IMG/VR virus record: IMGVR_UViG_3300028844_002207
Span: 21,830-85,829 of that record
Source of the DNA: a virus
DNA length: 64,000 nt
Strand: one strand, 5' to 3'
Below are positions 1 through 64,000 of this stretch, one piece after another; position 1 is the stretch's first letter, and each line of letters opens with the position of its first letter. A program made the position numbers and the translations under genes. Under the pieces are notes generated by a model. It worked only from the letters and a program-made list of their open reading frames with translations. It did not search any database and had not been told where the DNA came from.

Positions 1-2
1 CT

Positions 3-3000
3 TATCCGGGGTTTGGAAGTATTGTTAATGAAGGATTTGGATTAATAGGTGATGCATTAGGTTTAACAGATCCTGAATCTCCTTCACTTGATAAAGACGG
101 GGATCTTGATTTTTCTGAAGAGGCATGGGCACGTGCATTAAAAATTCCAACTAAGGATAAGTATATAAAACAGCAAACAGAATACAAACCAACTACGGCT
201 AAAGATAGTGATGTTCAGTACTATAAAATATCTGATGAGATATTTGATAAAGAAGGTTTCTTATTGGATTTCCAAGACATGGCTATTGGTGAGAAACAAA
301 CAGTAGATGGTTTATTACCATATATGAAAGAAGCTTATTTTGAGGCAACTGGACAAAGCGGTAGTAAGTTTATGGATACAGATCCACTTCAAAACTTTCA
401 GGTACAGGTTGGTTATGATAAAGAAAGAGATCAGAAGTATCTTTCTATGTATGATAAATATGATTTTAACAGCATAGCAAATGCAGGTATAAAGCCATAT
501 GAATTTTATGATAGGATTTACATACCTAAAGATTCTGATAAAAAAGAAAAAACAAAAAATAAGGTAGACTCAAATCTTTTATACAAGCAAGCTTTTGTTG
601 AATCTAATCTAGATCCAAAAGCCAAAAGCAATAAAGGATATATGGGTCTTGGTCAAATAGGAGATAGCCTTATAACAGATTATAAAAAAGCAAATAAGGT
701 AGATGAAATAGATCCTTATGACCCTGAACAAAATTATAAAGTTCAAGAGTGGTCAATGAATGAATTATACAACTCTTCATTTATTAATAAAGAAAATCAA
801 GATGATGATGTAAGATTAATTAAAACTTTAGCTGCATATAACTGGGGCAGAGGCAATACATTAGACTTATTAAATGAATTAAAAGAAGAGGGTGAAGATA
901 TATACAATGATGTAAAATGGGTATCTAGACTTCCACAGGAAACTCAAGATTACATTGATATGATTCTGTATGATAAAAATACAGAAGGCAGACCTAATGT
1001 ACAGGAGAACTTTTTAAAGACAACTACTGATGAAGCTTATGACTATTATAAGCAGTTATATAATTATAAAGATATAAATGACCAAGATAGTCTTCCGGTA
1101 AAACAATATGCAGGTCCCATTAGACAAGAAGAAGCAGAAGAAGAACAAAGTTTTTATCTTCCTGAAATGTGGCAACAAGATAATTATGTACAGGAACCAG
1201 TTACTCCTTATATGGGTCCTTTTAGACAAGCTGAGGAAAAGCCTAAACAAGAAGATGATAATCTGACAACTTATACAATTAAGTCAGGAGATAACCTGAC
1301 AAGAATAGCAGAACAATTTGGTACTTCTGTAGATGAAATTGCAAAGTTAAATAATATTGATAACCCTAGTCAAATAGATATCAATCAAGAATTAAAATTA
1401 CCTAAGTCTAAAACTAAATTTCTTAATTATGATATTAAGTCAGGAGATACATTAGGTAGGATAGCAACAAGATTTGGTGTTCCTCTTAGAAAAATTGTAG
1501 AAGCTAATAGTTCAATTAAAAACATTAATGAAATTTTTGCTGGTCAAGATATTGTTATACCTCAATCTAATTATGAGGAAGTAGAAGAAATTGAAGAAAC
1601 ATGGCAGGACGTTGATTTATTAGATGAAGACAGAAAGAATATTAATGATTCAGCTGATGAGGATATAATAAAGAAAGCTCAAATGGTTAATGATCCTAAT
1701 GGTCATTATGTTATAGTAAATAAAAAAACAAAGAGATTAGAAGTTTGGAGAGGTGGAAAGTCAATATTAGACTTTGAAGTTCTTACAGGTGCTAATAAAG
1801 GTGATGCTTTGACTGTAACAAAGATGTGGGATTTTAACCAAGATGGTAAGATAACAGATGAAGATAAAAGAAATGGTAAATGGATTCCTAACTGGAGTGC
1901 TGGAAACAAAAACACTGGTGCAGGTAAGTATTATATAAAAGAAAGTTATGCTGACTCACCAGATAAATATGGTGGTAAGGGAGTTCCTTCATTTAATTTA
2001 TTTACAGATGGTACTGACATAGATGTAGCTACTGCTATTCATGGCCCTACTTCTGGTAGAAAAGGTTTATTTGATGATGGAAATGTTGAAAACAATAGAG
2101 CAAGTAATGGTTGTATAAATGGTCAATGTACTGATTTACAAGCATTGTATGATCTAGGAATGCCTGCAGGTACAGCGGTATATGTATTACCAGAAGATGA
2201 TGGTAATAATTTTCAATGGGTTGATGGACAAGCTGTATTAAAAATGTCAGAGGATAATAGAGAAAAATATACTTCTAATTATATAGATTCTAAAGGTAAA
2301 GAGCAAACTCAACAAGGATCTAATTATTCAGTAAATACATTAAACTACCAACCTATACGTCCAGTGTTTGATCAACAATCTTTTGAAGAGGAAGTATATA
2401 ATGAAACGGGTACTCTAAAGTCCATTGGTAATTTTTTTACTTCAGACTCCTCAGATAAAGAAGAACAAGAAAACTCAACTAAACCATTTATAAATTCTTT
2501 AGTAAATAACAAAAAGAAAATAATGGTAGAGGCAGGTATACCTAGTGATGTATATAATGATATTGCTAGAATTGCTTTTGGTATTTATGGTAATGAATCT
2601 AATTTTGGTGATACACACAGTGCTGGTGGAAACTTTACAAGAGGTGTTACAAAATTTGTAGCTGATCAAAATAGAAAAGGTGACTTACCAATAGTTGGCT
2701 CAACTGATCTTTTACCTAAAGTTACTTCTTCACCTGATGTATTTAAAAAATATGATGGTTATAAAATAGATACATTAGATGGATTAACATCTCTTTCTCC
2801 TTTAATAGCTCTTGCTGTAAAAGATAGTTTGAAGACTGATCTTCCTGTTTATGAAAAAAGTGCAAAAGAAGATTATAACAGTGTTGGTTTAACTCAACTT
2901 AGATGGGATAATATAATAAAGGAAGATAAGAATTTACCAAAGGACAAAAAACAAATAAATATATTAAAGAAGTTTGGTATAACATCTAATAAAGATTTAT

Positions 3001-3404
3001 TAGATCCTGAAAAAGCAGCTATAGCAACTGTATTAAGATTAGCATTCTTAGCTAATAATAGAAAGGGTGTAGATAGAAATGATTTATTTAACACACTTCC
3101 TAAACACTGGGGAGGATCAAGTAAGGATGGTGGTAAAACATATACAGATAACGTTAAAAAACATGCTAAGTATTTAAAATTTCAACAAAAAGGAAAGTAT
3201 ATGCCAAACTATGCAGTAGGAGGAGAGAAAAAACAAATACAAATGTATAAAGATTATATAGATGGTGTCTATAATGGAACTGACAATGAGAGTAAAGCTA
3301 AAAGTTTATATGATAAATTAAATAGAAAGCATTATAAAGATGCAAAAGAGTTGGGTAATATGTCACCACCTAACTATATTTTGACTCATCTTTATCAAGC
3401 TTAA
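3..3404 (+). CDS. Virion-associated multi-domain peptidoglycan enzyme: SLT lytic transglycosylase + 2 LysM + YkuD (L,D-transpeptidase-like) + second lysozyme-like domain; 5'-partial
   Basis: The frame of track ORF 264..3404 is open from position 3 (YPGFGSIVNEG...), so the true start lies upstream of the window. SLT motifs AFVESN...KGYMGLGQI...LAAYNWG (~590-850); LysM repeats at ~1269-1403 and ~1428-1562; YkuD-like IHG...ASNGCIN (2040-2120); second GNESNFG...VGLTQL...DPEKAA...HWGG domain (~2550-3170). Confidence 0.85.
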   Translation, partial: YPGFGSIVNEGFGLIGDALGLTDPESPSLDKDGDLDFSEEAWARALKIPTKDKYIKQQTEYKPTTAKDSDVQYYKISDEIFDKEGFLLDFQDMAIGEKQTVDGLLPYMKEAYFEATGQSGSKFMDTDPLQNFQVQVGYDKERDQKYLSMYDKYDFNSIANAGIKPYEFYDRIYIPKDSDKKEKTKNKVDSNLLYKQAFVESNLDPKAKSNKGYMGLGQIGDSLITDYKKANKVDEIDPYDPEQNYKVQEWSMNELYNSSFINKENQDDDVRLIKTLAAYNWGRGNTLDLLNELKEEGEDIYNDVKWVSRLPQETQDYIDMILYDKNTEGRPNVQENFLKTTTDEAYDYYKQLYNYKDINDQDSLPVKQYAGPIRQEEAEEEQSFYLPEMWQQDNYVQEPVTPYMGPFRQAEEKPKQEDDNLTTYTIKSGDNLTRIAEQFGTSVDEIAKLNNIDNPSQIDINQELKLPKSKTKFLNYDIKSGDTLGRIATRFGVPLRKIVEANSSIKNINEIFAGQDIVIPQSNYEEVEEIEETWQDVDLLDEDRKNINDSADEDIIKKAQMVNDPNGHYVIVNKKTKRLEVWRGGKSILDFEVLTGANKGDALTVTKMWDFNQDGKITDEDKRNGKWIPNWSAGNKNTGAGKYYIKESYADSPDKYGGKGVPSFNLFTDGTDIDVATAIHGPTSGRKGLFDDGNVENNRASNGCINGQCTDLQALYDLGMPAGTAVYVLPEDDGNNFQWVDGQAVLKMSEDNREKYTSNYIDSKGKEQTQQGSNYSVNTLNYQPIRPVFDQQSFEEEVYNETGTLKSIGNFFTSDSSDKEEQENSTKPFINSLVNNKKKIMVEAGIPSDVYNDIARIAFGIYGNESNFGDTHSAGGNFTRGVTKFVADQNRKGDLPIVGSTDLLPKVTSSPDVFKKYDGYKIDTLDGLTSLSPLIALAVKDSLKTDLPVYEKSAKEDYNSVGLTQLRWDNIIKEDKNLPKDKKQINILKKFGITSNKDLLDPEKAAIATVLRLAFLANNRKGVDRNDLFNTLPKHWGGSSKDGGKTYTDNVKKHAKYLKFQQKGKYMPNYAVGGEKKQIQMYKDYIDGVYNGTDNESKAKSLYDKLNRKHYKDAKELGNMSPPNYILTHLYQA

Positions 3405-3434
3405 ACCCTAAAGATTAGTGAATCTCCTTAATTA

Positions 3435-3455
3435 TTTGTATATTAATAATATAAT
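3435..3455 (+). promoter_or_regulatory. Candidate late-promoter motif TGTATATTA(A/T)TA
   Basis: TTTGTATATTAATAATATATA just upstream of the GTG at 3465; near-identical motifs at 32414 and 36329. Confidence 0.45.
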
Positions 3456-3464
3456 ATTATCAAC

Positions 3465-6212
3465 GTGGATTTAAACAAAAAAAGTGTAAAACAACAAGGA
3501 GGATCAATGATTCCTCAACAACCTGGTCTGCAGCAACAACCTCAAGTTGATCCGCAAGTTATGCAGATAAGTGAAATGTTTACTGCAGCTGTTCAAGAAG
3601 GTCAGCAACCTCAAGAAGTATTGATGGGTTTAATGCAGCAAGAAGTTGATCAAAATATTATAGGTCAAGCTCTTATGCAGTTGGGTTATGAAGAAGAAGC
3701 AATTATAAGTTTGTTTGAAGATGTACAAAAACTACAACAACCACAAGAACCTAGTCCACAGCAAATTACAAATAATCCACAACAACTAGCAAGAGCAGAA
3801 GAAATACAACAAGAAGCTCCTGGTATGGATATGAATATAACATCTATTGATCAGGCTAAATCTGGTATAGAAATTAAACCAGAAAACAAGGGTAAGTTTA
3901 CAAGATGGGCTAAAGCAAGAGGTATGTCAGTATCTGAAGCTTATAACAAAGTTATGAGCAATACAGATAACTATCCTGCTTCAGTAGTTAAGATGGCTAA
4001 CTTTGCAAAGAATGCAGCTGGATGGAAAAAAGAAGAGGGTGGTGAATTTGAACCACACTTTATGTATAAAGGTGATAGAAAGATTAGAGCTAGAGATATG
4101 GCTACTCATCTTAGACTTAAAGAAGCAGGTTATAATCATGATGCACCTAAAGCAGCAGACGGAGTAGAAACAGGAGCAGTAGTAACATCTGAAGAGGGTA
4201 CAGATAATACAAAAATGATGTCTGATTTTTTAAATGCTTCTAAAAGTGAGGACGCAGTTAAAACTAAAAATAAAGGTTTAATAAGTAATCTAGAAGATGA
4301 AGGTATACTTGAGCCAGGACCAATGTATATTAATCCTGCTATTTTTAATGATGCAGAATTTAATTTAGGAAAAGCTGCAAACGTGGCTTTAACTGCATAT
4401 GAAGATATGTTTAGTGGTAAGGATAAAGATGGTGATGGTGTAAAGGATGGTAGCTTTAGAGACTGGCGTGGTAAGCATATTAATAACAAAATGCAAAAGA
4501 TGGCTAATGCCACTTATGACGTTAAGTTTGATACAAGTGATGAAAATAAAAATGCTGCAGCAACATGGTTTAAACAATTTCAAGTTGAAAATCCAGAACT
4601 AACTCAACAGAAAGATGCATTAGGAAATATTATAAAAACAGAAGCAGATAAAGTACTAGATGATATAAATGCCCCAAGTGCCGTAAAAAAAGTATCTGAT
4701 GATTTGCTAGAAAAGTGGCAAAGTGGATCAGCAGAAACAAAAGCATATATTGAATCTATATTAAAAAGGAAAGGACAAGAAATACCAACTGAATATAAAG
4801 TAGATCCAATGTCAGCTGGCGGTAAAGACCCAGGTGCTACTAGTAAAGATCCACAAGAAGTAGATTTAGATCCTAGCTTTGATATGAAATTACCAGAGTC
4901 TATTGAAAATAATGATCCTGGGTTTGATCAGTTTATACCAAAAGACTATGATGGTCCTTTAGATCCAGGGTTTAATAAAGGCGTTCCTAATTTTTCTGAC
5001 TATCAACAAATGTTAGTTAAGTATGGAGCTGAAATACCTAATATGCAAATGGCAGGTCCAGTAGCAAATCAAATGCTTTCTTTTCAAGAATGGGTTGCGC
5101 AAGATCCTGTTACAAGAGGTGTTGCTAATGGTCCACAATTGTATCAAGAATATGTAGCTGGGTTTAATAATCCTTTTAACCCAACTCCACCAGTAGCTCA
5201 AACAAATGATGTGCCTGCACAAAGATCAGCAGCAGATTTATTTACAGATATAAAGGGTCCTGAAGTTGATGCAAACTATGGTGGTGTAGGTGGATTTTTA
5301 GATAGAGCTTTAAATAGTACAGTTGCCACAGCATTTGGTGATTTATCAAACTTTGCTGTTGGTGCAGCAGATGTTGCTAATGATTGGTTTGATGAAAGAA
5401 ATAAAAAGAAAGCACAAGAAGAATTAAGAGGTGATTTAGTTGCAGATAATATATATGGAACTAAGACAGATGCCTTTAATAAAAGAGGTACGTTTGATAT
5501 TAATTCTGGTTTGATGGGTAGTGAAGGTGACGCAACAACAGGATTATATATGAGTAAAGAAGGTGGTGGTGTAAACAACCCTGGCTTCAAAGCATTACCT
5601 CCAGAAGCACAGCATAACATACTTAGTAATATGGCATATGGTGGAGCTAAAGGAGAAGAAGCATATTTAGCAAATAGGGATAGAGTTATTAAAAGAGAGT
5701 TATCTAAGTATCAAGATAAAGGTGAAACTAGGAAAGAGAGAAAAAATAGAATCAAAAACTATGATCATGAATATCTAGATGAATATATAGAATTATTTAA
5801 AAATAAAAACAAAAGTGATGTTACAGCTATAAAAGATATTATGTCTCAAATGGGAGTTACTCAAAATGATACATTATTTGTGGGAAATAGTAATAGCGTA
5901 AGCGGTGCCAAGATGTTTCCTCAGTTTAAATTACAGCAATATTTAGCATCACAAATTGATCCTGAAGCATATAATGCAGGTGAACAGGTTAATGTAAATC
6001 ATAAAAATAAAGCTCCTTATTATACTTCAGACCCGGATCCAGAAGATGGTAAATCATATAGCTTTAAAAATAAAACCTATTATGATGATAGTGATGGGTA
6101 TCTTCATTTGATTAAATCAAAAAAACAAAATGGAGGTGAACAAACTGTAGAAGTTGATTCAAGAATGTTAGCAAAACTAATTGCAGCTGGAGCTGACATA
6201 GAAAAATTATAA
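3465..6212 (+). CDS. Putative internal virion (cargo) protein, Q/P-rich N-terminus
   Basis: 915 aa ORF in the operon upstream of the virion RNAP; low-complexity segments and repeated xxxGG motifs; no enzyme motif recognised. Confidence 0.6.
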   Translation: MDLNKKSVKQQGGSMIPQQPGLQQQPQVDPQVMQISEMFTAAVQEGQQPQEVLMGLMQQEVDQNIIGQALMQLGYEEEAIISLFEDVQKLQQPQEPSPQQITNNPQQLARAEEIQQEAPGMDMNITSIDQAKSGIEIKPENKGKFTRWAKARGMSVSEAYNKVMSNTDNYPASVVKMANFAKNAAGWKKEEGGEFEPHFMYKGDRKIRARDMATHLRLKEAGYNHDAPKAADGVETGAVVTSEEGTDNTKMMSDFLNASKSEDAVKTKNKGLISNLEDEGILEPGPMYINPAIFNDAEFNLGKAANVALTAYEDMFSGKDKDGDGVKDGSFRDWRGKHINNKMQKMANATYDVKFDTSDENKNAAATWFKQFQVENPELTQQKDALGNIIKTEADKVLDDINAPSAVKKVSDDLLEKWQSGSAETKAYIESILKRKGQEIPTEYKVDPMSAGGKDPGATSKDPQEVDLDPSFDMKLPESIENNDPGFDQFIPKDYDGPLDPGFNKGVPNFSDYQQMLVKYGAEIPNMQMAGPVANQMLSFQEWVAQDPVTRGVANGPQLYQEYVAGFNNPFNPTPPVAQTNDVPAQRSAADLFTDIKGPEVDANYGGVGGFLDRALNSTVATAFGDLSNFAVGAADVANDWFDERNKKKAQEELRGDLVADNIYGTKTDAFNKRGTFDINSGLMGSEGDATTGLYMSKEGGGVNNPGFKALPPEAQHNILSNMAYGGAKGEEAYLANRDRVIKRELSKYQDKGETRKERKNRIKNYDHEYLDEYIELFKNKNKSDVTAIKDIMSQMGVTQNDTLFVGNSNSVSGAKMFPQFKLQQYLASQIDPEAYNAGEQVNVNHKNKAPYYTSDPDPEDGKSYSFKNKTYYDDSDGYLHLIKSKKQNGGEQTVEVDSRMLAKLIAAGADIEKL

Positions 6213-6214
6213 TT

Positions 6215-9166
6215 ATGGCAAAAATTAAAATAAACAAATTACCACAAGGTTTTAGCATCCGTAATGGAAAGGTTGTTGAAGATGCAATGTCTATGGAACA
6301 TGGTGGTATGGTAACAGGTGATCAATCTGACTACGGTTTGGTTACAACTCCACAAGCATATTATGGTAATACTAATTTTAATAATTCACGTGATGAATCT
6401 GTTAGATATAGTTTATCAAGTGTACCCAGAGAAGATGCTAATTTAGAAGCAGAGGGTGGAGAAACAGTTTTAACTGATTTAAATGATGACGGTACATTTG
6501 GTCTGTATGACATACAAGGACCAAGACACGGTAGTGGAGGTGTACCAATGTTTTTGCCAGAACAATCTTTTGTTTTTTCTGACACAAGAAAACTTAAGTT
6601 TACAAAAGATGAAATGAGTGAGTTTGGAGTAGGTGGAAGTAAAAAAACACCTGCTAAAATTTCTAAGAAGTTTGGGTTACAAGAGTATTATGGTGAATTA
6701 GATTCACAGTATGCAGATAAAATATCAGCTACAAGTGCAGAGCTTATGTTGAAGAAAAACATGAATGACTTATCAAAGCTTGCTTTTGTACAAGAAGCCA
6801 AAAAGGATTTTTCTGATGGTGTACCTTTAGCATCTCATCCATATTTAGTTTCTATAGGTGAAGACCCTATTGAGTTTACAGCTAAAGTAGAAGAGATATC
6901 AAGGAAAGAAGCAGAAGCTAAAGCTTTAGCAGCATTACCTATTGAGCAACAGCAACAAATAATGATGATGCAACAAATGATGGCTCAACAAGAACAGCAA
7001 GAAGGTATGCAACAACAGATGCCTCAGCAAGGAATGCCAGCACCTATGGAAGCATTTATGCCTCAACCAGGAGAGCCAGGGTTAGCAATGGAAAATAATG
7101 CTATGATGGGATCTATGGCACAGTATGGAACTGAGCTTGGAGACTTTTTAGTTAAAGCTGGTTATGGTAAAGAATTAGAAAGCTATCAAAGGAAAGGAGA
7201 AACTGCAAGAGATTACTATGAAAGAAAAAAAATTGGGTATCCTAAGAACATGAAAGATGCTACTTGGAATGGTAAAGCATGGTATCTAGAAGATGGTTCT
7301 GATCCAATACCCAAATCAGAATTAAGAAGACAAGCTCTTATTGCAATTCAAAGTGGTCAAGTGCCAGATGCATATAGACTCATGGAAGAAACTACTGAGA
7401 CAACTACTGAGACAGAAACAGATGCTCTAACAACAGATAAAACTACAACTGCAACTGACAAACAAGTAGAAACTGTGGTTAATACTAATGGTGCTAAAAA
7501 TCCTTATGCTGCTGGAAGTGAAAAAGCTAAACAGTATGATAAGTATATAGCAGATGGATATTCTCCTACAATAGTAAAGAAAGACGGTAAAAATAAAATA
7601 TCTTTTGTTAGAGGGCCTATTGATGGTAGAACTATGAAAGAGGCTACTGAAGTTCAGGTGTTTGATCAAAATAAAATATCTGGGGCTGGTGGTTTATCTG
7701 ATACTTATACTCCTGAAATAAGAACTCAACAAGAGTTAAATAATGATCCAGATGTAGGTGACGTAGCAACTTTTATAAGTGGTAAGTTTTCTGGTAATAA
7801 ATTGCCTGATACTCAGTCTAAAAATACAGATGGCTTTGGATATGGTTCAGATATGTTTTCTAGTAAAGAATCAGAAGAAGATTTTTATTACAGAAATCAG
7901 GCTGTTATAGATGCTTTAAAAGCAGATGGTATAGACTTCAAGTTTAATATGAAAATGAGTGATCCAAACTATGATGCAAACTGGAGAGGATTCCAAAATA
8001 AATATGAAGAAAAAAGAAAAGCATACTTTGATAAAAAAGGTGTTCAGTACATACCTTATTTCTTTACCGATGAAGTATTGGAGGAAAGACTTAAAAATGA
8101 TCCTGATACTTATGATAAAGATGGTGATGGCAAGTTAGATGATGAATGGAATAAAAGAAGGTTTGATGGTAAGAGAGGTGGTTATACTGTAAATGCACCT
8201 GGGTTTGATATGGACTATCAACCTGGTGATGAGCAGTTTATGGATTTACCAGATGATCCAGAAGAAAAGAAAAAAACACCACCAGTTAAACCTGACCCAG
8301 AAAAAGAGTGGTGGAAACAAGATGTTAATAACATACTTGCATTAAATGCTATTGATGATGAATTGTTCCTGCCTTGGGCTCCTCAACTAGAAGATCAAAA
8401 AATTGATTATGTATTAGATGATTATACAGGAAGAGTCAATGCAAATTTAGCAGCACAAAACACTATGGCAAATGCATTAGGTGCATATGGACCACAGGCA
8501 ATTGCACGTAGTAATATTCAAGGTAAAACTTTAGATGCTAATGCTAAAGCTATAAATCAAGTTAACCAGAACAATGTTAGAACTATGAATCAAGTTGCAA
8601 CAATGCAACCACAACTAGATATGAAAGTTGACATGGCTAACAATGCAACAAACAAACAATTATATGATGATACCACTGTAGCATTACAGAATGCTCAGAA
8701 TTTTAAAAATTGGAAAACTGGTAGATATAATGATTTATATAATGCTGGTATAACAAACGCAGCCAATACATATAATATGAACCAGTTGTATGATTATTAT
8801 AATGTTAACCCTTTAAAAGGTGGTGATGTTGAATTTGGTCCTAATGGTAAAAGATTGTTGAAAGATTCTCAAGGAGATCAAACTCAAGCAAATATAGAAA
8901 AGTGGCAAAGATTACAGGAGCTTGTTGGTAAAGATGATAAGGGTGTTCAAAGAGAAGTTACAAAAGATATGTGGGAAAGGATATATGGTCCTGACTCAAA
9001 TACTACTAATACAAGATCAAATGCACAACAAGAGCTAATCAATCAAGGTGCACCTGTAGGTTATGATGCAGCAAGAGGAATGTTGAATCAATCACAAAAA
9101 GGAAAAGAAATAAAAAGACTATCAAAGTGGGCAGTGCCGTTTTACAGTGGTAAGATGGGAATGTAA
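6215..9166 (+). CDS. Putative internal virion (cargo/ejection) protein
   Basis: 983 aa ORF; ANLEAEGGE and GPRHGSGGV segments resemble those of crAss-like virion proteins as I recall them; Q/M-rich linker; 2 nt from the previous stop. Confidence 0.6.
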   Translation: MAKIKINKLPQGFSIRNGKVVEDAMSMEHGGMVTGDQSDYGLVTTPQAYYGNTNFNNSRDESVRYSLSSVPREDANLEAEGGETVLTDLNDDGTFGLYDIQGPRHGSGGVPMFLPEQSFVFSDTRKLKFTKDEMSEFGVGGSKKTPAKISKKFGLQEYYGELDSQYADKISATSAELMLKKNMNDLSKLAFVQEAKKDFSDGVPLASHPYLVSIGEDPIEFTAKVEEISRKEAEAKALAALPIEQQQQIMMMQQMMAQQEQQEGMQQQMPQQGMPAPMEAFMPQPGEPGLAMENNAMMGSMAQYGTELGDFLVKAGYGKELESYQRKGETARDYYERKKIGYPKNMKDATWNGKAWYLEDGSDPIPKSELRRQALIAIQSGQVPDAYRLMEETTETTTETETDALTTDKTTTATDKQVETVVNTNGAKNPYAAGSEKAKQYDKYIADGYSPTIVKKDGKNKISFVRGPIDGRTMKEATEVQVFDQNKISGAGGLSDTYTPEIRTQQELNNDPDVGDVATFISGKFSGNKLPDTQSKNTDGFGYGSDMFSSKESEEDFYYRNQAVIDALKADGIDFKFNMKMSDPNYDANWRGFQNKYEEKRKAYFDKKGVQYIPYFFTDEVLEERLKNDPDTYDKDGDGKLDDEWNKRRFDGKRGGYTVNAPGFDMDYQPGDEQFMDLPDDPEEKKKTPPVKPDPEKEWWKQDVNNILALNAIDDELFLPWAPQLEDQKIDYVLDDYTGRVNANLAAQNTMANALGAYGPQAIARSNIQGKTLDANAKAINQVNQNNVRTMNQVATMQPQLDMKVDMANNATNKQLYDDTTVALQNAQNFKNWKTGRYNDLYNAGITNAANTYNMNQLYDYYNVNPLKGGDVEFGPNGKRLLKDSQGDQTQANIEKWQRLQELVGKDDKGVQREVTKDMWERIYGPDSNTTNTRSNAQQELINQGAPVGYDAARGMLNQSQKGKEIKRLSKWAVPFYSGKMGM

Positions 9167-9225
9167 ACCTAAAGGGTTTATACAAAACACTTTGTAAACT
9201 TATATAATTATATTAATTTTACATT

Positions 9226-12200
9226 ATGGCAACATACGTTAAAGGAGCAGATACTTACTTACCAGACATTAAACCGTTTACACCGGATTATAAATTTCTG
9301 TCTGCCGTTCTACAAACTAGAACGGATAAGTATGATGCCAATTATAAAGCTACAAATGACTTATACAATAAAGTTGTTTATGCTGACTTATCAAGAGAGG
9401 ATACTAAAGCGAGAAGAGATCAGTACGCTGAACAAATAGCTCCACAAATAGAACAAATATCAGGATTAGATTTATCACTAGCTTCTAATGTAGATGCAGC
9501 TAAAGGTGTGTTTGCACCATTCTATGATGATGATATTACTGTCAAAGATATGGTCTTTACCTCAAGGTTTAGAGACCAATCTCAAAGAGCACAGAACTTA
9601 TTAAACTCTCCTGACCAAACAGTACAAGAAAAATATTGGGATGTTGGTGTAAGAGGTATGCAATACAAAATGGATGAATTTATTAATTCTGATCCAGATC
9701 AAGCATTAGGCATGGCTCTTCCTGATTATGTACCAAAAGCTAACTTATTTAAAATGAGTCAGCAAATGTTGGCTAACATGGATCCCCCATTAAAAATGAA
9801 GATGGATAGATTTGCCAAGCAACCAAATCCAAACTTTAATAAGAATTTACCAGAGTCACGTGAGAACAGAAAAGAAATAACTAATACTGATTGGATTATT
9901 ACTGAACAAAATGGTTCTTTAGTTACTGGTGCAGCGTTACAACAAATAAGAAACACACTATTAGATAATCCATCTGTACAGAAATCTTATCAAATGGAGG
10001 CTTATGTTTCAGGAATGGACTGGGCCACTCAAGCTGTTGAAAGTGGAGCTGCTGCATCTCTTAGTAATGGTCAAGAACTATGGGCTTCAGAAACCATCAA
10101 AAGAATTGAAGAAAGAAATATAGCAGAATTAAATAATGATGTTGAAACTTTACGTAAGTTAGAGACTTCTGCAGTAACATGGTCTAATTATAAAGGTCAA
10201 AATGGTCTTGTTCCTGGTAGTGAACTAGATAAATTAAATCAAGAACAACTATCTGATATTGAAAAATATAAATTAGATATAGAAGCAAAAAAACAAATTG
10301 CTCAAGAAGTAAGTAGACCTACTCCAACAAATAAAAATCTGATTAATAAAGCATATAATTTATATATGCAAAGTAATATTATGTCAGATATGAAAGAATC
10401 CGCACAGGCTTGGAGTGCTAGAGATTACATTTATGAAATGAATCCAAATCAGTTTGCTGTTGATGAAAAGAAGTCTATGTGGAATATGGCTGAAATTAGA
10501 GCACGTGCAGCTAATCAACTTAATCTTGCAGCATATAATGCAAACAGAAGAGATGCTAATACAATGTTGGATAAAGGTTATCAATATGATGCTGAGGGTA
10601 ATCTTGTTCCATTACCTTGGGCTGAGGGTATGGGTGTCAATGGTGGTGGTGCCGCTAATGATTTATTTAGTGCATTAAGTAGTCCTGAATTTAGTATAAG
10701 TGATGATAATACAACAACATTTGCGGTGGATGAAGATGGAGAGCCAACAGCAAATTCAGATATTATTGGTGATACACAAAAAGCTTATGCTGAACATGTA
10801 CAAAGCGTTGGTAAAGATGAGATAAATGCATTATTAGGAACTGCTACACAACCCGGTATGCTACAATTAATGAATCCAAAGGGGAACACGGCAGATGAAA
10901 ATCAAACATATACTATAAATATTCCTGGTAGAGGAGAAGTAAATGGATCTATTGAGGACCTAAGACGTATGTTATCTGCTACTGTAAATAATGATGGTAC
11001 AGGAGGATTAAAGTATTTAGATGGTATAACAGAACTTTATAATACTAATAAAGATAATTTTGTTAATACTAGACAACAAACAAAAGATGATATAAGAATA
11101 ACTCAGGGTGATGATGCAGACATGTCTACTAGGTATGATGGATTATATAATAGAATGGTTGGGCCAAATGGAATTGAAACAAAGAGAAAGGCAGGTGATG
11201 TTTTTATAAGTAAGGCATATGAAGTTTATAATGAAGCCTTTGAAAATAATGATATTCTAAAAGCAACTACAACAGGATCAACTTCTAATAAAAACATAGG
11301 GGGTATGCTTGAAGCAGGTATGCCAGGTAAGTTTGATCAGAACGGTATACCATATACAAAAGAAGAACATTTTCAAGAAGCTTTAAGAAGACTTAACGCT
11401 GGTGAATTAACTAATACTGATCAAGACTGGACAGTAGATGGTAGAGCCAATAAAGATTACAGGGTAACAGAAACGATGGGTAATTGGGATATGAATAAGG
11501 TTAGAGCAGCTTTTAATAGCAGCACACCTTTATTTTATGTAGATAGTCCAGATCAAGATGGAACAATGTTCACAACTGAAGATACTGGTATACCTGCAGT
11601 ACAAGCAATAAGAGGTGCTAGACCTATAGATATACCTAAACAAGCAAACAGAATTTCAAAGAGTGAACTTAGAGAAGAAGCAGGGAAAGTTTATGATGCT
11701 TTAACTACAAATTTAAATGCAGCTCTAACAGATAGAATGGATGCAGGTACTAATTCTGCTACATTTGAATCAATTAAGTTTGGTATTGATGGTGGCTATG
11801 CTGATGTAACAAATAATATTACTTTTGAATATGGATTTAATCCATTAGCTCCAGATTCAGATGCTTATAATGAAGTAAAAAGCATGGCGCTTCAGATAGG
11901 TTCATTAAAGAAATCAGGTACACCGTATGGTATTGGTATAGGTAACTTAACTAATGAAGACCAGTTGGTGCAGAAAGATCCATTAGCAATGAAGGTATTT
12001 AATCTTTTAATGAAAGATGCACAAACCTGGGTTGGTAATCCTAAGAGATCCAACTCAGCTGCAATAGCACCTATATTTGATCTTGCATATAAATCAGTTT
12101 ATGATATTGCTTCTAAAGGAGATAAAACTCATGCTGGTTTTGAAATAAGTAATATGGCAGAGTGGTTAGCATCAAAAGTAAAAGGATCTTCAGCAGATGT

Positions 12201-12693
12201 TGCAAAACAGTTTGGTGCATTAACTACAGATGATATTGCTAGATTAAAAGGATTAGGAGAAAACAATGATGGTACAGGTATATTTATAGTATTTCCACAG
12301 TCAGATGATATAAACATTAAAGCAAGAAAGAATGATTATTTTTCTTCAACAGAAATAGATATTCTTGGTGGTGACAATAGTAGTTACGCTGAATACACAG
12401 TTCCTAATGATAATGGTATAACACCTACAGCTACATATAGAATTGCAAAAAATGGTACAGGTGATTATGATTTAATAACAGAAATCAATAGGTATAACCC
12501 TTACCCAACAGACAAAGATCTACAAGCTAATTGGAGTGAGTATACAACATCAACAAATACTCATAAAATGGATTTCTCACAAGGCTTGCCAGGAATTGAT
12601 TTGCAAGTAAATCAAGTACAACAAACACTAGAAGAAATTAGAAGAAACAATCAGGCTCTTAGAAAAAAGGATCAGGCAATACAAGGTAAATAA
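9226..12693 (+). CDS. Putative internal virion/ejection protein
   Basis: 1155 aa ORF immediately upstream of the vRNAP polyprotein; predicted helical N-terminus; no catalytic motif recognised. Confidence 0.6.
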   Translation: MATYVKGADTYLPDIKPFTPDYKFLSAVLQTRTDKYDANYKATNDLYNKVVYADLSREDTKARRDQYAEQIAPQIEQISGLDLSLASNVDAAKGVFAPFYDDDITVKDMVFTSRFRDQSQRAQNLLNSPDQTVQEKYWDVGVRGMQYKMDEFINSDPDQALGMALPDYVPKANLFKMSQQMLANMDPPLKMKMDRFAKQPNPNFNKNLPESRENRKEITNTDWIITEQNGSLVTGAALQQIRNTLLDNPSVQKSYQMEAYVSGMDWATQAVESGAAASLSNGQELWASETIKRIEERNIAELNNDVETLRKLETSAVTWSNYKGQNGLVPGSELDKLNQEQLSDIEKYKLDIEAKKQIAQEVSRPTPTNKNLINKAYNLYMQSNIMSDMKESAQAWSARDYIYEMNPNQFAVDEKKSMWNMAEIRARAANQLNLAAYNANRRDANTMLDKGYQYDAEGNLVPLPWAEGMGVNGGGAANDLFSALSSPEFSISDDNTTTFAVDEDGEPTANSDIIGDTQKAYAEHVQSVGKDEINALLGTATQPGMLQLMNPKGNTADENQTYTINIPGRGEVNGSIEDLRRMLSATVNNDGTGGLKYLDGITELYNTNKDNFVNTRQQTKDDIRITQGDDADMSTRYDGLYNRMVGPNGIETKRKAGDVFISKAYEVYNEAFENNDILKATTTGSTSNKNIGGMLEAGMPGKFDQNGIPYTKEEHFQEALRRLNAGELTNTDQDWTVDGRANKDYRVTETMGNWDMNKVRAAFNSSTPLFYVDSPDQDGTMFTTEDTGIPAVQAIRGARPIDIPKQANRISKSELREEAGKVYDALTTNLNAALTDRMDAGTNSATFESIKFGIDGGYADVTNNITFEYGFNPLAPDSDAYNEVKSMALQIGSLKKSGTPYGIGIGNLTNEDQLVQKDPLAMKVFNLLMKDAQTWVGNPKRSNSAAIAPIFDLAYKSVYDIASKGDKTHAGFEISNMAEWLASKVKGSSADVAKQFGALTTDDIARLKGLGENNDGTGIFIVFPQSDDINIKARKNDYFSSTEIDILGGDNSSYAEYTVPNDNGITPTATYRIAKNGTGDYDLITEINRYNPYPTDKDLQANWSEYTTSTNTHKMDFSQGLPGIDLQVNQVQQTLEEIRRNNQALRKKDQAIQGK

Positions 12694-12707
12694 TAAATCA
12701 AAAGTAG

Positions 12708-15700
12708 ATGGAAAACGAATCTAATAAGCCATTAGCGCAAGAGATTAAGAATCAAGAAAGACCTGCCCCAAGTATAATACCTGAAGGGCAGTTCCGCTTT
12801 GAGCCAATTGCAGAAATGTTTGACTCTCCAGAGGAAAACTTTAATGACTATCTATTAAGTAGTGATTTAGCAGCTGATGATGTTTCAGGTGTAAATGAAT
12901 ACAAAGCTGAAATAGATAAGTATGGTATAGGAGCTATGGCCTCATTAGGAGTAGCTGTACCTAGTTTTGCATCTGATACATATAACCCAAGATCTCAAGA
13001 TCAACCTGCAGATAATGATTTTTCCCTGATTCAAAAAGCATTAACTTTAGAAAAAAAACCAATTTCAGAAACTAGAATGGCTCCTATATTTTCAGGAATG
13101 AGACAGGGTCAATTTGAGAGATATTATAATCATCCTGAGTTTGATAAGTTAGGATTTTCTCCATACTCTAATATGGAGAATTATTATAATGCAAATTCTA
13201 CTATATGGGATGATATGACTAGAATGAGAGGTCAATGGATGTCTCTTGCTGGTACAGGATTAAATTCTGTATATGGATCTTTGTTTAGTGGTGGAGATTA
13301 TCTTGCTCCTGATTTTGAAGCTGCAACTGAGTTTGAAGACACTATGGGTATTTCATCATCTACAAGAGGTGGTGGCCTTGCTTTCTTCAATAATTTAGCA
13401 GCTAACTCTGCATATACATTTGGTATACTAAGTTCTATTGCTATTGAAGAGATTATACTTGCTGGTGCATCAGGATTATCAGGAGGAGCTTTAGCTGCAC
13501 CTGCAGCTGTAAAGACTGCTTCAAATATTGGTAAAGGTGGGAAAGCTTTATATAGTTTTACTAAGCTATTTGATAGAACAAGAAAGATACTACAAAAAGC
13601 AAAAGAACTTGAGACAGCAAGAGATTTTTATAATGCTGCTGTTACAGGTGGAAAAATGACTCTTAATACATTAGGTAAAGGCTTTACACCAAATACTCTG
13701 AAGGCATTCCAAAATATGAAGACAGCACAAAATGCTGGACAAAACATGACCAACCTAGCTAAAATGGGTACTGGCTTTGGAGGTTTCTATAGAGATCTTA
13801 GAGCAGTAAACTTAGCAATGGCTGAAAGTAAGCTGGAGTCAGGGATGGTATATAATAAAGTTATGAAGCAAGGTCTTACAGATGCTAATAATTTTAGTGG
13901 AGGTCAAGGTATTACTGATAATAGAGATGTTAGTGCTGCAGCTAATCAAGCAGCATTCAAAACTATGTTAGGTAATGCACCTCTTATATATGCTAGTAAC
14001 TGGTTTGTTATTGGTAATGCAATGGGTGGTTTTCAAAGAGGTATACAAAGATCTCTTGGTGCTACGTTTCAAAAGGGGATTAATAAAAACATTGTTAATA
14101 CCGCAGGTAAAAAAGTTGTAAATGCTGCAGGTGAAGTTATCAAAAGCCCATTCAAGTATATAGGTGGTGGATTTAAAAATACTGTAGCAAAAGTTAAAGC
14201 CGGTGGATTTAAAGGACTTGCTGGTAGTGGGGGTATAGCAATGCTTGATTACTTTGCTGCTAATGTTGCAGAAGGTATACAAGAGATTGGTCAAGAAGCT
14301 ATCTCAGCTGCAACTGTAGGATACTATACAGAAATATTAAATAACCCTGCGCAAGGGGGAGAAGCTCTTAAGAATCAAATGATACTATCAGCAATGGGTG
14401 ATCAGTTTTCATCACAAGGAGCAGGTGTATTCTTATCTGGTTTTTTAATGGGTGGTTTAGTAAGTGGTCCTCAAAAATTATTCTTTCAAGGTGTTCCTTC
14501 TATATATAATTATGGTTTGCAGGAAGCTGGAATTGGTTTAGCAAGTAAGTCTCAGAAAGAAGCATATACTGAGTATAAGACTAATAGAGAAACAATGATT
14601 AATAAAGTTGTTGAGTCTTATAACAAATCATGGGATTCACAAGCTATAGATCCATCTAGTTTATTTGACTTAAACAGATTGAACTTTATGGTTCAAAAAG
14701 AAGCTGCTGAGAATATGAGGAGTGCTCTTGACATGTTTAATTTTGTTGACAATGCAGATAGATCAAAGTTCCAACAATATTATACAATGTTTGCAGGTAA
14801 TGGTTCACAGCATTTTAAAGATCAGTTAAAAGGATTTTTAGAATTAAGTGATGTAGAATTAGCTCAGGCATTTCCTGGAGTATCTAATAAAGATAAGAAG
14901 GATGGTAAGTTAAGAGAACGTATTAATAATATGCTTGTAGGTATTGATAAGATGGAAGAGTCTTATAATCAAAACAAGGACAAATTTAAAAACCCATTTA
15001 ACAAAAACAAGTTTAATCCTAAGACACAGCAAAGAGAATACATTAAGGAAATGCTTAATGAAGAAGCATATGAACATGTACGTTATTTATACATGTTTAC
15101 AAATGATGGATTTACTAGAGCATTAGAAAGAGCAGATAGTATCTATAATAAATTACAATCTGATCCTTTGTTTGATAAAATGTCTGCAAATGATGTAACT
15201 AATCTGCTTGATGAGAAATCAATTCAGAATGAGATAGACATGCTTAACCTTGAAGTGATTGCAACTGAAGGTGCAACTGAAGGTATTGGGGAATCTAACA
15301 AAACCAAAAGAGAAAAAATTAAAAGATTAAAAGCTATTCAAAAGATCATTTCTGATCCACAAAATAGATTTAAGAATGGAACCTTTAAAAGAAACAAACT
15401 TTTAAAAGGAAAGCTTAGAAATGAGTTTAGAAACTATATAAGATTTATGGCATCTTCTGCTGGTTCATTTGCGGATGAAGCAAAAATTGATGCTGCCTTA
15501 GAACAAATTGTTGACTACGGTGCATTAAAAGGAAGAGCACGTGTATATGATAAAGCTATTCAGTACATGCAAAATCCAGAAAAGTTTTCTGAGATTCAAC
15601 AAAGACAGTATGAAGTAAACAAAGAGATATATAATCAACGTGCTAAGATAACAGAAGAAATGTTAAAGCAGTATGTAGATATAGTTGAGGCAAATGAACT

Positions 15701-18700
15701 AATAAATCAGTTAGGTAAGTTGGGTGTTTATCCAGCAATAGCACAAACAGAAATGTTTTTGAAGACTGGTAATGCAGCTTTCTTGACAGATTTTTATGAT
15801 GATAATGGTAAAATACAACCTGAAATTCATACAGTAGCATTTGGTCAAGTCCAAAGATTGTTAACTACATATAAAGAAACTAGAGCAGACAATACTAAAG
15901 AGGATGATGCACCACAAACCGAAGAAGAAATTGCAATTGAAGAAACTGAAGAAACAAGATCTGCACTTGATGTACTTTTAGAAAAGGCAGGTATAGATAT
16001 AAAAATTGATGTAAGCACTAATAGTCCTTTATTAGTTAAGGCATTGGAGAGAGCCTATAAAAATTATAGAGCTAAGCAAGCAAGATTAGGCTTACCTATT
16101 TTAGATAGTACTGCGTGGATGAGTTCTGCTGAAGCAGTTAACATTAGAAATGTTGTTAATGCAATTAAAAAAGTATGGGCATCAGGAAAATCAGAGGTAG
16201 GAGTAGAAGGCACACTAGAATTTAATAATCCTCTTGGAACAGATGTAATAAAAGAAGATGTAGGATTAGAAGAGTTTTTACTGGACCCTGAAGTATTAAT
16301 TAATAATCCAGTTATAACATCTATATTAAACCAATCAGGAGTTGATATGGCTGATGTAGTTGAGATTGCAGATGTAAAGTTAAAAAAAGGTCAAGCTCTA
16401 GAAAACACACCACAAAGAAAATTCTATAAAGGCGGTGTTACTGCAGATATATATAAAATATCTGTAGTAGATAATCAGACTGGAGAAATTGTAAAGATGT
16501 ACAAGTTTTTAGATAAAAAAGGCAATGAACTTTCAGATGATATTATTGAGTTTTTAGATACCAACTTTAAATCTGTTCAAGGAGTTTTCTTAGCAGACCA
16601 AGGTAAAATAGCTAAGAATGCTTTAGATGCACTAAATGCAAACCTTGTAGATTCATCAACTACTTTTGATTTTGATGGAGTAACAGGATTAACATATGGT
16701 CAAGTTATATATAAAGACGGTGTAAAATATATTGTTGTTCAAGATCCACGCTTTTCTAAAAAGTATGGTGCAAACCAAAAACTTAAAGTAATCAAAGAGT
16801 CTGATAACACAGGACCTTTTGCAGAAAGAAAGTTTTTGTATATACCGCAAGGAGAATTTAAAGGTAGATTTACTTTAGAAGAAACTACATTTAATTTAAT
16901 TCCAGATACGGTAACAAAAATTCAAACTAATGATTTGACTACCCTTTACCCTCATGTTAATTACACTGAAGGTGGTTCATCATCTGATAATGCCAAAGCA
17001 AGAGAAAGATATAATGCTATTCTTAGTATGTTATCTCCAGAAGAAATAGCCGGTTTACAGTTGGTTGTATCTCTTGATTCAAGAGGAGGAACTAATACTG
17101 GATCTTACACTGCTAAAAATAGAGAAGGTAAAGTATATAAAGAAGCTAATCCATTAATAGATAGATTAGTAAGTAAGTACGTTGTTGGTATACGTATAGC
17201 TAATCCTGCATTACGAGAAACTATTAATGCAAAGTTAGCTGAGATGGGTATTGAACCATCTAATAGTCCGGAAGGAGTATTTGCTTATTTAAATAATGAA
17301 TCATTTTTAATTAGAGATCAACGTACTGGCTCCCCTATAGATCCAAGATCTATGACTGCGGAACAAGCAAGCAATGTTATTCTAGCAAAAAAAGGTTTAA
17401 ATAAAGAACAAAAAGCAGAAGCTCTTGAACAAGTACATAGAGCATTTGCATTGAATGCATTAGTTGTTCAAACATTTGATAATTTAAATGTGGGAGATGA
17501 GGTTGTTTACTTTATGGCAGACTCAAAAGATATACCTTTTAGTATAAACTTAAATCTTAAAGGAGGAAGAGTTGCATATGCTAAAGCAAGAGAAAGAGTA
17601 TATCCTCTACCAATGGATGCGTTGTTATATGATACTGCAGATGAAGCGGGTAACTTATTTATTTTTGATTTAAAATATGATAAAGAAACTGGTGAAAGAA
17701 CTTATGACTTTACTACAAATTTAAAAGGTAAAGAAAGAGATGCTTTGGAAGATGCAATTGAAACACAATTAAAAAAACAAAATCAATGGGATAATCTATT
17801 GGATGCTGGTAAAGGCACAGATAGATATCTTGCTATGGTAAGATTGCCAAATGGAACATATGCAAAAGTAAATTTAAAACCGGTTGAATATACTAATACT
17901 GAATTAGAAGAACTATATGTAGATGTAGTTGAGGCAGCTAAAAGAATAGGTGCTATTAAGGATTCAGAAAAAAGCATGGAGGAAGCTGCAAAGTATAATC
18001 AAGAATTATCAGAAAGATTATTTTTAAGTAGCAGACCTGGTAACTTGATTGAACTTAATGTGGGTCCTGATGGGTCTATCTTTATTTCTTTAGATAATAA
18101 AGGCAGTAAAACAAGCATGAACGTTGGTTTAAAGCCTGAAGAAGTTAATGCAAAAGATCTATCAGCTAAAGATGTAATTCAAACTTTACTTACAAATTAT
18201 AATACTGATCCGGCTGTAGAAAAATTAAGTGCAGATTTAAAAAATAAAAACTTCAGAAAGTCTTTTGCTCAAGGTGTTGCACCTCAAGAAATATATGATA
18301 ATAGTACTACAGAGGTATTACCAGAAGTAGTACAAAATCAAACAATAGAAGTTTCAGCTGAGTCAGATGCTATACAACTATCACGTGATATAGCGTACAT
18401 ACCTAATGCAACTAGAAGTGATGAGATAGAGTTGAAATCAGCAATGGGTAGAGAAAGACCTACAGCTGAAGAAGCTGATGAGTCTGTATCTGATATGGAA
18501 GATGCTGAATTTGAAGAAATGGTTGACAGAGTTGATAGTAATAACTTTGGAGACTATCAAAAAAATCTTGATCATATTGTAAATGCAATACTGAGAGGTA
18601 TTGAGCTAAGTCCACGTGAACAAGAGTTAATGAAAAATGATGTCTTCCGTCAATCAGTTACTTATGCTGTTGCAGTTCAAGGAGGACCTGGTGCATTGGC

Positions 18701-21700
18701 TATTGAAAAGCCTACAGGAAAAACAAAACTTGAAACTATTAAAGATGAACTAATAGCTCTAAAAGAAAAGTTAGAAGAAGGTCTAACTACTAAAAAAGAT
18801 AAAGTAAAAGCTATTAGAGGAAGTAAAGAGTATCAAGATCTATTAGCTAAAAGAAAAAAATTAGAGCGTGGTGCTAACAAATTAGTACAAGCTACATCAG
18901 AGACTGAACGTGTAGAAGACTATAATGAATTTTTAGATTGGGCAAGTGAAAACCTGCCGGATATAATTGGTGTAGAGGATTTAATAGTTCTTGCTGATAA
19001 TGGTGTTTCTAACGGATATGAAAGAGTAGGTGCATTTGTTTTGAATTTAGATAGGATAGCTAATGGTGTAGATGTAAGCGGTATTATATATACAAGTCCA
19101 CTTAGCCCATACAAGTATCATGAAGCGTTTCACAGTATTTTTAGAACTGTTCTTACCCAAGAACAAATTAATAAATATAGAAGCATTGCAAAAGCAGAAG
19201 TAAAAGCAAAGTACGGATCTAAATATAAGAGTGAATTACAAAGATTTAGAAATTCAGCTGAGCAATATCAGGAAATGACTGATGTTGAATTAGAAAATGA
19301 ATTTGCTGAAGAATATTTAGCGGATGAGTTTGAGGCATTTAAAAAGAACCCAAGATCTTCTAAAACTAATACTGAGATAAAATCATTCTTTACTAAGTTA
19401 ATAGAATGGATTAAAGGTGTTTTCTCTAAGTACTCTTCTGTAGAGTTACTTACATTATATGAAAACATAGATGCTGGTAAATTTAAAAATGCACCTGTAC
19501 AACTTAATGAATTTACTCAATTAGAAGACTCATTAGGTGGGTCATTAAGTATTGCTAATGCATTAGTGAGATATGATACAGCTTCTAAAGTAGTTGATGC
19601 AGGTGAGCCATCAGGTGAATTATATGTTGACTCAGATGTAATAGACCCTTTGATTAGATCAATGGCGGGTATGTTTATAACAAGAGTAAATGAACTTTCA
19701 TTAACTGAAAAGTCATATAACCCTACTGAAATATATAATGAATTAGAAGCAGACTTTATGACAATGCTTGATCCGGAAGGAGAAGCTAATAAAGGGTTTT
19801 CTGGTGCCAAAAAACTATATCTTGAACAGATAGATATGGCATTTATTAATTACCCAGAAGATATTAAAAAAGAAGTTTTTGGTTTGGTTAATGTTATTTC
19901 TGATATGGATCAGGCTAATCAATTAAAAATAGAAAACGTTGAGGAAACATCAGGTGTAAGAAGTACAAGTGATTTTAATAAAGACGCAGCTGAGATAGGT
20001 GGTTTTAATTCTTTGTCATATAAAGTTAGATCTTATATAGCAACTACAACTATGGTTGACACTGACTTTTTTGGAAAGACAGAGTTAACGGAGGGAGAAC
20101 CTTTAATAGTACCGGTTAAGTTTCTAGAGGCATACACTACTATATTAAAATCAGTTTCAAATGAAAGTGATCCTGTGGTTATGCTTAAAAGAATGTATTC
20201 ATATTCTAGATTAAACCCACAAGGTAAAGCAGTTGTAGATAAATTATTTAATGATACTGGTTTAACAATAGAAGCATTAACTTCTACTGAACCTTTCAGA
20301 GATGTTAAAGATGGTTCTTTACTGATATCAATATTAAAAGGGTTTGAAAACTATAAGGTTGATTATATATTTAATGAGAGAGATTCAAATGGAAACTTAT
20401 TAATATATACTGCCTCTGAGCGTGATGATATTAATGCTCAACTAGATGAATGGGCCCAAGCATACATAACAAAAAAGAAACTTGCTACAGCTAATCCAAA
20501 CAGAGTAAAAGACTTTCTAAGATTAACAAAGGATATGAAGGAAGCTATGACATCATATCCAGAAGATACATCTATGGTATATCAAATGTCAAGAGAGTTT
20601 TCTCAAAAGATGTTTGACCTAATAGGTATTAGATTAAGTCCTAATTATATTGCTTATAGTATTGCTAAAAGTAAAACTGAAGAAGATTTAAAAAATAGCC
20701 CTGAGCTAAAAGCATTAGCTGATGGATATACAGAGGATGGCATTACAAACAGTTTGCTAGATCAACTATATGATGGGTTGAATAAAAAAGCTGATCTGTT
20801 CTCTACTAAAGAAGATGGTATGGCATCAAGACTTACTAAATTAAGTCTTTCTAATGCTGCATTTGATGAATCTATTGGTTCATCTACATTTATAAATCCA
20901 AATGGTGATATAGTATATGCACATCAATTGCCTACATATCATTTAAAGAGTGTTGCTGCATTAAATAACAAATCAAAAATTGATGAGTTAAGCAATGATG
21001 AGTTTTTATCAAATAATTATTTGCTTAAAAATGAAGCTTTTTTAAATCTATCTAATACAAATAGACTTAAGGTAATAAGAGTTGCTGGTAGTAAAATTAA
21101 AGAGCAGATTTCTAATAGTGCAGCTGATCAAGCAAGTGAAGATATATTAAATGAATCTGTATCAAAGAATAAATCAACTCAAAGCTTTGGGGAATTTACC
21201 CCACAAGAGTTTGCAATAGCCCTAATAAATAATTATGTATCAAACTTTAACAGAAGAACAGGTAAGGTTGAAACTGTAATTGGTCAAGGAGCACAAGAAA
21301 TTGCTATAGCTCCAGTATTTTTAAGAGTAATGGAAGCAGCAAATACAGGAGACCTTGTTCCTTTACCTGTAATAAAAGCAGTGACAAACGTTAATGGTAA
21401 TGTTGTTCTTACGCCTCAAGCTATAAATGTATTTATAGATAGCATAGAAGCTGAGTTTGATAGAATAAGCAGAGAAACATTAGCATTTGAAACTGAGCCG
21501 GGTAATATTGAAGGGTTTAATAATGAAAAAAGTGATAGGGCTGATAAAGGAAGAGCTTTTAAATTTACTAATAACGGTCTACTACTTTCTGAAACAACTA
21601 AGCAAGCATTGCTAAAAGTAGTTTTAGACAAAGCTAAACTGGGTGAAACTGTTTCATTTAAACAAGCTGTTTCATTGGCTGTTGGAGTAACTAATTCATC

Positions 21701-24700
21701 TATAAGATCTGAAGTTAATAGTAGCTTAGAAGATAGTTTCAAAGACTTTAATGATGTAATTACATCTTTGAAAGCAAAAGATAATTTATCTACTCAAGTA
21801 TTACAAGGGTTGACTATTGCATCAGGTGTTTCAAGATCTGCTGTTGAATTATCACAACTTAAACTAAATCTTACTGATGATGCTGCATATAACTTAAAGC
21901 AAATATTTTTTAATAATTATATTAACTCTAAGTCAATAAATGATTTATTACTTGGTGACCAAGCTGTTTCTTTAAAAGATATGGTTGATAAGGTTAAAAG
22001 AGCCAAGCTACAAAATGCAGCATACTATAGTGCATATAGCCAAGTCACTGATCCAAGTAAAGGGATAACACATGCTAGTACTAACTTTGATTTGTATCCA
22101 TTCCAGGATCCAACAGCAAAGTCTGATTTTACAGGAAATGATATTGATTTAGCTGATGCACAAGTTTATATTACTTCTAAAGGTATACGCTATTCAACAT
22201 TTGCATTTGGAAGGTTAAGTCCTGCAATGGCAAGCATGTTAAATGATATTGATATGGGTCAAACCATTAATGCAGACAGAGCATGGGGATCTCAAAATGA
22301 CTCAATTAATTTAGCAAAAAAACAAGACTTTATAAACTCTAAGAAGTTTGTATACATGGATGGTAAGACAGCTTTAAAAATGTCTGTTACTGTATTAACT
22401 AAAGAGTATACATCTAATAGAAATAAAGAAACCGGTATATGGGAAGCCAAACCTAATATGCAGCAGCTTCATTATTTGCGTGAACAAATGGAAGCTAATG
22501 AAGAAGCAAATCAAAACTTTGCTATGGCGGCACCAGTTTCAGCAATAAAAATGTTGAAGCAAGGTATAAACCCACTTGAGTCAGGTGTATTTGATACAAC
22601 ACAAAATTTAACATCTATAAATTTAGATACTTCATATCTAGGTCTTCAGGTTGTTAACCCATCTAATAAGCTTATAGTAACTGATATGAATCAGATCAAA
22701 GAGCTTATAACTGGTGAACAAGATGGTTCTACAGAAATATTTATAGAAGGAAGCCCTGAACTTAAAACAGTTGGTGATGTCAGAGACGCATACAATAATG
22801 CAGTTGGACAAAGGGTAATCCTAAAGTATAAGAATAAAAGGAACTTAATATTTAGTTTTGACACAGCTCTTGATGAGTTTGAAATATCTAAACAAAAAGG
22901 TGCCATAACGCCTAACCTTGCTGCATTTTTATTAGAAGCACAAAAAGGATTGATGGCATCAGGAGCAGCATCAAACTTACTTGAATTTTTTGCTGTTGAA
23001 GATGGAGTTCAAAAGTATAATTTAAATAGTCCAATTACAGCTAAGAAGTTTGAACAAATGTTCTTAACATACTTCAGTAAAGGTACAATAAGAGAAAAGG
23101 TGCCTGGAACATCAGTTGCTTTATTATCTTCATTTGGTCATAAAATTTATAGACGTGTCTATGAAATGGAAAATGGTATGCCAAGTAGGTCTGAAGTAGT
23201 AAGAGAAAGTTCTTATGCTGGAGAAAGCCTAGAAGATATAAATAACCTTGTTGATGGTAAGCATGACGGAGTTCTTGTTCTAGATGTACTTAGAACTGGG
23301 GTGATGGAATATAAAAACAATGATGTTAAAAATGGTGAGCCAACAGGAGTAAGATATAGTGAAACTATTATGCCTCCTATGTCTAGAGATGTAATGGAAC
23401 TTATTCAAGAAAATAAGGATGCTCTTATACCAGATGTGATAGCCAAAATGTTTGGAGTACGTATACCTACACAAGATAAACACTCTGCTGTAAATATTAG
23501 AATTGTTGATTTTATGCCTGTGTATTATGGTTCTACAGCTATATTTCCTAAAGAACTTGTAGAAATATCAGGAGCAGATTTTGATATTGATAAGGTTTAT
23601 GCATTAATGAAAGAATACTACTTAGATAGTAATAAAAACTTTAAAGCTTACGGAGACGGGAATAGTTATTTTGAGTATGTGAAATACATGAACTTAAAAT
23701 CATCTGAACCAAATAACATATTTAGTACAGCATCTTCATTATATAAAGATAAAACACTTGCCATAAGAAGAGATAACGCTTTAAGTGCCGCAGAACAGAC
23801 TAGGGTTACTGATGATCAAGGTGTAAATAGGATTAATGAAGAAGCTCTTAGAGCAATGTTGATATTGGGTTTACCTGTTACTCAGGCACAATTCAAATCA
23901 TACGTTAAAAAACACGGGTCACCAAACGAAGCAGTATTAAACAATAATATTTTAGACTATAGATATACTCTAGCTGGTAATACTGGTGTAACTGGTGAAT
24001 CATTAAAGTCTATTGATCAAGATAACGGAGAACGCAAGTCAGATTTACCTGTAGCTTATCAAGCAGCTGACTTAAAAATGCTAGAAGAATTATTTAATGA
24101 GCTTTCTAACCTTGAGGGTGTGGAATTATTTGCAAGTAGAAAGGATTCTGATGTAGATATTGACACACTTCATGGTATGATAAAAGCTTTTGAAGCAAAT
24201 AAAGGTGCTGCAATTGGAGCTATTGTTAAGCCTAATTTAGCATTGAGTTTACTACGTGAGTATAATATTAAATTAGATAGACCTATTAAATTTAATGGTA
24301 ATACATATGATGGCTTTACTAAGGACAAAATAAACGGAGATAGAATACAAGATATTATTTCTACTCTAGTTACAATGGAGACTGATAATGCAAAAGAACG
24401 TTTAATAGCAAAATTTGGTCTTAATATAAAAGCTGTTGGGCTTGTTGGTAATATGGTATCTTTAGGGGTTCCTTTAAGAACGGCAATTCTTTTAATAAAT
24501 TCAGCTGAAGTAAGAGATCTTTATGATCAAGCATTAAACAAAGATGATCAATTTGATGCTGGCTTTAATAAATTATTAGCAAACCGTATAAACGCAGTAG
24601 CTGCATTAGCTCAAAAACAAAAAGAAAAGACCGGTAATAAAGCTCCATTTGTAAAACTAACTGATGAATTTTTAGAATCAGCAGTAGACAGTACAGAAGA

Positions 24701-26558
24701 TTTAACACCTAATGAAAGACTGCAAATATTATTTTTACTTGATAGATTTAATAAGGTTGCAGATTTTACAGTTAAGATAAATAAAATAACAAGTCTTACA
24801 CAAGGTTTACCAAGCTCTATACCAGAGATGAAAGATGATATTGAAACCATCACTTCTTTGTTTGATAAAGATGCACCTATGGATGTTAGACCTATATATG
24901 GAAAGAGTAGTAAGACTTGGCAAAGTAAGTACTTACAGATATTTGGTCAAATACATAATGATCTTTTACCTAACACTATTCTAACTATGAGTCAAGACTT
25001 CAATGATATTTTGAAGCCTACTTATAAAGAAATGAATACTGACTCTAAAGGGTTTGATAATAAAACAAAAAATGGTGTTGAACAAGACTTGTTATCTTAC
25101 TTAACAATAAAGTCATATCAACATCTTCTTAATAATAGTTCTGGTAATTCTTCTGTAGAGAATACTTTGCTCTATCCAAATGTTGTAGGTGTCACAAACT
25201 TATCATTGATAAAAACAATTGAGGACTTACAATTTAAAAGAGCCAAAGAAGGTGCAGAACCTAATTATTTCTTAGATAATTTTATAGGTACACAGTATGC
25301 TGGGACTGATGGTAATAATACAGGGTTAAATATTGTAAAGGCAGATACATGGAGAAGATTAAATAAAGCTAATAAAATTGATTTGCAAACATCATTTGCA
25401 AAACTATATGGTTCACTTGACACAAGGGCAGTAGCAGAAGATATTCTACACTACATGATGGTTAAAGATGGATTGCAACTTAAGTACGGAAGTCTTATGA
25501 GTGCAATGAGTCCTTTTATCATGAATAAATATCTTAAGAATGTTGGTGCTGTAGAGAGTGCACTTAAAGGACAAGTAGAATTTGAAAGTGTCTTTGGTAT
25601 ATCTAAGGAAGATGTAATGAAAGAATTTAAATATGGATACTTACAATCTAATATTGTTGGTCCATTGCTCCGCACGTATGAAGCTAGTAATTTAGATGAT
25701 GGTGTTAAATTTGATCCTATTTCTACACCTAATACACTTACTATTACAACTGAAAGTTTTGATCATGTGAATGCAAAAGAATTTGTAAGAGTCAAAACAG
25801 AAATACAAGGTAAAGATACTTATAAATTGTTTAGACTGCTTGCAAAAGATGACGCTAGCTCTAAAGTTACTGAATACTCTCAGGTCTCATCAATGGGATC
25901 TAACCAGCAGTTTGGTGGTGGGTTTGTTGGAGGACCAAGATTAACTTATGAGCAAGCAAGAAAAGTTGGAAGAGGGACTACACAAAATAGTTTACCTGAA
26001 GAAAGAGCAGCAGATCCAATTTTAGATACTGAACTTTCACCAGATGAATTTGCTCCACTTGTTGAGTATCCAGTTGACACTAATCAAGGTGCTATACAAG
26101 ACGTTAATGAAGTACTGAACTCTGAGTCAGCAATAGTAAATCAAACTACAGACTCTGTAACAGTTAAAGCGGATGTAGATGCACCAGAAACAAATATAGC
26201 TGACATGGCACAAATAATGGCTGAGTTGTCTAAGAACTCAGATAGTCTTATCTTTGATGAAACGGGTAATGCTATTATAGAAGACACCGATATGAGCATT
26301 CCGGAAGCCACTGAACTTGAGCAACAAGAACAAGAACAATTAGAACTTGATCTTTTTGCTTCAGAAGAAATTTCAGAAGCTTCAAGCTTAGTAGAATGGT
26401 GGGATGCAAATGTAGAAGGTAATAGTGTTGCTTTAGAAAAGCTTTCTGGAGAAAATATAAAAACACTTGACGATGCAATAGCTTTATATGGTGATTTATT
26501 TTCACAAACAGAACAAGGAGAACAAGATATAATTGAAAGACTTAAATGTCTTATATAA
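12708..26558 (+). CDS. Giant virion-packaged RNA polymerase polyprotein (crAss-like two-barrel vRNAP) with N-terminal hydrophobic segments and a zincin (HExxH) domain
   Basis: 4616 aa. GADFDIDK motif (DFDID at 23577-23591, aa 3624-3628), preceded by RIPTQ (23460-23474); DFDID is the catalytic motif of crAss-like vRNAPs such as phi14:2 gp66. HEAFH at 19119-19133, with downstream EFAEEYLA. Confidence 0.88.
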   Translation: MENESNKPLAQEIKNQERPAPSIIPEGQFRFEPIAEMFDSPEENFNDYLLSSDLAADDVSGVNEYKAEIDKYGIGAMASLGVAVPSFASDTYNPRSQDQPADNDFSLIQKALTLEKKPISETRMAPIFSGMRQGQFERYYNHPEFDKLGFSPYSNMENYYNANSTIWDDMTRMRGQWMSLAGTGLNSVYGSLFSGGDYLAPDFEAATEFEDTMGISSSTRGGGLAFFNNLAANSAYTFGILSSIAIEEIILAGASGLSGGALAAPAAVKTASNIGKGGKALYSFTKLFDRTRKILQKAKELETARDFYNAAVTGGKMTLNTLGKGFTPNTLKAFQNMKTAQNAGQNMTNLAKMGTGFGGFYRDLRAVNLAMAESKLESGMVYNKVMKQGLTDANNFSGGQGITDNRDVSAAANQAAFKTMLGNAPLIYASNWFVIGNAMGGFQRGIQRSLGATFQKGINKNIVNTAGKKVVNAAGEVIKSPFKYIGGGFKNTVAKVKAGGFKGLAGSGGIAMLDYFAANVAEGIQEIGQEAISAATVGYYTEILNNPAQGGEALKNQMILSAMGDQFSSQGAGVFLSGFLMGGLVSGPQKLFFQGVPSIYNYGLQEAGIGLASKSQKEAYTEYKTNRETMINKVVESYNKSWDSQAIDPSSLFDLNRLNFMVQKEAAENMRSALDMFNFVDNADRSKFQQYYTMFAGNGSQHFKDQLKGFLELSDVELAQAFPGVSNKDKKDGKLRERINNMLVGIDKMEESYNQNKDKFKNPFNKNKFNPKTQQREYIKEMLNEEAYEHVRYLYMFTNDGFTRALERADSIYNKLQSDPLFDKMSANDVTNLLDEKSIQNEIDMLNLEVIATEGATEGIGESNKTKREKIKRLKAIQKIISDPQNRFKNGTFKRNKLLKGKLRNEFRNYIRFMASSAGSFADEAKIDAALEQIVDYGALKGRARVYDKAIQYMQNPEKFSEIQQRQYEVNKEIYNQRAKITEEMLKQYVDIVEANELINQLGKLGVYPAIAQTEMFLKTGNAAFLTDFYDDNGKIQPEIHTVAFGQVQRLLTTYKETRADNTKEDDAPQTEEEIAIEETEETRSALDVLLEKAGIDIKIDVSTNSPLLVKALERAYKNYRAKQARLGLPILDSTAWMSSAEAVNIRNVVNAIKKVWASGKSEVGVEGTLEFNNPLGTDVIKEDVGLEEFLLDPEVLINNPVITSILNQSGVDMADVVEIADVKLKKGQALENTPQRKFYKGGVTADIYKISVVDNQTGEIVKMYKFLDKKGNELSDDIIEFLDTNFKSVQGVFLADQGKIAKNALDALNANLVDSSTTFDFDGVTGLTYGQVIYKDGVKYIVVQDPRFSKKYGANQKLKVIKESDNTGPFAERKFLYIPQGEFKGRFTLEETTFNLIPDTVTKIQTNDLTTLYPHVNYTEGGSSSDNAKARERYNAILSMLSPEEIAGLQLVVSLDSRGGTNTGSYTAKNREGKVYKEANPLIDRLVSKYVVGIRIANPALRETINAKLAEMGIEPSNSPEGVFAYLNNESFLIRDQRTGSPIDPRSMTAEQASNVILAKKGLNKEQKAEALEQVHRAFALNALVVQTFDNLNVGDEVVYFMADSKDIPFSINLNLKGGRVAYAKARERVYPLPMDALLYDTADEAGNLFIFDLKYDKETGERTYDFTTNLKGKERDALEDAIETQLKKQNQWDNLLDAGKGTDRYLAMVRLPNGTYAKVNLKPVEYTNTELEELYVDVVEAAKRIGAIKDSEKSMEEAAKYNQELSERLFLSSRPGNLIELNVGPDGSIFISLDNKGSKTSMNVGLKPEEVNAKDLSAKDVIQTLLTNYNTDPAVEKLSADLKNKNFRKSFAQGVAPQEIYDNSTTEVLPEVVQNQTIEVSAESDAIQLSRDIAYIPNATRSDEIELKSAMGRERPTAEEADESVSDMEDAEFEEMVDRVDSNNFGDYQKNLDHIVNAILRGIELSPREQELMKNDVFRQSVTYAVAVQGGPGALAIEKPTGKTKLETIKDELIALKEKLEEGLTTKKDKVKAIRGSKEYQDLLAKRKKLERGANKLVQATSETERVEDYNEFLDWASENLPDIIGVEDLIVLADNGVSNGYERVGAFVLNLDRIANGVDVSGIIYTSPLSPYKYHEAFHSIFRTVLTQEQINKYRSIAKAEVKAKYGSKYKSELQRFRNSAEQYQEMTDVELENEFAEEYLADEFEAFKKNPRSSKTNTEIKSFFTKLIEWIKGVFSKYSSVELLTLYENIDAGKFKNAPVQLNEFTQLEDSLGGSLSIANALVRYDTASKVVDAGEPSGELYVDSDVIDPLIRSMAGMFITRVNELSLTEKSYNPTEIYNELEADFMTMLDPEGEANKGFSGAKKLYLEQIDMAFINYPEDIKKEVFGLVNVISDMDQANQLKIENVEETSGVRSTSDFNKDAAEIGGFNSLSYKVRSYIATTTMVDTDFFGKTELTEGEPLIVPVKFLEAYTTILKSVSNESDPVVMLKRMYSYSRLNPQGKAVVDKLFNDTGLTIEALTSTEPFRDVKDGSLLISILKGFENYKVDYIFNERDSNGNLLIYTASERDDINAQLDEWAQAYITKKKLATANPNRVKDFLRLTKDMKEAMTSYPEDTSMVYQMSREFSQKMFDLIGIRLSPNYIAYSIAKSKTEEDLKNSPELKALADGYTEDGITNSLLDQLYDGLNKKADLFSTKEDGMASRLTKLSLSNAAFDESIGSSTFINPNGDIVYAHQLPTYHLKSVAALNNKSKIDELSNDEFLSNNYLLKNEAFLNLSNTNRLKVIRVAGSKIKEQISNSAADQASEDILNESVSKNKSTQSFGEFTPQEFAIALINNYVSNFNRRTGKVETVIGQGAQEIAIAPVFLRVMEAANTGDLVPLPVIKAVTNVNGNVVLTPQAINVFIDSIEAEFDRISRETLAFETEPGNIEGFNNEKSDRADKGRAFKFTNNGLLLSETTKQALLKVVLDKAKLGETVSFKQAVSLAVGVTNSSIRSEVNSSLEDSFKDFNDVITSLKAKDNLSTQVLQGLTIASGVSRSAVELSQLKLNLTDDAAYNLKQIFFNNYINSKSINDLLLGDQAVSLKDMVDKVKRAKLQNAAYYSAYSQVTDPSKGITHASTNFDLYPFQDPTAKSDFTGNDIDLADAQVYITSKGIRYSTFAFGRLSPAMASMLNDIDMGQTINADRAWGSQNDSINLAKKQDFINSKKFVYMDGKTALKMSVTVLTKEYTSNRNKETGIWEAKPNMQQLHYLREQMEANEEANQNFAMAAPVSAIKMLKQGINPLESGVFDTTQNLTSINLDTSYLGLQVVNPSNKLIVTDMNQIKELITGEQDGSTEIFIEGSPELKTVGDVRDAYNNAVGQRVILKYKNKRNLIFSFDTALDEFEISKQKGAITPNLAAFLLEAQKGLMASGAASNLLEFFAVEDGVQKYNLNSPITAKKFEQMFLTYFSKGTIREKVPGTSVALLSSFGHKIYRRVYEMENGMPSRSEVVRESSYAGESLEDINNLVDGKHDGVLVLDVLRTGVMEYKNNDVKNGEPTGVRYSETIMPPMSRDVMELIQENKDALIPDVIAKMFGVRIPTQDKHSAVNIRIVDFMPVYYGSTAIFPKELVEISGADFDIDKVYALMKEYYLDSNKNFKAYGDGNSYFEYVKYMNLKSSEPNNIFSTASSLYKDKTLAIRRDNALSAAEQTRVTDDQGVNRINEEALRAMLILGLPVTQAQFKSYVKKHGSPNEAVLNNNILDYRYTLAGNTGVTGESLKSIDQDNGERKSDLPVAYQAADLKMLEELFNELSNLEGVELFASRKDSDVDIDTLHGMIKAFEANKGAAIGAIVKPNLALSLLREYNIKLDRPIKFNGNTYDGFTKDKINGDRIQDIISTLVTMETDNAKERLIAKFGLNIKAVGLVGNMVSLGVPLRTAILLINSAEVRDLYDQALNKDDQFDAGFNKLLANRINAVAALAQKQKEKTGNKAPFVKLTDEFLESAVDSTEDLTPNERLQILFLLDRFNKVADFTVKINKITSLTQGLPSSIPEMKDDIETITSLFDKDAPMDVRPIYGKSSKTWQSKYLQIFGQIHNDLLPNTILTMSQDFNDILKPTYKEMNTDSKGFDNKTKNGVEQDLLSYLTIKSYQHLLNNSSGNSSVENTLLYPNVVGVTNLSLIKTIEDLQFKRAKEGAEPNYFLDNFIGTQYAGTDGNNTGLNIVKADTWRRLNKANKIDLQTSFAKLYGSLDTRAVAEDILHYMMVKDGLQLKYGSLMSAMSPFIMNKYLKNVGAVESALKGQVEFESVFGISKEDVMKEFKYGYLQSNIVGPLLRTYEASNLDDGVKFDPISTPNTLTITTESFDHVNAKEFVRVKTEIQGKDTYKLFRLLAKDDASSKVTEYSQVSSMGSNQQFGGGFVGGPRLTYEQARKVGRGTTQNSLPEERAADPILDTELSPDEFAPLVEYPVDTNQGAIQDVNEVLNSESAIVNQTTDSVTVKADVDAPETNIADMAQIMAELSKNSDSLIFDETGNAIIEDTDMSIPEATELEQQEQEQLELDLFASEEISEASSLVEWWDANVEGNSVALEKLSGENIKTLDDAIALYGDLFSQTEQGEQDIIERLKCLI

Positions 26559-26573
26559 TTAAAGAATAATCAA

Positions 26574-29500
26574 ATGGCTAAATGTTATAATAGAAATGAT
26601 CCGGGATACCAAGCATTAAAGGATGAATATGGTTCTGATATCAAAACGTCTAAAGTTATTAATGACTGGCAACGTGTTAATGATTCTGATGTGTTTCCTA
26701 GTGTTGCCCAAGCTCAGACAATGGTTAGGGATCAAAACATTGCATTTTCACTAAAGACTCAAGCTTTTGGTAAAAGTGTTCTTGACAATTTAAGAAGAGA
26801 AAGAATAGGAAGTAATTTAGCTGGTCAGTTTTTAATTAATAATTCTAATCCTAATACTCAATCATATGATGAAGCCTTTTTAGAAAGTAATCTAAAAAGA
26901 TTTTACAGGTATTTAGACATTAATAATATACCAAGAGAATCCTTCTCTGTAACAAGAACACCAAAGAGTTATAGAATAGAAGCTAATAATGATATATTTT
27001 CAGCCAGAGATATACTAGAAAAATCAAGGTCTTGGGATACTAACAGATCTAGAGCTGTAGTCATGCATCTTAAGAGAATGTTTCCGCAGGTACAAGTTAA
27101 AATGTTGTCTGTTGCTCAAGCTAAAGTAATGTATGAATCATTACCAAAAACTAAAACCAACAATGTTGCTTTCAATGAAGTAAATTCTTTTTATATGGAT
27201 GGTGTAGCTTATCTAATAAAAGGTAGAGTTACAGATGAAATAGCTATTGAAGAAATGCTGCATCCTTTTATAGATGCAATAAAGATGGATAATGAAGAAC
27301 TGTTTAATTCACTACTTGATGAAGCAGTTAAGAATTTTCCTGAGTTAACCGCACAAATTGAAGATGCTTACAATAGCAGTACAAGAAATTTCAGTGATAC
27401 TGAAAGAGATCTTGAAATTGTAACGCAAGCATTATCAAGACACTTCAAAAAAGAATATGAAACTACACCAACAAAAGGCTTCTTAGCAAAAGTTAAAGAG
27501 GTTATTGAATGGTTTAAAGGTGTAATAGAAAACTTAAACAAATACATTACTGGAAGAGAACTTCCGGTATCAGCTATTAAGCCAGGTACAACACTTAGTG
27601 ATGTAGCTAAATTACTTAATACAGAAGGTATACAGTTTAAATTAGAAAAAAGAGTAGATGGTAAACTTAGATATAGTTTATCTCCAGCTAAAGAAATACA
27701 AATTAAAGATGCATTAGAAAGAGCTAATGATACACAGAAGCCTATTATAATGCAGTTGTTTAATGTAGCACAGAGTGAGAACTCAGGTATAGTTGACTCT
27801 CTCTCAGCATCAGTAAAGGATGCAGCTGAAGGAGATTCTATTGTCACACTTAATAAAGAAGACCATACATATATAAACTCTAATGATTCTGAAAAAGTAT
27901 ATACATCAGTAACTACAGCAATAAAAGGAAAGCTTTCAAAAGATAAACAAATTGCCCATCAAATAAATTTAGACATTGGTAATGAAGTAGATACATTGTT
28001 AGATGGTGTTATTGCAAATCTTTCTTTTGAAGATTCATATGCTGCATTAGAAACAAATAATATATCTAAAGAGGCAGCCAAAGACACATATGATACTTTA
28101 GGTAGCATTATGGATAGTCTAAAAATGAAAGGAGCAATTGTTTTATCTCAAGTTGTTTTGTTTGATGAAGCATCTAAGATGGCAGGTACAGCAGATGTCT
28201 TTATTATAGATCAACATGGTAGAGTTAATATCATGGATCTTAAGACTACAAAGAATGAACTGAGTAAAGAGGTTCCACTTAATGATAAAAAAGGAAAACG
28301 TTTAGGAAATCAGTATAAAGAGAGATTCTATGCTTTAGAAAATGATAGTGTTTTAAAACAGCAAGGGTTATCTACTGAACTTTCTACAGAACAACAGCAT
28401 AATTTACAGGTAAATGTTTATAGAAGAATGGCAGAAAACATGGGGTACGAAGTATCTTATGATGAATGGGCAGCATCTACAATACATTTTAAAGTAGGTA
28501 TAGAAGGCACGGGAGTTGATCAAGTATTTGATGGTTCAATAAACTTTGATAGATGGGTTCCTCATCCAATAAGCCAAAACCTTAATTTAGTTGATGCACT
28601 TGTACCAGAAGCAATAACTTCTTATCAAAAAAGTAAGTTAGAACAAGAACAGGAAGGATCATATAATAAAATATGGAATGGTAAAGACCAAGTAGATGAA
28701 ACTACTGAAGCAGATAAAAATGCAGCAGAAAATTATGATGAATATAATGCAGCCGCAGGTTTATTAGATACATATCAAAAAGCTCTTATTGAAAAAAGAG
28801 ATATGATTCCTATGTTGAAGTCCAATATATATATGGAATCAACAAAAGAGAATGAGATTGATCAAATATCTAAAACAATAGCATATATAAATTTAGCTAT
28901 GGCTGGAGGTGTGAAAGGTCAATCCACAGCTTTATCTGAAGTACTATTAGATGCATTATCACAAGTAAAAGATTTTAGAAATTACATTGATGATCCTAAA
29001 AATATAAACTCCCCAGAGTATGTTTCTTATGTATTGAACTTTGATAAGTATATGAAGACATTTGAAGGTTTGTTTATACTTAATGATTTGAAAGGATTAA
29101 ACAAATCTCAAAAGAATCTAATCCTATCATTACAACAACAATTTAATTTACTTAGTGGTGCTGGTACTGACACAGGAGGAATAGTAGGTACTGCATTAAA
29201 AGATTATGTGAAAGAAATGGTTAGGTTGAAATCAAGCAATGATTTTGGAGGGAAGGACAGTTTGTTTACTGAAAAAGATCTAGAGCTTTTAATGGAAAAA
29301 GCTGCAGATATAAGTGATACAGAATATCAAACCAAGGATTTAGCTACTTCTCCTGACATCTTGTTGGCAACAATGGATAAGATAAGAAAAGCGCAAAATC
29401 AAAAATTACTTGATTTGGTTGCTCAAAGGGAAACAGTTATTAGAGCAGCAGGTCAAAAGCTTGCTAAACTATCACCTGAACTAAAACTTGATAAGCTTTA

Positions 29501-32357
29501 TGATTTCATGTTGGAGTTTGATGCAGACGGTACATTTAATGGTAGATATGTAACAAAAGTAGGTGAGCAATACTGGGCTATACAAAATTCTCTTAGAAGT
29601 GAATTATATGACAATGAAGGTACACCTTATCAGTATAGACCTGTATATGATTTAGAAAAAGCAAGTGCAGAGGATATAGAATATAATAAAGATTTAGCTG
29701 CCAAGAAAAAAGCATATGGAGACTTCTATATGGCTGAGGAAAAAAGAGATGATGGATCACTGCGTCCTTCAGGGCAATATCATAAATATACACAAAAGTT
29801 TATAGATATAAGAAACCAATATGAAGTATGGAGACCAGGTGCTGAAAGTAATACTAGAGGAAGCTGGGAAAAGAAAAAGAATGTTTCAGATGGAGAGTAT
29901 GCTGCTTATGTTGCAAGATACTATGAGCCAATAGAATATACTAGAGCAGTAAGAGTAAAAGGTGTAGCAACAGGACAGATTATAGAAGACCGTCAAGATA
30001 TGATGGTTCCAAAAGTAGAGTTTAGAGAAATACTTCTTACTACACTTGACGGACGTAATATGGCAAATCCAAAGTATGATGCTATAATGTCTGGTACTGA
30101 TGCCAAGTCTGTTGCTCAAAGAGAGTTCTATAACTTATACGTAGATATGTATGAGAAAGACTTATTAAAGAAAATTCCAATTGGTCAAGCATCAAACATG
30201 CTTGGTAGAGTACCATTAGTACAGAATAAATTAATGTCTGAAGTAAAAGACAATGGAACATTGTTTACTAAGTTGTACGCTAGTATGTCAGAGAGTAGAG
30301 CATGGAATATGTTTCAACAAACTTCTACTCAAAAAAATGTTATACTAGATAATGAAGGTTATATCATTGATCAGATGCCTATCTACTATACAGGTAGACC
30401 TAAGCTTGATTCTGATATGGCTGATTTGCAAAAAGAGATTGATCTCTTGCAATCAAAGTATAAAAAGAATGAAATCCAAGATCAGAGATACAAGAAGGAA
30501 ATAGCTGTATTAAATGGTAAAATGGTAAGGTTAAGAGCTACACCAAGTAGAGGTCAAGTTAGTACAGATATGGCATCTAGTTTACTTAAGTTTAGTGCTA
30601 TGGCCCAAAACTATGAAACAATGGGTGCTGTAGATGACACGTTAAAGGCTTTTGTAAAAGTTATAGAGCAAAGAACGTATACTCCAGCTCCAGGCATGAG
30701 ATTAAATTTAACAGCAAAAATAAAAGATAAGGTTGTTGAAAATCTAGGGACTAAAGCAAATACAAGTACACAAGAAAAAAATGTAGTACGTAGAGCTAAG
30801 AAGTTTATGTCTATGATTCATTATGATAATGAAAACATTACAAAGGGTACTGTAGATAAAATTGCAGATGGTCTTATTCAACTATCATCTTTATCATATG
30901 TAGCATTTAATCCATTTGGTAACTTTAATAACTACTTAATTGGTAGAATAAATAATAATATTGAGTCCATTGGTGGAAGATTTTACAGCCAAAAATCATT
31001 TAAAAGAGCAACTTGGGAATTTAATAAAAGAGCTATCCCAGGATTAGTTCAAAGAACGGCACATGGTGGTGCAGAAGATTTACTTGACGTAGTAACATTA
31101 GGGATTATACCAGGTTTAGCTAAAGCAGACTATAATAAAAAAATGCCTAATAGTAAGTATGAGGGATTTGTTGACATGTTTAGAATGATGGATAGTATGT
31201 CTGACATACGTGAACAAAGTAGAGCTACTGATGATGGTAAGAGTTGGTTTGATAGAGCAACTGAATGGGGTTATATAATGCAAGATGCTGCGGAATATAA
31301 TTCACAAACTAAAGTGGGTATGGCCATACTTATGGATACTATGCTTAAGAATAGCAAAACAGGAGAACAATTATCATTTTATGATGCATTTGAATATGAT
31401 GCAACAACACATGGTAATAAAATTAAAGAAGGTTTTGATACAGTAATTAGAAGGAATGGTCAAGAATCAACTTATACTGATGAGGTTAGATATGAAATCA
31501 GAAATGAGATAAGAGAAGTCAATAAACAAATTCATGGTAACTACGCTAAGGAAGATAGAATTGTATTGCAATCTCATACATTAGGTGCTTTAGCTATTCA
31601 ATTTAAAAAGTGGTTAGCTCCAGCAATTAGAGCAAGATACCAGAGAGAATACTTTGATCAAAATTTAGGATGGATGGAAGGTAGATATAGATCTGCTTTA
31701 TCATTCTTAAATTTTGCAAGAAAAGAATTAGCCCAAGGTAATATGAACTTTAGAACAATGGGTAAAGAATATCTTGATCAACAAGTTCAAGAATACACAA
31801 CCCAAAAGTTTGGTGAGCAAGGTGCTAGAGACTATGGTCAAGGTGGTAACATAGATCAAAGGGCTAAGAATAGGTTGTTTGGCTTCTATAGAAGTATGGG
31901 TGATTTAGGTATTATGTTTAGTGTCATGTTTATTTCTTTACTGTTTGATGATATACTATCCGGAGATGATGATGATAGTGATACTGAAAAGAGATTTAAG
32001 AATTTAACAAGGTATCAAGCAGATAGAGTTTATAAAGAGCTTGTATTATTTATGCCTTCTTTTGCAGGATTTGAGCAAGTTGAACAAATGTTTAACTCTC
32101 CAATTGCTGCATCAAGATCAGTTAGTGAAATGTCTGAGTTTTTTGAGATGTTGTTTATTGGAGGTTTCAAACATTCAATGGCAAAAGTAACTGGAAATGA
32201 AGAAGCTTTTTATGCCAACTCTAATTATGTATATCAAAGAGGTAACAGAAAAGGAGAATTAAAATTATATAAAAACTTTAAAGATGTGTTTCCAATAGTA
32301 TATTCTATTCAAAAATGGGATTCTTATCTTAAGAATGCTGATTTCTATATTAAATAA
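26574..32357 (+). CDS. Large virion-associated polyvalent protein with degenerate zincin and PD-(D/E)XK nuclease-like domain
   Basis: 1927 aa. EEMLH (27249-27263) in a zincin-like context; GTADVFIID...IMDLKT (~28185-28247); long helical C-terminal region. Confidence 0.7.
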   Translation: MAKCYNRNDPGYQALKDEYGSDIKTSKVINDWQRVNDSDVFPSVAQAQTMVRDQNIAFSLKTQAFGKSVLDNLRRERIGSNLAGQFLINNSNPNTQSYDEAFLESNLKRFYRYLDINNIPRESFSVTRTPKSYRIEANNDIFSARDILEKSRSWDTNRSRAVVMHLKRMFPQVQVKMLSVAQAKVMYESLPKTKTNNVAFNEVNSFYMDGVAYLIKGRVTDEIAIEEMLHPFIDAIKMDNEELFNSLLDEAVKNFPELTAQIEDAYNSSTRNFSDTERDLEIVTQALSRHFKKEYETTPTKGFLAKVKEVIEWFKGVIENLNKYITGRELPVSAIKPGTTLSDVAKLLNTEGIQFKLEKRVDGKLRYSLSPAKEIQIKDALERANDTQKPIIMQLFNVAQSENSGIVDSLSASVKDAAEGDSIVTLNKEDHTYINSNDSEKVYTSVTTAIKGKLSKDKQIAHQINLDIGNEVDTLLDGVIANLSFEDSYAALETNNISKEAAKDTYDTLGSIMDSLKMKGAIVLSQVVLFDEASKMAGTADVFIIDQHGRVNIMDLKTTKNELSKEVPLNDKKGKRLGNQYKERFYALENDSVLKQQGLSTELSTEQQHNLQVNVYRRMAENMGYEVSYDEWAASTIHFKVGIEGTGVDQVFDGSINFDRWVPHPISQNLNLVDALVPEAITSYQKSKLEQEQEGSYNKIWNGKDQVDETTEADKNAAENYDEYNAAAGLLDTYQKALIEKRDMIPMLKSNIYMESTKENEIDQISKTIAYINLAMAGGVKGQSTALSEVLLDALSQVKDFRNYIDDPKNINSPEYVSYVLNFDKYMKTFEGLFILNDLKGLNKSQKNLILSLQQQFNLLSGAGTDTGGIVGTALKDYVKEMVRLKSSNDFGGKDSLFTEKDLELLMEKAADISDTEYQTKDLATSPDILLATMDKIRKAQNQKLLDLVAQRETVIRAAGQKLAKLSPELKLDKLYDFMLEFDADGTFNGRYVTKVGEQYWAIQNSLRSELYDNEGTPYQYRPVYDLEKASAEDIEYNKDLAAKKKAYGDFYMAEEKRDDGSLRPSGQYHKYTQKFIDIRNQYEVWRPGAESNTRGSWEKKKNVSDGEYAAYVARYYEPIEYTRAVRVKGVATGQIIEDRQDMMVPKVEFREILLTTLDGRNMANPKYDAIMSGTDAKSVAQREFYNLYVDMYEKDLLKKIPIGQASNMLGRVPLVQNKLMSEVKDNGTLFTKLYASMSESRAWNMFQQTSTQKNVILDNEGYIIDQMPIYYTGRPKLDSDMADLQKEIDLLQSKYKKNEIQDQRYKKEIAVLNGKMVRLRATPSRGQVSTDMASSLLKFSAMAQNYETMGAVDDTLKAFVKVIEQRTYTPAPGMRLNLTAKIKDKVVENLGTKANTSTQEKNVVRRAKKFMSMIHYDNENITKGTVDKIADGLIQLSSLSYVAFNPFGNFNNYLIGRINNNIESIGGRFYSQKSFKRATWEFNKRAIPGLVQRTAHGGAEDLLDVVTLGIIPGLAKADYNKKMPNSKYEGFVDMFRMMDSMSDIREQSRATDDGKSWFDRATEWGYIMQDAAEYNSQTKVGMAILMDTMLKNSKTGEQLSFYDAFEYDATTHGNKIKEGFDTVIRRNGQESTYTDEVRYEIRNEIREVNKQIHGNYAKEDRIVLQSHTLGALAIQFKKWLAPAIRARYQREYFDQNLGWMEGRYRSALSFLNFARKELAQGNMNFRTMGKEYLDQQVQEYTTQKFGEQGARDYGQGGNIDQRAKNRLFGFYRSMGDLGIMFSVMFISLLFDDILSGDDDDSDTEKRFKNLTRYQADRVYKELVLFMPSFAGFEQVEQMFNSPIAASRSVSEMSEFFEMLFIGGFKHSMAKVTGNEEAFYANSNYVYQRGNRKGELKLYKNFKDVFPIVYSIQKWDSYLKNADFYIK

Positions 32358-32413
32358 AATATTGAGTTTCCCTGATAATACCTAGGGATTTGTTTGATAT
32401 GTACACCAAAAAA

Positions 32414-32431
32414 GTGTATATTATTATATAG
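32414..32431 (+). promoter_or_regulatory. Candidate late-promoter motif
   Basis: GTGTATATTATTATATAG, 26 nt upstream of ATG 32457. Confidence 0.4.
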
Positions 32432-32456
32432 GATATAAAGACATTTGAGAATAACT

Positions 32457-32858
32457 ATGAAAAATATATTGACAGTATTAGCAGTAATAATCCTAACGTT
32501 CTCATCTTGTGGTACATATAATATATCTACAAGCTATAAGATTAAAAGTATTTTAACTATAACAGAAAAAGGTGACACTCTTGCGGTGCCTGTTAGAGAC
32601 TTTAAGTTTAGAATTCTTGATAATAGAATAAGAGAATTTATAAACCGTGATCATTATAGATATCAATACAGAGGAAACTGGCAGAACTGGAATTGGAATT
32701 ATCACAGTGTTCCAAATGTTAATGTTAGACAAACATACAGTCCACCTGTAATGCATACAAGACTAGTAACAACACCAATAATTAAACCAGTAAAGCCAAT
32801 TAATGTTGTTACTCCTATAAGAGTACAAAAGAAAATTAAATTTAACAATGACAACTAA
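32457..32858 (+). CDS. Predicted lipoprotein (possible spanin-like or exclusion protein)
   Basis: MKNILTVLAVIILTFSS-C: basic N-terminus, hydrophobic core and lipobox Cys; Pro/Val-rich tail. ATG 32457 preferred over the track TTG at 32445. Confidence 0.6.
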   Translation: MKNILTVLAVIILTFSSCGTYNISTSYKIKSILTITEKGDTLAVPVRDFKFRILDNRIREFINRDHYRYQYRGNWQNWNWNYHSVPNVNVRQTYSPPVMHTRLVTTPIIKPVKPINVVTPIRVQKKIKFNNDN

Positions 32859-33261
32859 ACTACTTATAGTGAGCATAACAGCATTCTGCACGTACTTATG
32901 TACGTACTTTTTTGATTTATCAATGGAAAACATGGAACAGTACCTGGCGGTTTGTTCAGTATTATGGTTAGATGGCATTTTTGGAGTTTGGGCTGGCTGT
33001 AAAAGAGAAGGGTTTAAAACATATAAGGCATTAAGAATTACTAGAAACACTTTTGTTTGGATAGCTATCCTCACAGTTATACTTATGGTAGAAAAAGGTT
33101 TTTCAGGTACAAGCTGGTTATCTGAGGTAGTTGTAGTACCCTTTATGATACTACAACTTATAAGCGCTTTAAAGAATGCTTCTATGGCAGGCTTAATTAA
33201 AACAGAAGAACTTAATAAAGTTCTAGATAGAATTGACAACCATAAAGGATTAAGAAAATAA
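32848..33261 (+). CDS. Holin (phage holin family 4/TcdE-like)
   Basis: 137 aa with ~3 hydrophobic segments; LWLDGIFGVW...GFKT...ISALKNASMAGLI pattern; basic C-terminus; overlaps the lipoprotein stop. Confidence 0.65.
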   Translation: MTTKLLIVSITAFCTYLCTYFFDLSMENMEQYLAVCSVLWLDGIFGVWAGCKREGFKTYKALRITRNTFVWIAILTVILMVEKGFSGTSWLSEVVVVPFMILQLISALKNASMAGLIKTEELNKVLDRIDNHKGLRK

Positions 33262-33270
33262 ACTTTAGTC

Positions 33271-33534
33271 TTATCCTGCCATTGTTCTAATAAGATGAAC
33301 TGTCCAAGCAATTAATCCATTAACGTTTAAAGCAACAAGATTCCATTGTTTACGTGATGATGTTTGTATAACTACACATATAAAACCCAGTATAAATAAT
33401 CCCGGATGTAGTGTCCATTGACCAGCTATCAAAAAGCCTGCACCCATATAACCTATACGGGATGCAACCTTTTGATATGATGTAAGCTTATTTGTATAAG
33501 CTAATAATTTAAGTATTCTTTTTTTAACCTTCAC
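33271..33534 (-). CDS. Small 3-TM membrane protein
   Basis: 87 aa with three hydrophobic stretches; GTG start overlaps the nrdA stop by 11 nt. Confidence 0.65.
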   Translation of the reverse strand: MKVKKRILKLLAYTNKLTSYQKVASRIGYMGAGFLIAGQWTLHPGLFILGFICVVIQTSSRKQWNLVALNVNGLIAWTVHLIRTMAG

Positions 33535-35149
33535 AACTTGAGCATTCTAAAATGTTACGTGCAAAATCTTGAGCACTGCTTTTACTAAACTGGTAGTACA
33601 AAGTTTTTACACCTTCTTCCCAGGCATACATGTATAATTTATTTATATCTTTAGCTGAGACAGATGGATCTATCATTAAGTTTAATGACTGTGATTGATC
33701 AATATACTTTTGTCTTTGTGCTGCTTGCAAAACAATCTCTTTTGGAGATATCTCTACAAATGATTTAAATACTTCTTTGGTAGGAAAATCTAAGTGTTGC
33801 ACGCTACCATCTTTCTTTAAGATAGACTTCCAAGTCTTGTCTGTATTTAGACCATACTTCTCAAGCTCCTCTTCTAAAAACGGGTTCTTGTAAATAGTTT
33901 TAGACTTAGCAAGATCCTTAATAAAGTAGTTAGACTTAATAGGCTCTATACCCATAGACACAGCACCATGTATAAATGAACTAGACTTAGTAGGAGCAAT
34001 GGCCATAAGAGTAGTGTTAGCATATCCTTCTCTAAGAGATGTATATCCATACTCATTATGTAATTCTCTAGAAGCAATCTCACTTCTATCTTTGAGAGTT
34101 CTAAATATTTCACTGTTCAAACCTTTAGCTTGTAGTGAGTCAAACTCAAGAAGCTTAGACTGAAACAATGAGTGGTAACCCAACACACCAAGACCAATAG
34201 CTCTGTGCTTCTCAGCAAAGTTAAATGCTCTCTTCATGCCTGGCATGGTTTCAGACTTAATAATGAATTCATCCATTACTGCATTTAAGAAATATACATA
34301 TGTTTCAATTGCGTCAGTCTCTTTTATAAGGTCCCAGTGTAATAAGTTGATAGAACCAAGGCAACATACAAAAGAGTTATAACTATCAGTGGGAAGCTGG
34401 ATCTCTGAACATAGATTAGACGCTGTGATTTCCATCCCAAGCTCTTTGTAAGGTGAGTTGTTATTAGAGTTATCTTTAAACATAATATACGGAAATCCAA
34501 ATTCACTTCTGTTTTGAATAATCTTAGCCCATACCTTACGCTTGCTTTTATCTCCTTCTTTCATTTCAGTCATCCATTGATCAGTAACTGTAACACCATA
34601 CTGCAAATTTTGTATAGGGTTACCCTCTGTGCCAATATCCAAGAACTCTAAGATGTCCGCATGCTCAACTGGTAGGTATACTGCACAAGCACCACGTCTA
34701 GCCTCAGACTGCTTGCATACATCTACTACAGTATCATAAATCTTAGCATAGTGCACTGGGCCATCAGCAAAGCCGCCTGTAGATATTTCAGTTCCTCTTG
34801 CTCTAATGTTGCCAATAAAAGCACTTGTGCCTCCCCCATATTTACTCATCATTCCAATTTCACGGCCAGCATTTAATATGCTATCTAAGTTATCATCAAC
34901 GTTAGATCCATAACAACTTATAGGTAAACCTTTTTGTTTACCAAAATTAATCCATACAGGAGTAGACAAAGAGTAAAAACCTCTTGCCATGTAGTCCTCA
35001 AACTTTTCTGCAAAGCCTTTTATATTCAAATACTTTTCTGCTTTTATAGCAATGTCTTTGATTCTTTGTTCAGGGCTTTCAGATATATACCCTCTTGATA
35101 AAAATGTGCGGCTGTCTTCATTCAGCCAGTAGTATTTATTATATTCCAT
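33524..35149 (-). CDS. nrdA: Ribonucleotide reductase class I alpha subunit (no ATP cone)
   Basis: PISCY, ASNLCSEI, IGLGVLG, AIAPTKSSS, KTLYY and C-terminal CSSC motifs; 541 aa. Confidence 0.96.
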   Translation of the reverse strand: MEYNKYYWLNEDSRTFLSRGYISESPEQRIKDIAIKAEKYLNIKGFAEKFEDYMARGFYSLSTPVWINFGKQKGLPISCYGSNVDDNLDSILNAGREIGMMSKYGGGTSAFIGNIRARGTEISTGGFADGPVHYAKIYDTVVDVCKQSEARRGACAVYLPVEHADILEFLDIGTEGNPIQNLQYGVTVTDQWMTEMKEGDKSKRKVWAKIIQNRSEFGFPYIMFKDNSNNNSPYKELGMEITASNLCSEIQLPTDSYNSFVCCLGSINLLHWDLIKETDAIETYVYFLNAVMDEFIIKSETMPGMKRAFNFAEKHRAIGLGVLGYHSLFQSKLLEFDSLQAKGLNSEIFRTLKDRSEIASRELHNEYGYTSLREGYANTTLMAIAPTKSSSFIHGAVSMGIEPIKSNYFIKDLAKSKTIYKNPFLEEELEKYGLNTDKTWKSILKKDGSVQHLDFPTKEVFKSFVEISPKEIVLQAAQRQKYIDQSQSLNLMIDPSVSAKDINKLYMYAWEEGVKTLYYQFSKSSAQDFARNILECSSCEG

Positions 35150-35161
35150 TGGTTTTTGTTT

Positions 35162-36142
35162 TTAAAATAAATCATCAACTGTGATGCTTTTGCTTTTTTT
35201 ATTGTAGTCAACACTCTTCTTGTAAAAGAAGTCTCCTTCTTTAGTGCCTGTTATCTCTATATCAAACCATTCTACTGATTTTAAAAGTTCTTGGTTGACT
35301 TCAAAGATTGGTTTCATACCTATCTTTTCTAGAGAGTTGTTAAATCTGTTTTTTATAAAGTGATAGATGGTTTGTTTTGGTAAGAACTCAAGCTCTCCTT
35401 GTTCAAAAATCCAATCTAGTATACCACACTCTGCTCTATATGCTTTTCTACATGCAGAATAAATGAGTTCTTCAAACTCTTCATCAAACCACTCCGGGTT
35501 TTCTTTCTTAATTATATTAATAAGTTCAGCACCAAAGTTGCCGTGTATCTCTTCTTCTTTACTAGTAGCTTCAACAACATTAGATATACCTTTAAGTACA
35601 TTCTTTTCTTTGTTAAAGCTCATCATAATTAAAAACTGACTAAATAGACTTACGTGTTCTATAAATAAAGAAAATAGTAATACAGACTTAGTATACATTT
35701 TATTGTCTCTAGAACGTGTACCATCTAAGTACTTCTTTAGGTACTTAAGTCTACCTTCTATTGCAGGCACTTCAACTACTGATTGAAATTCTTTTTCTAA
35801 TCCTAGTATTCTAAGCAGCCTGGCGTAGGCATCTTTATGTCTTACTTCTGACTCAGCAAAAGTAAAGCCTACATCACCTACTTCTGTAATAGGCATGCGC
35901 TTATAAAGATCTCCCCAAAAAGTTTTTACATTAACTTCTATCTGAGCAATAGCAAGCATTGTCTTTTTAATAACATCTTTTTCTTCATTTGATATAGTGA
36001 CTTTAAAGTCTTGTATGTCTTCTGTAAAATTAAATTCTGTATCAATCCAGTAGGAATGTCTAATGGCATCCTTGTATGCTAATAGTTGTGGATACTCATA
36101 CGGTAGTATATTTACTCTGGGTTTAAAGATGTTTTTGTTCAT
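35162..36142 (-). CDS. nrdB: Ribonucleotide reductase class I beta subunit (class Id-like)
   Basis: Ferritin-like ligands QIE, ESEVRH (Tyr at H+4), FIEH, EEEIH; AIAQIEVNVKTFW; C-terminal KSITVDDLF. Confidence 0.95.
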   Translation of the reverse strand: MNKNIFKPRVNILPYEYPQLLAYKDAIRHSYWIDTEFNFTEDIQDFKVTISNEEKDVIKKTMLAIAQIEVNVKTFWGDLYKRMPITEVGDVGFTFAESEVRHKDAYARLLRILGLEKEFQSVVEVPAIEGRLKYLKKYLDGTRSRDNKMYTKSVLLFSLFIEHVSLFSQFLIMMSFNKEKNVLKGISNVVEATSKEEEIHGNFGAELINIIKKENPEWFDEEFEELIYSACRKAYRAECGILDWIFEQGELEFLPKQTIYHFIKNRFNNSLEKIGMKPIFEVNQELLKSVEWFDIEITGTKEGDFFYKKSVDYNKKSKSITVDDLF

Positions 36143-36162
36143 AAGGTTATTTATTAAGGATT

Positions 36163-36196
36163 AAAAAGCCTCATTTCCTACAGGAGAAAATGAAGC
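36163..36196 (-). terminator. Intrinsic-terminator-like hairpin upstream of nrdB
   Basis: Minus-strand GCUUCAUUUUCU-CCUGU-AGGAAAUGAGGC (12 bp, 2 G-U pairs) followed by UUUUU. Confidence 0.55.
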
Positions 36197-36328
36197 TACT
36201 AGATATATTTAATTTACTAAATACAACTGAGATATAAAAGAGAACCAATGTTTATTATTTATATATATCAGTAAGCAATGCGAAGATAATATTTATATGT
36301 CTCAATCAGTTGTTTAAGTCTGACAAAA

Positions 36329-36348
36329 TTTGTATATTATTAATATAG
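36329..36348 (+). promoter_or_regulatory. Candidate late-promoter motif
   Basis: TTTGTATATTATTAATATAG, 18 nt upstream of ATG 36367. Confidence 0.45.
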
Positions 36349-36366
36349 TACTTTAAAAACATAAAT

Positions 36367-36627
36367 ATGTTTAAGAAAATTATACACGTTATTTGGACTT
36401 ATAGTTTACAAGACTATTGGATAGCTATATGGTCAAGAACAACAATAGATGAAAAAGCAAAATCTACATTAGTAGAAATTGTAAAACGCTATAAACTTAC
36501 AGCAGATGAATTAGCTGATGTAGGTAGAGCAATAAAAGAGGTTGGTAATCAACTAGGGCATGTTCCTAAAGCTGTTGTAGGTAAAACTAGAAAAAGGGCT
36601 CCTAAAAAAAGACCAGTAAAAAAATGA
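36367..36627 (+). CDS. Hypothetical protein with basic C-terminus
   Basis: 86 aa; first gene after the divergent intergenic region. Confidence 0.65.
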   Translation: MFKKIIHVIWTYSLQDYWIAIWSRTTIDEKAKSTLVEIVKRYKLTADELADVGRAIKEVGNQLGHVPKAVVGKTRKRAPKKRPVKK

Positions 36628-36725
36628 GACAAATTTGTTTATTAATTCAGTGGGTTTCAAGAGGTAAGGTTTGTTTAGGACACTGCCGTCAAGGACTATG
36701 TAATAAAACCAAAAGTAAAATATAA
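36624..36725 (+). CDS. Small Cys-rich protein (33 aa)
   Basis: Read by hand: MRQICLLIQWVSRGKVCLGHCRQGLCNKTKSKI; ATGA overlap upstream and TAATG overlap downstream. Confidence 0.5.
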   Translation: MRQICLLIQWVSRGKVCLGHCRQGLCNKTKSKI

Positions 36726-36871
36726 TGGGAGATTGGCAATTAGAAATAGCATTTCATTGGCCACATAACAGATTAGCATTAGGATGGGAGTTTATACAAC
36801 CAGATGCTGAGTTTAATTATGCAACAATGAAAGTATACTTGTTCTTTGTAACGTTTACATTGGATATTTAA
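36725..36871 (+). CDS. Small hypothetical protein (48 aa) with hydrophobic C-terminus
   Basis: Read by hand: MGDWQLEIAFHWPHNRLALGWEFIQPDAEFNYATMKVYLFFVTFTLDI; TAATG coupling; fills the gap before 36883. Confidence 0.6.
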   Translation: MGDWQLEIAFHWPHNRLALGWEFIQPDAEFNYATMKVYLFFVTFTLDI

Positions 36872-36882
36872 ATTTAATTAAA

Positions 36883-37101
36883 ATGGCAAAAAATAGACCA
36901 TGTTTACCAAAGCAGAAGTTATCAAGGCAAAAAAGTAAAATGCTTATGAGAACTGGTGGTGAACTAGAAGACATGATGCAAGGCTCTTACACAGAAAAAA
37001 TGCGTAAGGGAGGTGATGCAGAAAGAATTGTACAGGATAAATCCGGCAAAGATAAAAAACAAAAATATAAAATGGGTGGATGGACCTATGATGGCAAATA
37101 A
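36883..37101 (+). CDS. Small basic protein with three xxxGG motifs
   Basis: 72 aa; MRTGG, MRKGG, YKMGG. Confidence 0.65.
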   Translation: MAKNRPCLPKQKLSRQKSKMLMRTGGELEDMMQGSYTEKMRKGGDAERIVQDKSGKDKKQKYKMGGWTYDGK

Positions 37102-37104
37102 GAT

Positions 37105-38103
37105 ATGAATATTTTAACTGACATATTAAGTTTAATTAGACAAGGCAAGTATTCTAAAGTTGCTGAAAAAGATGATGTCTTAGTACTAGGTAAATGGAAT
37201 GAAACTCCAGACATGACTGGTGTAGCATCTCCCATCCCTTATAAAGCGGTTAAGCTTATTAAGATTAGTGACTTTAAGATAGAAGGTAAGGGATGTACTA
37301 ATGAAAATACACCAGTTGTAGCTAAAGGAGATACAGCTACAGTTTATCAAAAAACTGTTAATGATCCTGATACAGGTGAATGTACAGTATATTTCCGTAC
37401 ACTTAAATCATTAAGTTCTAATTTAACTTTAAATTTATCTTCAGATGATGACTATGTAGAAATCACAACAGAAGGTGAACCAAATACTGCAGAAAATATA
37501 GGAGGAGGTTTTGGTTTATATAAAGATAAAGTTGGTGAATCACTGAGATTTAAATCTATAGTGGCAGGTTCTAATATAAATATAAGTGATGATGGTAGTT
37601 CATTAGTTATTAATGCAACAGGTGGTGGTGATCAAACATCTGCAATTAATATAGGTGGAGGCCAAGAAGTTTTTGAAAGTGAAGTGGGTGATCAATTGAG
37701 GTTTAGAACTTTAATTGGTGGTGGTGATATAGATGTTCAAACAAAAGGAGATACAATAAGTATTTCAAACTTTACAACAATACCAAAAATATATAGAGCA
37801 TTGTTGACCCAAGCTGGTGATAGTGCTCCAGTAATAACTGTTTTAGAAAATACAACAGATTTTACATTAAGTGTAAGTAGAGATGGTGTAGGAACATATC
37901 AATTTGATTTTTCCAGTGATCTGGCTGACATAGATAAAGCAGTAATAAATATATCACAAACAGGTAAGTCAAGCCCACATCTATTTAATATAAATAGTAC
38001 AAGTAGTGCTGACTTTTCTTTACAAACGTATTTTGGTGCAACAAATGTACTACAAGATAGTCAATTGCTTAGAACACCTTTGGAGATATTAGTATACCCT
38101 TAA
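37105..38103 (+). CDS. Putative fibre/structural protein with an internal duplication
   Basis: 332 aa; duplicated segment NIGGG...VG(E/D)xLRF(K/R)(S/T); C-terminal YRALLTQAG...ITVLENTT domain. Confidence 0.6.
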   Translation: MNILTDILSLIRQGKYSKVAEKDDVLVLGKWNETPDMTGVASPIPYKAVKLIKISDFKIEGKGCTNENTPVVAKGDTATVYQKTVNDPDTGECTVYFRTLKSLSSNLTLNLSSDDDYVEITTEGEPNTAENIGGGFGLYKDKVGESLRFKSIVAGSNINISDDGSSLVINATGGGDQTSAINIGGGQEVFESEVGDQLRFRTLIGGGDIDVQTKGDTISISNFTTIPKIYRALLTQAGDSAPVITVLENTTDFTLSVSRDGVGTYQFDFSSDLADIDKAVINISQTGKSSPHLFNINSTSSADFSLQTYFGATNVLQDSQLLRTPLEILVYP

Positions 38104-38112
38104 ATTAAAAAA

Positions 38113-38580
38113 ATGAGTGATAAAAAACCTAAAAAGAAGTTTAAAGATACCAAAGTAGGACAGTTCCTTACAAAGAAGGTCCCTAGTATACTTGGTCTTG
38201 CCGGGGAGTTGCTTCCTGATGCAGGTGTTTTAGGTATGGTTAAATCTTTAATACAAAAAGAGGAAACATTATCACCAGTTGATAAAGAGCATGCATTAAA
38301 ACTGCTTGAACAAGATATGGTTGAAATGCAAGAGGTTAGCAAGCGTTGGGTCAGTGACATGAGCTCTGATTCTTGGCTAAGTAAAAACACTAGACCAATG
38401 ACTTTGATATTTTTAACTATATCAATGGTAATATTTATGTTATTGGACAGTACTGACATTGACTTTAAAGTAGATTCAGTATGGGTAGACTTATTAAAGT
38501 CATTATTAATAACAGTTTATGTAGCTTACTTTGGTTCAAGGGGAGCTGAGAAATTTAAATCAATTAGTAATAAAAATTAA
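38113..38580 (+). CDS. Holin-like membrane protein (GTA 3TM-holin-like)
   Basis: 155 aa; RWVSDMSSDSWLSKNTRPMTL and AYFGSRGAEK motifs, plus hydrophobic segments. Confidence 0.65.
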   Translation: MSDKKPKKKFKDTKVGQFLTKKVPSILGLAGELLPDAGVLGMVKSLIQKEETLSPVDKEHALKLLEQDMVEMQEVSKRWVSDMSSDSWLSKNTRPMTLIFLTISMVIFMLLDSTDIDFKVDSVWVDLLKSLLITVYVAYFGSRGAEKFKSISNKN

Positions 38581-38592
38581 AAATTAAGAATT

Positions 38593-38775
38593 ATGAAAAA
38601 TGAAAAATACACATATGGTGGTGGATTTACAAAAGGTGCTGGTGATGGAGACATAACTCCAGGTAAAGCAGGAATGGAATCAATGGCTAAAAGTGGAGGA
38701 CTAAAAGGTTTTATGTCTGGCGGGTCAGTGATAGACTATAAAATGTATGGTGGAACAAAATCTAAAAAGAAGTAA
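38593..38775 (+). CDS. Small basic Gly-rich protein made of xxxGG motifs
   Basis: 60 aa; YTYGG, AKSGG, FMSGG, KMYGG. Confidence 0.6.
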   Translation: MKNEKYTYGGGFTKGAGDGDITPGKAGMESMAKSGGLKGFMSGGSVIDYKMYGGTKSKKK

Positions 38776-38777
38776 TC

Positions 38778-39011
38778 ATGGCAAAAAAGATATCATTCCC
38801 TATGCAGGGAGCTAACTATAAAAGAGCTACAACTAATGGTGTTTATAATCCTACGGCTATTCCTCAAGCAATACAAAATGCTAAGAATAAAAAGGCTGTA
38901 GAAGCAAGAATTAGAATGGCTAAAAAAACAAACTTAAATCCACCACAAAAGTCTACTAGAGCAGCAGAACCTGTTCAATCAGAAGCTTTTAAAAATGGAT
39001 ATTGTAAATAA
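38778..39011 (+). CDS. Small basic hypothetical protein
   Basis: 77 aa, tightly packed in the operon. Confidence 0.6.
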   Translation: MAKKISFPMQGANYKRATTNGVYNPTAIPQAIQNAKNKKAVEARIRMAKKTNLNPPQKSTRAAEPVQSEAFKNGYCK

Positions 39012-39017
39012 TTAATT

Positions 39018-39362
39018 ATGGCAACATTAATTGCACAAAGAATATTGCAGGAGGGTTTAAAGCCCACAACAACAACACCTGCAGCAGCAGGTGATAAATT
39101 AGCTAATACAGGAACAGAATTCTTTCATTTAGAAAATGATAGTGCTGTATCAGTAACTGCTACTGTAATACCAGTGGTAACAACAGTAATAGATCCTTCA
39201 TTAGGAACATTAGTTAAGGAAAACGCTGTAATAACTTTGACAGCTGGGCAAGAAGGTTTTTTAGGACCTTTTGAAGTTGATGCATTTAATGATGCTGATG
39301 GAAATATAACAATAACATGCACAGTACAAGCAGGCGTTAAACTATCTGCACTGTACTTATAA
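39018..39362 (+). CDS. Putative small structural (beta-rich) protein
   Basis: 114 aa, Thr/Ala/Val-rich, AAAGDK..N.G...GPF pattern; lies in the structural operon. Confidence 0.5.
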   Translation: MATLIAQRILQEGLKPTTTTPAAAGDKLANTGTEFFHLENDSAVSVTATVIPVVTTVIDPSLGTLVKENAVITLTAGQEGFLGPFEVDAFNDADGNITITCTVQAGVKLSALYL

Positions 39363-39372
39363 AAAAAACAAA

Positions 39373-42129
39373 ATGAGCGTATTTATACAAGAGGTTTTAA
39401 ACCTACTGCAAAGAAACAAAGACAAGAAAACTCTTAATCTACAGACAGATTGGTTTGAGTTTGGTAAAAAGAGAAACAGTACATTAAATACTGGAACTTC
39501 TTATGCACCAAGGATGGAACCTTTTGTTATAAAGGGTCAAGATTTAGTATGTGAAATAACTAAAGGGTTAACTAGAACTATAGATGGATCAGGAGAAATA
39601 GGATTTGTTCCTGTTTATACTGAGACAGATGGAGTATGTGAACTAAAAGCATTAAAAGATAGTATCATAACTCAAGATGCCGGTAACACAACAATTAGTG
39701 TAAATGGTAATCTCTTTGTTAAAGCAGACTCAACATTAGCAGGTAATGTTAGTTTAGGTACTTCAGACCCATTAAATAAGATATGGTTAGCATCAAAAGT
39801 TTTAGATTTTAATCAAACAGAAGGGACACCTAGTCAGATCCTTGTTGCACTACCTGATGGCACTGTAGGTTGGAAAGATAATGAAGCAAGCGGTTGTAAA
39901 TGGATTGTAGGAGGAGAAGGTGGATTTAATGTTGATTGTGATGGTACAGTATTTTTTATTGGTGGTGATAAAATCACAACAATTGCCAATAGTTCTGATT
40001 CTATAACATTTAACCATGATAAACTTACTACTACCTATATCAATAACAATCTTGATCCAGGTTTTGGAGATTCTTTTGATGCTGTTTCAGTTATAAAAGT
40101 AGATAATTGGGGTCATGTAGATGAAATTACTACACAAAAAATTACTTTACCTGCAGAAACTACTTATGATTTAACAGGTGAAGTATCTGGTACAGATGAT
40201 TTTGCAATAGGATTAGCAGGATCAGATGGAACATTAGACAAAGTCCTATTAAAAGCAGGTACTAATATTACACTTACTGATGATGGATCAAATGGTGTAA
40301 CAATTACTGCAACTGGAGGATCATCTTCACCAGTAATGACATCTACAGTTACCGGAACAGGTAAATTGTGGAGTGATGTTGTACAAGCACAACCAGCAGC
40401 TGCTGTATCAGATGTAGATCAAAGAACTTATGGTGTGCAATTCAATGATGCATCACAACTTGTTGTTAATGTACCATGGGTTGAAGGATCAGGTTCTGTA
40501 GTAGTTGGTAATCCGGGCAATCCTACAGTAGACTTAACTTCTATAAGTATAGATGGTACTGTTTACGGTATTGCATCAGGAGGTGGAGGAACTGTAACCA
40601 GTGTTGGTTTAGCAGCTCCCTCAGCATTTACTGTAACTAATAGTCCTGTAACAAGTAATGGAACATTAACTCTTGCAGGTGCAGGAGCAACAACAGACTA
40701 TATAGATGGAACAGGTGCTTTACAAGCTTTTCCTTCTATTCCAACAAACATAGTTGAAACTGTAGACACACAAAATGGTACATATATTGATATGACACCA
40801 ACAGGTGCTGTAGATGGTGATGTTGTTGTAACAGCAGAATTATCAGCAGTTGATGGTACAGATACTTCAGGTAAATTCTTAAGTAAAGATAATGTATGGT
40901 CAGCAATTCCAGGAGGAAATCCAGGAACTGTAACTACTGTTTCAACTGAAGTAACTCCTGTTGTAGCAAATTCAATTGACTTTACTGTAGCTGATCCAAC
41001 AACAACACCTAAATTAACTATAGATTTTAAAGGGGTAGCTGGACAGTATATAAATGGAGAAGGTGAATTAACAACATTCCCTACTCAAGAAGATGTGAAA
41101 TTTAAATATGATGCAGCAGATACTCAAGCAGGATATTGGAGTGAAAAAGTAACAATAGGTTCAGGTTTATCAGGTTCAGTTGATACAGATGTAAATGGTG
41201 TTAAAACATTAACTATAAGTGCTCTATCATTCAGTACAGTAAATAGTATTAAGGTTGGTAATACTACAGAGTCAGGAGCGTTTGAGTTTGTTGGTCCCGG
41301 TGTTAGCATGGTATCAGGTAACCCTAGTGTTATAACTTTTGCAAGTGTACTATCATTAGCAGCAACAACAGCAGGTGATGCATTAGATGTTGCAGTAACA
41401 AATGATAGCAGTAATACAGGAGACAGTACTTTAGACTTTACATGGGCAGGATCTGCATCTGAGTATATAAACGGCCAGGGTAATTTAATTACATTCCCAT
41501 CAATACCAACAGAATATACAAGCTGGAACTTAGTTGGAGATTTAGGAAGTTCACAAACAATAGAAACAAATAATACTGTACTAATAGCAGGAGGTGTTGG
41601 TTTAACATCAACAGCATCTGCAACAGATACATTAACTATTGATTTAGATGATACAGCAGTAACGCCAGGTGCATATACTAGTGCAGACATAACGGTTGAT
41701 CAACAAGGTAGAATTACTGCAGTTGCTAATGGTACTGGTGGTGGTTCTTTACCTTATAAGACGTTTGTTGCATCATGGACTCATCCAAAAGGTAGCCCAA
41801 TAACACTAAACATACTTGAAAATACAACATCTTGTGAGGTTACTTGTACATTAGCAAAGAATGGTCAGTATAATTTTTCCTTTCATGCACCGGGTGATCC
41901 GGCAACCGCTTGTGAAGATGTACGTGTAGGTATGGATGTATGGTGTCTAGTAGGTGGTAGATCAGTAATAACAGAAGGAGTTAATCCTGCAGAATTATAC
42001 TTTAGACAAAGTCCTGTTACTATAGGTCCTGTAATTGTTGAAATTGATTTCTTAGAGGAAGATAATACACCAAGTACTAAAGGTCTACTTCAAGGTAACA
42101 TTGAAGTTAGATTTTACCCTAAAGAATAA
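39373..42129 (+). CDS. Tail/head fibre protein
   Basis: 918 aa, Gly/Thr/Ser-rich; GTVTSV repeats, TPGAYTSADITVDQQGRITAVANG fibre motif, three YI(D/N)GxGxLxxFP repeats. Confidence 0.75.
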   Translation: MSVFIQEVLNLLQRNKDKKTLNLQTDWFEFGKKRNSTLNTGTSYAPRMEPFVIKGQDLVCEITKGLTRTIDGSGEIGFVPVYTETDGVCELKALKDSIITQDAGNTTISVNGNLFVKADSTLAGNVSLGTSDPLNKIWLASKVLDFNQTEGTPSQILVALPDGTVGWKDNEASGCKWIVGGEGGFNVDCDGTVFFIGGDKITTIANSSDSITFNHDKLTTTYINNNLDPGFGDSFDAVSVIKVDNWGHVDEITTQKITLPAETTYDLTGEVSGTDDFAIGLAGSDGTLDKVLLKAGTNITLTDDGSNGVTITATGGSSSPVMTSTVTGTGKLWSDVVQAQPAAAVSDVDQRTYGVQFNDASQLVVNVPWVEGSGSVVVGNPGNPTVDLTSISIDGTVYGIASGGGGTVTSVGLAAPSAFTVTNSPVTSNGTLTLAGAGATTDYIDGTGALQAFPSIPTNIVETVDTQNGTYIDMTPTGAVDGDVVVTAELSAVDGTDTSGKFLSKDNVWSAIPGGNPGTVTTVSTEVTPVVANSIDFTVADPTTTPKLTIDFKGVAGQYINGEGELTTFPTQEDVKFKYDAADTQAGYWSEKVTIGSGLSGSVDTDVNGVKTLTISALSFSTVNSIKVGNTTESGAFEFVGPGVSMVSGNPSVITFASVLSLAATTAGDALDVAVTNDSSNTGDSTLDFTWAGSASEYINGQGNLITFPSIPTEYTSWNLVGDLGSSQTIETNNTVLIAGGVGLTSTASATDTLTIDLDDTAVTPGAYTSADITVDQQGRITAVANGTGGGSLPYKTFVASWTHPKGSPITLNILENTTSCEVTCTLAKNGQYNFSFHAPGDPATACEDVRVGMDVWCLVGGRSVITEGVNPAELYFRQSPVTIGPVIVEIDFLEEDNTPSTKGLLQGNIEVRFYPKE
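40696..41502 (+). repeat. Three protein-level repeats [DQE]YI[DN]GxGxLxxFP[ST] in the fibre gene
   Basis: Copies at ~40696-40737, ~41044-41085 and ~41461-41502. Confidence 0.7.
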
Positions 42130-42147
42130 ACATAGCATTTTAAAATA

Positions 42148-42170
42148 GAGCCCGGTTTATTCCGGGCTTT
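42148..42170. terminator. Bidirectional intrinsic terminator at the convergence of the two gene blocks
   Basis: AGCCCGG-TTTATT-CCGGGCT perfect stem, A-rich on the left and T-rich on the right, between convergent stops 42129 and 42172. Confidence 0.8.
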
Positions 42171-42171
42171 A

Positions 42172-42471
42172 TTATTCTTCAATTGCTTCAGCATCTTCTA
42201 GTTCTTTTTGTAAACATGCAAGAGCACGCCAAGCAACCTTTGCGGTGTGACGAATTCCATCATCATCCATAGTACCTGCATCAATAAGATGTCTAGCTAA
42301 TGCATCAAAGTCATCATTAGATTTAGTGCGGTCCCAATGCAAAGGTTTATCAGGATGGTGTTGTTTGTTTCCCTGTAAGGATACACGAGCTATTTCCATA
42401 ATAGCATCCGGGAAGTATCTAAGAACACCAGTAAATACTGGAGTAGCTTTTCTAGTTTCAGCTTTTTTCAT
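42172..42471 (-). CDS. DUF5664-like (dATP/dGTP diphosphohydrolase N-terminal-like) protein
   Basis: FTGVLRYFPDAIMEIARVSLQGNKQH...HW...DALARHL...HTAKVAWRALA pattern. Confidence 0.7.
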   Translation of the reverse strand: MKKAETRKATPVFTGVLRYFPDAIMEIARVSLQGNKQHHPDKPLHWDRTKSNDDFDALARHLIDAGTMDDDGIRHTAKVAWRALACLQKELEDAEAIEE

Positions 42472-42486
42472 TTCTCTTTGGTGTTT

Positions 42487-42678
42487 TCATTTGTCTTTAT
42501 TTTTACGATAGTCTATAATAAAGCCTATTGCTACGATCAGGTTTAATCCCATGCTAGCAATAATTTCATGTATGTCTTTATATGTATTTATTGATAAGTG
42601 CACATGACCTATAACCCAAAAAGGTATTGCCATCTGCTGACTATACCATATTAAAGCAAACTCTAGAAATTTCTTCAT
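42487..42678 (-). CDS. Small membrane protein
   Basis: 63 aa with two hydrophobic segments. Confidence 0.6.
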   Translation of the reverse strand: MKKFLEFALIWYSQQMAIPFWVIGHVHLSINTYKDIHEIIASMGLNLIVAIGFIIDYRKNKDK

Positions 42679-42708
42679 GTGTTTTTCTTTTGTAGGGTAA
42701 TTAAATAA

Positions 42709-42757
42709 GGAGCCAGGGCCTAAGAATGCGTAACTCAGACCCCGGTTGGTTTTCTCC
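42709..42757 (-). other. GC-rich intergenic RNA hairpin
   Basis: Minus-strand CCGGGGUCUGAG / CUUAGGCCCUGG, 12 bp with 3 G-U pairs, 9-nt loop, closed by GGAG/CUCC. Confidence 0.55.
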
Positions 42758-42831
42758 TATTTATTCATTTTGTTTTGACTACTAATGTATAAAAAGAGTA
42801 TAGCTAATAAAAGTGCAACTATTAATTTCAC
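42757..42831 (-). CDS. Possible 24-aa hydrophobic peptide
   Basis: GTG start overlapping the DUF932 stop (GTGA): MKLIVALLLAILFLYISSQNKMNK. Confidence 0.35.
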   Translation of the reverse strand: MKLIVALLLAILFLYISSQNKMNK

Positions 42832-43709
42832 TGATCTAAAAATACATTTTCTATTAATTGTGTGTCAGTTATATCTTCATCAACTTCAACAACTTCACTT
42901 ACTGGTTCAGAAATAACTACAACTTTGTCAGATAATATAGTCTCTTTCTTTAGGGCAGGTTGAGAGTTATTCAAACACTCTGCAACAATAAAGTCATGAA
43001 AGTTCTGGCTATCTTGTAACCAGTACCGTGGATGTGCTTTCTTTAATGCATGTGTAACATGATTGTAAAAAGTCCAACAGGTATTTGATTCTGTCCCATA
43101 ATGAAATGATGGTTTAGCTAGCTCAGCTTTAATAATAGATGTTTGTTGAGAATCAATCAATTCTTCTTGTACAAACATTCTACCTACTAATTCAGCTTGT
43201 TCTCTATCAGTAAGAGTGATCATTTTCATTGCATCTCTATCTTGGATAATACGTTTATAATACTTTTCAGCATTCTTAACTTGATCAGCAATGTTTATAG
43301 AACAATCTAAATTTGCCGTCCCGGTATGCTTTCTTTTAAAATTCATCATATCCCCGGCAACCATGCCGTTATAACAAATCTTAACGTAAGCTCCAATAGC
43401 ACACTGGAATCTAACAAGTTTATTATATGAATTTGTCCAAGCAAACATCATCCCTAATTCAGTTTCATTAATGATTTCATCATCAACACTTCTACTAGGA
43501 TAGATATGATAAATACCTTGTGCAATTGTAGCATTAGTATTTGCTCTGTATATCTCTCTTTGAACTGTGAACCCGCTCTTTCTGAGCAGGGTTAACGTAT
43601 TGTCTATCACCTCTTTGTGTGTGACAACTGTATATGTCTTACCATGATTAGGTAAGGGTGCATTCTCTAAATAAGACCTTGTGGTCTCTGTTGGTTTTTT
43701 ATGTCCCAT
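42828..43709 (-). CDS. DUF932-family protein
   Basis: VVTHKEVID...FAWTNSYN...GAYVKICYNGM...RKHTG...WTFYNHVT pattern. Confidence 0.7.
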   Translation of the reverse strand: MGHKKPTETTRSYLENAPLPNHGKTYTVVTHKEVIDNTLTLLRKSGFTVQREIYRANTNATIAQGIYHIYPSRSVDDEIINETELGMMFAWTNSYNKLVRFQCAIGAYVKICYNGMVAGDMMNFKRKHTGTANLDCSINIADQVKNAEKYYKRIIQDRDAMKMITLTDREQAELVGRMFVQEELIDSQQTSIIKAELAKPSFHYGTESNTCWTFYNHVTHALKKAHPRYWLQDSQNFHDFIVAECLNNSQPALKKETILSDKVVVISEPVSEVVEVDEDITDTQLIENVFLDQ

Positions 43710-43729
43710 AATATTAAACTTTTGAAGTG

Positions 43730-43760
43730 TAAATATAATAAATTAATCTGACACAGCAAA
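43730..43760 (-). promoter_or_regulatory. Bacteroidota-type sigma promoter (-33 TTTG, -7 TAnnTTTG-like)
   Basis: TTTG-N19-TATATTTA, 20 nt upstream of ATG 43709. Confidence 0.55.
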
Positions 43761-44060
43761 TTAATCTTTTACAAATTGTCCATTAATCATTCTACCTGTA
43801 CGTTTAGAGATAACATTATAAGCTGACTTAAGGCAATATTCTAAAGATACATTTTGCATCTTAGCCTGAATAATCAGGGTGACCATAATATCACCCATAG
43901 CATCAACAATCTCTTCACGGTCATCAGCATTGATAGCCGTGCAAAGCTCAGTTGTTTCTTCTAATGTCTTCAACGCTTGGGCCATTGGTGTGGCTTTGTC
44001 AAAGATACCTTTTTCTTCTGCCCAGCTTTCAACTGCACATTCTAATTCAAAATAATCCAT
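43761..44060 (-). CDS. MazG-like nucleotide pyrophosphohydrolase
   Basis: KTLEETTEL...EIVDAMGDIMVT...AYNVISKRTG...FVKD. Confidence 0.85.
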   Translation of the reverse strand: MDYFELECAVESWAEEKGIFDKATPMAQALKTLEETTELCTAINADDREEIVDAMGDIMVTLIIQAKMQNVSLEYCLKSAYNVISKRTGRMINGQFVKD

Positions 44061-44078
44061 AATTTAGTTTTTAGTTTA

Positions 44079-45707
<1,629 letters not shown>

Positions 45708-47699
45708 TTAAAATAATTTTAGTTGATTTGTATTTACTGTTAATATACTATTAATCTCTGCTTCAATAGCTTGCATATAATATAGCTTATCTATATTATA
45801 GTCAGACCATTTAGGAGCCACTTTCATCTTATTAAAGACTGTTTGTACCCATCTACCTGCTTCTAATTGAATCTCACGCCCGTCATTTTTGTTGACTTTA
45901 ATAATCTTTACACCATCTTTAGATATAAAATATCTATTAATTTTCTGCAAAGACTCTTCATTAAAGGAACCATTTTTTATACTACGAGCTACTTGTTGCC
46001 AATCACCTTTTGATTTACCGCCTATACAGTAATCAAGAATATTTTTATTCTCTTCTAAGTAATCTTCTGGTAGTACATCATTAACAAAGTATTGATATAT
46101 GGCCTTTGGGATCACTAGCTTAGACTTATTCTTATGTAACTGCAGGTTATGAAAATCAAATCTACCTTTAAGCTTAACAGGGGCAAAGCTAAACTTATCA
46201 TTCTCAACCTTAAATAGGTAATGAGGCTGACTCTGTTTAATCTCTCTCCACTTAGTAATGTCAACGTTTACAAAGTTGTTTACACCAATGTAATTATTAA
46301 CATCTGAAAGTACCAATTTTTGGTATTCATCATGTTCTAAGTTTAAACTTGTAGTGCGCTCCCATTCTTCACATATTTCCATATATAAATCATAGTGCTC
46401 TCTAGGTATAATAGTTTCTACACCATCTGTGTTTTGCAATAAAGCAATTGCGCCAGGTATACGTTCCATTATTTGCTCATACAACATCATCAGTGTCAAC
46501 TGACCATTAATTGTAATTCTCATACATAACTCAGGATCATAAAAGAAGCTGTTTATATCATTGCTAAGACCAAAAGTAGAATTAAGTATAATCTTATATA
46601 CATAATTCATTGGATTGCTCTTAGGTATCTTCTTACGCTCCTCAAAGAACCACTCATACTGGTCACAAAATGCTTCTTTTGGGAAATGACCCGGAGACCA
46701 TTGATTTTTAATAGCAAGATTAGGGTAAAAACTAGTAACATCTGATGACATAATAATCATATCATCTGAGCTTTCATAAACACCTTTAGCCGCTGCACCG
46801 TGTGCACCACCTAATCCAAAATGAGTCTTAACATTTTTGTACAAGATGTTGTACTTAAAACTACCCTTTAACTTAGATGCATCTATCTCAAGTGATTTAA
46901 ACCTTTCATGTAGTAGTTTAAACTCAGGAGATGTAAATGAGATGTATGGTAATATTATATCTTTAACTTTTATAGTATCCCTATGAGTTCTCATTTGTTT
47001 AAGATTTCTCATTGGTATATTTAAGCTTCTAGATAAGTAATAACCAAATATTTCTTTACTGATCCTTGGTTCTGATGCACTAAACATGTTAATGTCATAA
47101 GTTGCAGTTAGTTCTTTTCTTAGGCCAACCTGAGACTTAGATCTATTATATATTTCTTTTGTAGATCTAACATCATTAATGCAATATTCAAGGATAATAT
47201 CTATTTCTTCTTGAGTTTTTATTTCTGTCTCATGATGAATAGGCATATCTAGAATGTTTTCCCAATCCATACTATACTGGATCCATTTAAGACTTGAACG
47301 TTTAGCTGGATTATCCCAATGATGTAATTTAAATATGTCTATCTGACCTATTTGCATCTTCCATTGAGGGTAATCACTGAATTCTTTTGCATTAGATTTT
47401 TGAATACAACGTTGGGCATACTTATAAATGATTTGAGCAATTTCACAACCGCTTAAATCAGACCACAAAAAGTGATTATCTATTATATAATGAGTGACTT
47501 GGCCATCAAAAGCTAATCCATTGTAGGATATATGCCACTCTCTGTTGTTAATATTTTCTTCAAGGAAACTTATGAAACTATCTAAATCATTACGCAGGTC
47601 ATGAACAACAAAGATTTTCCTTTCAGTAGTCTTATAGTGTTCAAATACCCCGGTAAAACAATTAGATAAAGTCTCATAGTCCATTACCCAATGTTTCAT
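45708..47699 (-). CDS. Family B DNA polymerase with 3'-5' exonuclease
   Basis: Exo motifs DYET, YNGLAFD, YCINDV; polymerase motifs SDVTSFYPN, KIILNSTFG, QNTDG. ATG 47699 preferred over the track TTG at 47726, which lies in a hairpin. Confidence 0.9.
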   Translation of the reverse strand: MKHWVMDYETLSNCFTGVFEHYKTTERKIFVVHDLRNDLDSFISFLEENINNREWHISYNGLAFDGQVTHYIIDNHFLWSDLSGCEIAQIIYKYAQRCIQKSNAKEFSDYPQWKMQIGQIDIFKLHHWDNPAKRSSLKWIQYSMDWENILDMPIHHETEIKTQEEIDIILEYCINDVRSTKEIYNRSKSQVGLRKELTATYDINMFSASEPRISKEIFGYYLSRSLNIPMRNLKQMRTHRDTIKVKDIILPYISFTSPEFKLLHERFKSLEIDASKLKGSFKYNILYKNVKTHFGLGGAHGAAAKGVYESSDDMIIMSSDVTSFYPNLAIKNQWSPGHFPKEAFCDQYEWFFEERKKIPKSNPMNYVYKIILNSTFGLSNDINSFFYDPELCMRITINGQLTLMMLYEQIMERIPGAIALLQNTDGVETIIPREHYDLYMEICEEWERTTSLNLEHDEYQKLVLSDVNNYIGVNNFVNVDITKWREIKQSQPHYLFKVENDKFSFAPVKLKGRFDFHNLQLHKNKSKLVIPKAIYQYFVNDVLPEDYLEENKNILDYCIGGKSKGDWQQVARSIKNGSFNEESLQKINRYFISKDGVKIIKVNKNDGREIQLEAGRWVQTVFNKMKVAPKWSDYNIDKLYYMQAIEAEINSILTVNTNQLKLF

Positions 47700-47724
47700 G
47701 TTTGTACTTTTAAATATTAGTGCC

Positions 47725-47754
47725 AAAAAAACCCCAAATCAATGAGGTTTCTTT
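47725..47754 (-). terminator. Intrinsic terminator upstream of polB
   Basis: Minus-strand AAAGAAACCUCA-UUGAUU-UGGGGUUUUUUU. Confidence 0.6.
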
Positions 47755-47790
47755 GTACCAGTCTAATAGGTGGATAGTATGGGAAGCCTA

Positions 47791-48207
47791 TTAGCCCGGA
47801 ATAATTATTTTAGAAGGTTCTGTCTTCTGTAAGTCTACAAAGAATTCTTCAACTGAAAAGTTATCAGCATTAATTGCAAACATATGAATGAATGTTTCTA
47901 TATCAGCTCTATCACTAAGATAAAACTCAGAAAATGTATCTACCAATCTTCTTTCTTCTTTATGTGTCTTACCTGTTTGTGGATTTGGATTTTTTAACCT
48001 TTGCGGTTGACCATCATCATCCAATTTAGGTACCATATGATAAGATTGTTTCATCACTTTACTGATGACTGCTAATATGCCTGACGCTGGGTCAAACATG
48101 GCTTCTGTGTAAGGTGAGTCTAAGCTCACAGGAATTAAAGTAAATGATTTAGTATTTCTAAAAGTAGAATTTACTAACATCATGTTTTGTCCAATTTGGT
48201 TTGCCAT
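47791..48207 (-). CDS. Hypothetical protein
   Basis: 138 aa, in operon. Confidence 0.7.
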   Translation of the reverse strand: MANQIGQNMMLVNSTFRNTKSFTLIPVSLDSPYTEAMFDPASGILAVISKVMKQSYHMVPKLDDDGQPQRLKNPNPQTGKTHKEERRLVDTFSEFYLSDRADIETFIHMFAINADNFSVEEFFVDLQKTEPSKIIIPG

Positions 48208-48213
48208 AATTTA

Positions 48214-48792
48214 TTATTTATTTGTCAAAGATATGGAACTATTTTTTAATAATTGATTAATAACATGATTATTATCAATTAACATTTCTTTGGTAAGATC
48301 AGGAGGAGTACATACTTCATATATATCTTCTACAGATTTTATATTTACACCTAGGAATTCAGCATATTCTTCATGCACACCTTCTGGTGTAAGAAATCCT
48401 TCAACGTATGATCCAATCTTATCTTGTGTTCCAAAGAAATCTATTATACTAATTTTACTATTTAAACTGTACTGAGAATATTTACCTTCAAGGAATTTTT
48501 TATAGTCAGATTTAAACTTTGTAAAATCATAAATAAACAAGTGCTTGTTTTCTTTTAACTCTATCACTTCTTCAAGCAATGAATGTTTCATTAAGTTGTT
48601 GTTTACAAAACTATTGAACTTTGGGTTTTTTTTTGTTGTGTAAACACATAAAAACTTAAGGTCATTTGTAGAATAGACATTATCCCATGCAACATACGTT
48701 TGTATTGGTACACGGGTAATGCCTTTCTTTATTTCTAGTAAAGGATAAAGAAATACTTTGCTTTTTTGAAAATATTCTAAATATACACCCAT
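48214..48792 (-). CDS. Hypothetical protein
   Basis: 192 aa, in operon. Confidence 0.7.
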   Translation of the reverse strand: MGVYLEYFQKSKVFLYPLLEIKKGITRVPIQTYVAWDNVYSTNDLKFLCVYTTKKNPKFNSFVNNNLMKHSLLEEVIELKENKHLFIYDFTKFKSDYKKFLEGKYSQYSLNSKISIIDFFGTQDKIGSYVEGFLTPEGVHEEYAEFLGVNIKSVEDIYEVCTPPDLTKEMLIDNNHVINQLLKNSSISLTNK

Positions 48793-48793
48793 A

Positions 48794-49783
48794 CTATAAT
48801 TTAACCTTTTCTATTAACAAATCATAAGGTAATGAATAGTTTTTCTCACTGTAATGATAATCTGCAATCTTTAAAACACCACCTAAACCCTCAGCCCATT
48901 TGACCATTGACTCTTGTGATACTTCATAAACATATACTTGATTATACTTATCAATGACTATAAACTTAAATGTTATTGTGTAGTCATCTCTATCTTGTCC
49001 AAGAGAATCATATACCATTTTAGAGTATATAGCTGCCTGTAACCAATAGTTATAAAAGTCAACACTTTCAGAAAAATTATCTACAGTCTTGCCGGATGTT
49101 TTGAGGTCACATATTGTAACTGTCTTTGTCTCAGTGTCAACTGTATAATAATCAACATAGCCATGTAAACCAAAAGCAAATGTCTCTAACTTAGATTTAA
49201 GATATTCTTCTGCATGCGTGGATATTGGATCTAAATCAAAATCAGTTGATTGATTTTTAAATAAACTCATAACCTCTTCATTAGCTTTTATAACTTCAGC
49301 TTTAGCAGTACAGTCTAATAATGTATCTTCATTAATGACATCTACATTAGTATTAGATAAGAATTCCCAATAAGGTTCAAACTCTTTTTTTATGATCTTT
49401 ACAATACGTTGTTCATCTGTTTTAAGAGATTGATACAAATTCATTTCTTTGAGTGAATCCAATACTATTTCAGATGGAACATCAAATAACAATTTTGCAT
49501 CAGTATATAAAGACATGTTTTTTAGGACCTTTCTAACACTATCTGATGGTGCTTTACCGGGTACAATGTTAAACTTTTTGTTTAAGTTTTCAGGTTCAAA
49601 TACTAAACAATGCACAAGTTTACCTTCTACTAAATGCTTGTCAGTTCTGATCTCACGATCTTGTAAAATATAGTCCTTATAAAATAAGGATGGGGAAAAT
49701 AATAATTTGTTAAGAGAAGAATAGCTAAATGCAAAATTCTTATTTGCATAAAACTCCTCTTCCCTTTCCATGTTTCTATTCAT
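48794..49783 (-). CDS. PD-(D/E)XK exonuclease (RecB/RecE-like)
   Basis: FSYSSL, GKLVHCLV, HGYVDYY...ICDLKTS, YWLQAAIY. Confidence 0.8.
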   Translation of the reverse strand: MNRNMEREEEFYANKNFAFSYSSLNKLLFSPSLFYKDYILQDREIRTDKHLVEGKLVHCLVFEPENLNKKFNIVPGKAPSDSVRKVLKNMSLYTDAKLLFDVPSEIVLDSLKEMNLYQSLKTDEQRIVKIIKKEFEPYWEFLSNTNVDVINEDTLLDCTAKAEVIKANEEVMSLFKNQSTDFDLDPISTHAEEYLKSKLETFAFGLHGYVDYYTVDTETKTVTICDLKTSGKTVDNFSESVDFYNYWLQAAIYSKMVYDSLGQDRDDYTITFKFIVIDKYNQVYVYEVSQESMVKWAEGLGGVLKIADYHYSEKNYSLPYDLLIEKVKL

Positions 49784-50921
49784 CTGAAATAATTTTATTA
49801 GTTAACTCTTCATTGATATATAGTGAATCTAAGTCTACCCTAAATACATCTGCACGTGGGCCAACTAGATTACCTAAAAATGTTTTATGAAGCTTTTCTT
49901 TGGTACTATCCACAGCAAATTTACTTAATTTTCTGTCAGTAGCCAAAAGATTTAGATACTTATTGAAAGAGTAAATAGCTTGAGTGTTATGGTTTCCCTC
50001 ATAAGATTTCATTCTTTTTCTAAAAGCTTTAACGTTAACTGTGTTCCAGTTTGTAGTAGCCTTAAGCCAATCATAGTGCCAGAAATAAATACCAGATACC
50101 ACATCAAAAGATTTTTCAATATTGGAGTTAGCCAACATCTCTAAAGCTAATGATCTATTATCTATGTCACTACTAGTAACCATCTTTTCTACCTCATCAA
50201 ACTTTTCATTTTCTAAAACAGCAAGGTCTTCATCTATTATAGCACATACATCAATGTCTGCAATAAGATCAACACCAGAATTTATTATGGTGTCATATGT
50301 ATCATAGTTCTCTTTTGGTAATATCCAATCATGACCTCTATCTTCTTTCCTGTTGGCTTGTGATATTTGTTCTACAAACTCATACATTTTTATTGCAGTA
50401 GGATCAGATTCTGACCAATCTTTATTATACTTAAAAGTAACTCTATATGTAGTATCTGTTTGAGACATAAAATCTCTTAGTTCAGTTAGTGCAGAGTCAG
50501 ATAATAAATCTGAATTTTTAAGTTCTGATAAAATACCATAGAGCTCTACATATGAAATAGAATTTCCCCATTCTCTATTAACTAGATTATCAAAGAACTT
50601 CATAGATACAATACCTATGTCAGCTTTATTTATATCTCTAATAACTTTACAGTTAAACTTCTCTTTTAAAAGATCTACTTTCTGTCTAGGTAAATCCAAT
50701 CTTGGATACCTATAGATTTTTTTATCTTGCAAGTCAACAGAATCTACAAGGCCTGGTACACCAAGCTTTTGCATATCTTCTGCTCTAACTTCCCATGAAT
50801 TACTGCAATAAACATGCATACCATCAAGAAAGTTCCATTTAAATGCATTTCCTGTTAGTCTACCATTGTTATCTATATTAGCAGCTTGACAATTAATTTC
50901 TATACTTACTCTTTTTTTCAT
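49776..50921 (-). CDS. Hypothetical protein with BRCT-like segment (paralogue A)
   Basis: KIYRYPRLDLPRQKVDLLKEKFNCKVIRDINKADIGIV; also has a helical motif shared with its neighbours. Confidence 0.6.
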   Translation of the reverse strand: MKKRVSIEINCQAANIDNNGRLTGNAFKWNFLDGMHVYCSNSWEVRAEDMQKLGVPGLVDSVDLQDKKIYRYPRLDLPRQKVDLLKEKFNCKVIRDINKADIGIVSMKFFDNLVNREWGNSISYVELYGILSELKNSDLLSDSALTELRDFMSQTDTTYRVTFKYNKDWSESDPTAIKMYEFVEQISQANRKEDRGHDWILPKENYDTYDTIINSGVDLIADIDVCAIIDEDLAVLENEKFDEVEKMVTSSDIDNRSLALEMLANSNIEKSFDVVSGIYFWHYDWLKATTNWNTVNVKAFRKRMKSYEGNHNTQAIYSFNKYLNLLATDRKLSKFAVDSTKEKLHKTFLGNLVGPRADVFRVDLDSLYINEELTNKIISDE

Positions 50922-51955
50922 TTCTTTAAATATTTTTGATATTCTTTTTTAACAGCTACTTTAAATGTATAAAGATCTCTGTTGTGAATGCTTATTTCTC
51001 TCCTCACTATAGGCTCAAGATATCTAAATGATACTTTATCAAGTTTATCTTGATCCTCTAACCATAGTATCATGTCTTGTGCACTTTTATGGGTAAAAAA
51101 ATTAAAGTTTGATGCTTGCAACCAATATTGCAAATCTTTATCTCTATTGTCTGCATATGTTATACTACTACAGTCTTGAGCAAACTGCCATAATAAATGA
51201 TAGTTTTTCTTATAATCAATAGTAGGAATAATTTTAAGAGCTAAAGCCTTATCATCACCATAAGCATTCAGTTGTGCTTTTAAATCATTAAAAAGCTCTT
51301 CATCAAGAGTCATTTTAGTAGCAGATGCATGTAACACAGTTTCAGGATCAATAACACTAACGTCTGTGGTATCAATTATATGCGCTAAATTTATAGCCAT
51401 ACCAGTAATCATCCAGTTATCATATAGACTATCTTTTATATCTATATCATAATATCTTACATTGTCTGTAATTTTAGGTGTAATAATACACTCTAAACCA
51501 GAATCTGATACTTTTTTAAGAACACCCATTTTTGTTGCATCTCCTATTGTAGTTTCATAATTCCATATCTTATTCATCATTATTGTAGATGGGATATTTT
51601 CCGCATTCTGTAATGTATTAGCAGTAATGTCTTCATGACCTATAATTAAATCTGCTAATTCATAATCATTTGTTACAGTTATACCATGCTCTTTAAGAGC
51701 AGCTTTTAATCTATCTTGTGATGCATTACACTTAGGTAATATAAAAGCTTTCTTTTTGGTTCTAAAAGTTTGGTCATCCTCTGTGGGTACCGTTAGTATA
51801 GTATTTATTTTCTCATAAGTTGTTTGATCTTGAGTACATAATACTTTATTAACATCCTCTGAACCAGAAAGGACACCATAAATAGTGTCCTTTTCTAGTC
51901 CAAAGTAAGCTAAAGCATCAGCATCAAAATCTTGATATACTGATTTATTTGCCAT
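50918..51955 (-). CDS. Hypothetical protein with BRCT-like segment (paralogue B)
   Basis: KAFILPKCNASQDRLKAALKEHGITVTNDYELADLIIGH; ATGA coupling to paralogue A. Confidence 0.6.
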   Translation of the reverse strand: MANKSVYQDFDADALAYFGLEKDTIYGVLSGSEDVNKVLCTQDQTTYEKINTILTVPTEDDQTFRTKKKAFILPKCNASQDRLKAALKEHGITVTNDYELADLIIGHEDITANTLQNAENIPSTIMMNKIWNYETTIGDATKMGVLKKVSDSGLECIITPKITDNVRYYDIDIKDSLYDNWMITGMAINLAHIIDTTDVSVIDPETVLHASATKMTLDEELFNDLKAQLNAYGDDKALALKIIPTIDYKKNYHLLWQFAQDCSSITYADNRDKDLQYWLQASNFNFFTHKSAQDMILWLEDQDKLDKVSFRYLEPIVRREISIHNRDLYTFKVAVKKEYQKYLKK

Positions 51956-51956
51956 T

Positions 51957-53225
51957 TTATTTCATTGTCATTTGGATGATCTCTGGAACCATCATCAATT
52001 TGTTAAACTTCTTTTTATTACCATTAAAAATAGTACGTACAATTAAATACTTAAGATCATTGGTAAAATAATCTTTTGTACATAATGCTATTAATCTATC
52101 AGTCAACTTCTGAGTTATTGTATTCTCTTTAGAATGAACAACTGAGAAGTTACCCAGCCTTGTAGCCAGAGTAGATGCAATATCTGCACGGTACGTATCA
52201 TCTTTACCAATACAACCTCTAAGCTCACCTAAGATGTATGCCTCATTATCATGAGTCAACAAATCTTTTGGTGTTACTAGCTTATCAAGCTTATTATTAA
52301 TAAAGGTTGTAAACATAGAAGCAAACTCATCTCCAACACTACCTTCTCCAATCATTTGGATTAAAGATAAGTTATCCTCAAAATTATCAAAACTTGATAT
52401 AGAGTTAAAGAAAGTTGTAATAGATCTTGCATTTGTTTCTTGCGTTACAAGTTCTGGATGAAGTAACAGGAAGTTAATACATCTTGTATCAATTCCTGCA
52501 CCTTCAGCCCACTCTGCCCATACATTAACATCAAACTTAAGGTTTGCGGTTACATATCTAGTCTTCTGTGCACTATCTACACTGTTAACCATATAATCCC
52601 CGTTATCCGGATTTGCTGTCAAAATTATGTGCCAGTCTTTTGGTAGAGTCCATGAAATATAAGTTTGTCTGTCAATCAACTCCATCACAGCTTGAATAAA
52701 TCTTGTGTCAGCTCTGTTCCAGTCATCTAATAATAAGATACCACCTTCTTTAGCGTCAGCAATCCATTCAGGTGCACAATAAGACATTCTATTCTTACCG
52801 GTCATCTTAAATCCTTGCTTAAGATATTCTTGTACTGCAAGCTCATCAACCCATTGACCAACTTTTTTTGTTACAGGACCCATTTTAGCTAAGTCAGCAG
52901 ATGCTGCAGCTCTTTGTGCAGCAGTATAACTGATATCATCTAATTTCTTTGCTGGTACTATTTTCTCTTTGTACATCTGAAATTGACGTACAGGGAAACC
53001 AACTAAGTCACCCAACTCTTCTATCTGAGCTAGGTTTAACTTTACAAATTTTAGGTTATTTTCCTGAGCAAGCTCTACTATAGTAGAAGTCTTACCAATA
53101 CCTGATTCACCTACAACTTCTACTGATACAGGGCTTTTATCACCCTTTTGTAAAAATCTGTTGTTTGTAATTATGTGATTTACAAATCCTTTTAACTCTG
53201 TTACATTTAAATTTACTTGTGCCAT
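51957..53225 (-). CDS. MoxR-like AAA+ ATPase
   Basis: Walker A GESGIGKT, Walker B LLLDDWNRAD, DLVGFP...APEW, ILTANP. Confidence 0.85.
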   Translation of the reverse strand: MAQVNLNVTELKGFVNHIITNNRFLQKGDKSPVSVEVVGESGIGKTSTIVELAQENNLKFVKLNLAQIEELGDLVGFPVRQFQMYKEKIVPAKKLDDISYTAAQRAAASADLAKMGPVTKKVGQWVDELAVQEYLKQGFKMTGKNRMSYCAPEWIADAKEGGILLLDDWNRADTRFIQAVMELIDRQTYISWTLPKDWHIILTANPDNGDYMVNSVDSAQKTRYVTANLKFDVNVWAEWAEGAGIDTRCINFLLLHPELVTQETNARSITTFFNSISSFDNFEDNLSLIQMIGEGSVGDEFASMFTTFINNKLDKLVTPKDLLTHDNEAYILGELRGCIGKDDTYRADIASTLATRLGNFSVVHSKENTITQKLTDRLIALCTKDYFTNDLKYLIVRTIFNGNKKKFNKLMMVPEIIQMTMK

Positions 53226-53231
53226 TTTCTA

Positions 53232-54395
53232 TTAATTTAATTTTATTACTTGTCCTGGTAACTCATCATTCATATCAGATATACTACTAAGAACCCATAA
53301 GGTATTCTTAGGACAGTCATCTGGAGAATAAGCTTCACCATCTGTTAAATATACAAGAGCTGTATAAGCTCCTTTATTTTCATTAAAATGATCTATTACT
53401 GGTTGAAAACTAGTTCCACCACGACCGTGTATTTCCCAATCTTTCTTTGGATTAAATTCTACCACACTTCTTAAACTAGTGTCACACTGTGCAATTGTAA
53501 TCTTATGACCTGTTTTATGCATATGAGCTAATTCACTAAAGAATTCTTTCAGCTCTTCATTATTTACAGATCCACTTGTGTCAACGCCAACTAGTATATG
53601 ATTCTTGAATTTAATCTTAAGGCCTGGATTAGCAGCATAACGTTTATTGTATTTACGTCTCAGCTTTTTAGTATATACTATAGAAGAATTACCTACAAAC
53701 CTTCTTAGATATCCTTTCCAATCAAACTTAGGCGGTTCAATATGTGTTAGCCTGCGTATCAAATCAGAAAGTTCACCTGGTATATTACCACATTTCTTTT
53801 CTGTTTGTTCAGCAGCTTCTTTTAATTGATGCTCAATTTGTTTTTGCATCAATTTTTTATCAGCTTCAGGCAATTCATCAAACTCTTCCCATGTACTATG
53901 ACAATGTGGGCTATTACCATCCATAGTGTCCATTAAGCTATCTAATGATGGGCAAGACCCATCTTGTTGTGCTTGTTCTAAAAGCTCATAGTACTTTTTA
54001 GTACCTGCTTTAGTTGGAAGATTCAATTCAGGAAAACTTGATAATAATAATCCACCGGTTGGTAAATTACTTTCCAGTATGTACTGGTTAATTTCTAAAT
54101 CAGCAGCTATATTAAATAACTTATGATCAGAATATAGATCTCTTAATAATAAATGACCAAATGCAATATGCAAAAGCTCATGTTTAATTAATCCAAATCT
54201 GTGATCTTCACTAAGATTATTAAAAAACTCTGGGTTTATAGTCAATTGCATACCAATACCTTTCTTGCTTACTCCTGCTGTAGGAATATGCTCACTGTAT
54301 TGCTTATTGATACCAATTAAAAAGAGCCCGTAAAAGGGCTCTGTAAATATTAAACTTTTGGTTGTCCGTGCAACCTGATCTTGTATTTTTATCAT
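53232..54395 (-). CDS. DUF2201-type protein: HExxH metallopeptidase-like N-terminus + VWA domain
   Basis: KHELLHIAFGH, NIAADLEIN; MIDAS motif VDTSGSV, GRGGTSF, YLTDGE. Confidence 0.85.
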   Translation of the reverse strand: MIKIQDQVARTTKSLIFTEPFYGLFLIGINKQYSEHIPTAGVSKKGIGMQLTINPEFFNNLSEDHRFGLIKHELLHIAFGHLLLRDLYSDHKLFNIAADLEINQYILESNLPTGGLLLSSFPELNLPTKAGTKKYYELLEQAQQDGSCPSLDSLMDTMDGNSPHCHSTWEEFDELPEADKKLMQKQIEHQLKEAAEQTEKKCGNIPGELSDLIRRLTHIEPPKFDWKGYLRRFVGNSSIVYTKKLRRKYNKRYAANPGLKIKFKNHILVGVDTSGSVNNEELKEFFSELAHMHKTGHKITIAQCDTSLRSVVEFNPKKDWEIHGRGGTSFQPVIDHFNENKGAYTALVYLTDGEAYSPDDCPKNTLWVLSSISDMNDELPGQVIKLN

Positions 54396-54694
54396 TGATT
54401 CATAATTTTATCTAATATTTCTTTGTAAATAGATTCTGCTTTATAAAAATCTATATAGATATATAAAGCTTGCTTGCCAACTTCAGGCTGATCAATAAAT
54501 TGAACTGCATCAGCAAACTTCTTTCTGTGTTTAAAAACTAATGCTTTATGCATAAGTAAGTCAATAGCATCATCTTTATAATTATTCTTATAAATCTCCC
54601 AGGCCATCTCCTGATCATCAGGTAAACCTTGAAACATTTCTTTTAATTTAAAAAATTCATCTATTGTAATTACTTTGTAATTATCTCTATCCAT
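54392..54694 (-). CDS. Small helical protein, first gene of the AAA+/VWA module
   Basis: 100 aa; ATGA coupling to the VWA gene; shares a motif with the two BRCT-like genes. Confidence 0.65.
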   Translation of the reverse strand: MDRDNYKVITIDEFFKLKEMFQGLPDDQEMAWEIYKNNYKDDAIDLLMHKALVFKHRKKFADAVQFIDQPEVGKQALYIYIDFYKAESIYKEILDKIMNQ

Positions 54695-55038
54695 ACGCCT
54701 GGATTCTTCTTATCATAAGTATATTGCTCAAATGCAGGAATTATAAATTCTGCATTATCATCTTCTATCCAACCATACTTGACCATATCATCTTGCACTG
54801 TTTGTGCAGGATTTATATAATCAAATTTATGGCGGCTGCCTCTAATAAATTCAAAAGATATCTTAACTGGAAGCTCATGCTTCTTGAGTTCTTTCTTAAA
54901 CTCTTCAGTATATTTAAGATAAATATCTTTAGTAGCTTTTCTGTAATTCATTACAGCTTTACTAGCAATAAAGTATTTACCTGTCCATCTTCTTCCATTC
55001 TTACTAGAAGGTACGTTTCCCGGTATAAACCATTTCAT
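54670..55038 (-). CDS. RusA-like Holliday junction resolvase
   Basis: IPGNVPSSKN...FDYIN...VQDDMVKYGWIEDDN. Confidence 0.7.
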   Translation of the reverse strand: MKWFIPGNVPSSKNGRRWTGKYFIASKAVMNYRKATKDIYLKYTEEFKKELKKHELPVKISFEFIRGSRHKFDYINPAQTVQDDMVKYGWIEDDNAEFIIPAFEQYTYDKKNPGVWIEIITK

Positions 55039-55041
55039 ATA

Positions 55042-56019
55042 TTATTTATTTAAGGTCTCTTTTAATAATGGCTTTAGCATACTATGCACTTTATCAAACC
55101 CATGCTCTTTCATAGCGTCTGATATGTCTTTACATATAGTTGGCACAAAACCATGGATTTTATATTCTTTTAAATATACTTCCACAGCATGCCTACCTGC
55201 GTCATCATTATCAAATAGAGTGATTACTTTTTTATACTTCTTCTTTAAGTGCTCTATAATATGAGGTTTAATCATAGTATTTTCTGAGTCAGGACTAATA
55301 ACATCTAAGTTATAACCCATACTCTTTAAGCACATTGAATCCTTGAGAGATGAACAAATAACTAAATAAGGCTGTTTGTATGTCAACTGGTCCTTACCTT
55401 GTAAATATGGTTTTGCTTTATAAAATTTGTACTTCTTACTAAAAGGTTGATACATTTTATAAACTTCACCATTCTTATCAAAATAACCATAACACCACTT
55501 ACTACCTATAGTTAGCTTTCTTATTTCACCTGAATCATCTTTAATTAAATTATAATAATCAATTGGTCTGACGTTGTACTCTTCAAGCATAGTTTTACCT
55601 ATTCTAAAAGATAACCAAAACTTCCTATCCTCAGTGGTCCATTGTCTTTCTTTAATAAAGTCAATTTTCCATCTTGATTGAGGTGTAAACTTTGGTTGCA
55701 CATATTCTGATGATCTAACATATTTATTATAGTCACTTACCATCCTTGTCATGGCTCCGTGGTATTCAAGATTAAATACAAGTTTAATTAGGTCTACTTT
55801 ATTACCACTCTTTCCTGTTGAAAAGTCTTTGAACTTATACTGCATAATAGATTTATCTACATATATGCAAAAGCTAGGTGTTCTTTCATTAGGATTAAAT
55901 ATAGATTTAATCTTAACATCTTGACCAGTAAGCTGTTCAGGAAGATCTAAGTAATATTGAAATACCCAAGTACTTGGTACATCTTGTCCTTCTCCTACAA
56001 TGTTTTTAGTGTTAAACAT
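55042..56019 (-). CDS. DnaG-type primase (TOPRIM) with atypical motifs
   Basis: ERTPSF zinc-finger-like N-terminus without Cys/His ligands; LVICSSLKD and LFDNDDAG TOPRIM motifs. ATG 56019 preferred over the track start 56055, which lies in a terminator. Confidence 0.8.
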   Translation of the reverse strand: MFNTKNIVGEGQDVPSTWVFQYYLDLPEQLTGQDVKIKSIFNPNERTPSFCIYVDKSIMQYKFKDFSTGKSGNKVDLIKLVFNLEYHGAMTRMVSDYNKYVRSSEYVQPKFTPQSRWKIDFIKERQWTTEDRKFWLSFRIGKTMLEEYNVRPIDYYNLIKDDSGEIRKLTIGSKWCYGYFDKNGEVYKMYQPFSKKYKFYKAKPYLQGKDQLTYKQPYLVICSSLKDSMCLKSMGYNLDVISPDSENTMIKPHIIEHLKKKYKKVITLFDNDDAGRHAVEVYLKEYKIHGFVPTICKDISDAMKEHGFDKVHSMLKPLLKETLNK

Positions 56020-56034
56020 AAAATCAAAGATATT

Positions 56035-56068
56035 AAAAAGAAATGGGCCCAGCAATATACTGAGCCCA
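56035..56068 (-). terminator. Intrinsic terminator after the putative SSB gene
   Basis: Minus-strand UGGGCUCAG-UAUAUUG-CUGGGCCCA followed by UUUCUUUUU. Confidence 0.75.
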
Positions 56069-56087
56069 CTCTTTCTAATTGGAGATA

Positions 56088-56762
56088 TTAAAGTTCAAAG
56101 TCAGATCCTGCAGTAGGAGCTGGTTCAAAGTTATTAGCAGGTGCAGATTCTTTCTTTACCATAGGACGGAAATGATTAGTATCATTCTTGTCAAATGTAA
56201 TAAGATTAGAATTTTCTGCATCTACTTCTTCAAGAGGTACACCCATTCTATTTCTCTTAGGAAGGAACAAATCATTATTTACATAACCTTCTTTGTTTTC
56301 CCATTCACGTGCACCCAAACATGCATTTACATATCCTGTTTGAGAACAAATTTTTGCAGCCTTAATCATAAAGTCTTCAATAGTATTTGCTTCAATAGCA
56401 TCAAGCTCAGCTCTTTTACCAACTACTTCAGATAAGAAAACCATAGCCTTTAATACTTCTGTATCTCTGCTGATTTCATTACCATTGTTTAATGTAGCAT
56501 CTTTAAATGGATAGGGTGAGAATCTAACTCTACCTACCTGGCCTGCATAACGTTCACCATTAGGATTGTTAACATCCTTTAAGAATCCATTAAATTCACC
56601 TACAATAGGCTCACTTTCTACATGCAATGTAATATTGTATGCATCCATATCATATGGTGTTTGATCAAATGTAATTGAGTTGATCATTACTTTTTGATTT
56701 CCTGTTCCAATAACTGGTTTTGTTCCACCTGATCCGGCAGACATGTCTTTAGTACTTAACAT
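56088..56762 (-). CDS. Putative single-stranded DNA-binding protein
   Basis: 224 aa, beta-rich, with a flexible tail ending SDFEL; lies between primase and an AAA_24 ATPase; followed by its own terminator. Confidence 0.5.
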   Translation of the reverse strand: MLSTKDMSAGSGGTKPVIGTGNQKVMINSITFDQTPYDMDAYNITLHVESEPIVGEFNGFLKDVNNPNGERYAGQVGRVRFSPYPFKDATLNNGNEISRDTEVLKAMVFLSEVVGKRAELDAIEANTIEDFMIKAAKICSQTGYVNACLGAREWENKEGYVNNDLFLPKRNRMGVPLEEVDAENSNLITFDKNDTNHFRPMVKKESAPANNFEPAPTAGSDFEL

Positions 56763-56785
56763 AATTTTTGATTTTAATTATTAAT

Positions 56786-57469
56786 TTATTTGTTGTATTC
56801 TTCAATACAACTGGTTACAAATTGTAGGTCATTGGCAATAAACTTATCATCAAACATACCCATTGGTGATTTACATGTGTTCTCTCCGTTGTTTTGAGTT
56901 TCAAAACCATAGATAAGTTCACCATCATCATTTTTATTTACTTTTCCAAATAAAACAATAGAGAATAGGCCTTCCAAAGTTAAAGTGTTGTCAATCATTT
57001 TACCAACAGTTTTAGCTTTAATTTTTCTATTTCCATTTATATCAGTTGAATCTTCTGAGTGAGTCAAGAAAATAATAGTCAAGTCTTCTCTTAGATCTTT
57101 TGGTAACTTAGCAACTTGTGCTAGGTTAGCTGCAATCTGAGTAAACTTTTCATATCCTTTCTCATTAGCTCTATCAAAGTATTCAAAAGAACTCATATAT
57201 TGCCAGTCATCAACTACAATAGTTTTGATGTGGCCCATTTTGTCATTTACATGACGCATTGCCTTAATAATACCAGGAGCAGTAGCAGCTGAGGTAAGAT
57301 TACCTTTAGGATTGTCTTTAGTTATCTGAGTATACTTACTCTTCCAACCCTTAAAAGGTAAAGGTTTATTTGCTATGTTTATAATGAAAGTCTCTTTTGG
57401 ATCTAATGTTCTGATTGAGGTAGACTTTCCTGTCCCTGAATCAGCAATTACTAATACGCTGTTTGCCAT
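56786..57469 (-). CDS. AAA_24-family P-loop ATPase (Sak4-like annealing protein)
   Basis: VLVIADSGTGKSTS, KPLPFKG, IVVDDWQY, HSE, KTVGKMID, CKSPMGMF. Confidence 0.75.
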   Translation of the reverse strand: MANSVLVIADSGTGKSTSIRTLDPKETFIINIANKPLPFKGWKSKYTQITKDNPKGNLTSAATAPGIIKAMRHVNDKMGHIKTIVVDDWQYMSSFEYFDRANEKGYEKFTQIAANLAQVAKLPKDLREDLTIIFLTHSEDSTDINGNRKIKAKTVGKMIDNTLTLEGLFSIVLFGKVNKNDDGELIYGFETQNNGENTCKSPMGMFDDKFIANDLQFVTSCIEEYNK

Positions 57470-57471
57470 GT

Positions 57472-58035
57472 TTACTTAATTAATTTATTGATTACTTTAG
57501 TTAATGTTATTAATGTTTGATTGATATCTTCAAGTTTATCAACTAGATCTGTACTTGTACCTGCATCAGGATTAGGTAGATCAAATAATGTTTTACCTAT
57601 GTCTGCTACAAATTTAGGTTCTTCTATTATAGAACCATTTCTAGAAGTTATATCATTGATAACTTTTAATTCACTTACAGGTATAAGATGTCTTTGAAAT
57701 CCTGAGCTAGATGTAACTAATTCATATTCTGATTTCCAGTGTGGATTTGCTCTGTGCAAATATAATGTTCTTTTTGGATCTTCAGAATCATAATCAATAC
57801 TTACAAACTCAGTATATATATCTTTATCTTTATCTAGCTCACTAGGAAAGAATGATACATGCAATTCATCTTTACCTTTAGGCCTGTAGGCCATCTTTGG
57901 TATATACAGTGCATTTAGATTACCACTTGTTTGAAAATAATCTTCATGCTCCTCTTTTAATTTATTTACTTTTTGTTTACGTTCTTCAGGAGTTAATCCC
58001 ATAATTTCTGTGTTTAATTTTTTAGTGCTTATCAT
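57472..58035 (-). CDS. Hypothetical protein
   Basis: 187 aa, in the replication operon. Confidence 0.7.
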   Translation of the reverse strand: MISTKKLNTEIMGLTPEERKQKVNKLKEEHEDYFQTSGNLNALYIPKMAYRPKGKDELHVSFFPSELDKDKDIYTEFVSIDYDSEDPKRTLYLHRANPHWKSEYELVTSSSGFQRHLIPVSELKVINDITSRNGSIIEEPKFVADIGKTLFDLPNPDAGTSTDLVDKLEDINQTLITLTKVINKLIK

Positions 58036-58988
58036 CTACGTTCTTGTTGTCCAGGAGTAGGCATTTCTGCAATCTGCATCTTTTCAAATTCTGCTTTGAA
58101 AAAACTCATTCTTGCATCACCATTTCTTGCTTTTAAGAAATGTAATACCAACGTCCTATCATTTTCTATAATATATCTATCAGGTCCATAGAACCTTATC
58201 TTCTGCTTAGCTGGCCGGTTAATACCAATCAGCATATCTGCGTGTTGAAGCATTGCATCTGATCCAAATATATCAGACTCAAGAATATAATTACCATACT
58301 TGCCATCAATTGCTCTATCAGGGTTATCAATATTTCTATTGAGTTGTGATAATGCAATAAATAAACAAGGATAATCTCTTTTACATTGTGTAAAGAACTC
58401 ACCTAGCTCAAATAACATATCTAATGAATTGTTTTGATAAGGCGCTCTCTTTACAAGCATTGTATGATCTAATGTAATTATAGTTTTTACACCTTTATGT
58501 TTAGTCATATACTGATCAATTTGATCACGCATTTGATTTACAGTCAATGGTGTTGATATAATGTCTACAGGATACTTTACTCTTTCTTTAGCATACTGAT
58601 GACAACTGTTTAATGTGTCAGTACTTAATACAGATCCAGCACTACACAACTCTTTATATGTCTTACCGGTTATAGAACTGAATTCTCTAATTGCTGAGGT
58701 TCTACCCACCATCTCAAATTGAAATTCTAATACTCTAAATTCATCATTAGGATTAAGCATAAAAGACTCACGTATAATCTGATCTTTAATCAGAGTTTTA
58801 CCTGAGCCAGGTCTACCACCAATAACAGTAAGGGTATTCCATTCTAGTCCATCAGTGGCTGCATCATTAAACTTAGGCCAGGGAGTGTAAATTGATTTTT
58901 CATCTCCTGTTGACCTAGCGTACATATATTTTAGTGCATCATTGAAGGCTGTATATTGGCCCACCCATGCTGGTGTTGGTTTACTCAT
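58032..58988 (-). CDS. DnaB-like (SF4) replicative helicase, motor domain only
   Basis: GGRPGSGKT, FQFEM, LDH, LSQLNR, SDAMLQHAD, KARNG; 318 aa. Confidence 0.9.
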   Translation of the reverse strand: MSKPTPAWVGQYTAFNDALKYMYARSTGDEKSIYTPWPKFNDAATDGLEWNTLTVIGGRPGSGKTLIKDQIIRESFMLNPNDEFRVLEFQFEMVGRTSAIREFSSITGKTYKELCSAGSVLSTDTLNSCHQYAKERVKYPVDIISTPLTVNQMRDQIDQYMTKHKGVKTIITLDHTMLVKRAPYQNNSLDMLFELGEFFTQCKRDYPCLFIALSQLNRNIDNPDRAIDGKYGNYILESDIFGSDAMLQHADMLIGINRPAKQKIRFYGPDRYIIENDRTLVLHFLKARNGDARMSFFKAEFEKMQIAEMPTPGQQERR

Positions 58989-59139
58989 TTTCTACTGTGT
59001 ATATGATACTCTCAACATTTTCTATACTTGCCTCACATGAGGATTCATCCGGAACCCATGTCCCATCTCTAAGCATTTGAAAATCTTCTAGTACCTGATT
59101 TAACTTATTTAATACTTTTGTTATTTTATCTGATGTCAT
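58981..59139 (-). CDS. Small hypothetical protein (52 aa)
   Basis: Read by hand: MTSDKITKVLNKLNQVLEDFQMLRDGTWVPDESSCEASIENVESIIYTVENE; TAATG coupling upstream; overlaps the helicase start. Confidence 0.6.
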   Translation of the reverse strand: MTSDKITKVLNKLNQVLEDFQMLRDGTWVPDESSCEASIENVESIIYTVENE

Positions 59140-59729
59140 TATACTACTCTTTCTTTAAAGTGTTCATCTTCTGTACTTACTCCTTCTACTATCATATCAC
59201 AGTAATCTGCTAAAGTAGAATGCTTTACTCTGTGTTTATCTTGCTTACATATAAAGTACTGACTTGTCTGCATATACATATAGCCTGCATCTCTGTACTC
59301 ATTAACATACATTCTTGTTGCTTTATGTATTTCTTCCCATGTATGATCATATGTTTCAAAGAACCATCTAAATGCTTCCCCTAAAGCTTTGACATTATTT
59401 CTTGCAGGCTTACCGCTTGGTAACTTTTTAGCAGGAAATACTTCTCTATAGCTGTTTATCTTTTCTACAAAGTCTTTACCCATTAGTTGGATGTCAGTCT
59501 TTTTCTTAGCTTTGATAAAATAACTGTCTAGAGTAGCACAAATTACTTTGGCTTTATCTGTCATTATATATTGACCATCTTTTAATTCAAGAAAGCCTTT
59601 ACTTACTAAAACTTCCCTATCCTTTGCTACTACCTCTGGTAAGGAGATTTTTTGCTTCATACCAAATAGGATCAAGCTCTGGTTTGGAGTCAGGTTTGCT
59701 TTCAGTATCTTCTGAAATAGTTCCCACAT
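59139..59729 (-). CDS. Putative replication initiation/helicase-loading protein
   Basis: 196 aa upstream of DnaB, with a winged-helix-like N-terminus; function inferred from context only. Confidence 0.45.
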   Translation of the reverse strand: MWELFQKILKANLTPNQSLILFGMKQKISLPEVVAKDREVLVSKGFLELKDGQYIMTDKAKVICATLDSYFIKAKKKTDIQLMGKDFVEKINSYREVFPAKKLPSGKPARNNVKALGEAFRWFFETYDHTWEEIHKATRMYVNEYRDAGYMYMQTSQYFICKQDKHRVKHSTLADYCDMIVEGVSTEDEHFKERVV

Positions 59730-60144
59730 ATTTTTCTAAGTGTTTTAAAGTGTTATTATGAGCATCCATTACTGTTTGTTCATTACTGAAAAATCCATTC
59801 TCAATCATTTTACATGAATTGATAACGGTTGCATGGTTGCGTTTTAAAAATTTACCTATACTGCTTTTAGTATGTCCTTCCTTGTGAGCCAAGTAAGACA
59901 TAACTTGTACATATACAAGATAATCTCTGAATCTAGTTCTATGTTGTAGATTTTTAATTCTACGAAACCTAGGGTGATGATCATGTAATGCAGCTAATGC
60001 ACTATCATGAAATATACCTAAAGGAATTTTTTTATTTTCTTCAAGAGGAGTGTAAATATACAATTTTACTCCATGAGTTCTATAAAAAGATTTTTTAAAT
60101 TCAGCAATATCTTGCTTCCGCTTAAGTTCCTGGTTATTAGCCAT
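59617..60144 (-). CDS. Stand-alone DnaA domain IV (C-terminal HTH)-like protein
   Basis: QVMSYLAHKEGHTKSSIGKFLKRNHATVINSCKMIE resembles the DnaA_C signature SLxxIGxxFGGRDHTTVxHAxxKI; no AAA+ domain. Confidence 0.7.
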   Translation of the reverse strand: MANNQELKRKQDIAEFKKSFYRTHGVKLYIYTPLEENKKIPLGIFHDSALAALHDHHPRFRRIKNLQHRTRFRDYLVYVQVMSYLAHKEGHTKSSIGKFLKRNHATVINSCKMIENGFFSNEQTVMDAHNNTLKHLEKYVGTISEDTESKPDSKPELDPIWYEAKNLLTRGSSKG

Positions 60145-60166
60145 TTATATTATAATTTAAGGTTAT

Positions 60167-60198
60167 CAAAGGTAATAAAATCTACCATTCTATGCAAG
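60167..60198 (-). promoter_or_regulatory. Bacteroidota-type sigma promoter
   Basis: CTTG-N20-TACCTTTG (perfect -7 element), 22 nt upstream of ATG 60144. Confidence 0.6.
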
Positions 60199-60892
60199 TT
60201 TTCCCTTGCTTTTCTAGTTCTAGATTAGCCTTGTTAAAAACGTCATTACAGTTCCATTCACCACCTCTATATGCAGCTGATGCAGGGTGAGAACACTTTA
60301 GTATTTTACAGTTTGGAAGTAAAGTTTGCCATGCTTCAGCCTTCTTACCCATCAATATAAATACTGTTTTTGGGTTGTGCCTATTGATATTATCAAAGAC
60401 ATACTCTGTAAAAGATTTCCATATACCATAATGAGAACCAATTTTATTTATCTCACATGTAAATGCTGTATTAATCATTAACACACCTTGATTAGACCAA
60501 CGTCTTAAATCACATTCTTCTGGTGTATACATAACTCTGCCTGTTTTTTCAAAGCCGCCAATTGTTTGCTTTAGTATATATTGTAAAGACTTTTCAGCTT
60601 TACCTTTTCTACTGCAGCTAAATGCAATTCCGTCAGCAACACCTAATTGTGGATATGGATCTTGTCCTACTATAACAACTTTTAAATCATTATACGGGCA
60701 TTCATAAAATCCATTAAACACATCTTTAAATCTTGGTGTAAAACGTTTACCGTTTTCTACACTTTCAACTAGTGTGTTCATTATATGATCAAAGCTTAAA
60801 CCATTTACATATGGTGCAAGCATGCGGTCCCAGCCACTATCTTTAAGTTTGCTGTTTAAATTATCTCTTAAGATATTTATATCTATTTCCAT
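60182..60892 (-). CDS. ung: Uracil-DNA glycosylase (family 1)
   Basis: VVIVGQDPYP, GIAFS, QGVLMIN, SHPASAAY. Confidence 0.93.
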   Translation of the reverse strand: MEIDINILRDNLNSKLKDSGWDRMLAPYVNGLSFDHIMNTLVESVENGKRFTPRFKDVFNGFYECPYNDLKVVIVGQDPYPQLGVADGIAFSCSRKGKAEKSLQYILKQTIGGFEKTGRVMYTPEECDLRRWSNQGVLMINTAFTCEINKIGSHYGIWKSFTEYVFDNINRHNPKTVFILMGKKAEAWQTLLPNCKILKCSHPASAAYRGGEWNCNDVFNKANLELEKQGKTCIEW

Positions 60893-60911
60893 TTTTTTTA
60901 TTAATTTATAG

Positions 60912-60919
60912 TATATTTG
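60912..60919 (+). promoter_or_regulatory. Bacteroidota -7 element TATATTTG
   Basis: Perfect TAnnTTTG, 15 nt upstream of ATG 60935; no clear -33 element. Confidence 0.45.
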
Positions 60920-60934
60920 TTAAAACTTTTTATT

Positions 60935-61417
60935 ATGTCAGATAAAACTATCAAACAAGAAATGGTCACCTATGATTTTACAAAAAACATAGTTGGCATT
61001 GAGATTAACCCTTCATTTATTGGAGGACTTCAAACTATTGCTTCTAAATTTATGTTAGATGCAAGCGAAGAAGACCAGGTTAAAATACCTGATGCTATGA
61101 AAAAGTTTGATTTAATTATGGCATATGATCCTAAAGGTGCAGACCCAATGCCTCAATTACAGTTAGATCCTTTTGAACAAAACTTATATGTTCTCTTTGG
61201 CTTAATAAACTATTTAAGATATGAAGCTGAAAAACAAGGTTTGACAATTAAAGGTGAAGTTGAAGTTAATGAAGACTTAATGAAAGCTGCACAAGATCAG
61301 TTAGCACAAGGTTCATTAGATGGAGATCTATTAAATAAACTAAAAGATCTTGGCAATCAATTTGTTGATTTAAAAGATGCACTTAATGAGGATGAAGAAG
61401 ATAAAGAATTATCTTAA
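60935..61417 (+). CDS. Acidic hypothetical protein, lone + strand gene
   Basis: 160 aa from ATG 60935 (track starts at 60917); about twice as many D/E as K/R. Confidence 0.7.
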   Translation: MSDKTIKQEMVTYDFTKNIVGIEINPSFIGGLQTIASKFMLDASEEDQVKIPDAMKKFDLIMAYDPKGADPMPQLQLDPFEQNLYVLFGLINYLRYEAEKQGLTIKGEVEVNEDLMKAAQDQLAQGSLDGDLLNKLKDLGNQFVDLKDALNEDEEDKELS

Positions 61418-61792
61418 CTGCATCCCATTAAAGTCACCTATCTCAATACAAGATTGTATTGCTAAATTCAATTCATCTTTATCACAGTCCCCAAAGGATT
61501 TACAATACTCTTGTTTATCTTTTACAAAGCATAAGCCTGAAGATCTTTTCACTTGTATTTTGGCTTCTTCAAAGGTGTAACCAATTTCTTGTGCTATTTC
61601 TCTAATCATTGCATGCAAGCGTGCTAGTTGAGGGTTACTACCCTTGGCACCACTTACACCAACAAATATCTCTAGTTTAGATCCTTCTTCAAGTTGTTCA
61701 AAGAATTTTCTATACTTAGTACCCATTGCTTTAATAGGAAAATGTAGTTGACCATCTTTAACAGATGCTTTTATATATAAATTATCTTTCAT
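61409..61792 (-). CDS. NinB/YbcN-like recombination protein
   Basis: SNPQLARLHAMIREIAQEIG...KSFGDCDKDELNLAI; ATG 61792 overlaps the upstream stop (ATGA). Confidence 0.5.
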   Translation of the reverse strand: MKDNLYIKASVKDGQLHFPIKAMGTKYRKFFEQLEEGSKLEIFVGVSGAKGSNPQLARLHAMIREIAQEIGYTFEEAKIQVKRSSGLCFVKDKQEYCKSFGDCDKDELNLAIQSCIEIGDFNGMQLR

Positions 61793-62118
61793 TTGAATAT
61801 TGCTAATAAAATAATAAATAATATACAAACGCAAACAGATCCAATTGCAGCTAGCTCAGTATCTATTACCTGCTGTCTTCTTTTACCCTGAGTAAGCCTT
61901 AGCTCATCAAGAGTTTTTTGAGCTTTCTTTTTTTCCATTTTTTCATCAATGTTTTGATCTACAACAATCAAAGAGATATCTCTTATATCTTCTAATCTTT
62001 GATATGCTGCATCTAAATTTCTTTGACTAGTTCCTGGGTGTATGTCAACCTTATCTAAATGTGATAATGCTTTTATAGCAGAGGAATAAATTAATATATT
62101 TTGATTAGTCTTTTTCAT
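61789..62118 (-). CDS. Hypothetical protein with C-terminal TM helix
   Basis: 109 aa, hydrophobic C-terminus. Confidence 0.65.
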   Translation of the reverse strand: MKKTNQNILIYSSAIKALSHLDKVDIHPGTSQRNLDAAYQRLEDIRDISLIVVDQNIDEKMEKKKAQKTLDELRLTQGKRRQQVIDTELAAIGSVCVCILFIILLAIFK

Positions 62119-62260
62119 CTGGTTTTCTTTTTATTGGTGTGAATAATAAATAGTTGGGATCATGTGGATCTAAATCCATTCCATAGACACTGACCCATTT
62201 GTCATTATCTAATATGTATGTTACTCCTCCTATAGTTTTGGTTTCTTGTTTATTGCTCAT
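62105..62260 (-). CDS. Small hypothetical protein (51 aa)
   Basis: Read by hand: MSNKQETKTIGGVTYILDNDKWVSVYGMDLDPHDPNYLLFTPIKRKPDEKD; fills the gap and overlaps both neighbours. Confidence 0.55.
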   Translation of the reverse strand: MSNKQETKTIGGVTYILDNDKWVSVYGMDLDPHDPNYLLFTPIKRKPDEKD

Positions 62261-62492
62261 GATGTTCTAATATTTTTTCTTCTATATCTTCTTCTAATAA
62301 ATGTTGTACGTCTATGGTAACTTGATTACCATTAGCATCCGTGTTAGTATACCAAACATGCTTTATATCTGCTGATGGTCCATAACCCGGTGTACCTGGA
62401 TCTCCGTTGGAATCATACCATTGGTCTGGTTCACCTGGATCATAAGTATATTCTACTTCTACTGTTTCTCCTGTGTTTGTTATAAATTCCAT
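62250..62492 (-). CDS. Acidic hypothetical protein
   Basis: 80 aa. Confidence 0.65.
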   Translation of the reverse strand: MEFITNTGETVEVEYTYDPGEPDQWYDSNGDPGTPGYGPSADIKHVWYTNTDANGNQVTIDVQHLLEEDIEEKILEHHEQ

Positions 62493-62493
62493 A

Positions 62494-62733
62494 TCACAAA
62501 AATCTTAGTGCTCCTCCATCAACATAAACAAACTCTTGAGCACACTCAGTGCACTTGGCATTTGATTCATTACGTAATAAAGCTGGCATGTTGCAGTTAG
62601 GACAAGGTGTATCACCTTCTTCTATATATTCTTCTATTGCTTTTCTTGCGTAGCTATGTATCATTGCATCATGTGCACCACGATATTCTAGCTCTTCTTG
62701 TTGCTCTATAAAGAGCTCTTTCATTCTTCCCAT
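62494..62733 (-). CDS. Small zinc-ribbon protein
   Basis: CPNC...CTEC. Confidence 0.7.
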   Translation of the reverse strand: MGRMKELFIEQQEELEYRGAHDAMIHSYARKAIEEYIEEGDTPCPNCNMPALLRNESNAKCTECAQEFVYVDGGALRFL

Positions 62734-62737
62734 AATG

Positions 62738-63862
62738 TTATTTTTTTAGTGGGTTATAATAAGTAATTTTTGTTTGATCAAATCCTTTAACTGCATCACC
62801 TACCCATTTCTCATCTTGTGTACCTTTGTACATAAGTATGTGACATGTAGCTGTCTCAGTTGGATTTAATCTGAGTAATCTTCCTATTCTTTGTGCTGTT
62901 TTTCTTTCATTACCATATGCATGCATAATAATACCAGCTTTTAAATTTGGTATAGTAACACCTTCTGATAATTGTAATACACAAGATAATTTATCTATCC
63001 TATTATCAGAGAATAACTCAAGGTTCTCCTCTGACTTAGGATTTTTAGAATGATAACTATGCTTGCATATTCTGTCTGCTTGTTTTTGGGTATTAGCAAA
63101 TACAATACATTTAGTACTGACATTACCGAGTATACCTTTAACATAGCTCTCTTTACTTGCATAATCCATTAGAGCTCTCATCCGCATAATTCTTCCAAAC
63201 TGTATTTGTTTTTCAGTGTTAGCTTCTGCTAGCCTTTTGGTAACATAGTCATAATCCTTTTTTTCTGATGTATACCAGAATCCACCTGCCTTGTTTTTCT
63301 TCTTTAAAGAAGGTAACTTAGACAACTCCAACTCATGTATAACAATCTTGTAATCATTTAAGATGTTAGAGTCAGTTGCATCATCCGTTGTAAATGTAAA
63401 TTTAATTGGACAATACTTATTTACCATCATACCTTTCTCAGTGTTCTGGCTTTTTGGTGGTGTGCCTGTCAATCCTAATATTCTTCCATAAAATCTATGT
63501 AAGAATAATTCATGAGAATACTTAAGTGAGTGACACTCATCTAAATATAATATGCTATAGTCTTGAGGTTCTTGTTTTTTAAGTGACAAATAGGTTGTAA
63601 AGTCTATATGATCTATCAAGTTTGTTAGATTCATTTTATCTAGTTCATCAAGCCATGCTTGTTTGACTGATAACTTTGGAACTACTACTAGCACTTTGAT
63701 TAACGGGTCATAATATTTCTGAAGGTGTTGTATTGCTATTCTAGTTTTACCTACACCCATTGATATACCTAAACCACATCTTTTATGTTGTTCTGTTATT
63801 GTTAATGCATCTGACTGAACTATTTCTCTAGTGGAAATAATCTCAGGAGTATTGTTTGCCAT
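62738..63862 (-). CDS. Superfamily 2 helicase (DExH)
   Basis: MGVGKT, LDECH, LTGTPP, LSEGV, QRIGRLLR. ATG 63862 or the track start at 63895. Confidence 0.88.
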   Translation of the reverse strand: MANNTPEIISTREIVQSDALTITEQHKRCGLGISMGVGKTRIAIQHLQKYYDPLIKVLVVVPKLSVKQAWLDELDKMNLTNLIDHIDFTTYLSLKKQEPQDYSILYLDECHSLKYSHELFLHRFYGRILGLTGTPPKSQNTEKGMMVNKYCPIKFTFTTDDATDSNILNDYKIVIHELELSKLPSLKKKNKAGGFWYTSEKKDYDYVTKRLAEANTEKQIQFGRIMRMRALMDYASKESYVKGILGNVSTKCIVFANTQKQADRICKHSYHSKNPKSEENLELFSDNRIDKLSCVLQLSEGVTIPNLKAGIIMHAYGNERKTAQRIGRLLRLNPTETATCHILMYKGTQDEKWVGDAVKGFDQTKITYYNPLKK

Positions 63863-63936
63863 AATATTATTGTTATTGATAAAATAATTGTCCAAGCTAC
63901 TATCTTAAGTAACCTATCTTTGTGATTTTGTTTCAT
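63820..63936 (-). CDS. Possible small single-TM peptide (38 aa)
   Basis: MKQNHKDRLLKIVAWTIILSITIILWQTILLRLFPLEK; overlaps the helicase 5' end in another frame. Confidence 0.35.
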   Translation of the reverse strand: MKQNHKDRLLKIVAWTIILSITIILWQTILLRLFPLEK

Positions 63937-63953
63937 AAAATTATTTTTAAAGG

Positions 63954-64000
63954 TGGACCCTATAGGACTTGAACCTATGACCTAATCATTATGAGTGATT
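63954..64000 (-). tRNA. tRNA with CAT anticodon (Met or Ile2), 5' end outside the window
   Basis: Minus strand: anticodon arm AATCA-CTCATAA-TGATT, variable loop AGGTC, T-arm ATAGG-TTCAAGT-CCTAT, acceptor 3' strand AGGGTCC + discriminator A; CCA not fully encoded (CCT). Confidence 0.9.

Follow-up and report, generated by a model that had tools for sequence, protein, structure and literature searches.

A wall-enzyme protein in the putative first cargo slot of a marine crAss-like podovirus combines SLT, LysM, variant YkuD and lysozyme-like domains

Little is known about how podoviruses that carry large protein cargos get through the bacterial wall. The cargo proteins of crAss001 have no assigned enzymatic role (PMC10172136), and the ejection proteins of N4 are said to lack the wall-degrading activity (PMC13434306). 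The window analyzed here, a 64,000-nucleotide stretch of virus record IMGVR_UViG_3300028844_002207, opens inside a reading frame that the initial annotation had described as a virion-delivered wall enzyme, and it raises the question of what such a protein does and when. On balance, we lean toward reading it as the first cargo (ejection) protein of a marine crAss-like podovirus, which would breach peptidoglycan and whose YkuD domain would most likely be hydrolytic. What we infer from the observations set out below is that the protein is part of the virion, that it is ejected, and how its YkuD domain acts chemically.

The 5′ end missing from the window was recovered, and the full gene encodes 1,766 aa (genome 19933-25233, + strand), its start lying 1,896 nt before the first base of the window. 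The initial annotation had placed an ORF of more than 1130 aa at the head of an operon: there is indeed one long ORF, but both its length and its position need correction, since its ATG overlaps the stop of an upstream 2,043-aa ORF as TAATG and it is thus not the first gene of the block. This overlap with the gene in the muzzle position suggests translational coupling. The features of the window discussed here are as follows.

3..3404, + strand: window part of the ORF (residues 634-1766 and stop); frame open at the window edge
543..893, + strand: SLT family-1 lytic transglycosylase domain (residues 814-930; Pfam PF01464, 53.8-57.4 bits)
1272..1403, + strand: LysM repeat 1 (residues 1057-1100; Pfam PF01476; PDB LysM matches, e.g., 4b8v)
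1422..1553, + strand: LysM repeat 2 (residues about 1107-1150; Pfam PF01476; PDB LysM matches)
1704..2186, + strand: YkuD / L,D-transpeptidase-fold domain (Pfam envelope 1201-1361; PF03734 and fold)
1830..1865, + strand: EF-hand-type loop D-x-N-x-D-G-x-I-x-x-x-D in the YkuD domain (residues 1243-1254), as read from the sequence
2040..2042, + strand: catalytic His1313 (IHG), invariant, like Cys1337, in one alignment of the family
2103..2129, + strand: S-N-G-C-I-N-G-Q-C, with catalytic Cys1337 (2112-2114) and Cys1342 (2127-2129)
2358..3188, + strand: lysozyme-like / lytic-transglycosylase-like domain (residues about 1419-1695); fold matches, no Pfam family
3210..3401, + strand: conserved C-terminal tail (residues 1703-1766), after a near-invariant G-G-E junction
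3465..12693, + strand: three large ORFs (915, 983, and 1,155 aa) without a family match; cargo block between the gene under study and the RNA polymerase
12708..26558, + strand: 4,616-aa protein containing the catalytic region of a crAss-type virion RNA polymerase (vRNAP; RIPTQ, ADFDID), by tblastn

Every motif named in the initial annotation lies where it had been placed. The SLT domain, proposed from a VES motif near 600, scores well above the curated Pfam cut-off of 21.3 bits and contains all of the E-S, G-L-x-Q, and A-Y-N-x-G motifs of the family (FVES at nt 594-605, with Glu833 at 600-602; GLGQ at 645-656; AYNWG at 834-848). It also matches phrog_342, "internal virion protein with endolysin domain". 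The two proposed LysM repeats are likewise genuine family members, with 99-101 bits over two copies, both above the Pfam cut-off.

The second lysozyme-like domain, proposed from an NES motif near 2595, is recognizable by its fold, together with an invariant Glu-Ser and a G-x-T-Q motif (here G-N-E-S at 2589-2600, with Glu1498 at 2595-2597, and G-L-T-Q at 2886-2897). The best structural matches (VIA) are to MltF (5aa1, Z 8.3, rmsd 3.8 Å over 135 aa), muramidase 8b2e (Z 7.4), MltC (6.9), MltE (6.7), phiKZ gp144 (5.6), and Slt70 (5.3). These Z values are moderate, and model residues 235-511 have more than 25 further lysozyme or transglycosylase matches and no competing fold. Glu1498 is present in 248 of 248 domains and G-x-T-Q in about 100%. 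The domain itself has no Pfam match at E ≤ 10 beyond noise, and its family profile finds no PDB relative by sequence; the family comprises 800 clusters at 50% identity, none of them in Pfam or PDB by sequence.

This domain is almost never found away from YkuD. Its profile, searched against 1.84 billion representatives, gave 135 new matches, 119 of them with YkuD and 117 directly adjacent to it; 12 of the 16 matches without YkuD are N-truncated fragments, and the pair is present in 117 of about 123 evaluable representatives. The two domains therefore form a near-obligate cassette, established here, whose lysozyme-like partner was previously unnamed. Among homologues, residues 1109-1695 move as one unit, LysM repeat 2 being the first element of this mobile LysM-YkuD-lysozyme-like block.

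The YkuD domain had been proposed from a His/Cys pair (IHG at 2040 and SNGCIN at 2103-2120), and profile and fold agree with this. The Pfam match has 39.4-40.4 bits (curated cut-off 23.4) and covers profile positions 2-146 of 146. In the AF2 model (pLDDT 79 overall, about 80-94 across the YkuD part), the 1700-2190 segment adopts a YkuD fold, the folded domain comprising residues about 1185-1412. Foldseek gives probability 1.0 to Ldtfm, Bacillus subtilis YkuD, Csd6, and Pgp2 (1zat, 1y7m, 4xzz, 6xj7), and VIA gives Z 9.7-12.8 to Ldts, Csd6, Pgp2, and Bd1075; matches at Z 10-12.8 have rmsd 2.1-2.8 Å over 110-139 residues. The best VIA match is 4lpq (Z 12.8, rmsd 2.8 Å, 123 aa), followed by Ldtfm (6fj1) and LdtMt2 (12.1 each), Csd6 (11.8), Pgp2 (10.9), Bd1075 (9.9), DpaA (8.4), and Tlde1a (6.6). 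Structural matches to transpeptidases and to carboxypeptidases are tied within 1 Z unit, and ranking by structure does not discriminate hydrolase from transpeptidase. Since the Pfam matches exceed their cut-offs, the catalytic residues are near-invariant in 231-249 domains, and the folds agree, the matches throughout the protein are not due to chance; we take the domain identities and folds to be established, as is the conservation of the catalytic residues.

The active-site sequence departs from the strict Ldt motif, H-X-X14-17-[S/T]-H-G-C-h-[N/R] (quoted in PMC9638812). Between His and Ser the spacing is 19, and G-C is preceded by Asn (186 of 231 domains; His in seven of 231), while [S/T], G-C, the hydrophobic residue, and N/R are kept; judged by its sequences, the phage YkuD family is one with a variant motif. 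The family profile aligns SNGCIN with R-G-S-H-G-C-I-N of Ldtfm and places Cys1337 on the catalytic Cys442. The position two residues after the catalytic Cys (C+2) is Asn in 182 domains, Arg in 40, and Gly in nine (231 in total; Asn here), and the second Cys, at the position of Cys1342, is kept in 178 of 231. The EF-hand-type pattern occurs in 88 of 234 family YkuD domains, and some homologues have a PG_binding_1-like insert at the same site instead. In the two-step machine considered below, the loop might serve as a calcium on-switch once the unfolded cargo reaches the periplasm.

These data bear directly on whether the YkuD domain cuts the wall or edits it. We consider it unlikely, although a serious proposal, that the domain is a genuine transpeptidase, either converting stem peptides (by 3-3 cross-links, D-amino-acid exchange, or trimming) for the lysozyme-like domain or re-cross-linking the wall around the channel and so preventing lysis from without. 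That YkuD is so rarely parted from the lysozyme-like domain fits two steps performed in succession on a single substrate; but two hydrolases that attack glycan and peptide together would be expected just as much to be fused in this way. The Asn or Arg at C+2 is of the transpeptidase type (PMC10653827), as in Ldtfm, LdtMt2, and the Ldts of Escherichia coli, so the sequence does not favor hydrolysis over transpeptidation, whereas the replacement of the S-H-G-C His and the spacing of 19 rather than 14-17 speak against a genuine transpeptidase. There is precedent in Salmonella, where LdtD primes peptidoglycan for the muramidase TtsA (PMC12729407), and B. subtilis YkuD likewise has LysM ahead of its catalytic domain. 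In a stricter form that we find rather doubtful, YkuD would edit the stem peptides at the entry site into the sole substrate of the fused glycan cutter, in an obligate two-step machine; editing would be cross-link conversion, trimming, or exchange, and because the cutter would accept only substrate made by YkuD, the wall hole would stay strictly local.

The gene order is CrAss_Ring_2 (63.9 bits), CrAss_Ring_1 (32.9 bits), the 2,043-aa ORF, the gene under study, the three large ORFs, and vRNAP. The 4,616-aa protein is 24-27% identical to RNAP subunits of crAss-like phages (tblastn, E down to 3e-14). The 2,043-aa ORF has no match to Pfam crAss_MUZ, and its assignment as the muzzle comes from two weak colinear BLASTP segments to crAss001 muzzle gp44 (E 7e-4 and 5e-3). 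The same order is found in Tara Oceans relatives, and in all relatives examined the gene is part of the tail/cargo/vRNAP block; this synteny is a direct observation. In crAss001, the muzzle gene is followed by that of cargo protein C1 (gp45), which is proposed to leave the virion first (PMC10172136), and the gene described here, located after ring and muzzle genes and before vRNAP, occupies the gp45 slot. Against the cargo reading, its product has no match to Pfam crAss_CARG1 (PF25725) at E ≤ 0.05, where the control gp45 scores 222 bits, and no detectable similarity to gp45 by BLASTP (E 0.27). The virion delivery proposed in the initial annotation has its sole support in this synteny.

Should the protein instead be mainly a giant endolysin, it would not be virion cargo but would lyse the cell from inside as infection ends. 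We found no GH24, Amidase_2, or Peptidase_M15_4 domain, the three families tried, in the 90.6-kb record (79% complete), whose sole SLT domain is the one described here; the protein is accordingly its only recognizable peptidoglycan hydrolase, and several PHROG matches are labeled "endolysin". However, those matches cover only the SLT or LysM parts, and the part missing from the record, which is only 79% complete, may contain a lysis cassette. The size of 1,766 aa, the start overlapping the stop of the muzzle-position gene, the constant location inside the tail/cargo/vRNAP block, and the possession of conserved head and tail modules unrelated to wall enzymes also weigh against an endolysin, and we regard this as quite improbable.

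The family is modular in a way reported here for the first time: a conserved head (about residues 1-95) and tail surround a shuffled enzymatic middle. The tail is common to family members without the YkuD cassette, and a YDKLNR-type motif lies within the last 60 aa in 96 of 103 full-length cassette proteins. Other members with the same head and tail have ART-PolyVal (PF18760), SET, GH24, chitinase-like, or PG_binding_1 modules. Upstream of the window, HEIGH (residues 332-336) belongs to a pattern H-E-[IV]-[GS]-H-S-x-D-R in about 10 homologues bearing the module; this region is a zincin candidate with model pLDDT <50 and no Pfam match. A model of the N-terminal 810 residues from a 47-row alignment has a mean pLDDT of 51.5 and is moderately confident only at about residues 25-88, 112-175, and 480-560. 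A VIA-wide search with it gave nothing above Z 6.2, the matches being unrelated helical ones, and yielded no fold for the head, Zn ribbon, or HExxH region. An ESM-Atlas feature search with residues 240-640 gave scores ≤0.85, a lead only, with a polyvalent-protein LPD23 cluster at 0.80. An 88-row MAFFT alignment with internal fragments was misaligned and left out. The protein has no TM helix and no signal peptide.

Relatives are many in marine metagenomes. By tblastn, the YkuD-lysozyme-like block and residues 1-260 have no match in 50,697 GenBank phage records; megablast with window 1-12000 and whole-protein tblastn against GenBank phages gave LysM matches only. Literature searches linking crAss-like phages to transpeptidase, LysM, or transglycosylase turned up no account of the protein. 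The YkuD enzyme type is rare among phages, and the initial annotation had called such a domain unusual among phage virion lysins, in agreement with PhaLP, which contains 10 YkuD entries versus thousands of amidases and lysozymes (PMC8310338).

In the reading we favor, the protein would travel inside the virion and be extruded before the DNA; its conserved head and tail would presumably help it to be packaged and to dock in the tail or capsid. Once in the periplasm, the two LysM repeats would bind glycan, the SLT and cryptic lysozyme-like domains would cut glycan strands, and YkuD would attack the L-centre bond of meso-diaminopimelate in the stem peptide via a Cys1337 thioester. The likeliest outcome would be hydrolytic, as an L,D-carboxypeptidase, a 3-3 endopeptidase, or a protein-peptidoglycan amidase (compare Csd6/Pgp2, Tlde1, and DpaA), and the combined activities could open a local wall hole for ejectosome and DNA. 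Hydrolytic or offensive use of the YkuD fold is documented for Tlde1a (PMC9638812) and DpaA (PMC10653827).

The YkuD domain could in principle serve as a covalent anchor: either its thioester acyl-enzyme with a stem peptide, or the passing of that stem to an amine of a phage protein, would tether the ejectosome to the wall during DNA passage. The catalytic Cys is invariant, E. coli LdtA-C attach proteins to peptidoglycan by the same chemistry (PMC12729407), and the protein is placed where one would expect a conduit across the periplasm (PMC10172136); but there is neither evidence of a dedicated acceptor residue nor phage precedent, and we find this speculative idea harder still to credit than an endolysin. 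That the domain is a catalytically dead wall-binding module, as its non-canonical motif (Asn for His in S-H-G-C, longer spacing) might suggest, is scarcely believable, since Cys in 231 of 231 domains, His in 185 of 190, and a G-C-[IV]-N core retained down to 32-38% identity indicate selection for catalysis.

With an explicit wall-enzyme carrier filling the first cargo slot in a marine crAss-like lineage, that slot gains a testable function. A large YkuD subfamily restricted to phages also emerges from the analysis, with a variant motif and a fixed, undescribed lysozyme-like partner; the two are small, soluble domains from which an L,D-specific tool enzyme for peptidoglycan might be obtained. 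A two-step machine, if true, would be the phage counterpart of the "editing then cutting" by LdtD and TtsA of Salmonella.

Internal virion (ejection) proteins of the T7 gp16 type have an N-terminal SLT domain, and phi29 gp13 is a bifunctional virion-associated peptidoglycan hydrolase. The protein described here resembles them as a large, putatively virion-delivered protein with a lytic transglycosylase for wall breach at entry, and in joining a glycan cutter to a peptide-directed enzyme. It differs in that the peptide-directed module is YkuD, not M23, CHAP, or NlpC/P60, and in having two glycan-cutting domains plus LysM and a different head and tail; homology is confined to the SLT domain. With crAss001 gp45 it shares the genomic slot and no sequence similarity: gp45 is predicted to contain a TM helix and is devoid of wall-enzyme domains, whereas the present protein has three wall-enzyme domains and lacks such a helix. 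Polyvalent proteins of phages and conjugative elements, reportedly described by Iyer et al. in 2017 and reflected in the Pfam ART-PolyVal and LPD families, are similar as giant modular proteins with exchangeable enzymatic domains, and ART-PolyVal occurs in family members. The present protein, in contrast, has wall-directed modules only, plus the HExxH region, and no polyvalent-protein-specific Pfam family was detected in it.

Among YkuD enzymes, B. subtilis YkuD and Enterococcus faecium Ldtfm share the fold, and the G-C-I-N core is identical to that of Ldtfm; the differences are the Asn in S-H-G-C, the spacing of 19, the EF-hand-type insert, the cargo protein context, and the lysozyme-like fusion. 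The L,D-carboxypeptidases Csd6, Pgp2, and Bd1075, the Lpp-peptidoglycan amidase DpaA, and Tlde1a are matched to the phage domain by fold. In DpaA the active site has a single entrance and the C+2 residue is Ala (PMC10653827), whereas members of the phage family have Asn or Arg at C+2, a residue that, as far as sequence can tell, argues against a DpaA-like site. Tlde1a, a T6SS effector, provides a precedent for a YkuD fold delivered into a rival's periplasm and damaging its wall (PMC9638812).

The reading frame containing the predicted domains is open from base 3 of the window and closes with a stop at 3402-3404. The window covers bases 21830-85829 of its source record, an IMG/VR virus sequence (90,577 bp; 79% complete, CheckV), and reading upstream there gives a whole gene of 1,766 codons. 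Its ATG lies 1,896 nt ahead of the first window base and shares the sequence TAATG with the stop of an overlapping 2,043-codon ORF. Residues of the full predicted protein, P0002, are numbered here as window-protein position plus 633. Pfam matches bear out the initial annotation, which had placed an SLT domain, two LysM repeats, and a YkuD domain in a single ORF, and on re-reading the VES, HG, SNGCIN, and NES motifs fall exactly where it had put them.

Domains and motifs of P0002 and large neighboring ORFs
P0002 814-930: SLT domain (Pfam, 53.8-55 bits)
P0002 1057-1100 and about 1107-1150: two LysM repeats (Pfam, 99-101 bits together)
P0002 1201-1361: YkuD domain (Pfam, 39.4-40.4 bits, with the cut-off at 23.4; the match spans profile positions 2-146 of 146)
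Window nt 594-605: F-V-E-S motif
Window nt 2040-2042: codon of His1313
Window nt 2103-2120: S-N-G-C-I-N motif
Window nt 2589-2600: G-N-E-S motif
L002:13802-19933 (a stretch of the source record upstream of the window, after the ring genes): 2,043-aa ORF at the muzzle position
Window 3465-12693, between the P0002 gene and the RNA polymerase gene: three large ORFs of 915, 983, and 1,155 aa

We folded the region 1185-1766 from an alignment of 38 diverse copies (mean pLDDT, 79; pTM, 0.65). The top Foldseek matches in the PDB are solely L,D-transpeptidase-fold entries (probability 1.0, E about 1e-5 to 1e-3), among them Enterococcus faecium Ldtfm, Bacillus subtilis YkuD, Pgp2, Csd6, Bd1075, and LdtMt2. 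An independent structure search, VIA, gave a best Z score of 12.8 for model residues 1-228 (4lpq; rmsd 2.8 Å over 123 residues); the YkuD part scored 12.1 with both Ldtfm and LdtMt2, 11.8 with Csd6, 10.9 with Pgp2, 9.9 with Bd1075, 8.4 with DpaA, and 6.6 with Tlde1a. The YkuD fold proposed for window segment 1700-2190 is thus upheld by the model and by both searches.

In the phage YkuD profile, n-R-a-s-n-G-C-I-N aligns with R-G-S-H-G-C-I-N of Ldtfm, which contains the nucleophile Cys442; in the C442S mutant entry of that enzyme, the Ser is the residue aligned with the phage Cys. This Cys is kept in every one of the 231 domains collected, and the His in 185 of the 190 that were aligned. The residue preceding G-C is Asn in 186 of these domains and His in only seven, and at C+2 we find Asn (182), Arg (40), or Gly (nine). 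These counts define the family motif as H-X-X19-S-N-G-C-I-N, a variant of the published L,D-transpeptidase motif H-X-X14-17-[S/T]-H-G-C-h-[N/R] (PMC9638812). P0002 has six cysteines, four in a zinc ribbon and two in the YkuD domain. The second of the latter, Cys1342 (window 2127-2129), lies five residues past the predicted nucleophile Cys1337 and is kept in 178 of 231 domains; a redox latch on that nucleophile is conceivable. The domain also carries an inserted, canonical EF-hand-type 12-residue loop, D-x-N-x-D-G-x-I-x-x-x-D (window 1830-1865), which 88 of 234 family members share; in some, a PG_binding_1-like insert sits at this position. The loop may confer Ca2+-dependent folding or activation following ejection into the periplasm.

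The C-terminal domain has no relative in Pfam or the PDB at the sequence level, and its assignment as lysozyme-like therefore rests on moderate fold scores and invariant motifs. For model residues about 235-511, VIA lists lysozyme-like enzymes without any rival fold. MltF (Z 8.3) scores best, ahead of a fungal muramidase (7.4), MltC (6.9), and MltE (6.7), with further matches to Tse3, Slt70, phiKZ gp144, and several endolysins. All 248 collected domains have the predicted catalytic Glu1498, and about 100% have G-x-T-Q. Family-1 transglycosylases carry E-S and G-L-x-Q motifs, to which this invariant Glu-Ser and G-x-T-Q are similar. Together these observations agree with the second lysozyme-like domain that had been proposed from the NES motif.

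The two domains are rarely found apart. When the lysozyme-like profile was run against 1.84 billion cluster representatives, it matched 800 at E ≤ 1e-3, of which 140 reached E ≤ 1e-30. Among the 135 new representatives listed, YkuD is also present in 119, in 117 of them directly upstream; 12 of the 16 lacking it begin inside the domain and so represent truncated gene calls. IMG/VR holds 46 distinct loci bearing the YkuD block, on contigs of up to 122 kb. Such near-obligate fusion suggests coupled action.

In the mechanism we propose, the two glycan-cutting domains and LysM would open strands, and YkuD would act on the mDAP L-center bond through a Cys1337 thioester. Csd6 and Pgp2 are hydrolytic enzymes of the YkuD fold. 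The same fold is used hydrolytically by DpaA (PMC10653827) and by the T6SS toxin Tlde1a (PMC9638812). By inference from these enzymes, and because a breach of the wall needs cutting, we favor a hydrolytic outcome, whether as carboxypeptidase, 3-3 endopeptidase, or protein-wall amidase. The VIA scores do not separate hydrolases from transpeptidases, and the C+2 residue of the phage domains (Asn/Arg) is of the transpeptidase type, whereas DpaA has Ala. A rival explanation is sequential: YkuD would edit the wall and so prime it for cutting by the lysozyme-like domain, as LdtD primes peptidoglycan for the muramidase TtsA (reviewed in PMC12729407). The near-obligate fusion of the two domains would fit this alternative, and equally two hydrolases acting together.

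A word-seeded search found 232 relatives, all metagenomic and including Tara Oceans samples; the source label of one states the <0.22 μm fraction. BLAST mapping shows a modular family, in which residues about 1-95 and the last 60 or so are common to nearly all members, while the middle is variable. The LysM2-YkuD-lysozyme-like block (query 1109-1695) always travels as a single unit, before SLT in some members and after it in others. Elsewhere in the family, ART-PolyVal, SET, GH24, chitinase-like, or PG_binding_1 domains take the place of these modules. That the same head and tail enclose such different payloads, ADP-ribosyltransferase and SET among them, indicates that the cargo slot acts as a general effector carrier. 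The homologs concerned are P0053, P0069, P0086, and P0091 (ART-PolyVal), P0109, P0110, P0115, and P0118 (SET), and P0084 (GH24, chitinase-like).

The target contains two copies of a junction motif, G-G-x-(x)-[IL]-P-K-A-Q (P0002 219-227 and 566-574; about 5588-5614 and 6629-6655 of L003, another stretch of the record), and a near-invariant G-G-E precedes the C-terminal tail (window 3213-3227). The G-G motifs coincide exactly with the module boundaries where homologs exchange domains; they may be points of proteolytic cleavage or of recombination, or else flexible hinges. In the N-terminal half, a CxxC...CxxC zinc ribbon (P0002 about 181-231) is often shared among family members, and a module at 245-560 with a conserved H-E-[IV]-[GS]-H-S-x-D-R is found in only about 10 homologs. 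Neither gave a confident AlphaFold fold (190-225, 245-560), and folding with structure search yielded no assignment in the first 800 residues; that the H-E-[IV]-[GS]-H module is a metallopeptidase is possible but unsupported.

YkuD domains in phage lytic proteins are rare, yet already known: PhaLP lists 10 (PMC8310338), and one more mention comes from a survey of the gut phageome (PMC13284279). Our literature search found no description of YkuD in a crassvirus cargo protein or of a YkuD-lysozyme-like cassette, and a search of 50,697 GenBank phage records gave no relative.

Upstream of the target, the phage's genome has genes for CrAss_Ring_2 (63.9 bits) and CrAss_Ring_1 (32.9 bits), followed by the 2,043-aa ORF. 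The latter shares two weak colinear BLASTP segments with gp44, the muzzle protein of crAss001 (E = 7e-4 and 5e-3), and has no match to Pfam crAss_MUZ; it would thus be either a very divergent or a different tail-tip protein. Downstream, the three large ORFs have zero Pfam or PHROG matches, and the 4,616-aa protein beyond them carries R-I-P-T-Q and A-D-F-D-I-D and matches RNA polymerase subunits of gut crAss-like phages (tblastn, 24%-27% identity, E down to 3e-14). Two Tara Oceans/ENA contigs that carry a 39%-identical relative have this same order: Ring_2, Ring_1, about 2,100 aa, target, three ~1,000-aa proteins, and about 4,750 aa. The places of the three large ORFs are taken in two related contigs by ORFs of about 1,009, 925, and 1,137 aa. 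Within the 90,577-bp record (79% complete), the target is the sole SLT match, and GH24, Amidase_2, and Peptidase_M15_4 were not detected; a separate endolysin may be encoded in the missing part.

The crAss001 gene that follows the muzzle gene encodes cargo protein C1 (gp45). Mass spectrometry has detected this protein in virions; part of it lies within the tail barrel, and it has been proposed as the first to leave, N-terminus ahead (PMC10172136). The target shares this slot, after the ring and muzzle-position genes and before the RNA polymerase gene; lacking sequence similarity to gp45 or Pfam crAss_CARG1, it is a positional analog, not a homolog. P0002 has no export signal and no membrane-spanning hydrophobic segment (best 19-residue Kyte-Doolittle mean, 1.15). 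We place it provisionally among the virion-associated peptidoglycan hydrolases or polyvalent cargo proteins. Its wall-binding and wall-cutting modules, the absence of an export signal, and its location with tail-tip genes on one side and cargo genes on the other fit best with an ejected protein, one that would meet peptidoglycan from outside, in the manner of T7 gp16.

Follow-up and report, generated by a model that had tools for sequence, protein, structure and literature searches.

The window analysed here, a 64,000-nt stretch of DNA, comes from an uncultured marine crAss-like phage. Its minus strand carries five adjacent genes, whose products an earlier note described as a small helical protein, a peptidase-VWA protein, a MoxR-like AAA+ ATPase and two BRCT-like paralogues. 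The question is whether these genes form one machine, and on what such a machine would act. An ORF re-check recovered the five minus-strand ORFs where the note had placed them, with the same extents (Table 1). ORF length was kept in 57–80 of 80 related IMG/VR loci across the five ORFs, and median dN/dS ranged from 0.08 (ATPase, the lowest) to 0.37 (g5, the highest). All five are real genes under purifying selection.

The junctions from g1 to g5 are, in order, a 4-nt overlap, a 6-nt gap where the VWA gene adjoins the ATPase gene, a 1-nt gap and a 4-nt overlap. The tight coupling claimed for the five genes (overlaps or gaps of ≤6 nt) is therefore real, but it is not special to them. The primase gene (56055), ORF 47791 and those between them, eleven in all, overlap or are spaced by ≤6 nt. 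RusA overlaps g1 by 25 nt, g5 overlaps the nuclease gene by 8 nt, and terminator-like hairpins were found only at 56071–56041 and 42168–42149. Since the tight packing runs well past the five genes, packing alone does not delimit a module. The block sits in a replication/recombination array that includes primase, RusA, exonuclease and DNA polymerase.

Table 1. Genes and motifs of the five-gene block (positions in the window).
Feature	Position	Strand	Description
g1	54392-54694	minus	100 aa
Zincin + VWA/MIDAS protein	53232-54395	minus	387 aa; N4 gp25-like; Pfam DUF2201_N + DUF2201; phrog_1314
MoxR/midasin-type AAA+ ATPase	51957-53225	minus	422 aa; N4 gp24-like; phrog_1297
g4	50918-51955	minus	345 aa; divergent paralogue; BRCT-like + HEAT/ARM-like
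g5	49776-50921	minus	381 aa; typical family member; BRCT-like + HEAT/ARM-like
HEAT-like motif ..EFFKLKEMFQGLPDDQEMAWEIYKN..	54551..54673	minus	g1 residues 8-48; common to g4 and g5
HELLH zinc-binding and catalytic motif	54168..54182	minus	VWA protein residues 72-76
MIDAS DTSGS motif	53568..53582	minus	VWA protein residues 272-276 (D272-T-S274-G-S276)
Walker A GESGIGKT	53088..53111	minus	ATPase residues 39-46
Walker B with MoxR-type extension, ILLLDDWNR(A)	52713..52739	minus	ATPase residues 163-171
Lineage-variable insert	52788..52985	minus	ATPase ~residues 81-146, between GDLxGxP motif and MSYCAPEW segment

Of the five genes, the ATPase is the best conserved, with 87–98% identity across 80 loci. 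By its motifs and profile matches it is a MoxR/midasin-type AAA+ protein. It matched phrog_1297 over residues 23–417 (E = 3.8e-35), and Pfam AAA_5 fell just short of its gathering score (21.1 bits, cut-off 22, E = 3.2e-4). Its best solved relatives were midasin AAA modules (E = 3e-8, several of the six modules), and its best GenBank phage match was the S-TIM5 'MoxR-like ATPase'. The AAA domains of FtsH/paraplegin gave weak generic matches (best E = 0.0025). The second acidic residue of Walker B is Asp (DD) throughout the crAss-like subfamily and Glu (DE) in the N4-like and S-TIM5-like proteins. Because Asp takes the place of the catalytic Glu, ATPase activity in the crAss-like subfamily may be slow or regulatory. 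The insertion, put at ~55 aa in the earlier note, was roughly right and measures ~65 residues here. It is missing from the N4-like and S-TIM5-like ATPases and is present, with variable length, in crAss-like relatives.

The description of the second protein as a HExxH peptidase with a MIDAS-bearing VWA domain held, as both motifs are intact and both Pfam domains scored above cut-off. DUF2201_N covers residues 15–253 (66.4 bits, cut-off 23.2), DUF2201 lies C-terminal to it at residues 268–386 (61.8 bits, cut-off 26.4), and phrog_1314 was matched at E = 1.2e-66. H72, E73 and H76 are invariant in the VWA-protein alignment (A5) and are retained in the N4-like, S-TIM5-like and AD45-P4 homologues. 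The other MIDAS residues are G326-G-T328 and T351-D352, and conservation of the MIDAS motif extends to the N4-like and S-TIM5-like homologues.

Judged by sequence, these two genes are very probably an ATPase and peptidase-VWA pair of the phage N4 gp24/gp25 type. N4 gp24 (AAA ATPase) and gp25 (vWFA protein) are a core pair of the N4-like phages, Schitoviridae (PMC4193335). Their function is listed as unknown (PMC4193335, PMC2784036), and they are middle, not late, transcripts (PMC4193335). The N4 genes belong to the same two families, are adjacent and co-directional among middle/replication genes, and have HExxH and MIDAS intact. They differ from the present pair in that the order is reversed here (VWA first), identity is about 24–30%, and the ATPase here has the ~65-aa variable insert and DD for DE in Walker B. 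A MoxR ATPase with a vWA protein bearing an N-terminal metallopeptidase was also reported in group 2.2 (Rak2/121Q-like) jumbo phages (Iyer et al. 2021, PMC7824862). The architecture is the same as here, with no BRCT-HEAT partner described and another genomic setting, and the VWA protein matched these phages by tblastn at E = 1e-13 to 1e-17. The label of an uncharacterised system does not fit the gene pair, which has already been described in the N4-like core (PMC4193335) and in jumbo phages (PMC7824862).

In the classical systems RavA-ViaA, CbbQ-CbbO, NorQ-NorD and midasin/Rea1, a MoxR/midasin-clade ring likewise works with a VWA adaptor that carries a MIDAS and docks onto the client. However, their VWA partners lack a peptidase domain, they act on metabolic enzymes or pre-ribosomes, and their similarity to the block is at the superfamily level only. 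The MIDAS domain of midasin binds clients that have one small docking domain in common, a helpful parallel for three partner proteins with one common motif. FtsH, and SPRTN/Wss1 with p97/Cdc48, also join a zincin HExxH protease to an AAA+ unfoldase, a functional analogy only. SPRTN/Wss1 with p97/Cdc48 are recruited to DNA-bound proteins via adaptor domains. Unlike in FtsH, the ATPase and peptidase are separate polypeptides here, and homology to FtsH is limited to the weak generic AAA matches.

On either side of the ATPase/VWA pair lie members of a single unannotated family, three in all (g1, g4 and g5), none of which matched a Pfam or PADLOC family in searches of these general libraries. BLASTP found no similarity between g4 and g5. 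They are distant paralogues of one previously unnamed family, as indicated by models, profiles and a bridging homologue. This homologue, the single-copy 465-aa L085 protein, was recognised by the g5 profile at 9e-11 and by the g4 profile at 6e-4. Family members align colinearly and have the conserved positions P73/P74, A100/A101 and W118/W131 in common, and both models matched one 542-member viral Atlas cluster. In AFDB, Atlas and BFVD, the g5 model matched solely uncharacterised viral proteins. BFVD placed the family in a gut crAss-like virus and, in two copies, in another podovirus. A weak lead is that the g4 model also resembled an 'LRV family' cluster from Campylobacterota (TM 0.34) and an LRR protein cluster from Bacteroidota (TM 0.44).

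The AlphaFold2 model of g4 (pLDDT 78) has a BRCT-like domain at 62–214, split by an insert, and HEAT/ARM-like helices at 214–290. In g5 (pLDDT 86), a small N-terminal beta domain (1–60) is followed by a BRCT-like domain with a large variable insert (63–233) and HEAT/ARM-like helices (234–310 and beyond). The BRCT-like assignment of the two larger proteins agrees with the earlier note. BRCT domains headed the VIA-align lists of both models (61–79 residues, rmsd 2.5–3.9 overall). The g4 model aligned to BRCT domains at Z 5.7–7.5 (61–77 residues, rmsd 2.6–3.5) and to ARM/HEAT proteins at Z 5.2–6.5, and g5 at Z 4.4–5.2 and 4.4–5.4, respectively; with this tool, Z < 8 may arise by chance and the range 4.4–7.5 is common for unrelated models. 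In both proteins the central alpha/beta domain superimposes on many BRCT domains (XRCC1, PARP1/4, TopBP1, MCPH1, BRCA1, REV1, Dbf4) over most of the length of such a domain, but it is split by an insert of 80–100 residues, reaches just the above Z scores and has no Pfam BRCT match. Foldseek against PDB gave no significant match for either model, and Pfam at E 0.01 gave no family for g4 or g5, BRCT and HEAT included. Among 33 g5 relatives, none matched Pfam BRCT at E 1, and g5 relatives did not match Pfam HEAT either. The BRCT fold is beta-alpha-beta-beta-alpha-beta-alpha, with a phosphate pocket formed by S/T-G after beta1 and a Lys in alpha2. The conserved P73, R79 and K81 (g5 numbering) fall in the beta1-alpha1 region. 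The signature looked for in the HEAT/ARM-like repeats was D-x-D-x-x-R/x-x-A-x-x-x-L on paired helices, and the family consensus is MxxSSDxDNxxLAMEIMANCN.

The g4 protein was found in 79 of 80 loci at 51–87% identity (dN/dS 0.20). The g5 gene is the fastest-evolving of the block (31–95% identity in 74 loci), and it varies mostly in the N-terminal domain and the BRCT insert. The most variable slot is g1, present in 57 of 80 close loci at 30–90% identity (dN/dS 0.20) and taken by unrelated small ORFs in some relatives. The HEAT-like motif occupies the N-terminal ~45 residues of g1. In hhalign, g1 matched the C-terminal half of g5 (P = 4e-4) and of g4 (P = 3e-3), and the g5 C-terminal profile also matched small ORFs that directly adjoin the VWA gene in distant lineages. 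We infer solely from the profile match to the g5 helices that g1 is helical. The apparent link of g1 to g4 and g5 lies in one short motif, a generic HEAT-repeat signature.

Does this family belong with the pair? The distant crAss-like loci, with ATPases 29–53% identical to the present one, bear on this. The VWA gene is immediately upstream of the ATPase gene in 92 of them (gap ≤200 nt in 83), and one or two copies of a g4/g5-family gene directly follow the ATPase in 82 of 87 testable loci. Other neighbours vary in these lineages: a DNMK gene is inserted, the nuclease is absent, or RusA and g1 are absent. Homing endonucleases and other ORFs can separate the VWA and ATPase genes with the block still intact. 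Cellulophaga phage phi14:2 lacks the whole block at this exact slot between RusA and exonuclease; its order is RusA, a 92-aa ORF, exonuclease and an o192 homologue, with no ATPase, VWA or g4/g5 genes. The block thus behaves as a unit of gain and loss. The earlier claim that AAA+/VWA pairs occur in crAss-like phages failed for phi14:2, the one classified Crassvirales genome inspected, and tblastn with VWA proteins returned no classified Crassvirales genome among the matches listed. Among crAss-like phages, the pair was found in uncultured lineages.

The expected co-occurrence of the accessory genes with the pair thus stood for the crAss-like relatives and for the joint loss in phi14:2, but not for other carriers of the pair. 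Annotated adjacent ATPase/VWA genes also occur in N4-like, S-TIM5-like and AD45-P4 phages, and the g4/g5 family was not detected beside the pair in N4-like phages (where g1 is likewise undetectable), Rak2-like jumbo phages, S-TIM5-like cyanophages, Alteromonas AD45-P4 or Clostridium chromosomes, so the pair works without these partners there. In Clostridium, a helical-repeat (DUF4116) protein directly precedes the pair in 53 species. It could be argued that the ATPase/VWA pair is the sole functional unit and that g1, g4 and g5 are independent replication-accessory proteins, neighbours by collinearity. The existence of the pair without them in other phage groups and bacteria, the ORFs tolerated between its two genes and the equal packing of eleven genes all fit this. 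All 80 close loci are collinear across the neighbourhood, with every neighbour in the same order; since collinearity holds for the whole replication module, adjacency by itself says little about function and could be historical. Nevertheless, the joint absence in phi14:2, the persistence of the family behind the ATPase where other neighbours vary, and its position on both sides of the pair make this quite improbable. We consider it rather probable that g4 and g5 are functional partners of the pair; for g1, partnership is a tentative reading that falls a little short of even.

Another explanation is a virion-assembly chaperone: structural or packaged proteins, for instance this phage's giant cargo and RNA-polymerase polyproteins, would be helped by the pair to fold, assemble or mature by proteolysis, with g1, g4 and g5 as assembly co-factors. 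The window holds very large ORFs (4616 and 1927 aa), and the same array encodes a 542-aa ORF, a putative GroEL according to the earlier note. A virion-assembly role is also the sole published proposal for the pair, made for the group 2.2 jumbo phages, and in Acidianus two-tailed virus a MoxR-VWA pair is needed for tail development (PMC7824862). However, the block lies in the replication/recombination array, on the opposite strand to and far from the large structural/cargo ORFs. The N4 gp24/gp25 transcripts are middle ones (PMC4193335), and BRCT-like domains are not typical of assembly factors. We regard virion assembly as unlikely. It is rather improbable that the block is a host-takeover or counter-defence protease, in which the fast-evolving adaptors g5 and g1 would deliver host proteins, such as those of defence, the nucleoid or replication, for ATP-dependent inactivation. 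The dN/dS of g5 is the highest of the array, far above that of the ATPase, its variation lies in the N-terminal domain and insert, and the g1 slot is replaceable; but dN/dS is still far below 1, so relaxed constraint explains the g5 variation equally well. VMAP-type MoxR-vWA ternary conflict systems have VMAP as a third component and effector domains beside the MoxR-vWA pair (Kaur et al. 2020, PMC7159879). In PADLOC, the ATPase alone gave P-loop-level sub-threshold matches (DolB 8.4e-4, BrxF 4.8e-3), no stretch passing on its own, and g1, the VWA protein, g4 and g5 matched no defence-system model; there was no significant anti-defence family match. The earlier note had suggested a host complex or a defence protein as a possible target; nothing in these results indicates either. 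The pair is also a core set of genes that is conserved in hosts of very different kinds, so a housekeeping phage function fits better than an arms race.

We therefore lean towards reading the block as the form that the N4 gp24/gp25-type machine takes in the crAss lineage, with a partner-protein family of its own added. In such a machine, the ATPase would form a ring that remodels or unfolds a client protein at the expense of ATP. The VWA domain would dock via its MIDAS on the client or an adaptor, and the fused zincin would cut the client, making the pair a functionally two-piece, FtsH-like ATP-dependent metalloprotease. The BRCT-HEAT proteins would be lineage-specific adaptors. They would touch the machine with their conserved parts, the BRCT core and the HEAT motif, and choose the target with their hypervariable N-terminus and the insert in the BRCT domain. 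Phospho-proteins or DNA ends are the typical ligands of BRCT domains. Because of this and of the replication/recombination setting, the most likely target would be a DNA-associated protein that is dealt with while the phage DNA replicates or recombines, although we hold this target itself to be doubtful.

A more specific version, which we think improbable, draws on analogy with SPRTN/Wss1 and p97/Cdc48. The block would then be their prokaryotic-virus analogue, a machine that is directed to DNA and uses ATP to remove proteins. A protein trapped on DNA or at a DNA end would be recognised by the BRCT-HEAT adaptors, then pulled off and cut by the MoxR ring together with the zincin-VWA protein, clearing the way for replication and recombination. 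In both crAss-like and N4-like phages, virion RNA polymerase or cargo proteins enter the host along with the DNA. Candidate targets would be such injected proteins, or a host nucleoid or replisome protein. If true, this would explain the core status of N4 gp24/gp25. In N4-like and jumbo phages the ATPase-plus-protease pair is part of the core, and the previously unnamed partner family offers a concrete handle for finding what the pair does.

The five open reading frames (ORFs) between positions 49776 and 54694 were all recovered on the minus strand, with exactly the ends given in the earlier note. Going from g1 to g5, the first two and the last two genes overlap by 4 nt each; gaps of 6 nt and 1 nt separate VWA from ATPase and ATPase from g4, respectively. 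These genes had been read as a coupled five-gene module. Overlaps and gaps of 6 nt or less were indeed found, but equal packing runs through eleven genes, from the primase gene to the ORF at 47791-48207. At the outer edges of the block, the overlaps measure 25 nt between the RusA gene and g1, and 8 nt between g5 and the PD-(D/E)XK nuclease gene. Since the tight packing reaches beyond g1 and g5, the coupling shows one long array and does not delimit a five-gene unit.

Genes of the block, with the identity of their relatives in the close loci to the window and median dN/dS
Gene	Position	Strand	Length (aa)	Identity to window	Median dN/dS
g1	54392-54694	minus	100	30-90%, or replaced	0.20
VWA protein	53232-54395	minus	387	74-97%	0.12
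AAA+ ATPase	51957-53225	minus	422	87-98%	0.08
g4	50918-51955	minus	345	51-87%	0.20
g5	49776-50921	minus	381	31-95%	0.37

Terminator-like hairpins flank the array at 56071-56041 and 42168-42149 only. The hairpin at 56041-56071 (minus strand) is strong, with 14 pairs followed by a T-run, and is located between the ORF at 56088-56762 and the primase gene. It is probably the start marker of the long array holding the block. A sigma-70 promoter scan was uninformative (102 sites against 98.8 expected). Short metatranscriptome contigs from four runs overlap the ATPase gene, the VWA gene, g5, and the g4/g5 and g5/nuclease junctions; because they are short and RNA libraries may contain DNA, they were not counted as proof of transcription or of an operon. 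Recombination genes flank the block (48214-48792, 48794-49783, 54670-55038 and 56786-57469). The flanking set includes a RusA-like resolvase, a PD-(D/E)XK exonuclease (phrog_412, exonuclease VIII-like), a conserved 192-aa ORF whose homologue sits after the exonuclease of Cellulophaga phage phi14:2, and a 227-aa ORF that matches the Sak4-like annealing protein of phi14:2 (E 1.4e-29).

In Pfam, the VWA protein scored 66.4 bits against DUF2201_N (putative metallopeptidase) and 61.8 bits against DUF2201 (VWA-like), both far over the cut-offs. Its zincin motif is HELLH (residues 72-76) and its MIDAS is complete (DTSGS 272-276, GGT 326-328, TD 351-352), which bears out the earlier reading of a peptidase-VWA protein. 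Both motifs are kept in N4-like, S-TIM5-like and Alteromonas AD45-P4 homologues. The protein also matched phrog_1314 (E 1.2e-66), and the "HNH endonuclease" label on this family is evidently a mis-annotation.

The assignment of the ATPase as MoxR-like also held. It has the Walker A motif GESGIGKT (53088-53111) and a MoxR-like extended Walker B, LLLDDWNRA (its ILLLDDWNR stretch at 52713-52739), it matched phrog_1297 (E 3.8e-35), and its best solved relatives are the AAA modules of midasin (E 3e-8). The Pfam AAA_5 score of 21.1 bits fell just short of the 22-bit cut-off. The Walker B residues are Asp-Asp throughout the crAss-like subfamily and Asp-Glu in N4-like and S-TIM5-like relatives (alignment A4). 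With Asp-Asp, ATP hydrolysis may be slow or stimulated by a partner. The crAss-like subfamily is also marked by a segment whose length varies (residues ~81-146 in the window's ATPase) and which the N4-like and S-TIM5-like ATPases lack.

A tblastn search with the VWA protein found 447 GenBank phage records, mostly N4-like podoviruses, Rak2/121Q-like jumbo phages and S-TIM5-like cyanophages. A "MoxR-like ATPase" gene adjoins the VWA gene in all three GenBank phage records inspected. In phage N4, the pair corresponds to gp24 (AAA ATPase) and gp25 (vWFA); both count among the 14 genes of the N4-like core and belong to the middle transcripts (PMC4193335), and their function is listed as unknown (PMC4193335; PMC2784036). 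Group 2.2 jumbo phages carry the same pair, the peptidase being part of the vWA protein, according to Iyer et al. (2021), who proposed a role in virion assembly and processing by analogy with Acidianus two-tailed virus (PMC7824862). Literature searches on DUF2201, and on crAss-like phages with MoxR or von Willebrand, turned up no description of the pair in crAss-like phages.

Bacterial genomes were scanned with the VWA alignment, the diverse ATPase alignment being too variable for that use. Chromosomes of Clostridium, Proteiniclasticum and related bacteria (53 species; comparison loci L187-L249) carry a conserved row of three genes, which encode a helical-repeat protein with DUF4116 (~260 aa), a MoxR-like ATPase of ~375 aa and a peptidase-VWA protein of the DUF2201 type (~455 aa). 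An example is L232:4570-9224; in L232, an MgsA/RarA-type AAA+ gene comes before the DUF4116 gene. The Clostridium DUF4116 protein holds a position analogous to that of the partner proteins of the block; it showed no similarity to the g1, g4 and g5 profiles.

No family was found for g1, g4 and g5 in Pfam, PHROGs, NCBIfam or PADLOC, and GenBank phages gave no match to the block by blastn or to g4 and g5 by tblastn. BLASTP of g4 against g5 showed no similarity (E 0.85). AlphaFold2 models resting on alignments of phage relatives were good (pLDDT 78 for g4 and 86 for g5). Foldseek against the PDB gave nothing significant for either model, with ketol-acid reductoisomerases (g4) and clamp-loader subunits (g5) in the top rows. 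A degenerate clamp-loader subunit would suit a replication module; for g5 this reading was rejected, given a TM of ~0.13, a probability of ~0.1, the lack of a P-loop and the BRCT plus ARM/HEAT architecture returned by a domain-level aligner. With that aligner, the central alpha/beta domains of g4 (62-214) and g5 (63-233) superimposed on many BRCT domains (Z 5.7-7.5 and 4.4-5.2, respectively), with 61-79 residues aligned and a large insert splitting the domain in both. The helices that follow superimposed on ARM/HEAT repeat proteins. As the Z values are modest, the modelled central domain is graded as likely BRCT-like rather than proven. The g4 model also resembles two bacterial clusters, one of Campylobacterota "LRV family" proteins (TM 0.34) and one of Bacteroidota LRR proteins (TM 0.44).

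The paralogy of g4 and g5, seen only via profiles, models and a bridging homologue, has four independent supports. Both models hit one and the same 542-member viral cluster of the ESM Atlas. In L085, a 126-kb relative, the single-copy 465-aa protein after the ATPase matches the profiles of both g5 (9e-11) and g4 (6e-4). An alignment of 65 family representatives with less than 60% identity places g4 and g5 in register at conserved positions, and BFVD matches include a protein of a gut "CrAss-like virus" and a pair of copies from a single podovirus. The earlier description of two BRCT-like paralogues therefore stands, with the fold itself as likely. The family consensus is K-x-Y-x-x-P-x-x-x-x-P-R-x-K ... 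K-A ... W ... M-x-x-S-S-D-x-D-N-x-x-L-A-M-E-I-M-A-N-C-N, of which the second part looks like a HEAT-repeat signature. Only this second part is matched by g1 (hhalign P 4e-4 against g5 and 3e-3 against g4) and by small ORFs adjoining the VWA gene in distant lineages. Protein-atlas feature searches with g1, g4 and g5 gave no usable match, and AFDB clusters gave two uncharacterised relatives only. The family profile had 365 matches among 5.8 billion proteins; the 120 listed carried no Pfam domain and no name except "hypothetical protein".

The source record of the window is 90.6 kb and 79% complete (CheckV, IMG/VR), and its phage belongs to a group of abundant uncultured marine phages of ~115 kb. 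The DNA polymerase shares only ~31% identity with its counterpart in phi14:2, which is classified in the Crassvirales; phi14:2 also matched the window in RusA (E 1e-41), primase (E 2e-22) and the Sak4-like protein (E 1e-29). The block was near-identical (97-100% of sampled words) in 14 marine or marine-sediment metagenome runs from at least 11 studies (2014-2020), of which 12 runs were flagged as possible sources of the source assembly and same-year, same-habitat studies may be one campaign. These runs indicate that the phage is widespread in the sea.

Gene order did not vary among 80 close loci (ATPase 87-98% identical): Sak4-like, o224, primase, RusA, g1, VWA, ATPase, g4, g5, nuclease, o192, o138 and polymerase (o, ORF). 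All five genes of the block are under purifying selection, with widely differing rates of evolution. ATPase relatives numbered 2920 in a search of 1.84 billion representatives, and contigs and IMG/VR loci with an ATPase 29-53% identical to that of the window are crAss-like replication modules too. A g4/g5-family ORF immediately follows the ATPase in 82 of 87 testable distant loci (one copy in 70, two in 12), and two of the other five have a 307- or 352-aa ORF with a weak match or a BRCT-like motif. A small ORF adjoins the VWA gene in 83 of 89 distant loci, with the motif detectable in 33. Neighbouring genes vary in distant loci: some have a dNMP kinase gene inserted, others lack the nuclease, or lack both RusA and the small ORF. 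One freshwater/soil lineage (L094, L098, L100-L103, L112) has two family copies after the ATPase and no PD-(D/E)XK nuclease at the usual place; the nuclease is not tied to the block, and the duplication either dates far back or has recurred.

Phage phi14:2 offers the most telling comparison: RusA, an ORF of 92 aa, the exonuclease and the homologue of o192 stand there in a row, and the five-gene block fills exactly this slot. No ATPase, VWA or g4/g5 relative was found in the 32 kb of phi14:2 examined. The earlier expectation that the accessory genes travel with the pair agrees with this joint absence and with the distant crAss-like loci, but it does not extend to N4-like phages, S-TIM5-like cyanophages, AD45-P4 and Clostridium chromosomes, where the pair is present with no detectable g4/g5-family member alongside.

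The block is variable at its left end. Some relatives have, between RusA and VWA, DUF6878 and DUF6915 proteins together with an ORF of 144-145 aa in place of g1 (L058:5564-5956, L059:5673-6053, L059:6053-6400, L085:3306-4091). Several relatives have an extra gene between VWA and ATPase, either a GIY-YIG/NUMOD homing endonuclease (n = 2) or a family-less 128-136-aa ORF (n = 7); sites include L084:4223-4948, L184:9553-10320, L017:7588-7974, L020:7593-7979, L044:5873-6283, L045:7313-7699, L058:7573-7974 and L078:4831-5217. The VWA gene is in pieces in L115 and L184, and the L184 ATPase ORF has 553 aa, which suggests intron or intein invasion. Homing-type elements usually hit conserved, important genes.

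MoxR-VWA systems and AAA+ proteases (RavA-ViaA, CbbQO, NorQD, midasin, FtsH) are established models, from which we infer a mechanism for the block. The ATPase ring would remodel or unfold a client, the VWA domain would dock via its MIDAS, and the fused zincin would cleave. The BRCT-HEAT proteins would be adaptors or, less likely, clients; an adaptor would turn its conserved core towards the machine and its hypervariable N-terminus and insert towards the target. Judged by sequence, the block contains an intact MoxR-type ATPase and a second protein that joins zincin and MIDAS domains, both intact. Members of a conserved partner family flank the pair on both sides, and the block lies inside a replication/recombination array.

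The target is the weakest step of this mechanism. A DNA-associated protein is the most likely candidate, favoured by the array context and the BRCT-like fold. The alternatives are virion assembly, the idea already published for the pair; host takeover or counter-defence, in line with the host complex or defence protein named in the earlier note; and mere synteny. The proposal of a dedicated remodelling machine is partly supported: the core pair, the BRCT-like paralogues and their co-occurrence in crAss-like loci stand, whereas the association is not universal. Our preferred reading is an ATP-driven machine for remodelling and proteolysis with lineage-specific adaptors, tentatively acting on a DNA-associated protein.

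The core of the block is a known yet unexplained phage gene pair. The new element is the partner family and its near-constant association with the pair in a very large uncultured phage radiation. The pair ranges from the N4-like core, jumbo phages and cyanophages to this crAss-like radiation from sea, fresh water, soil and gut, in which one or two g4/g5-family members almost always follow it and are candidate adaptors or clients. The partner family offers a practical entry point to this old puzzle of phage biology.
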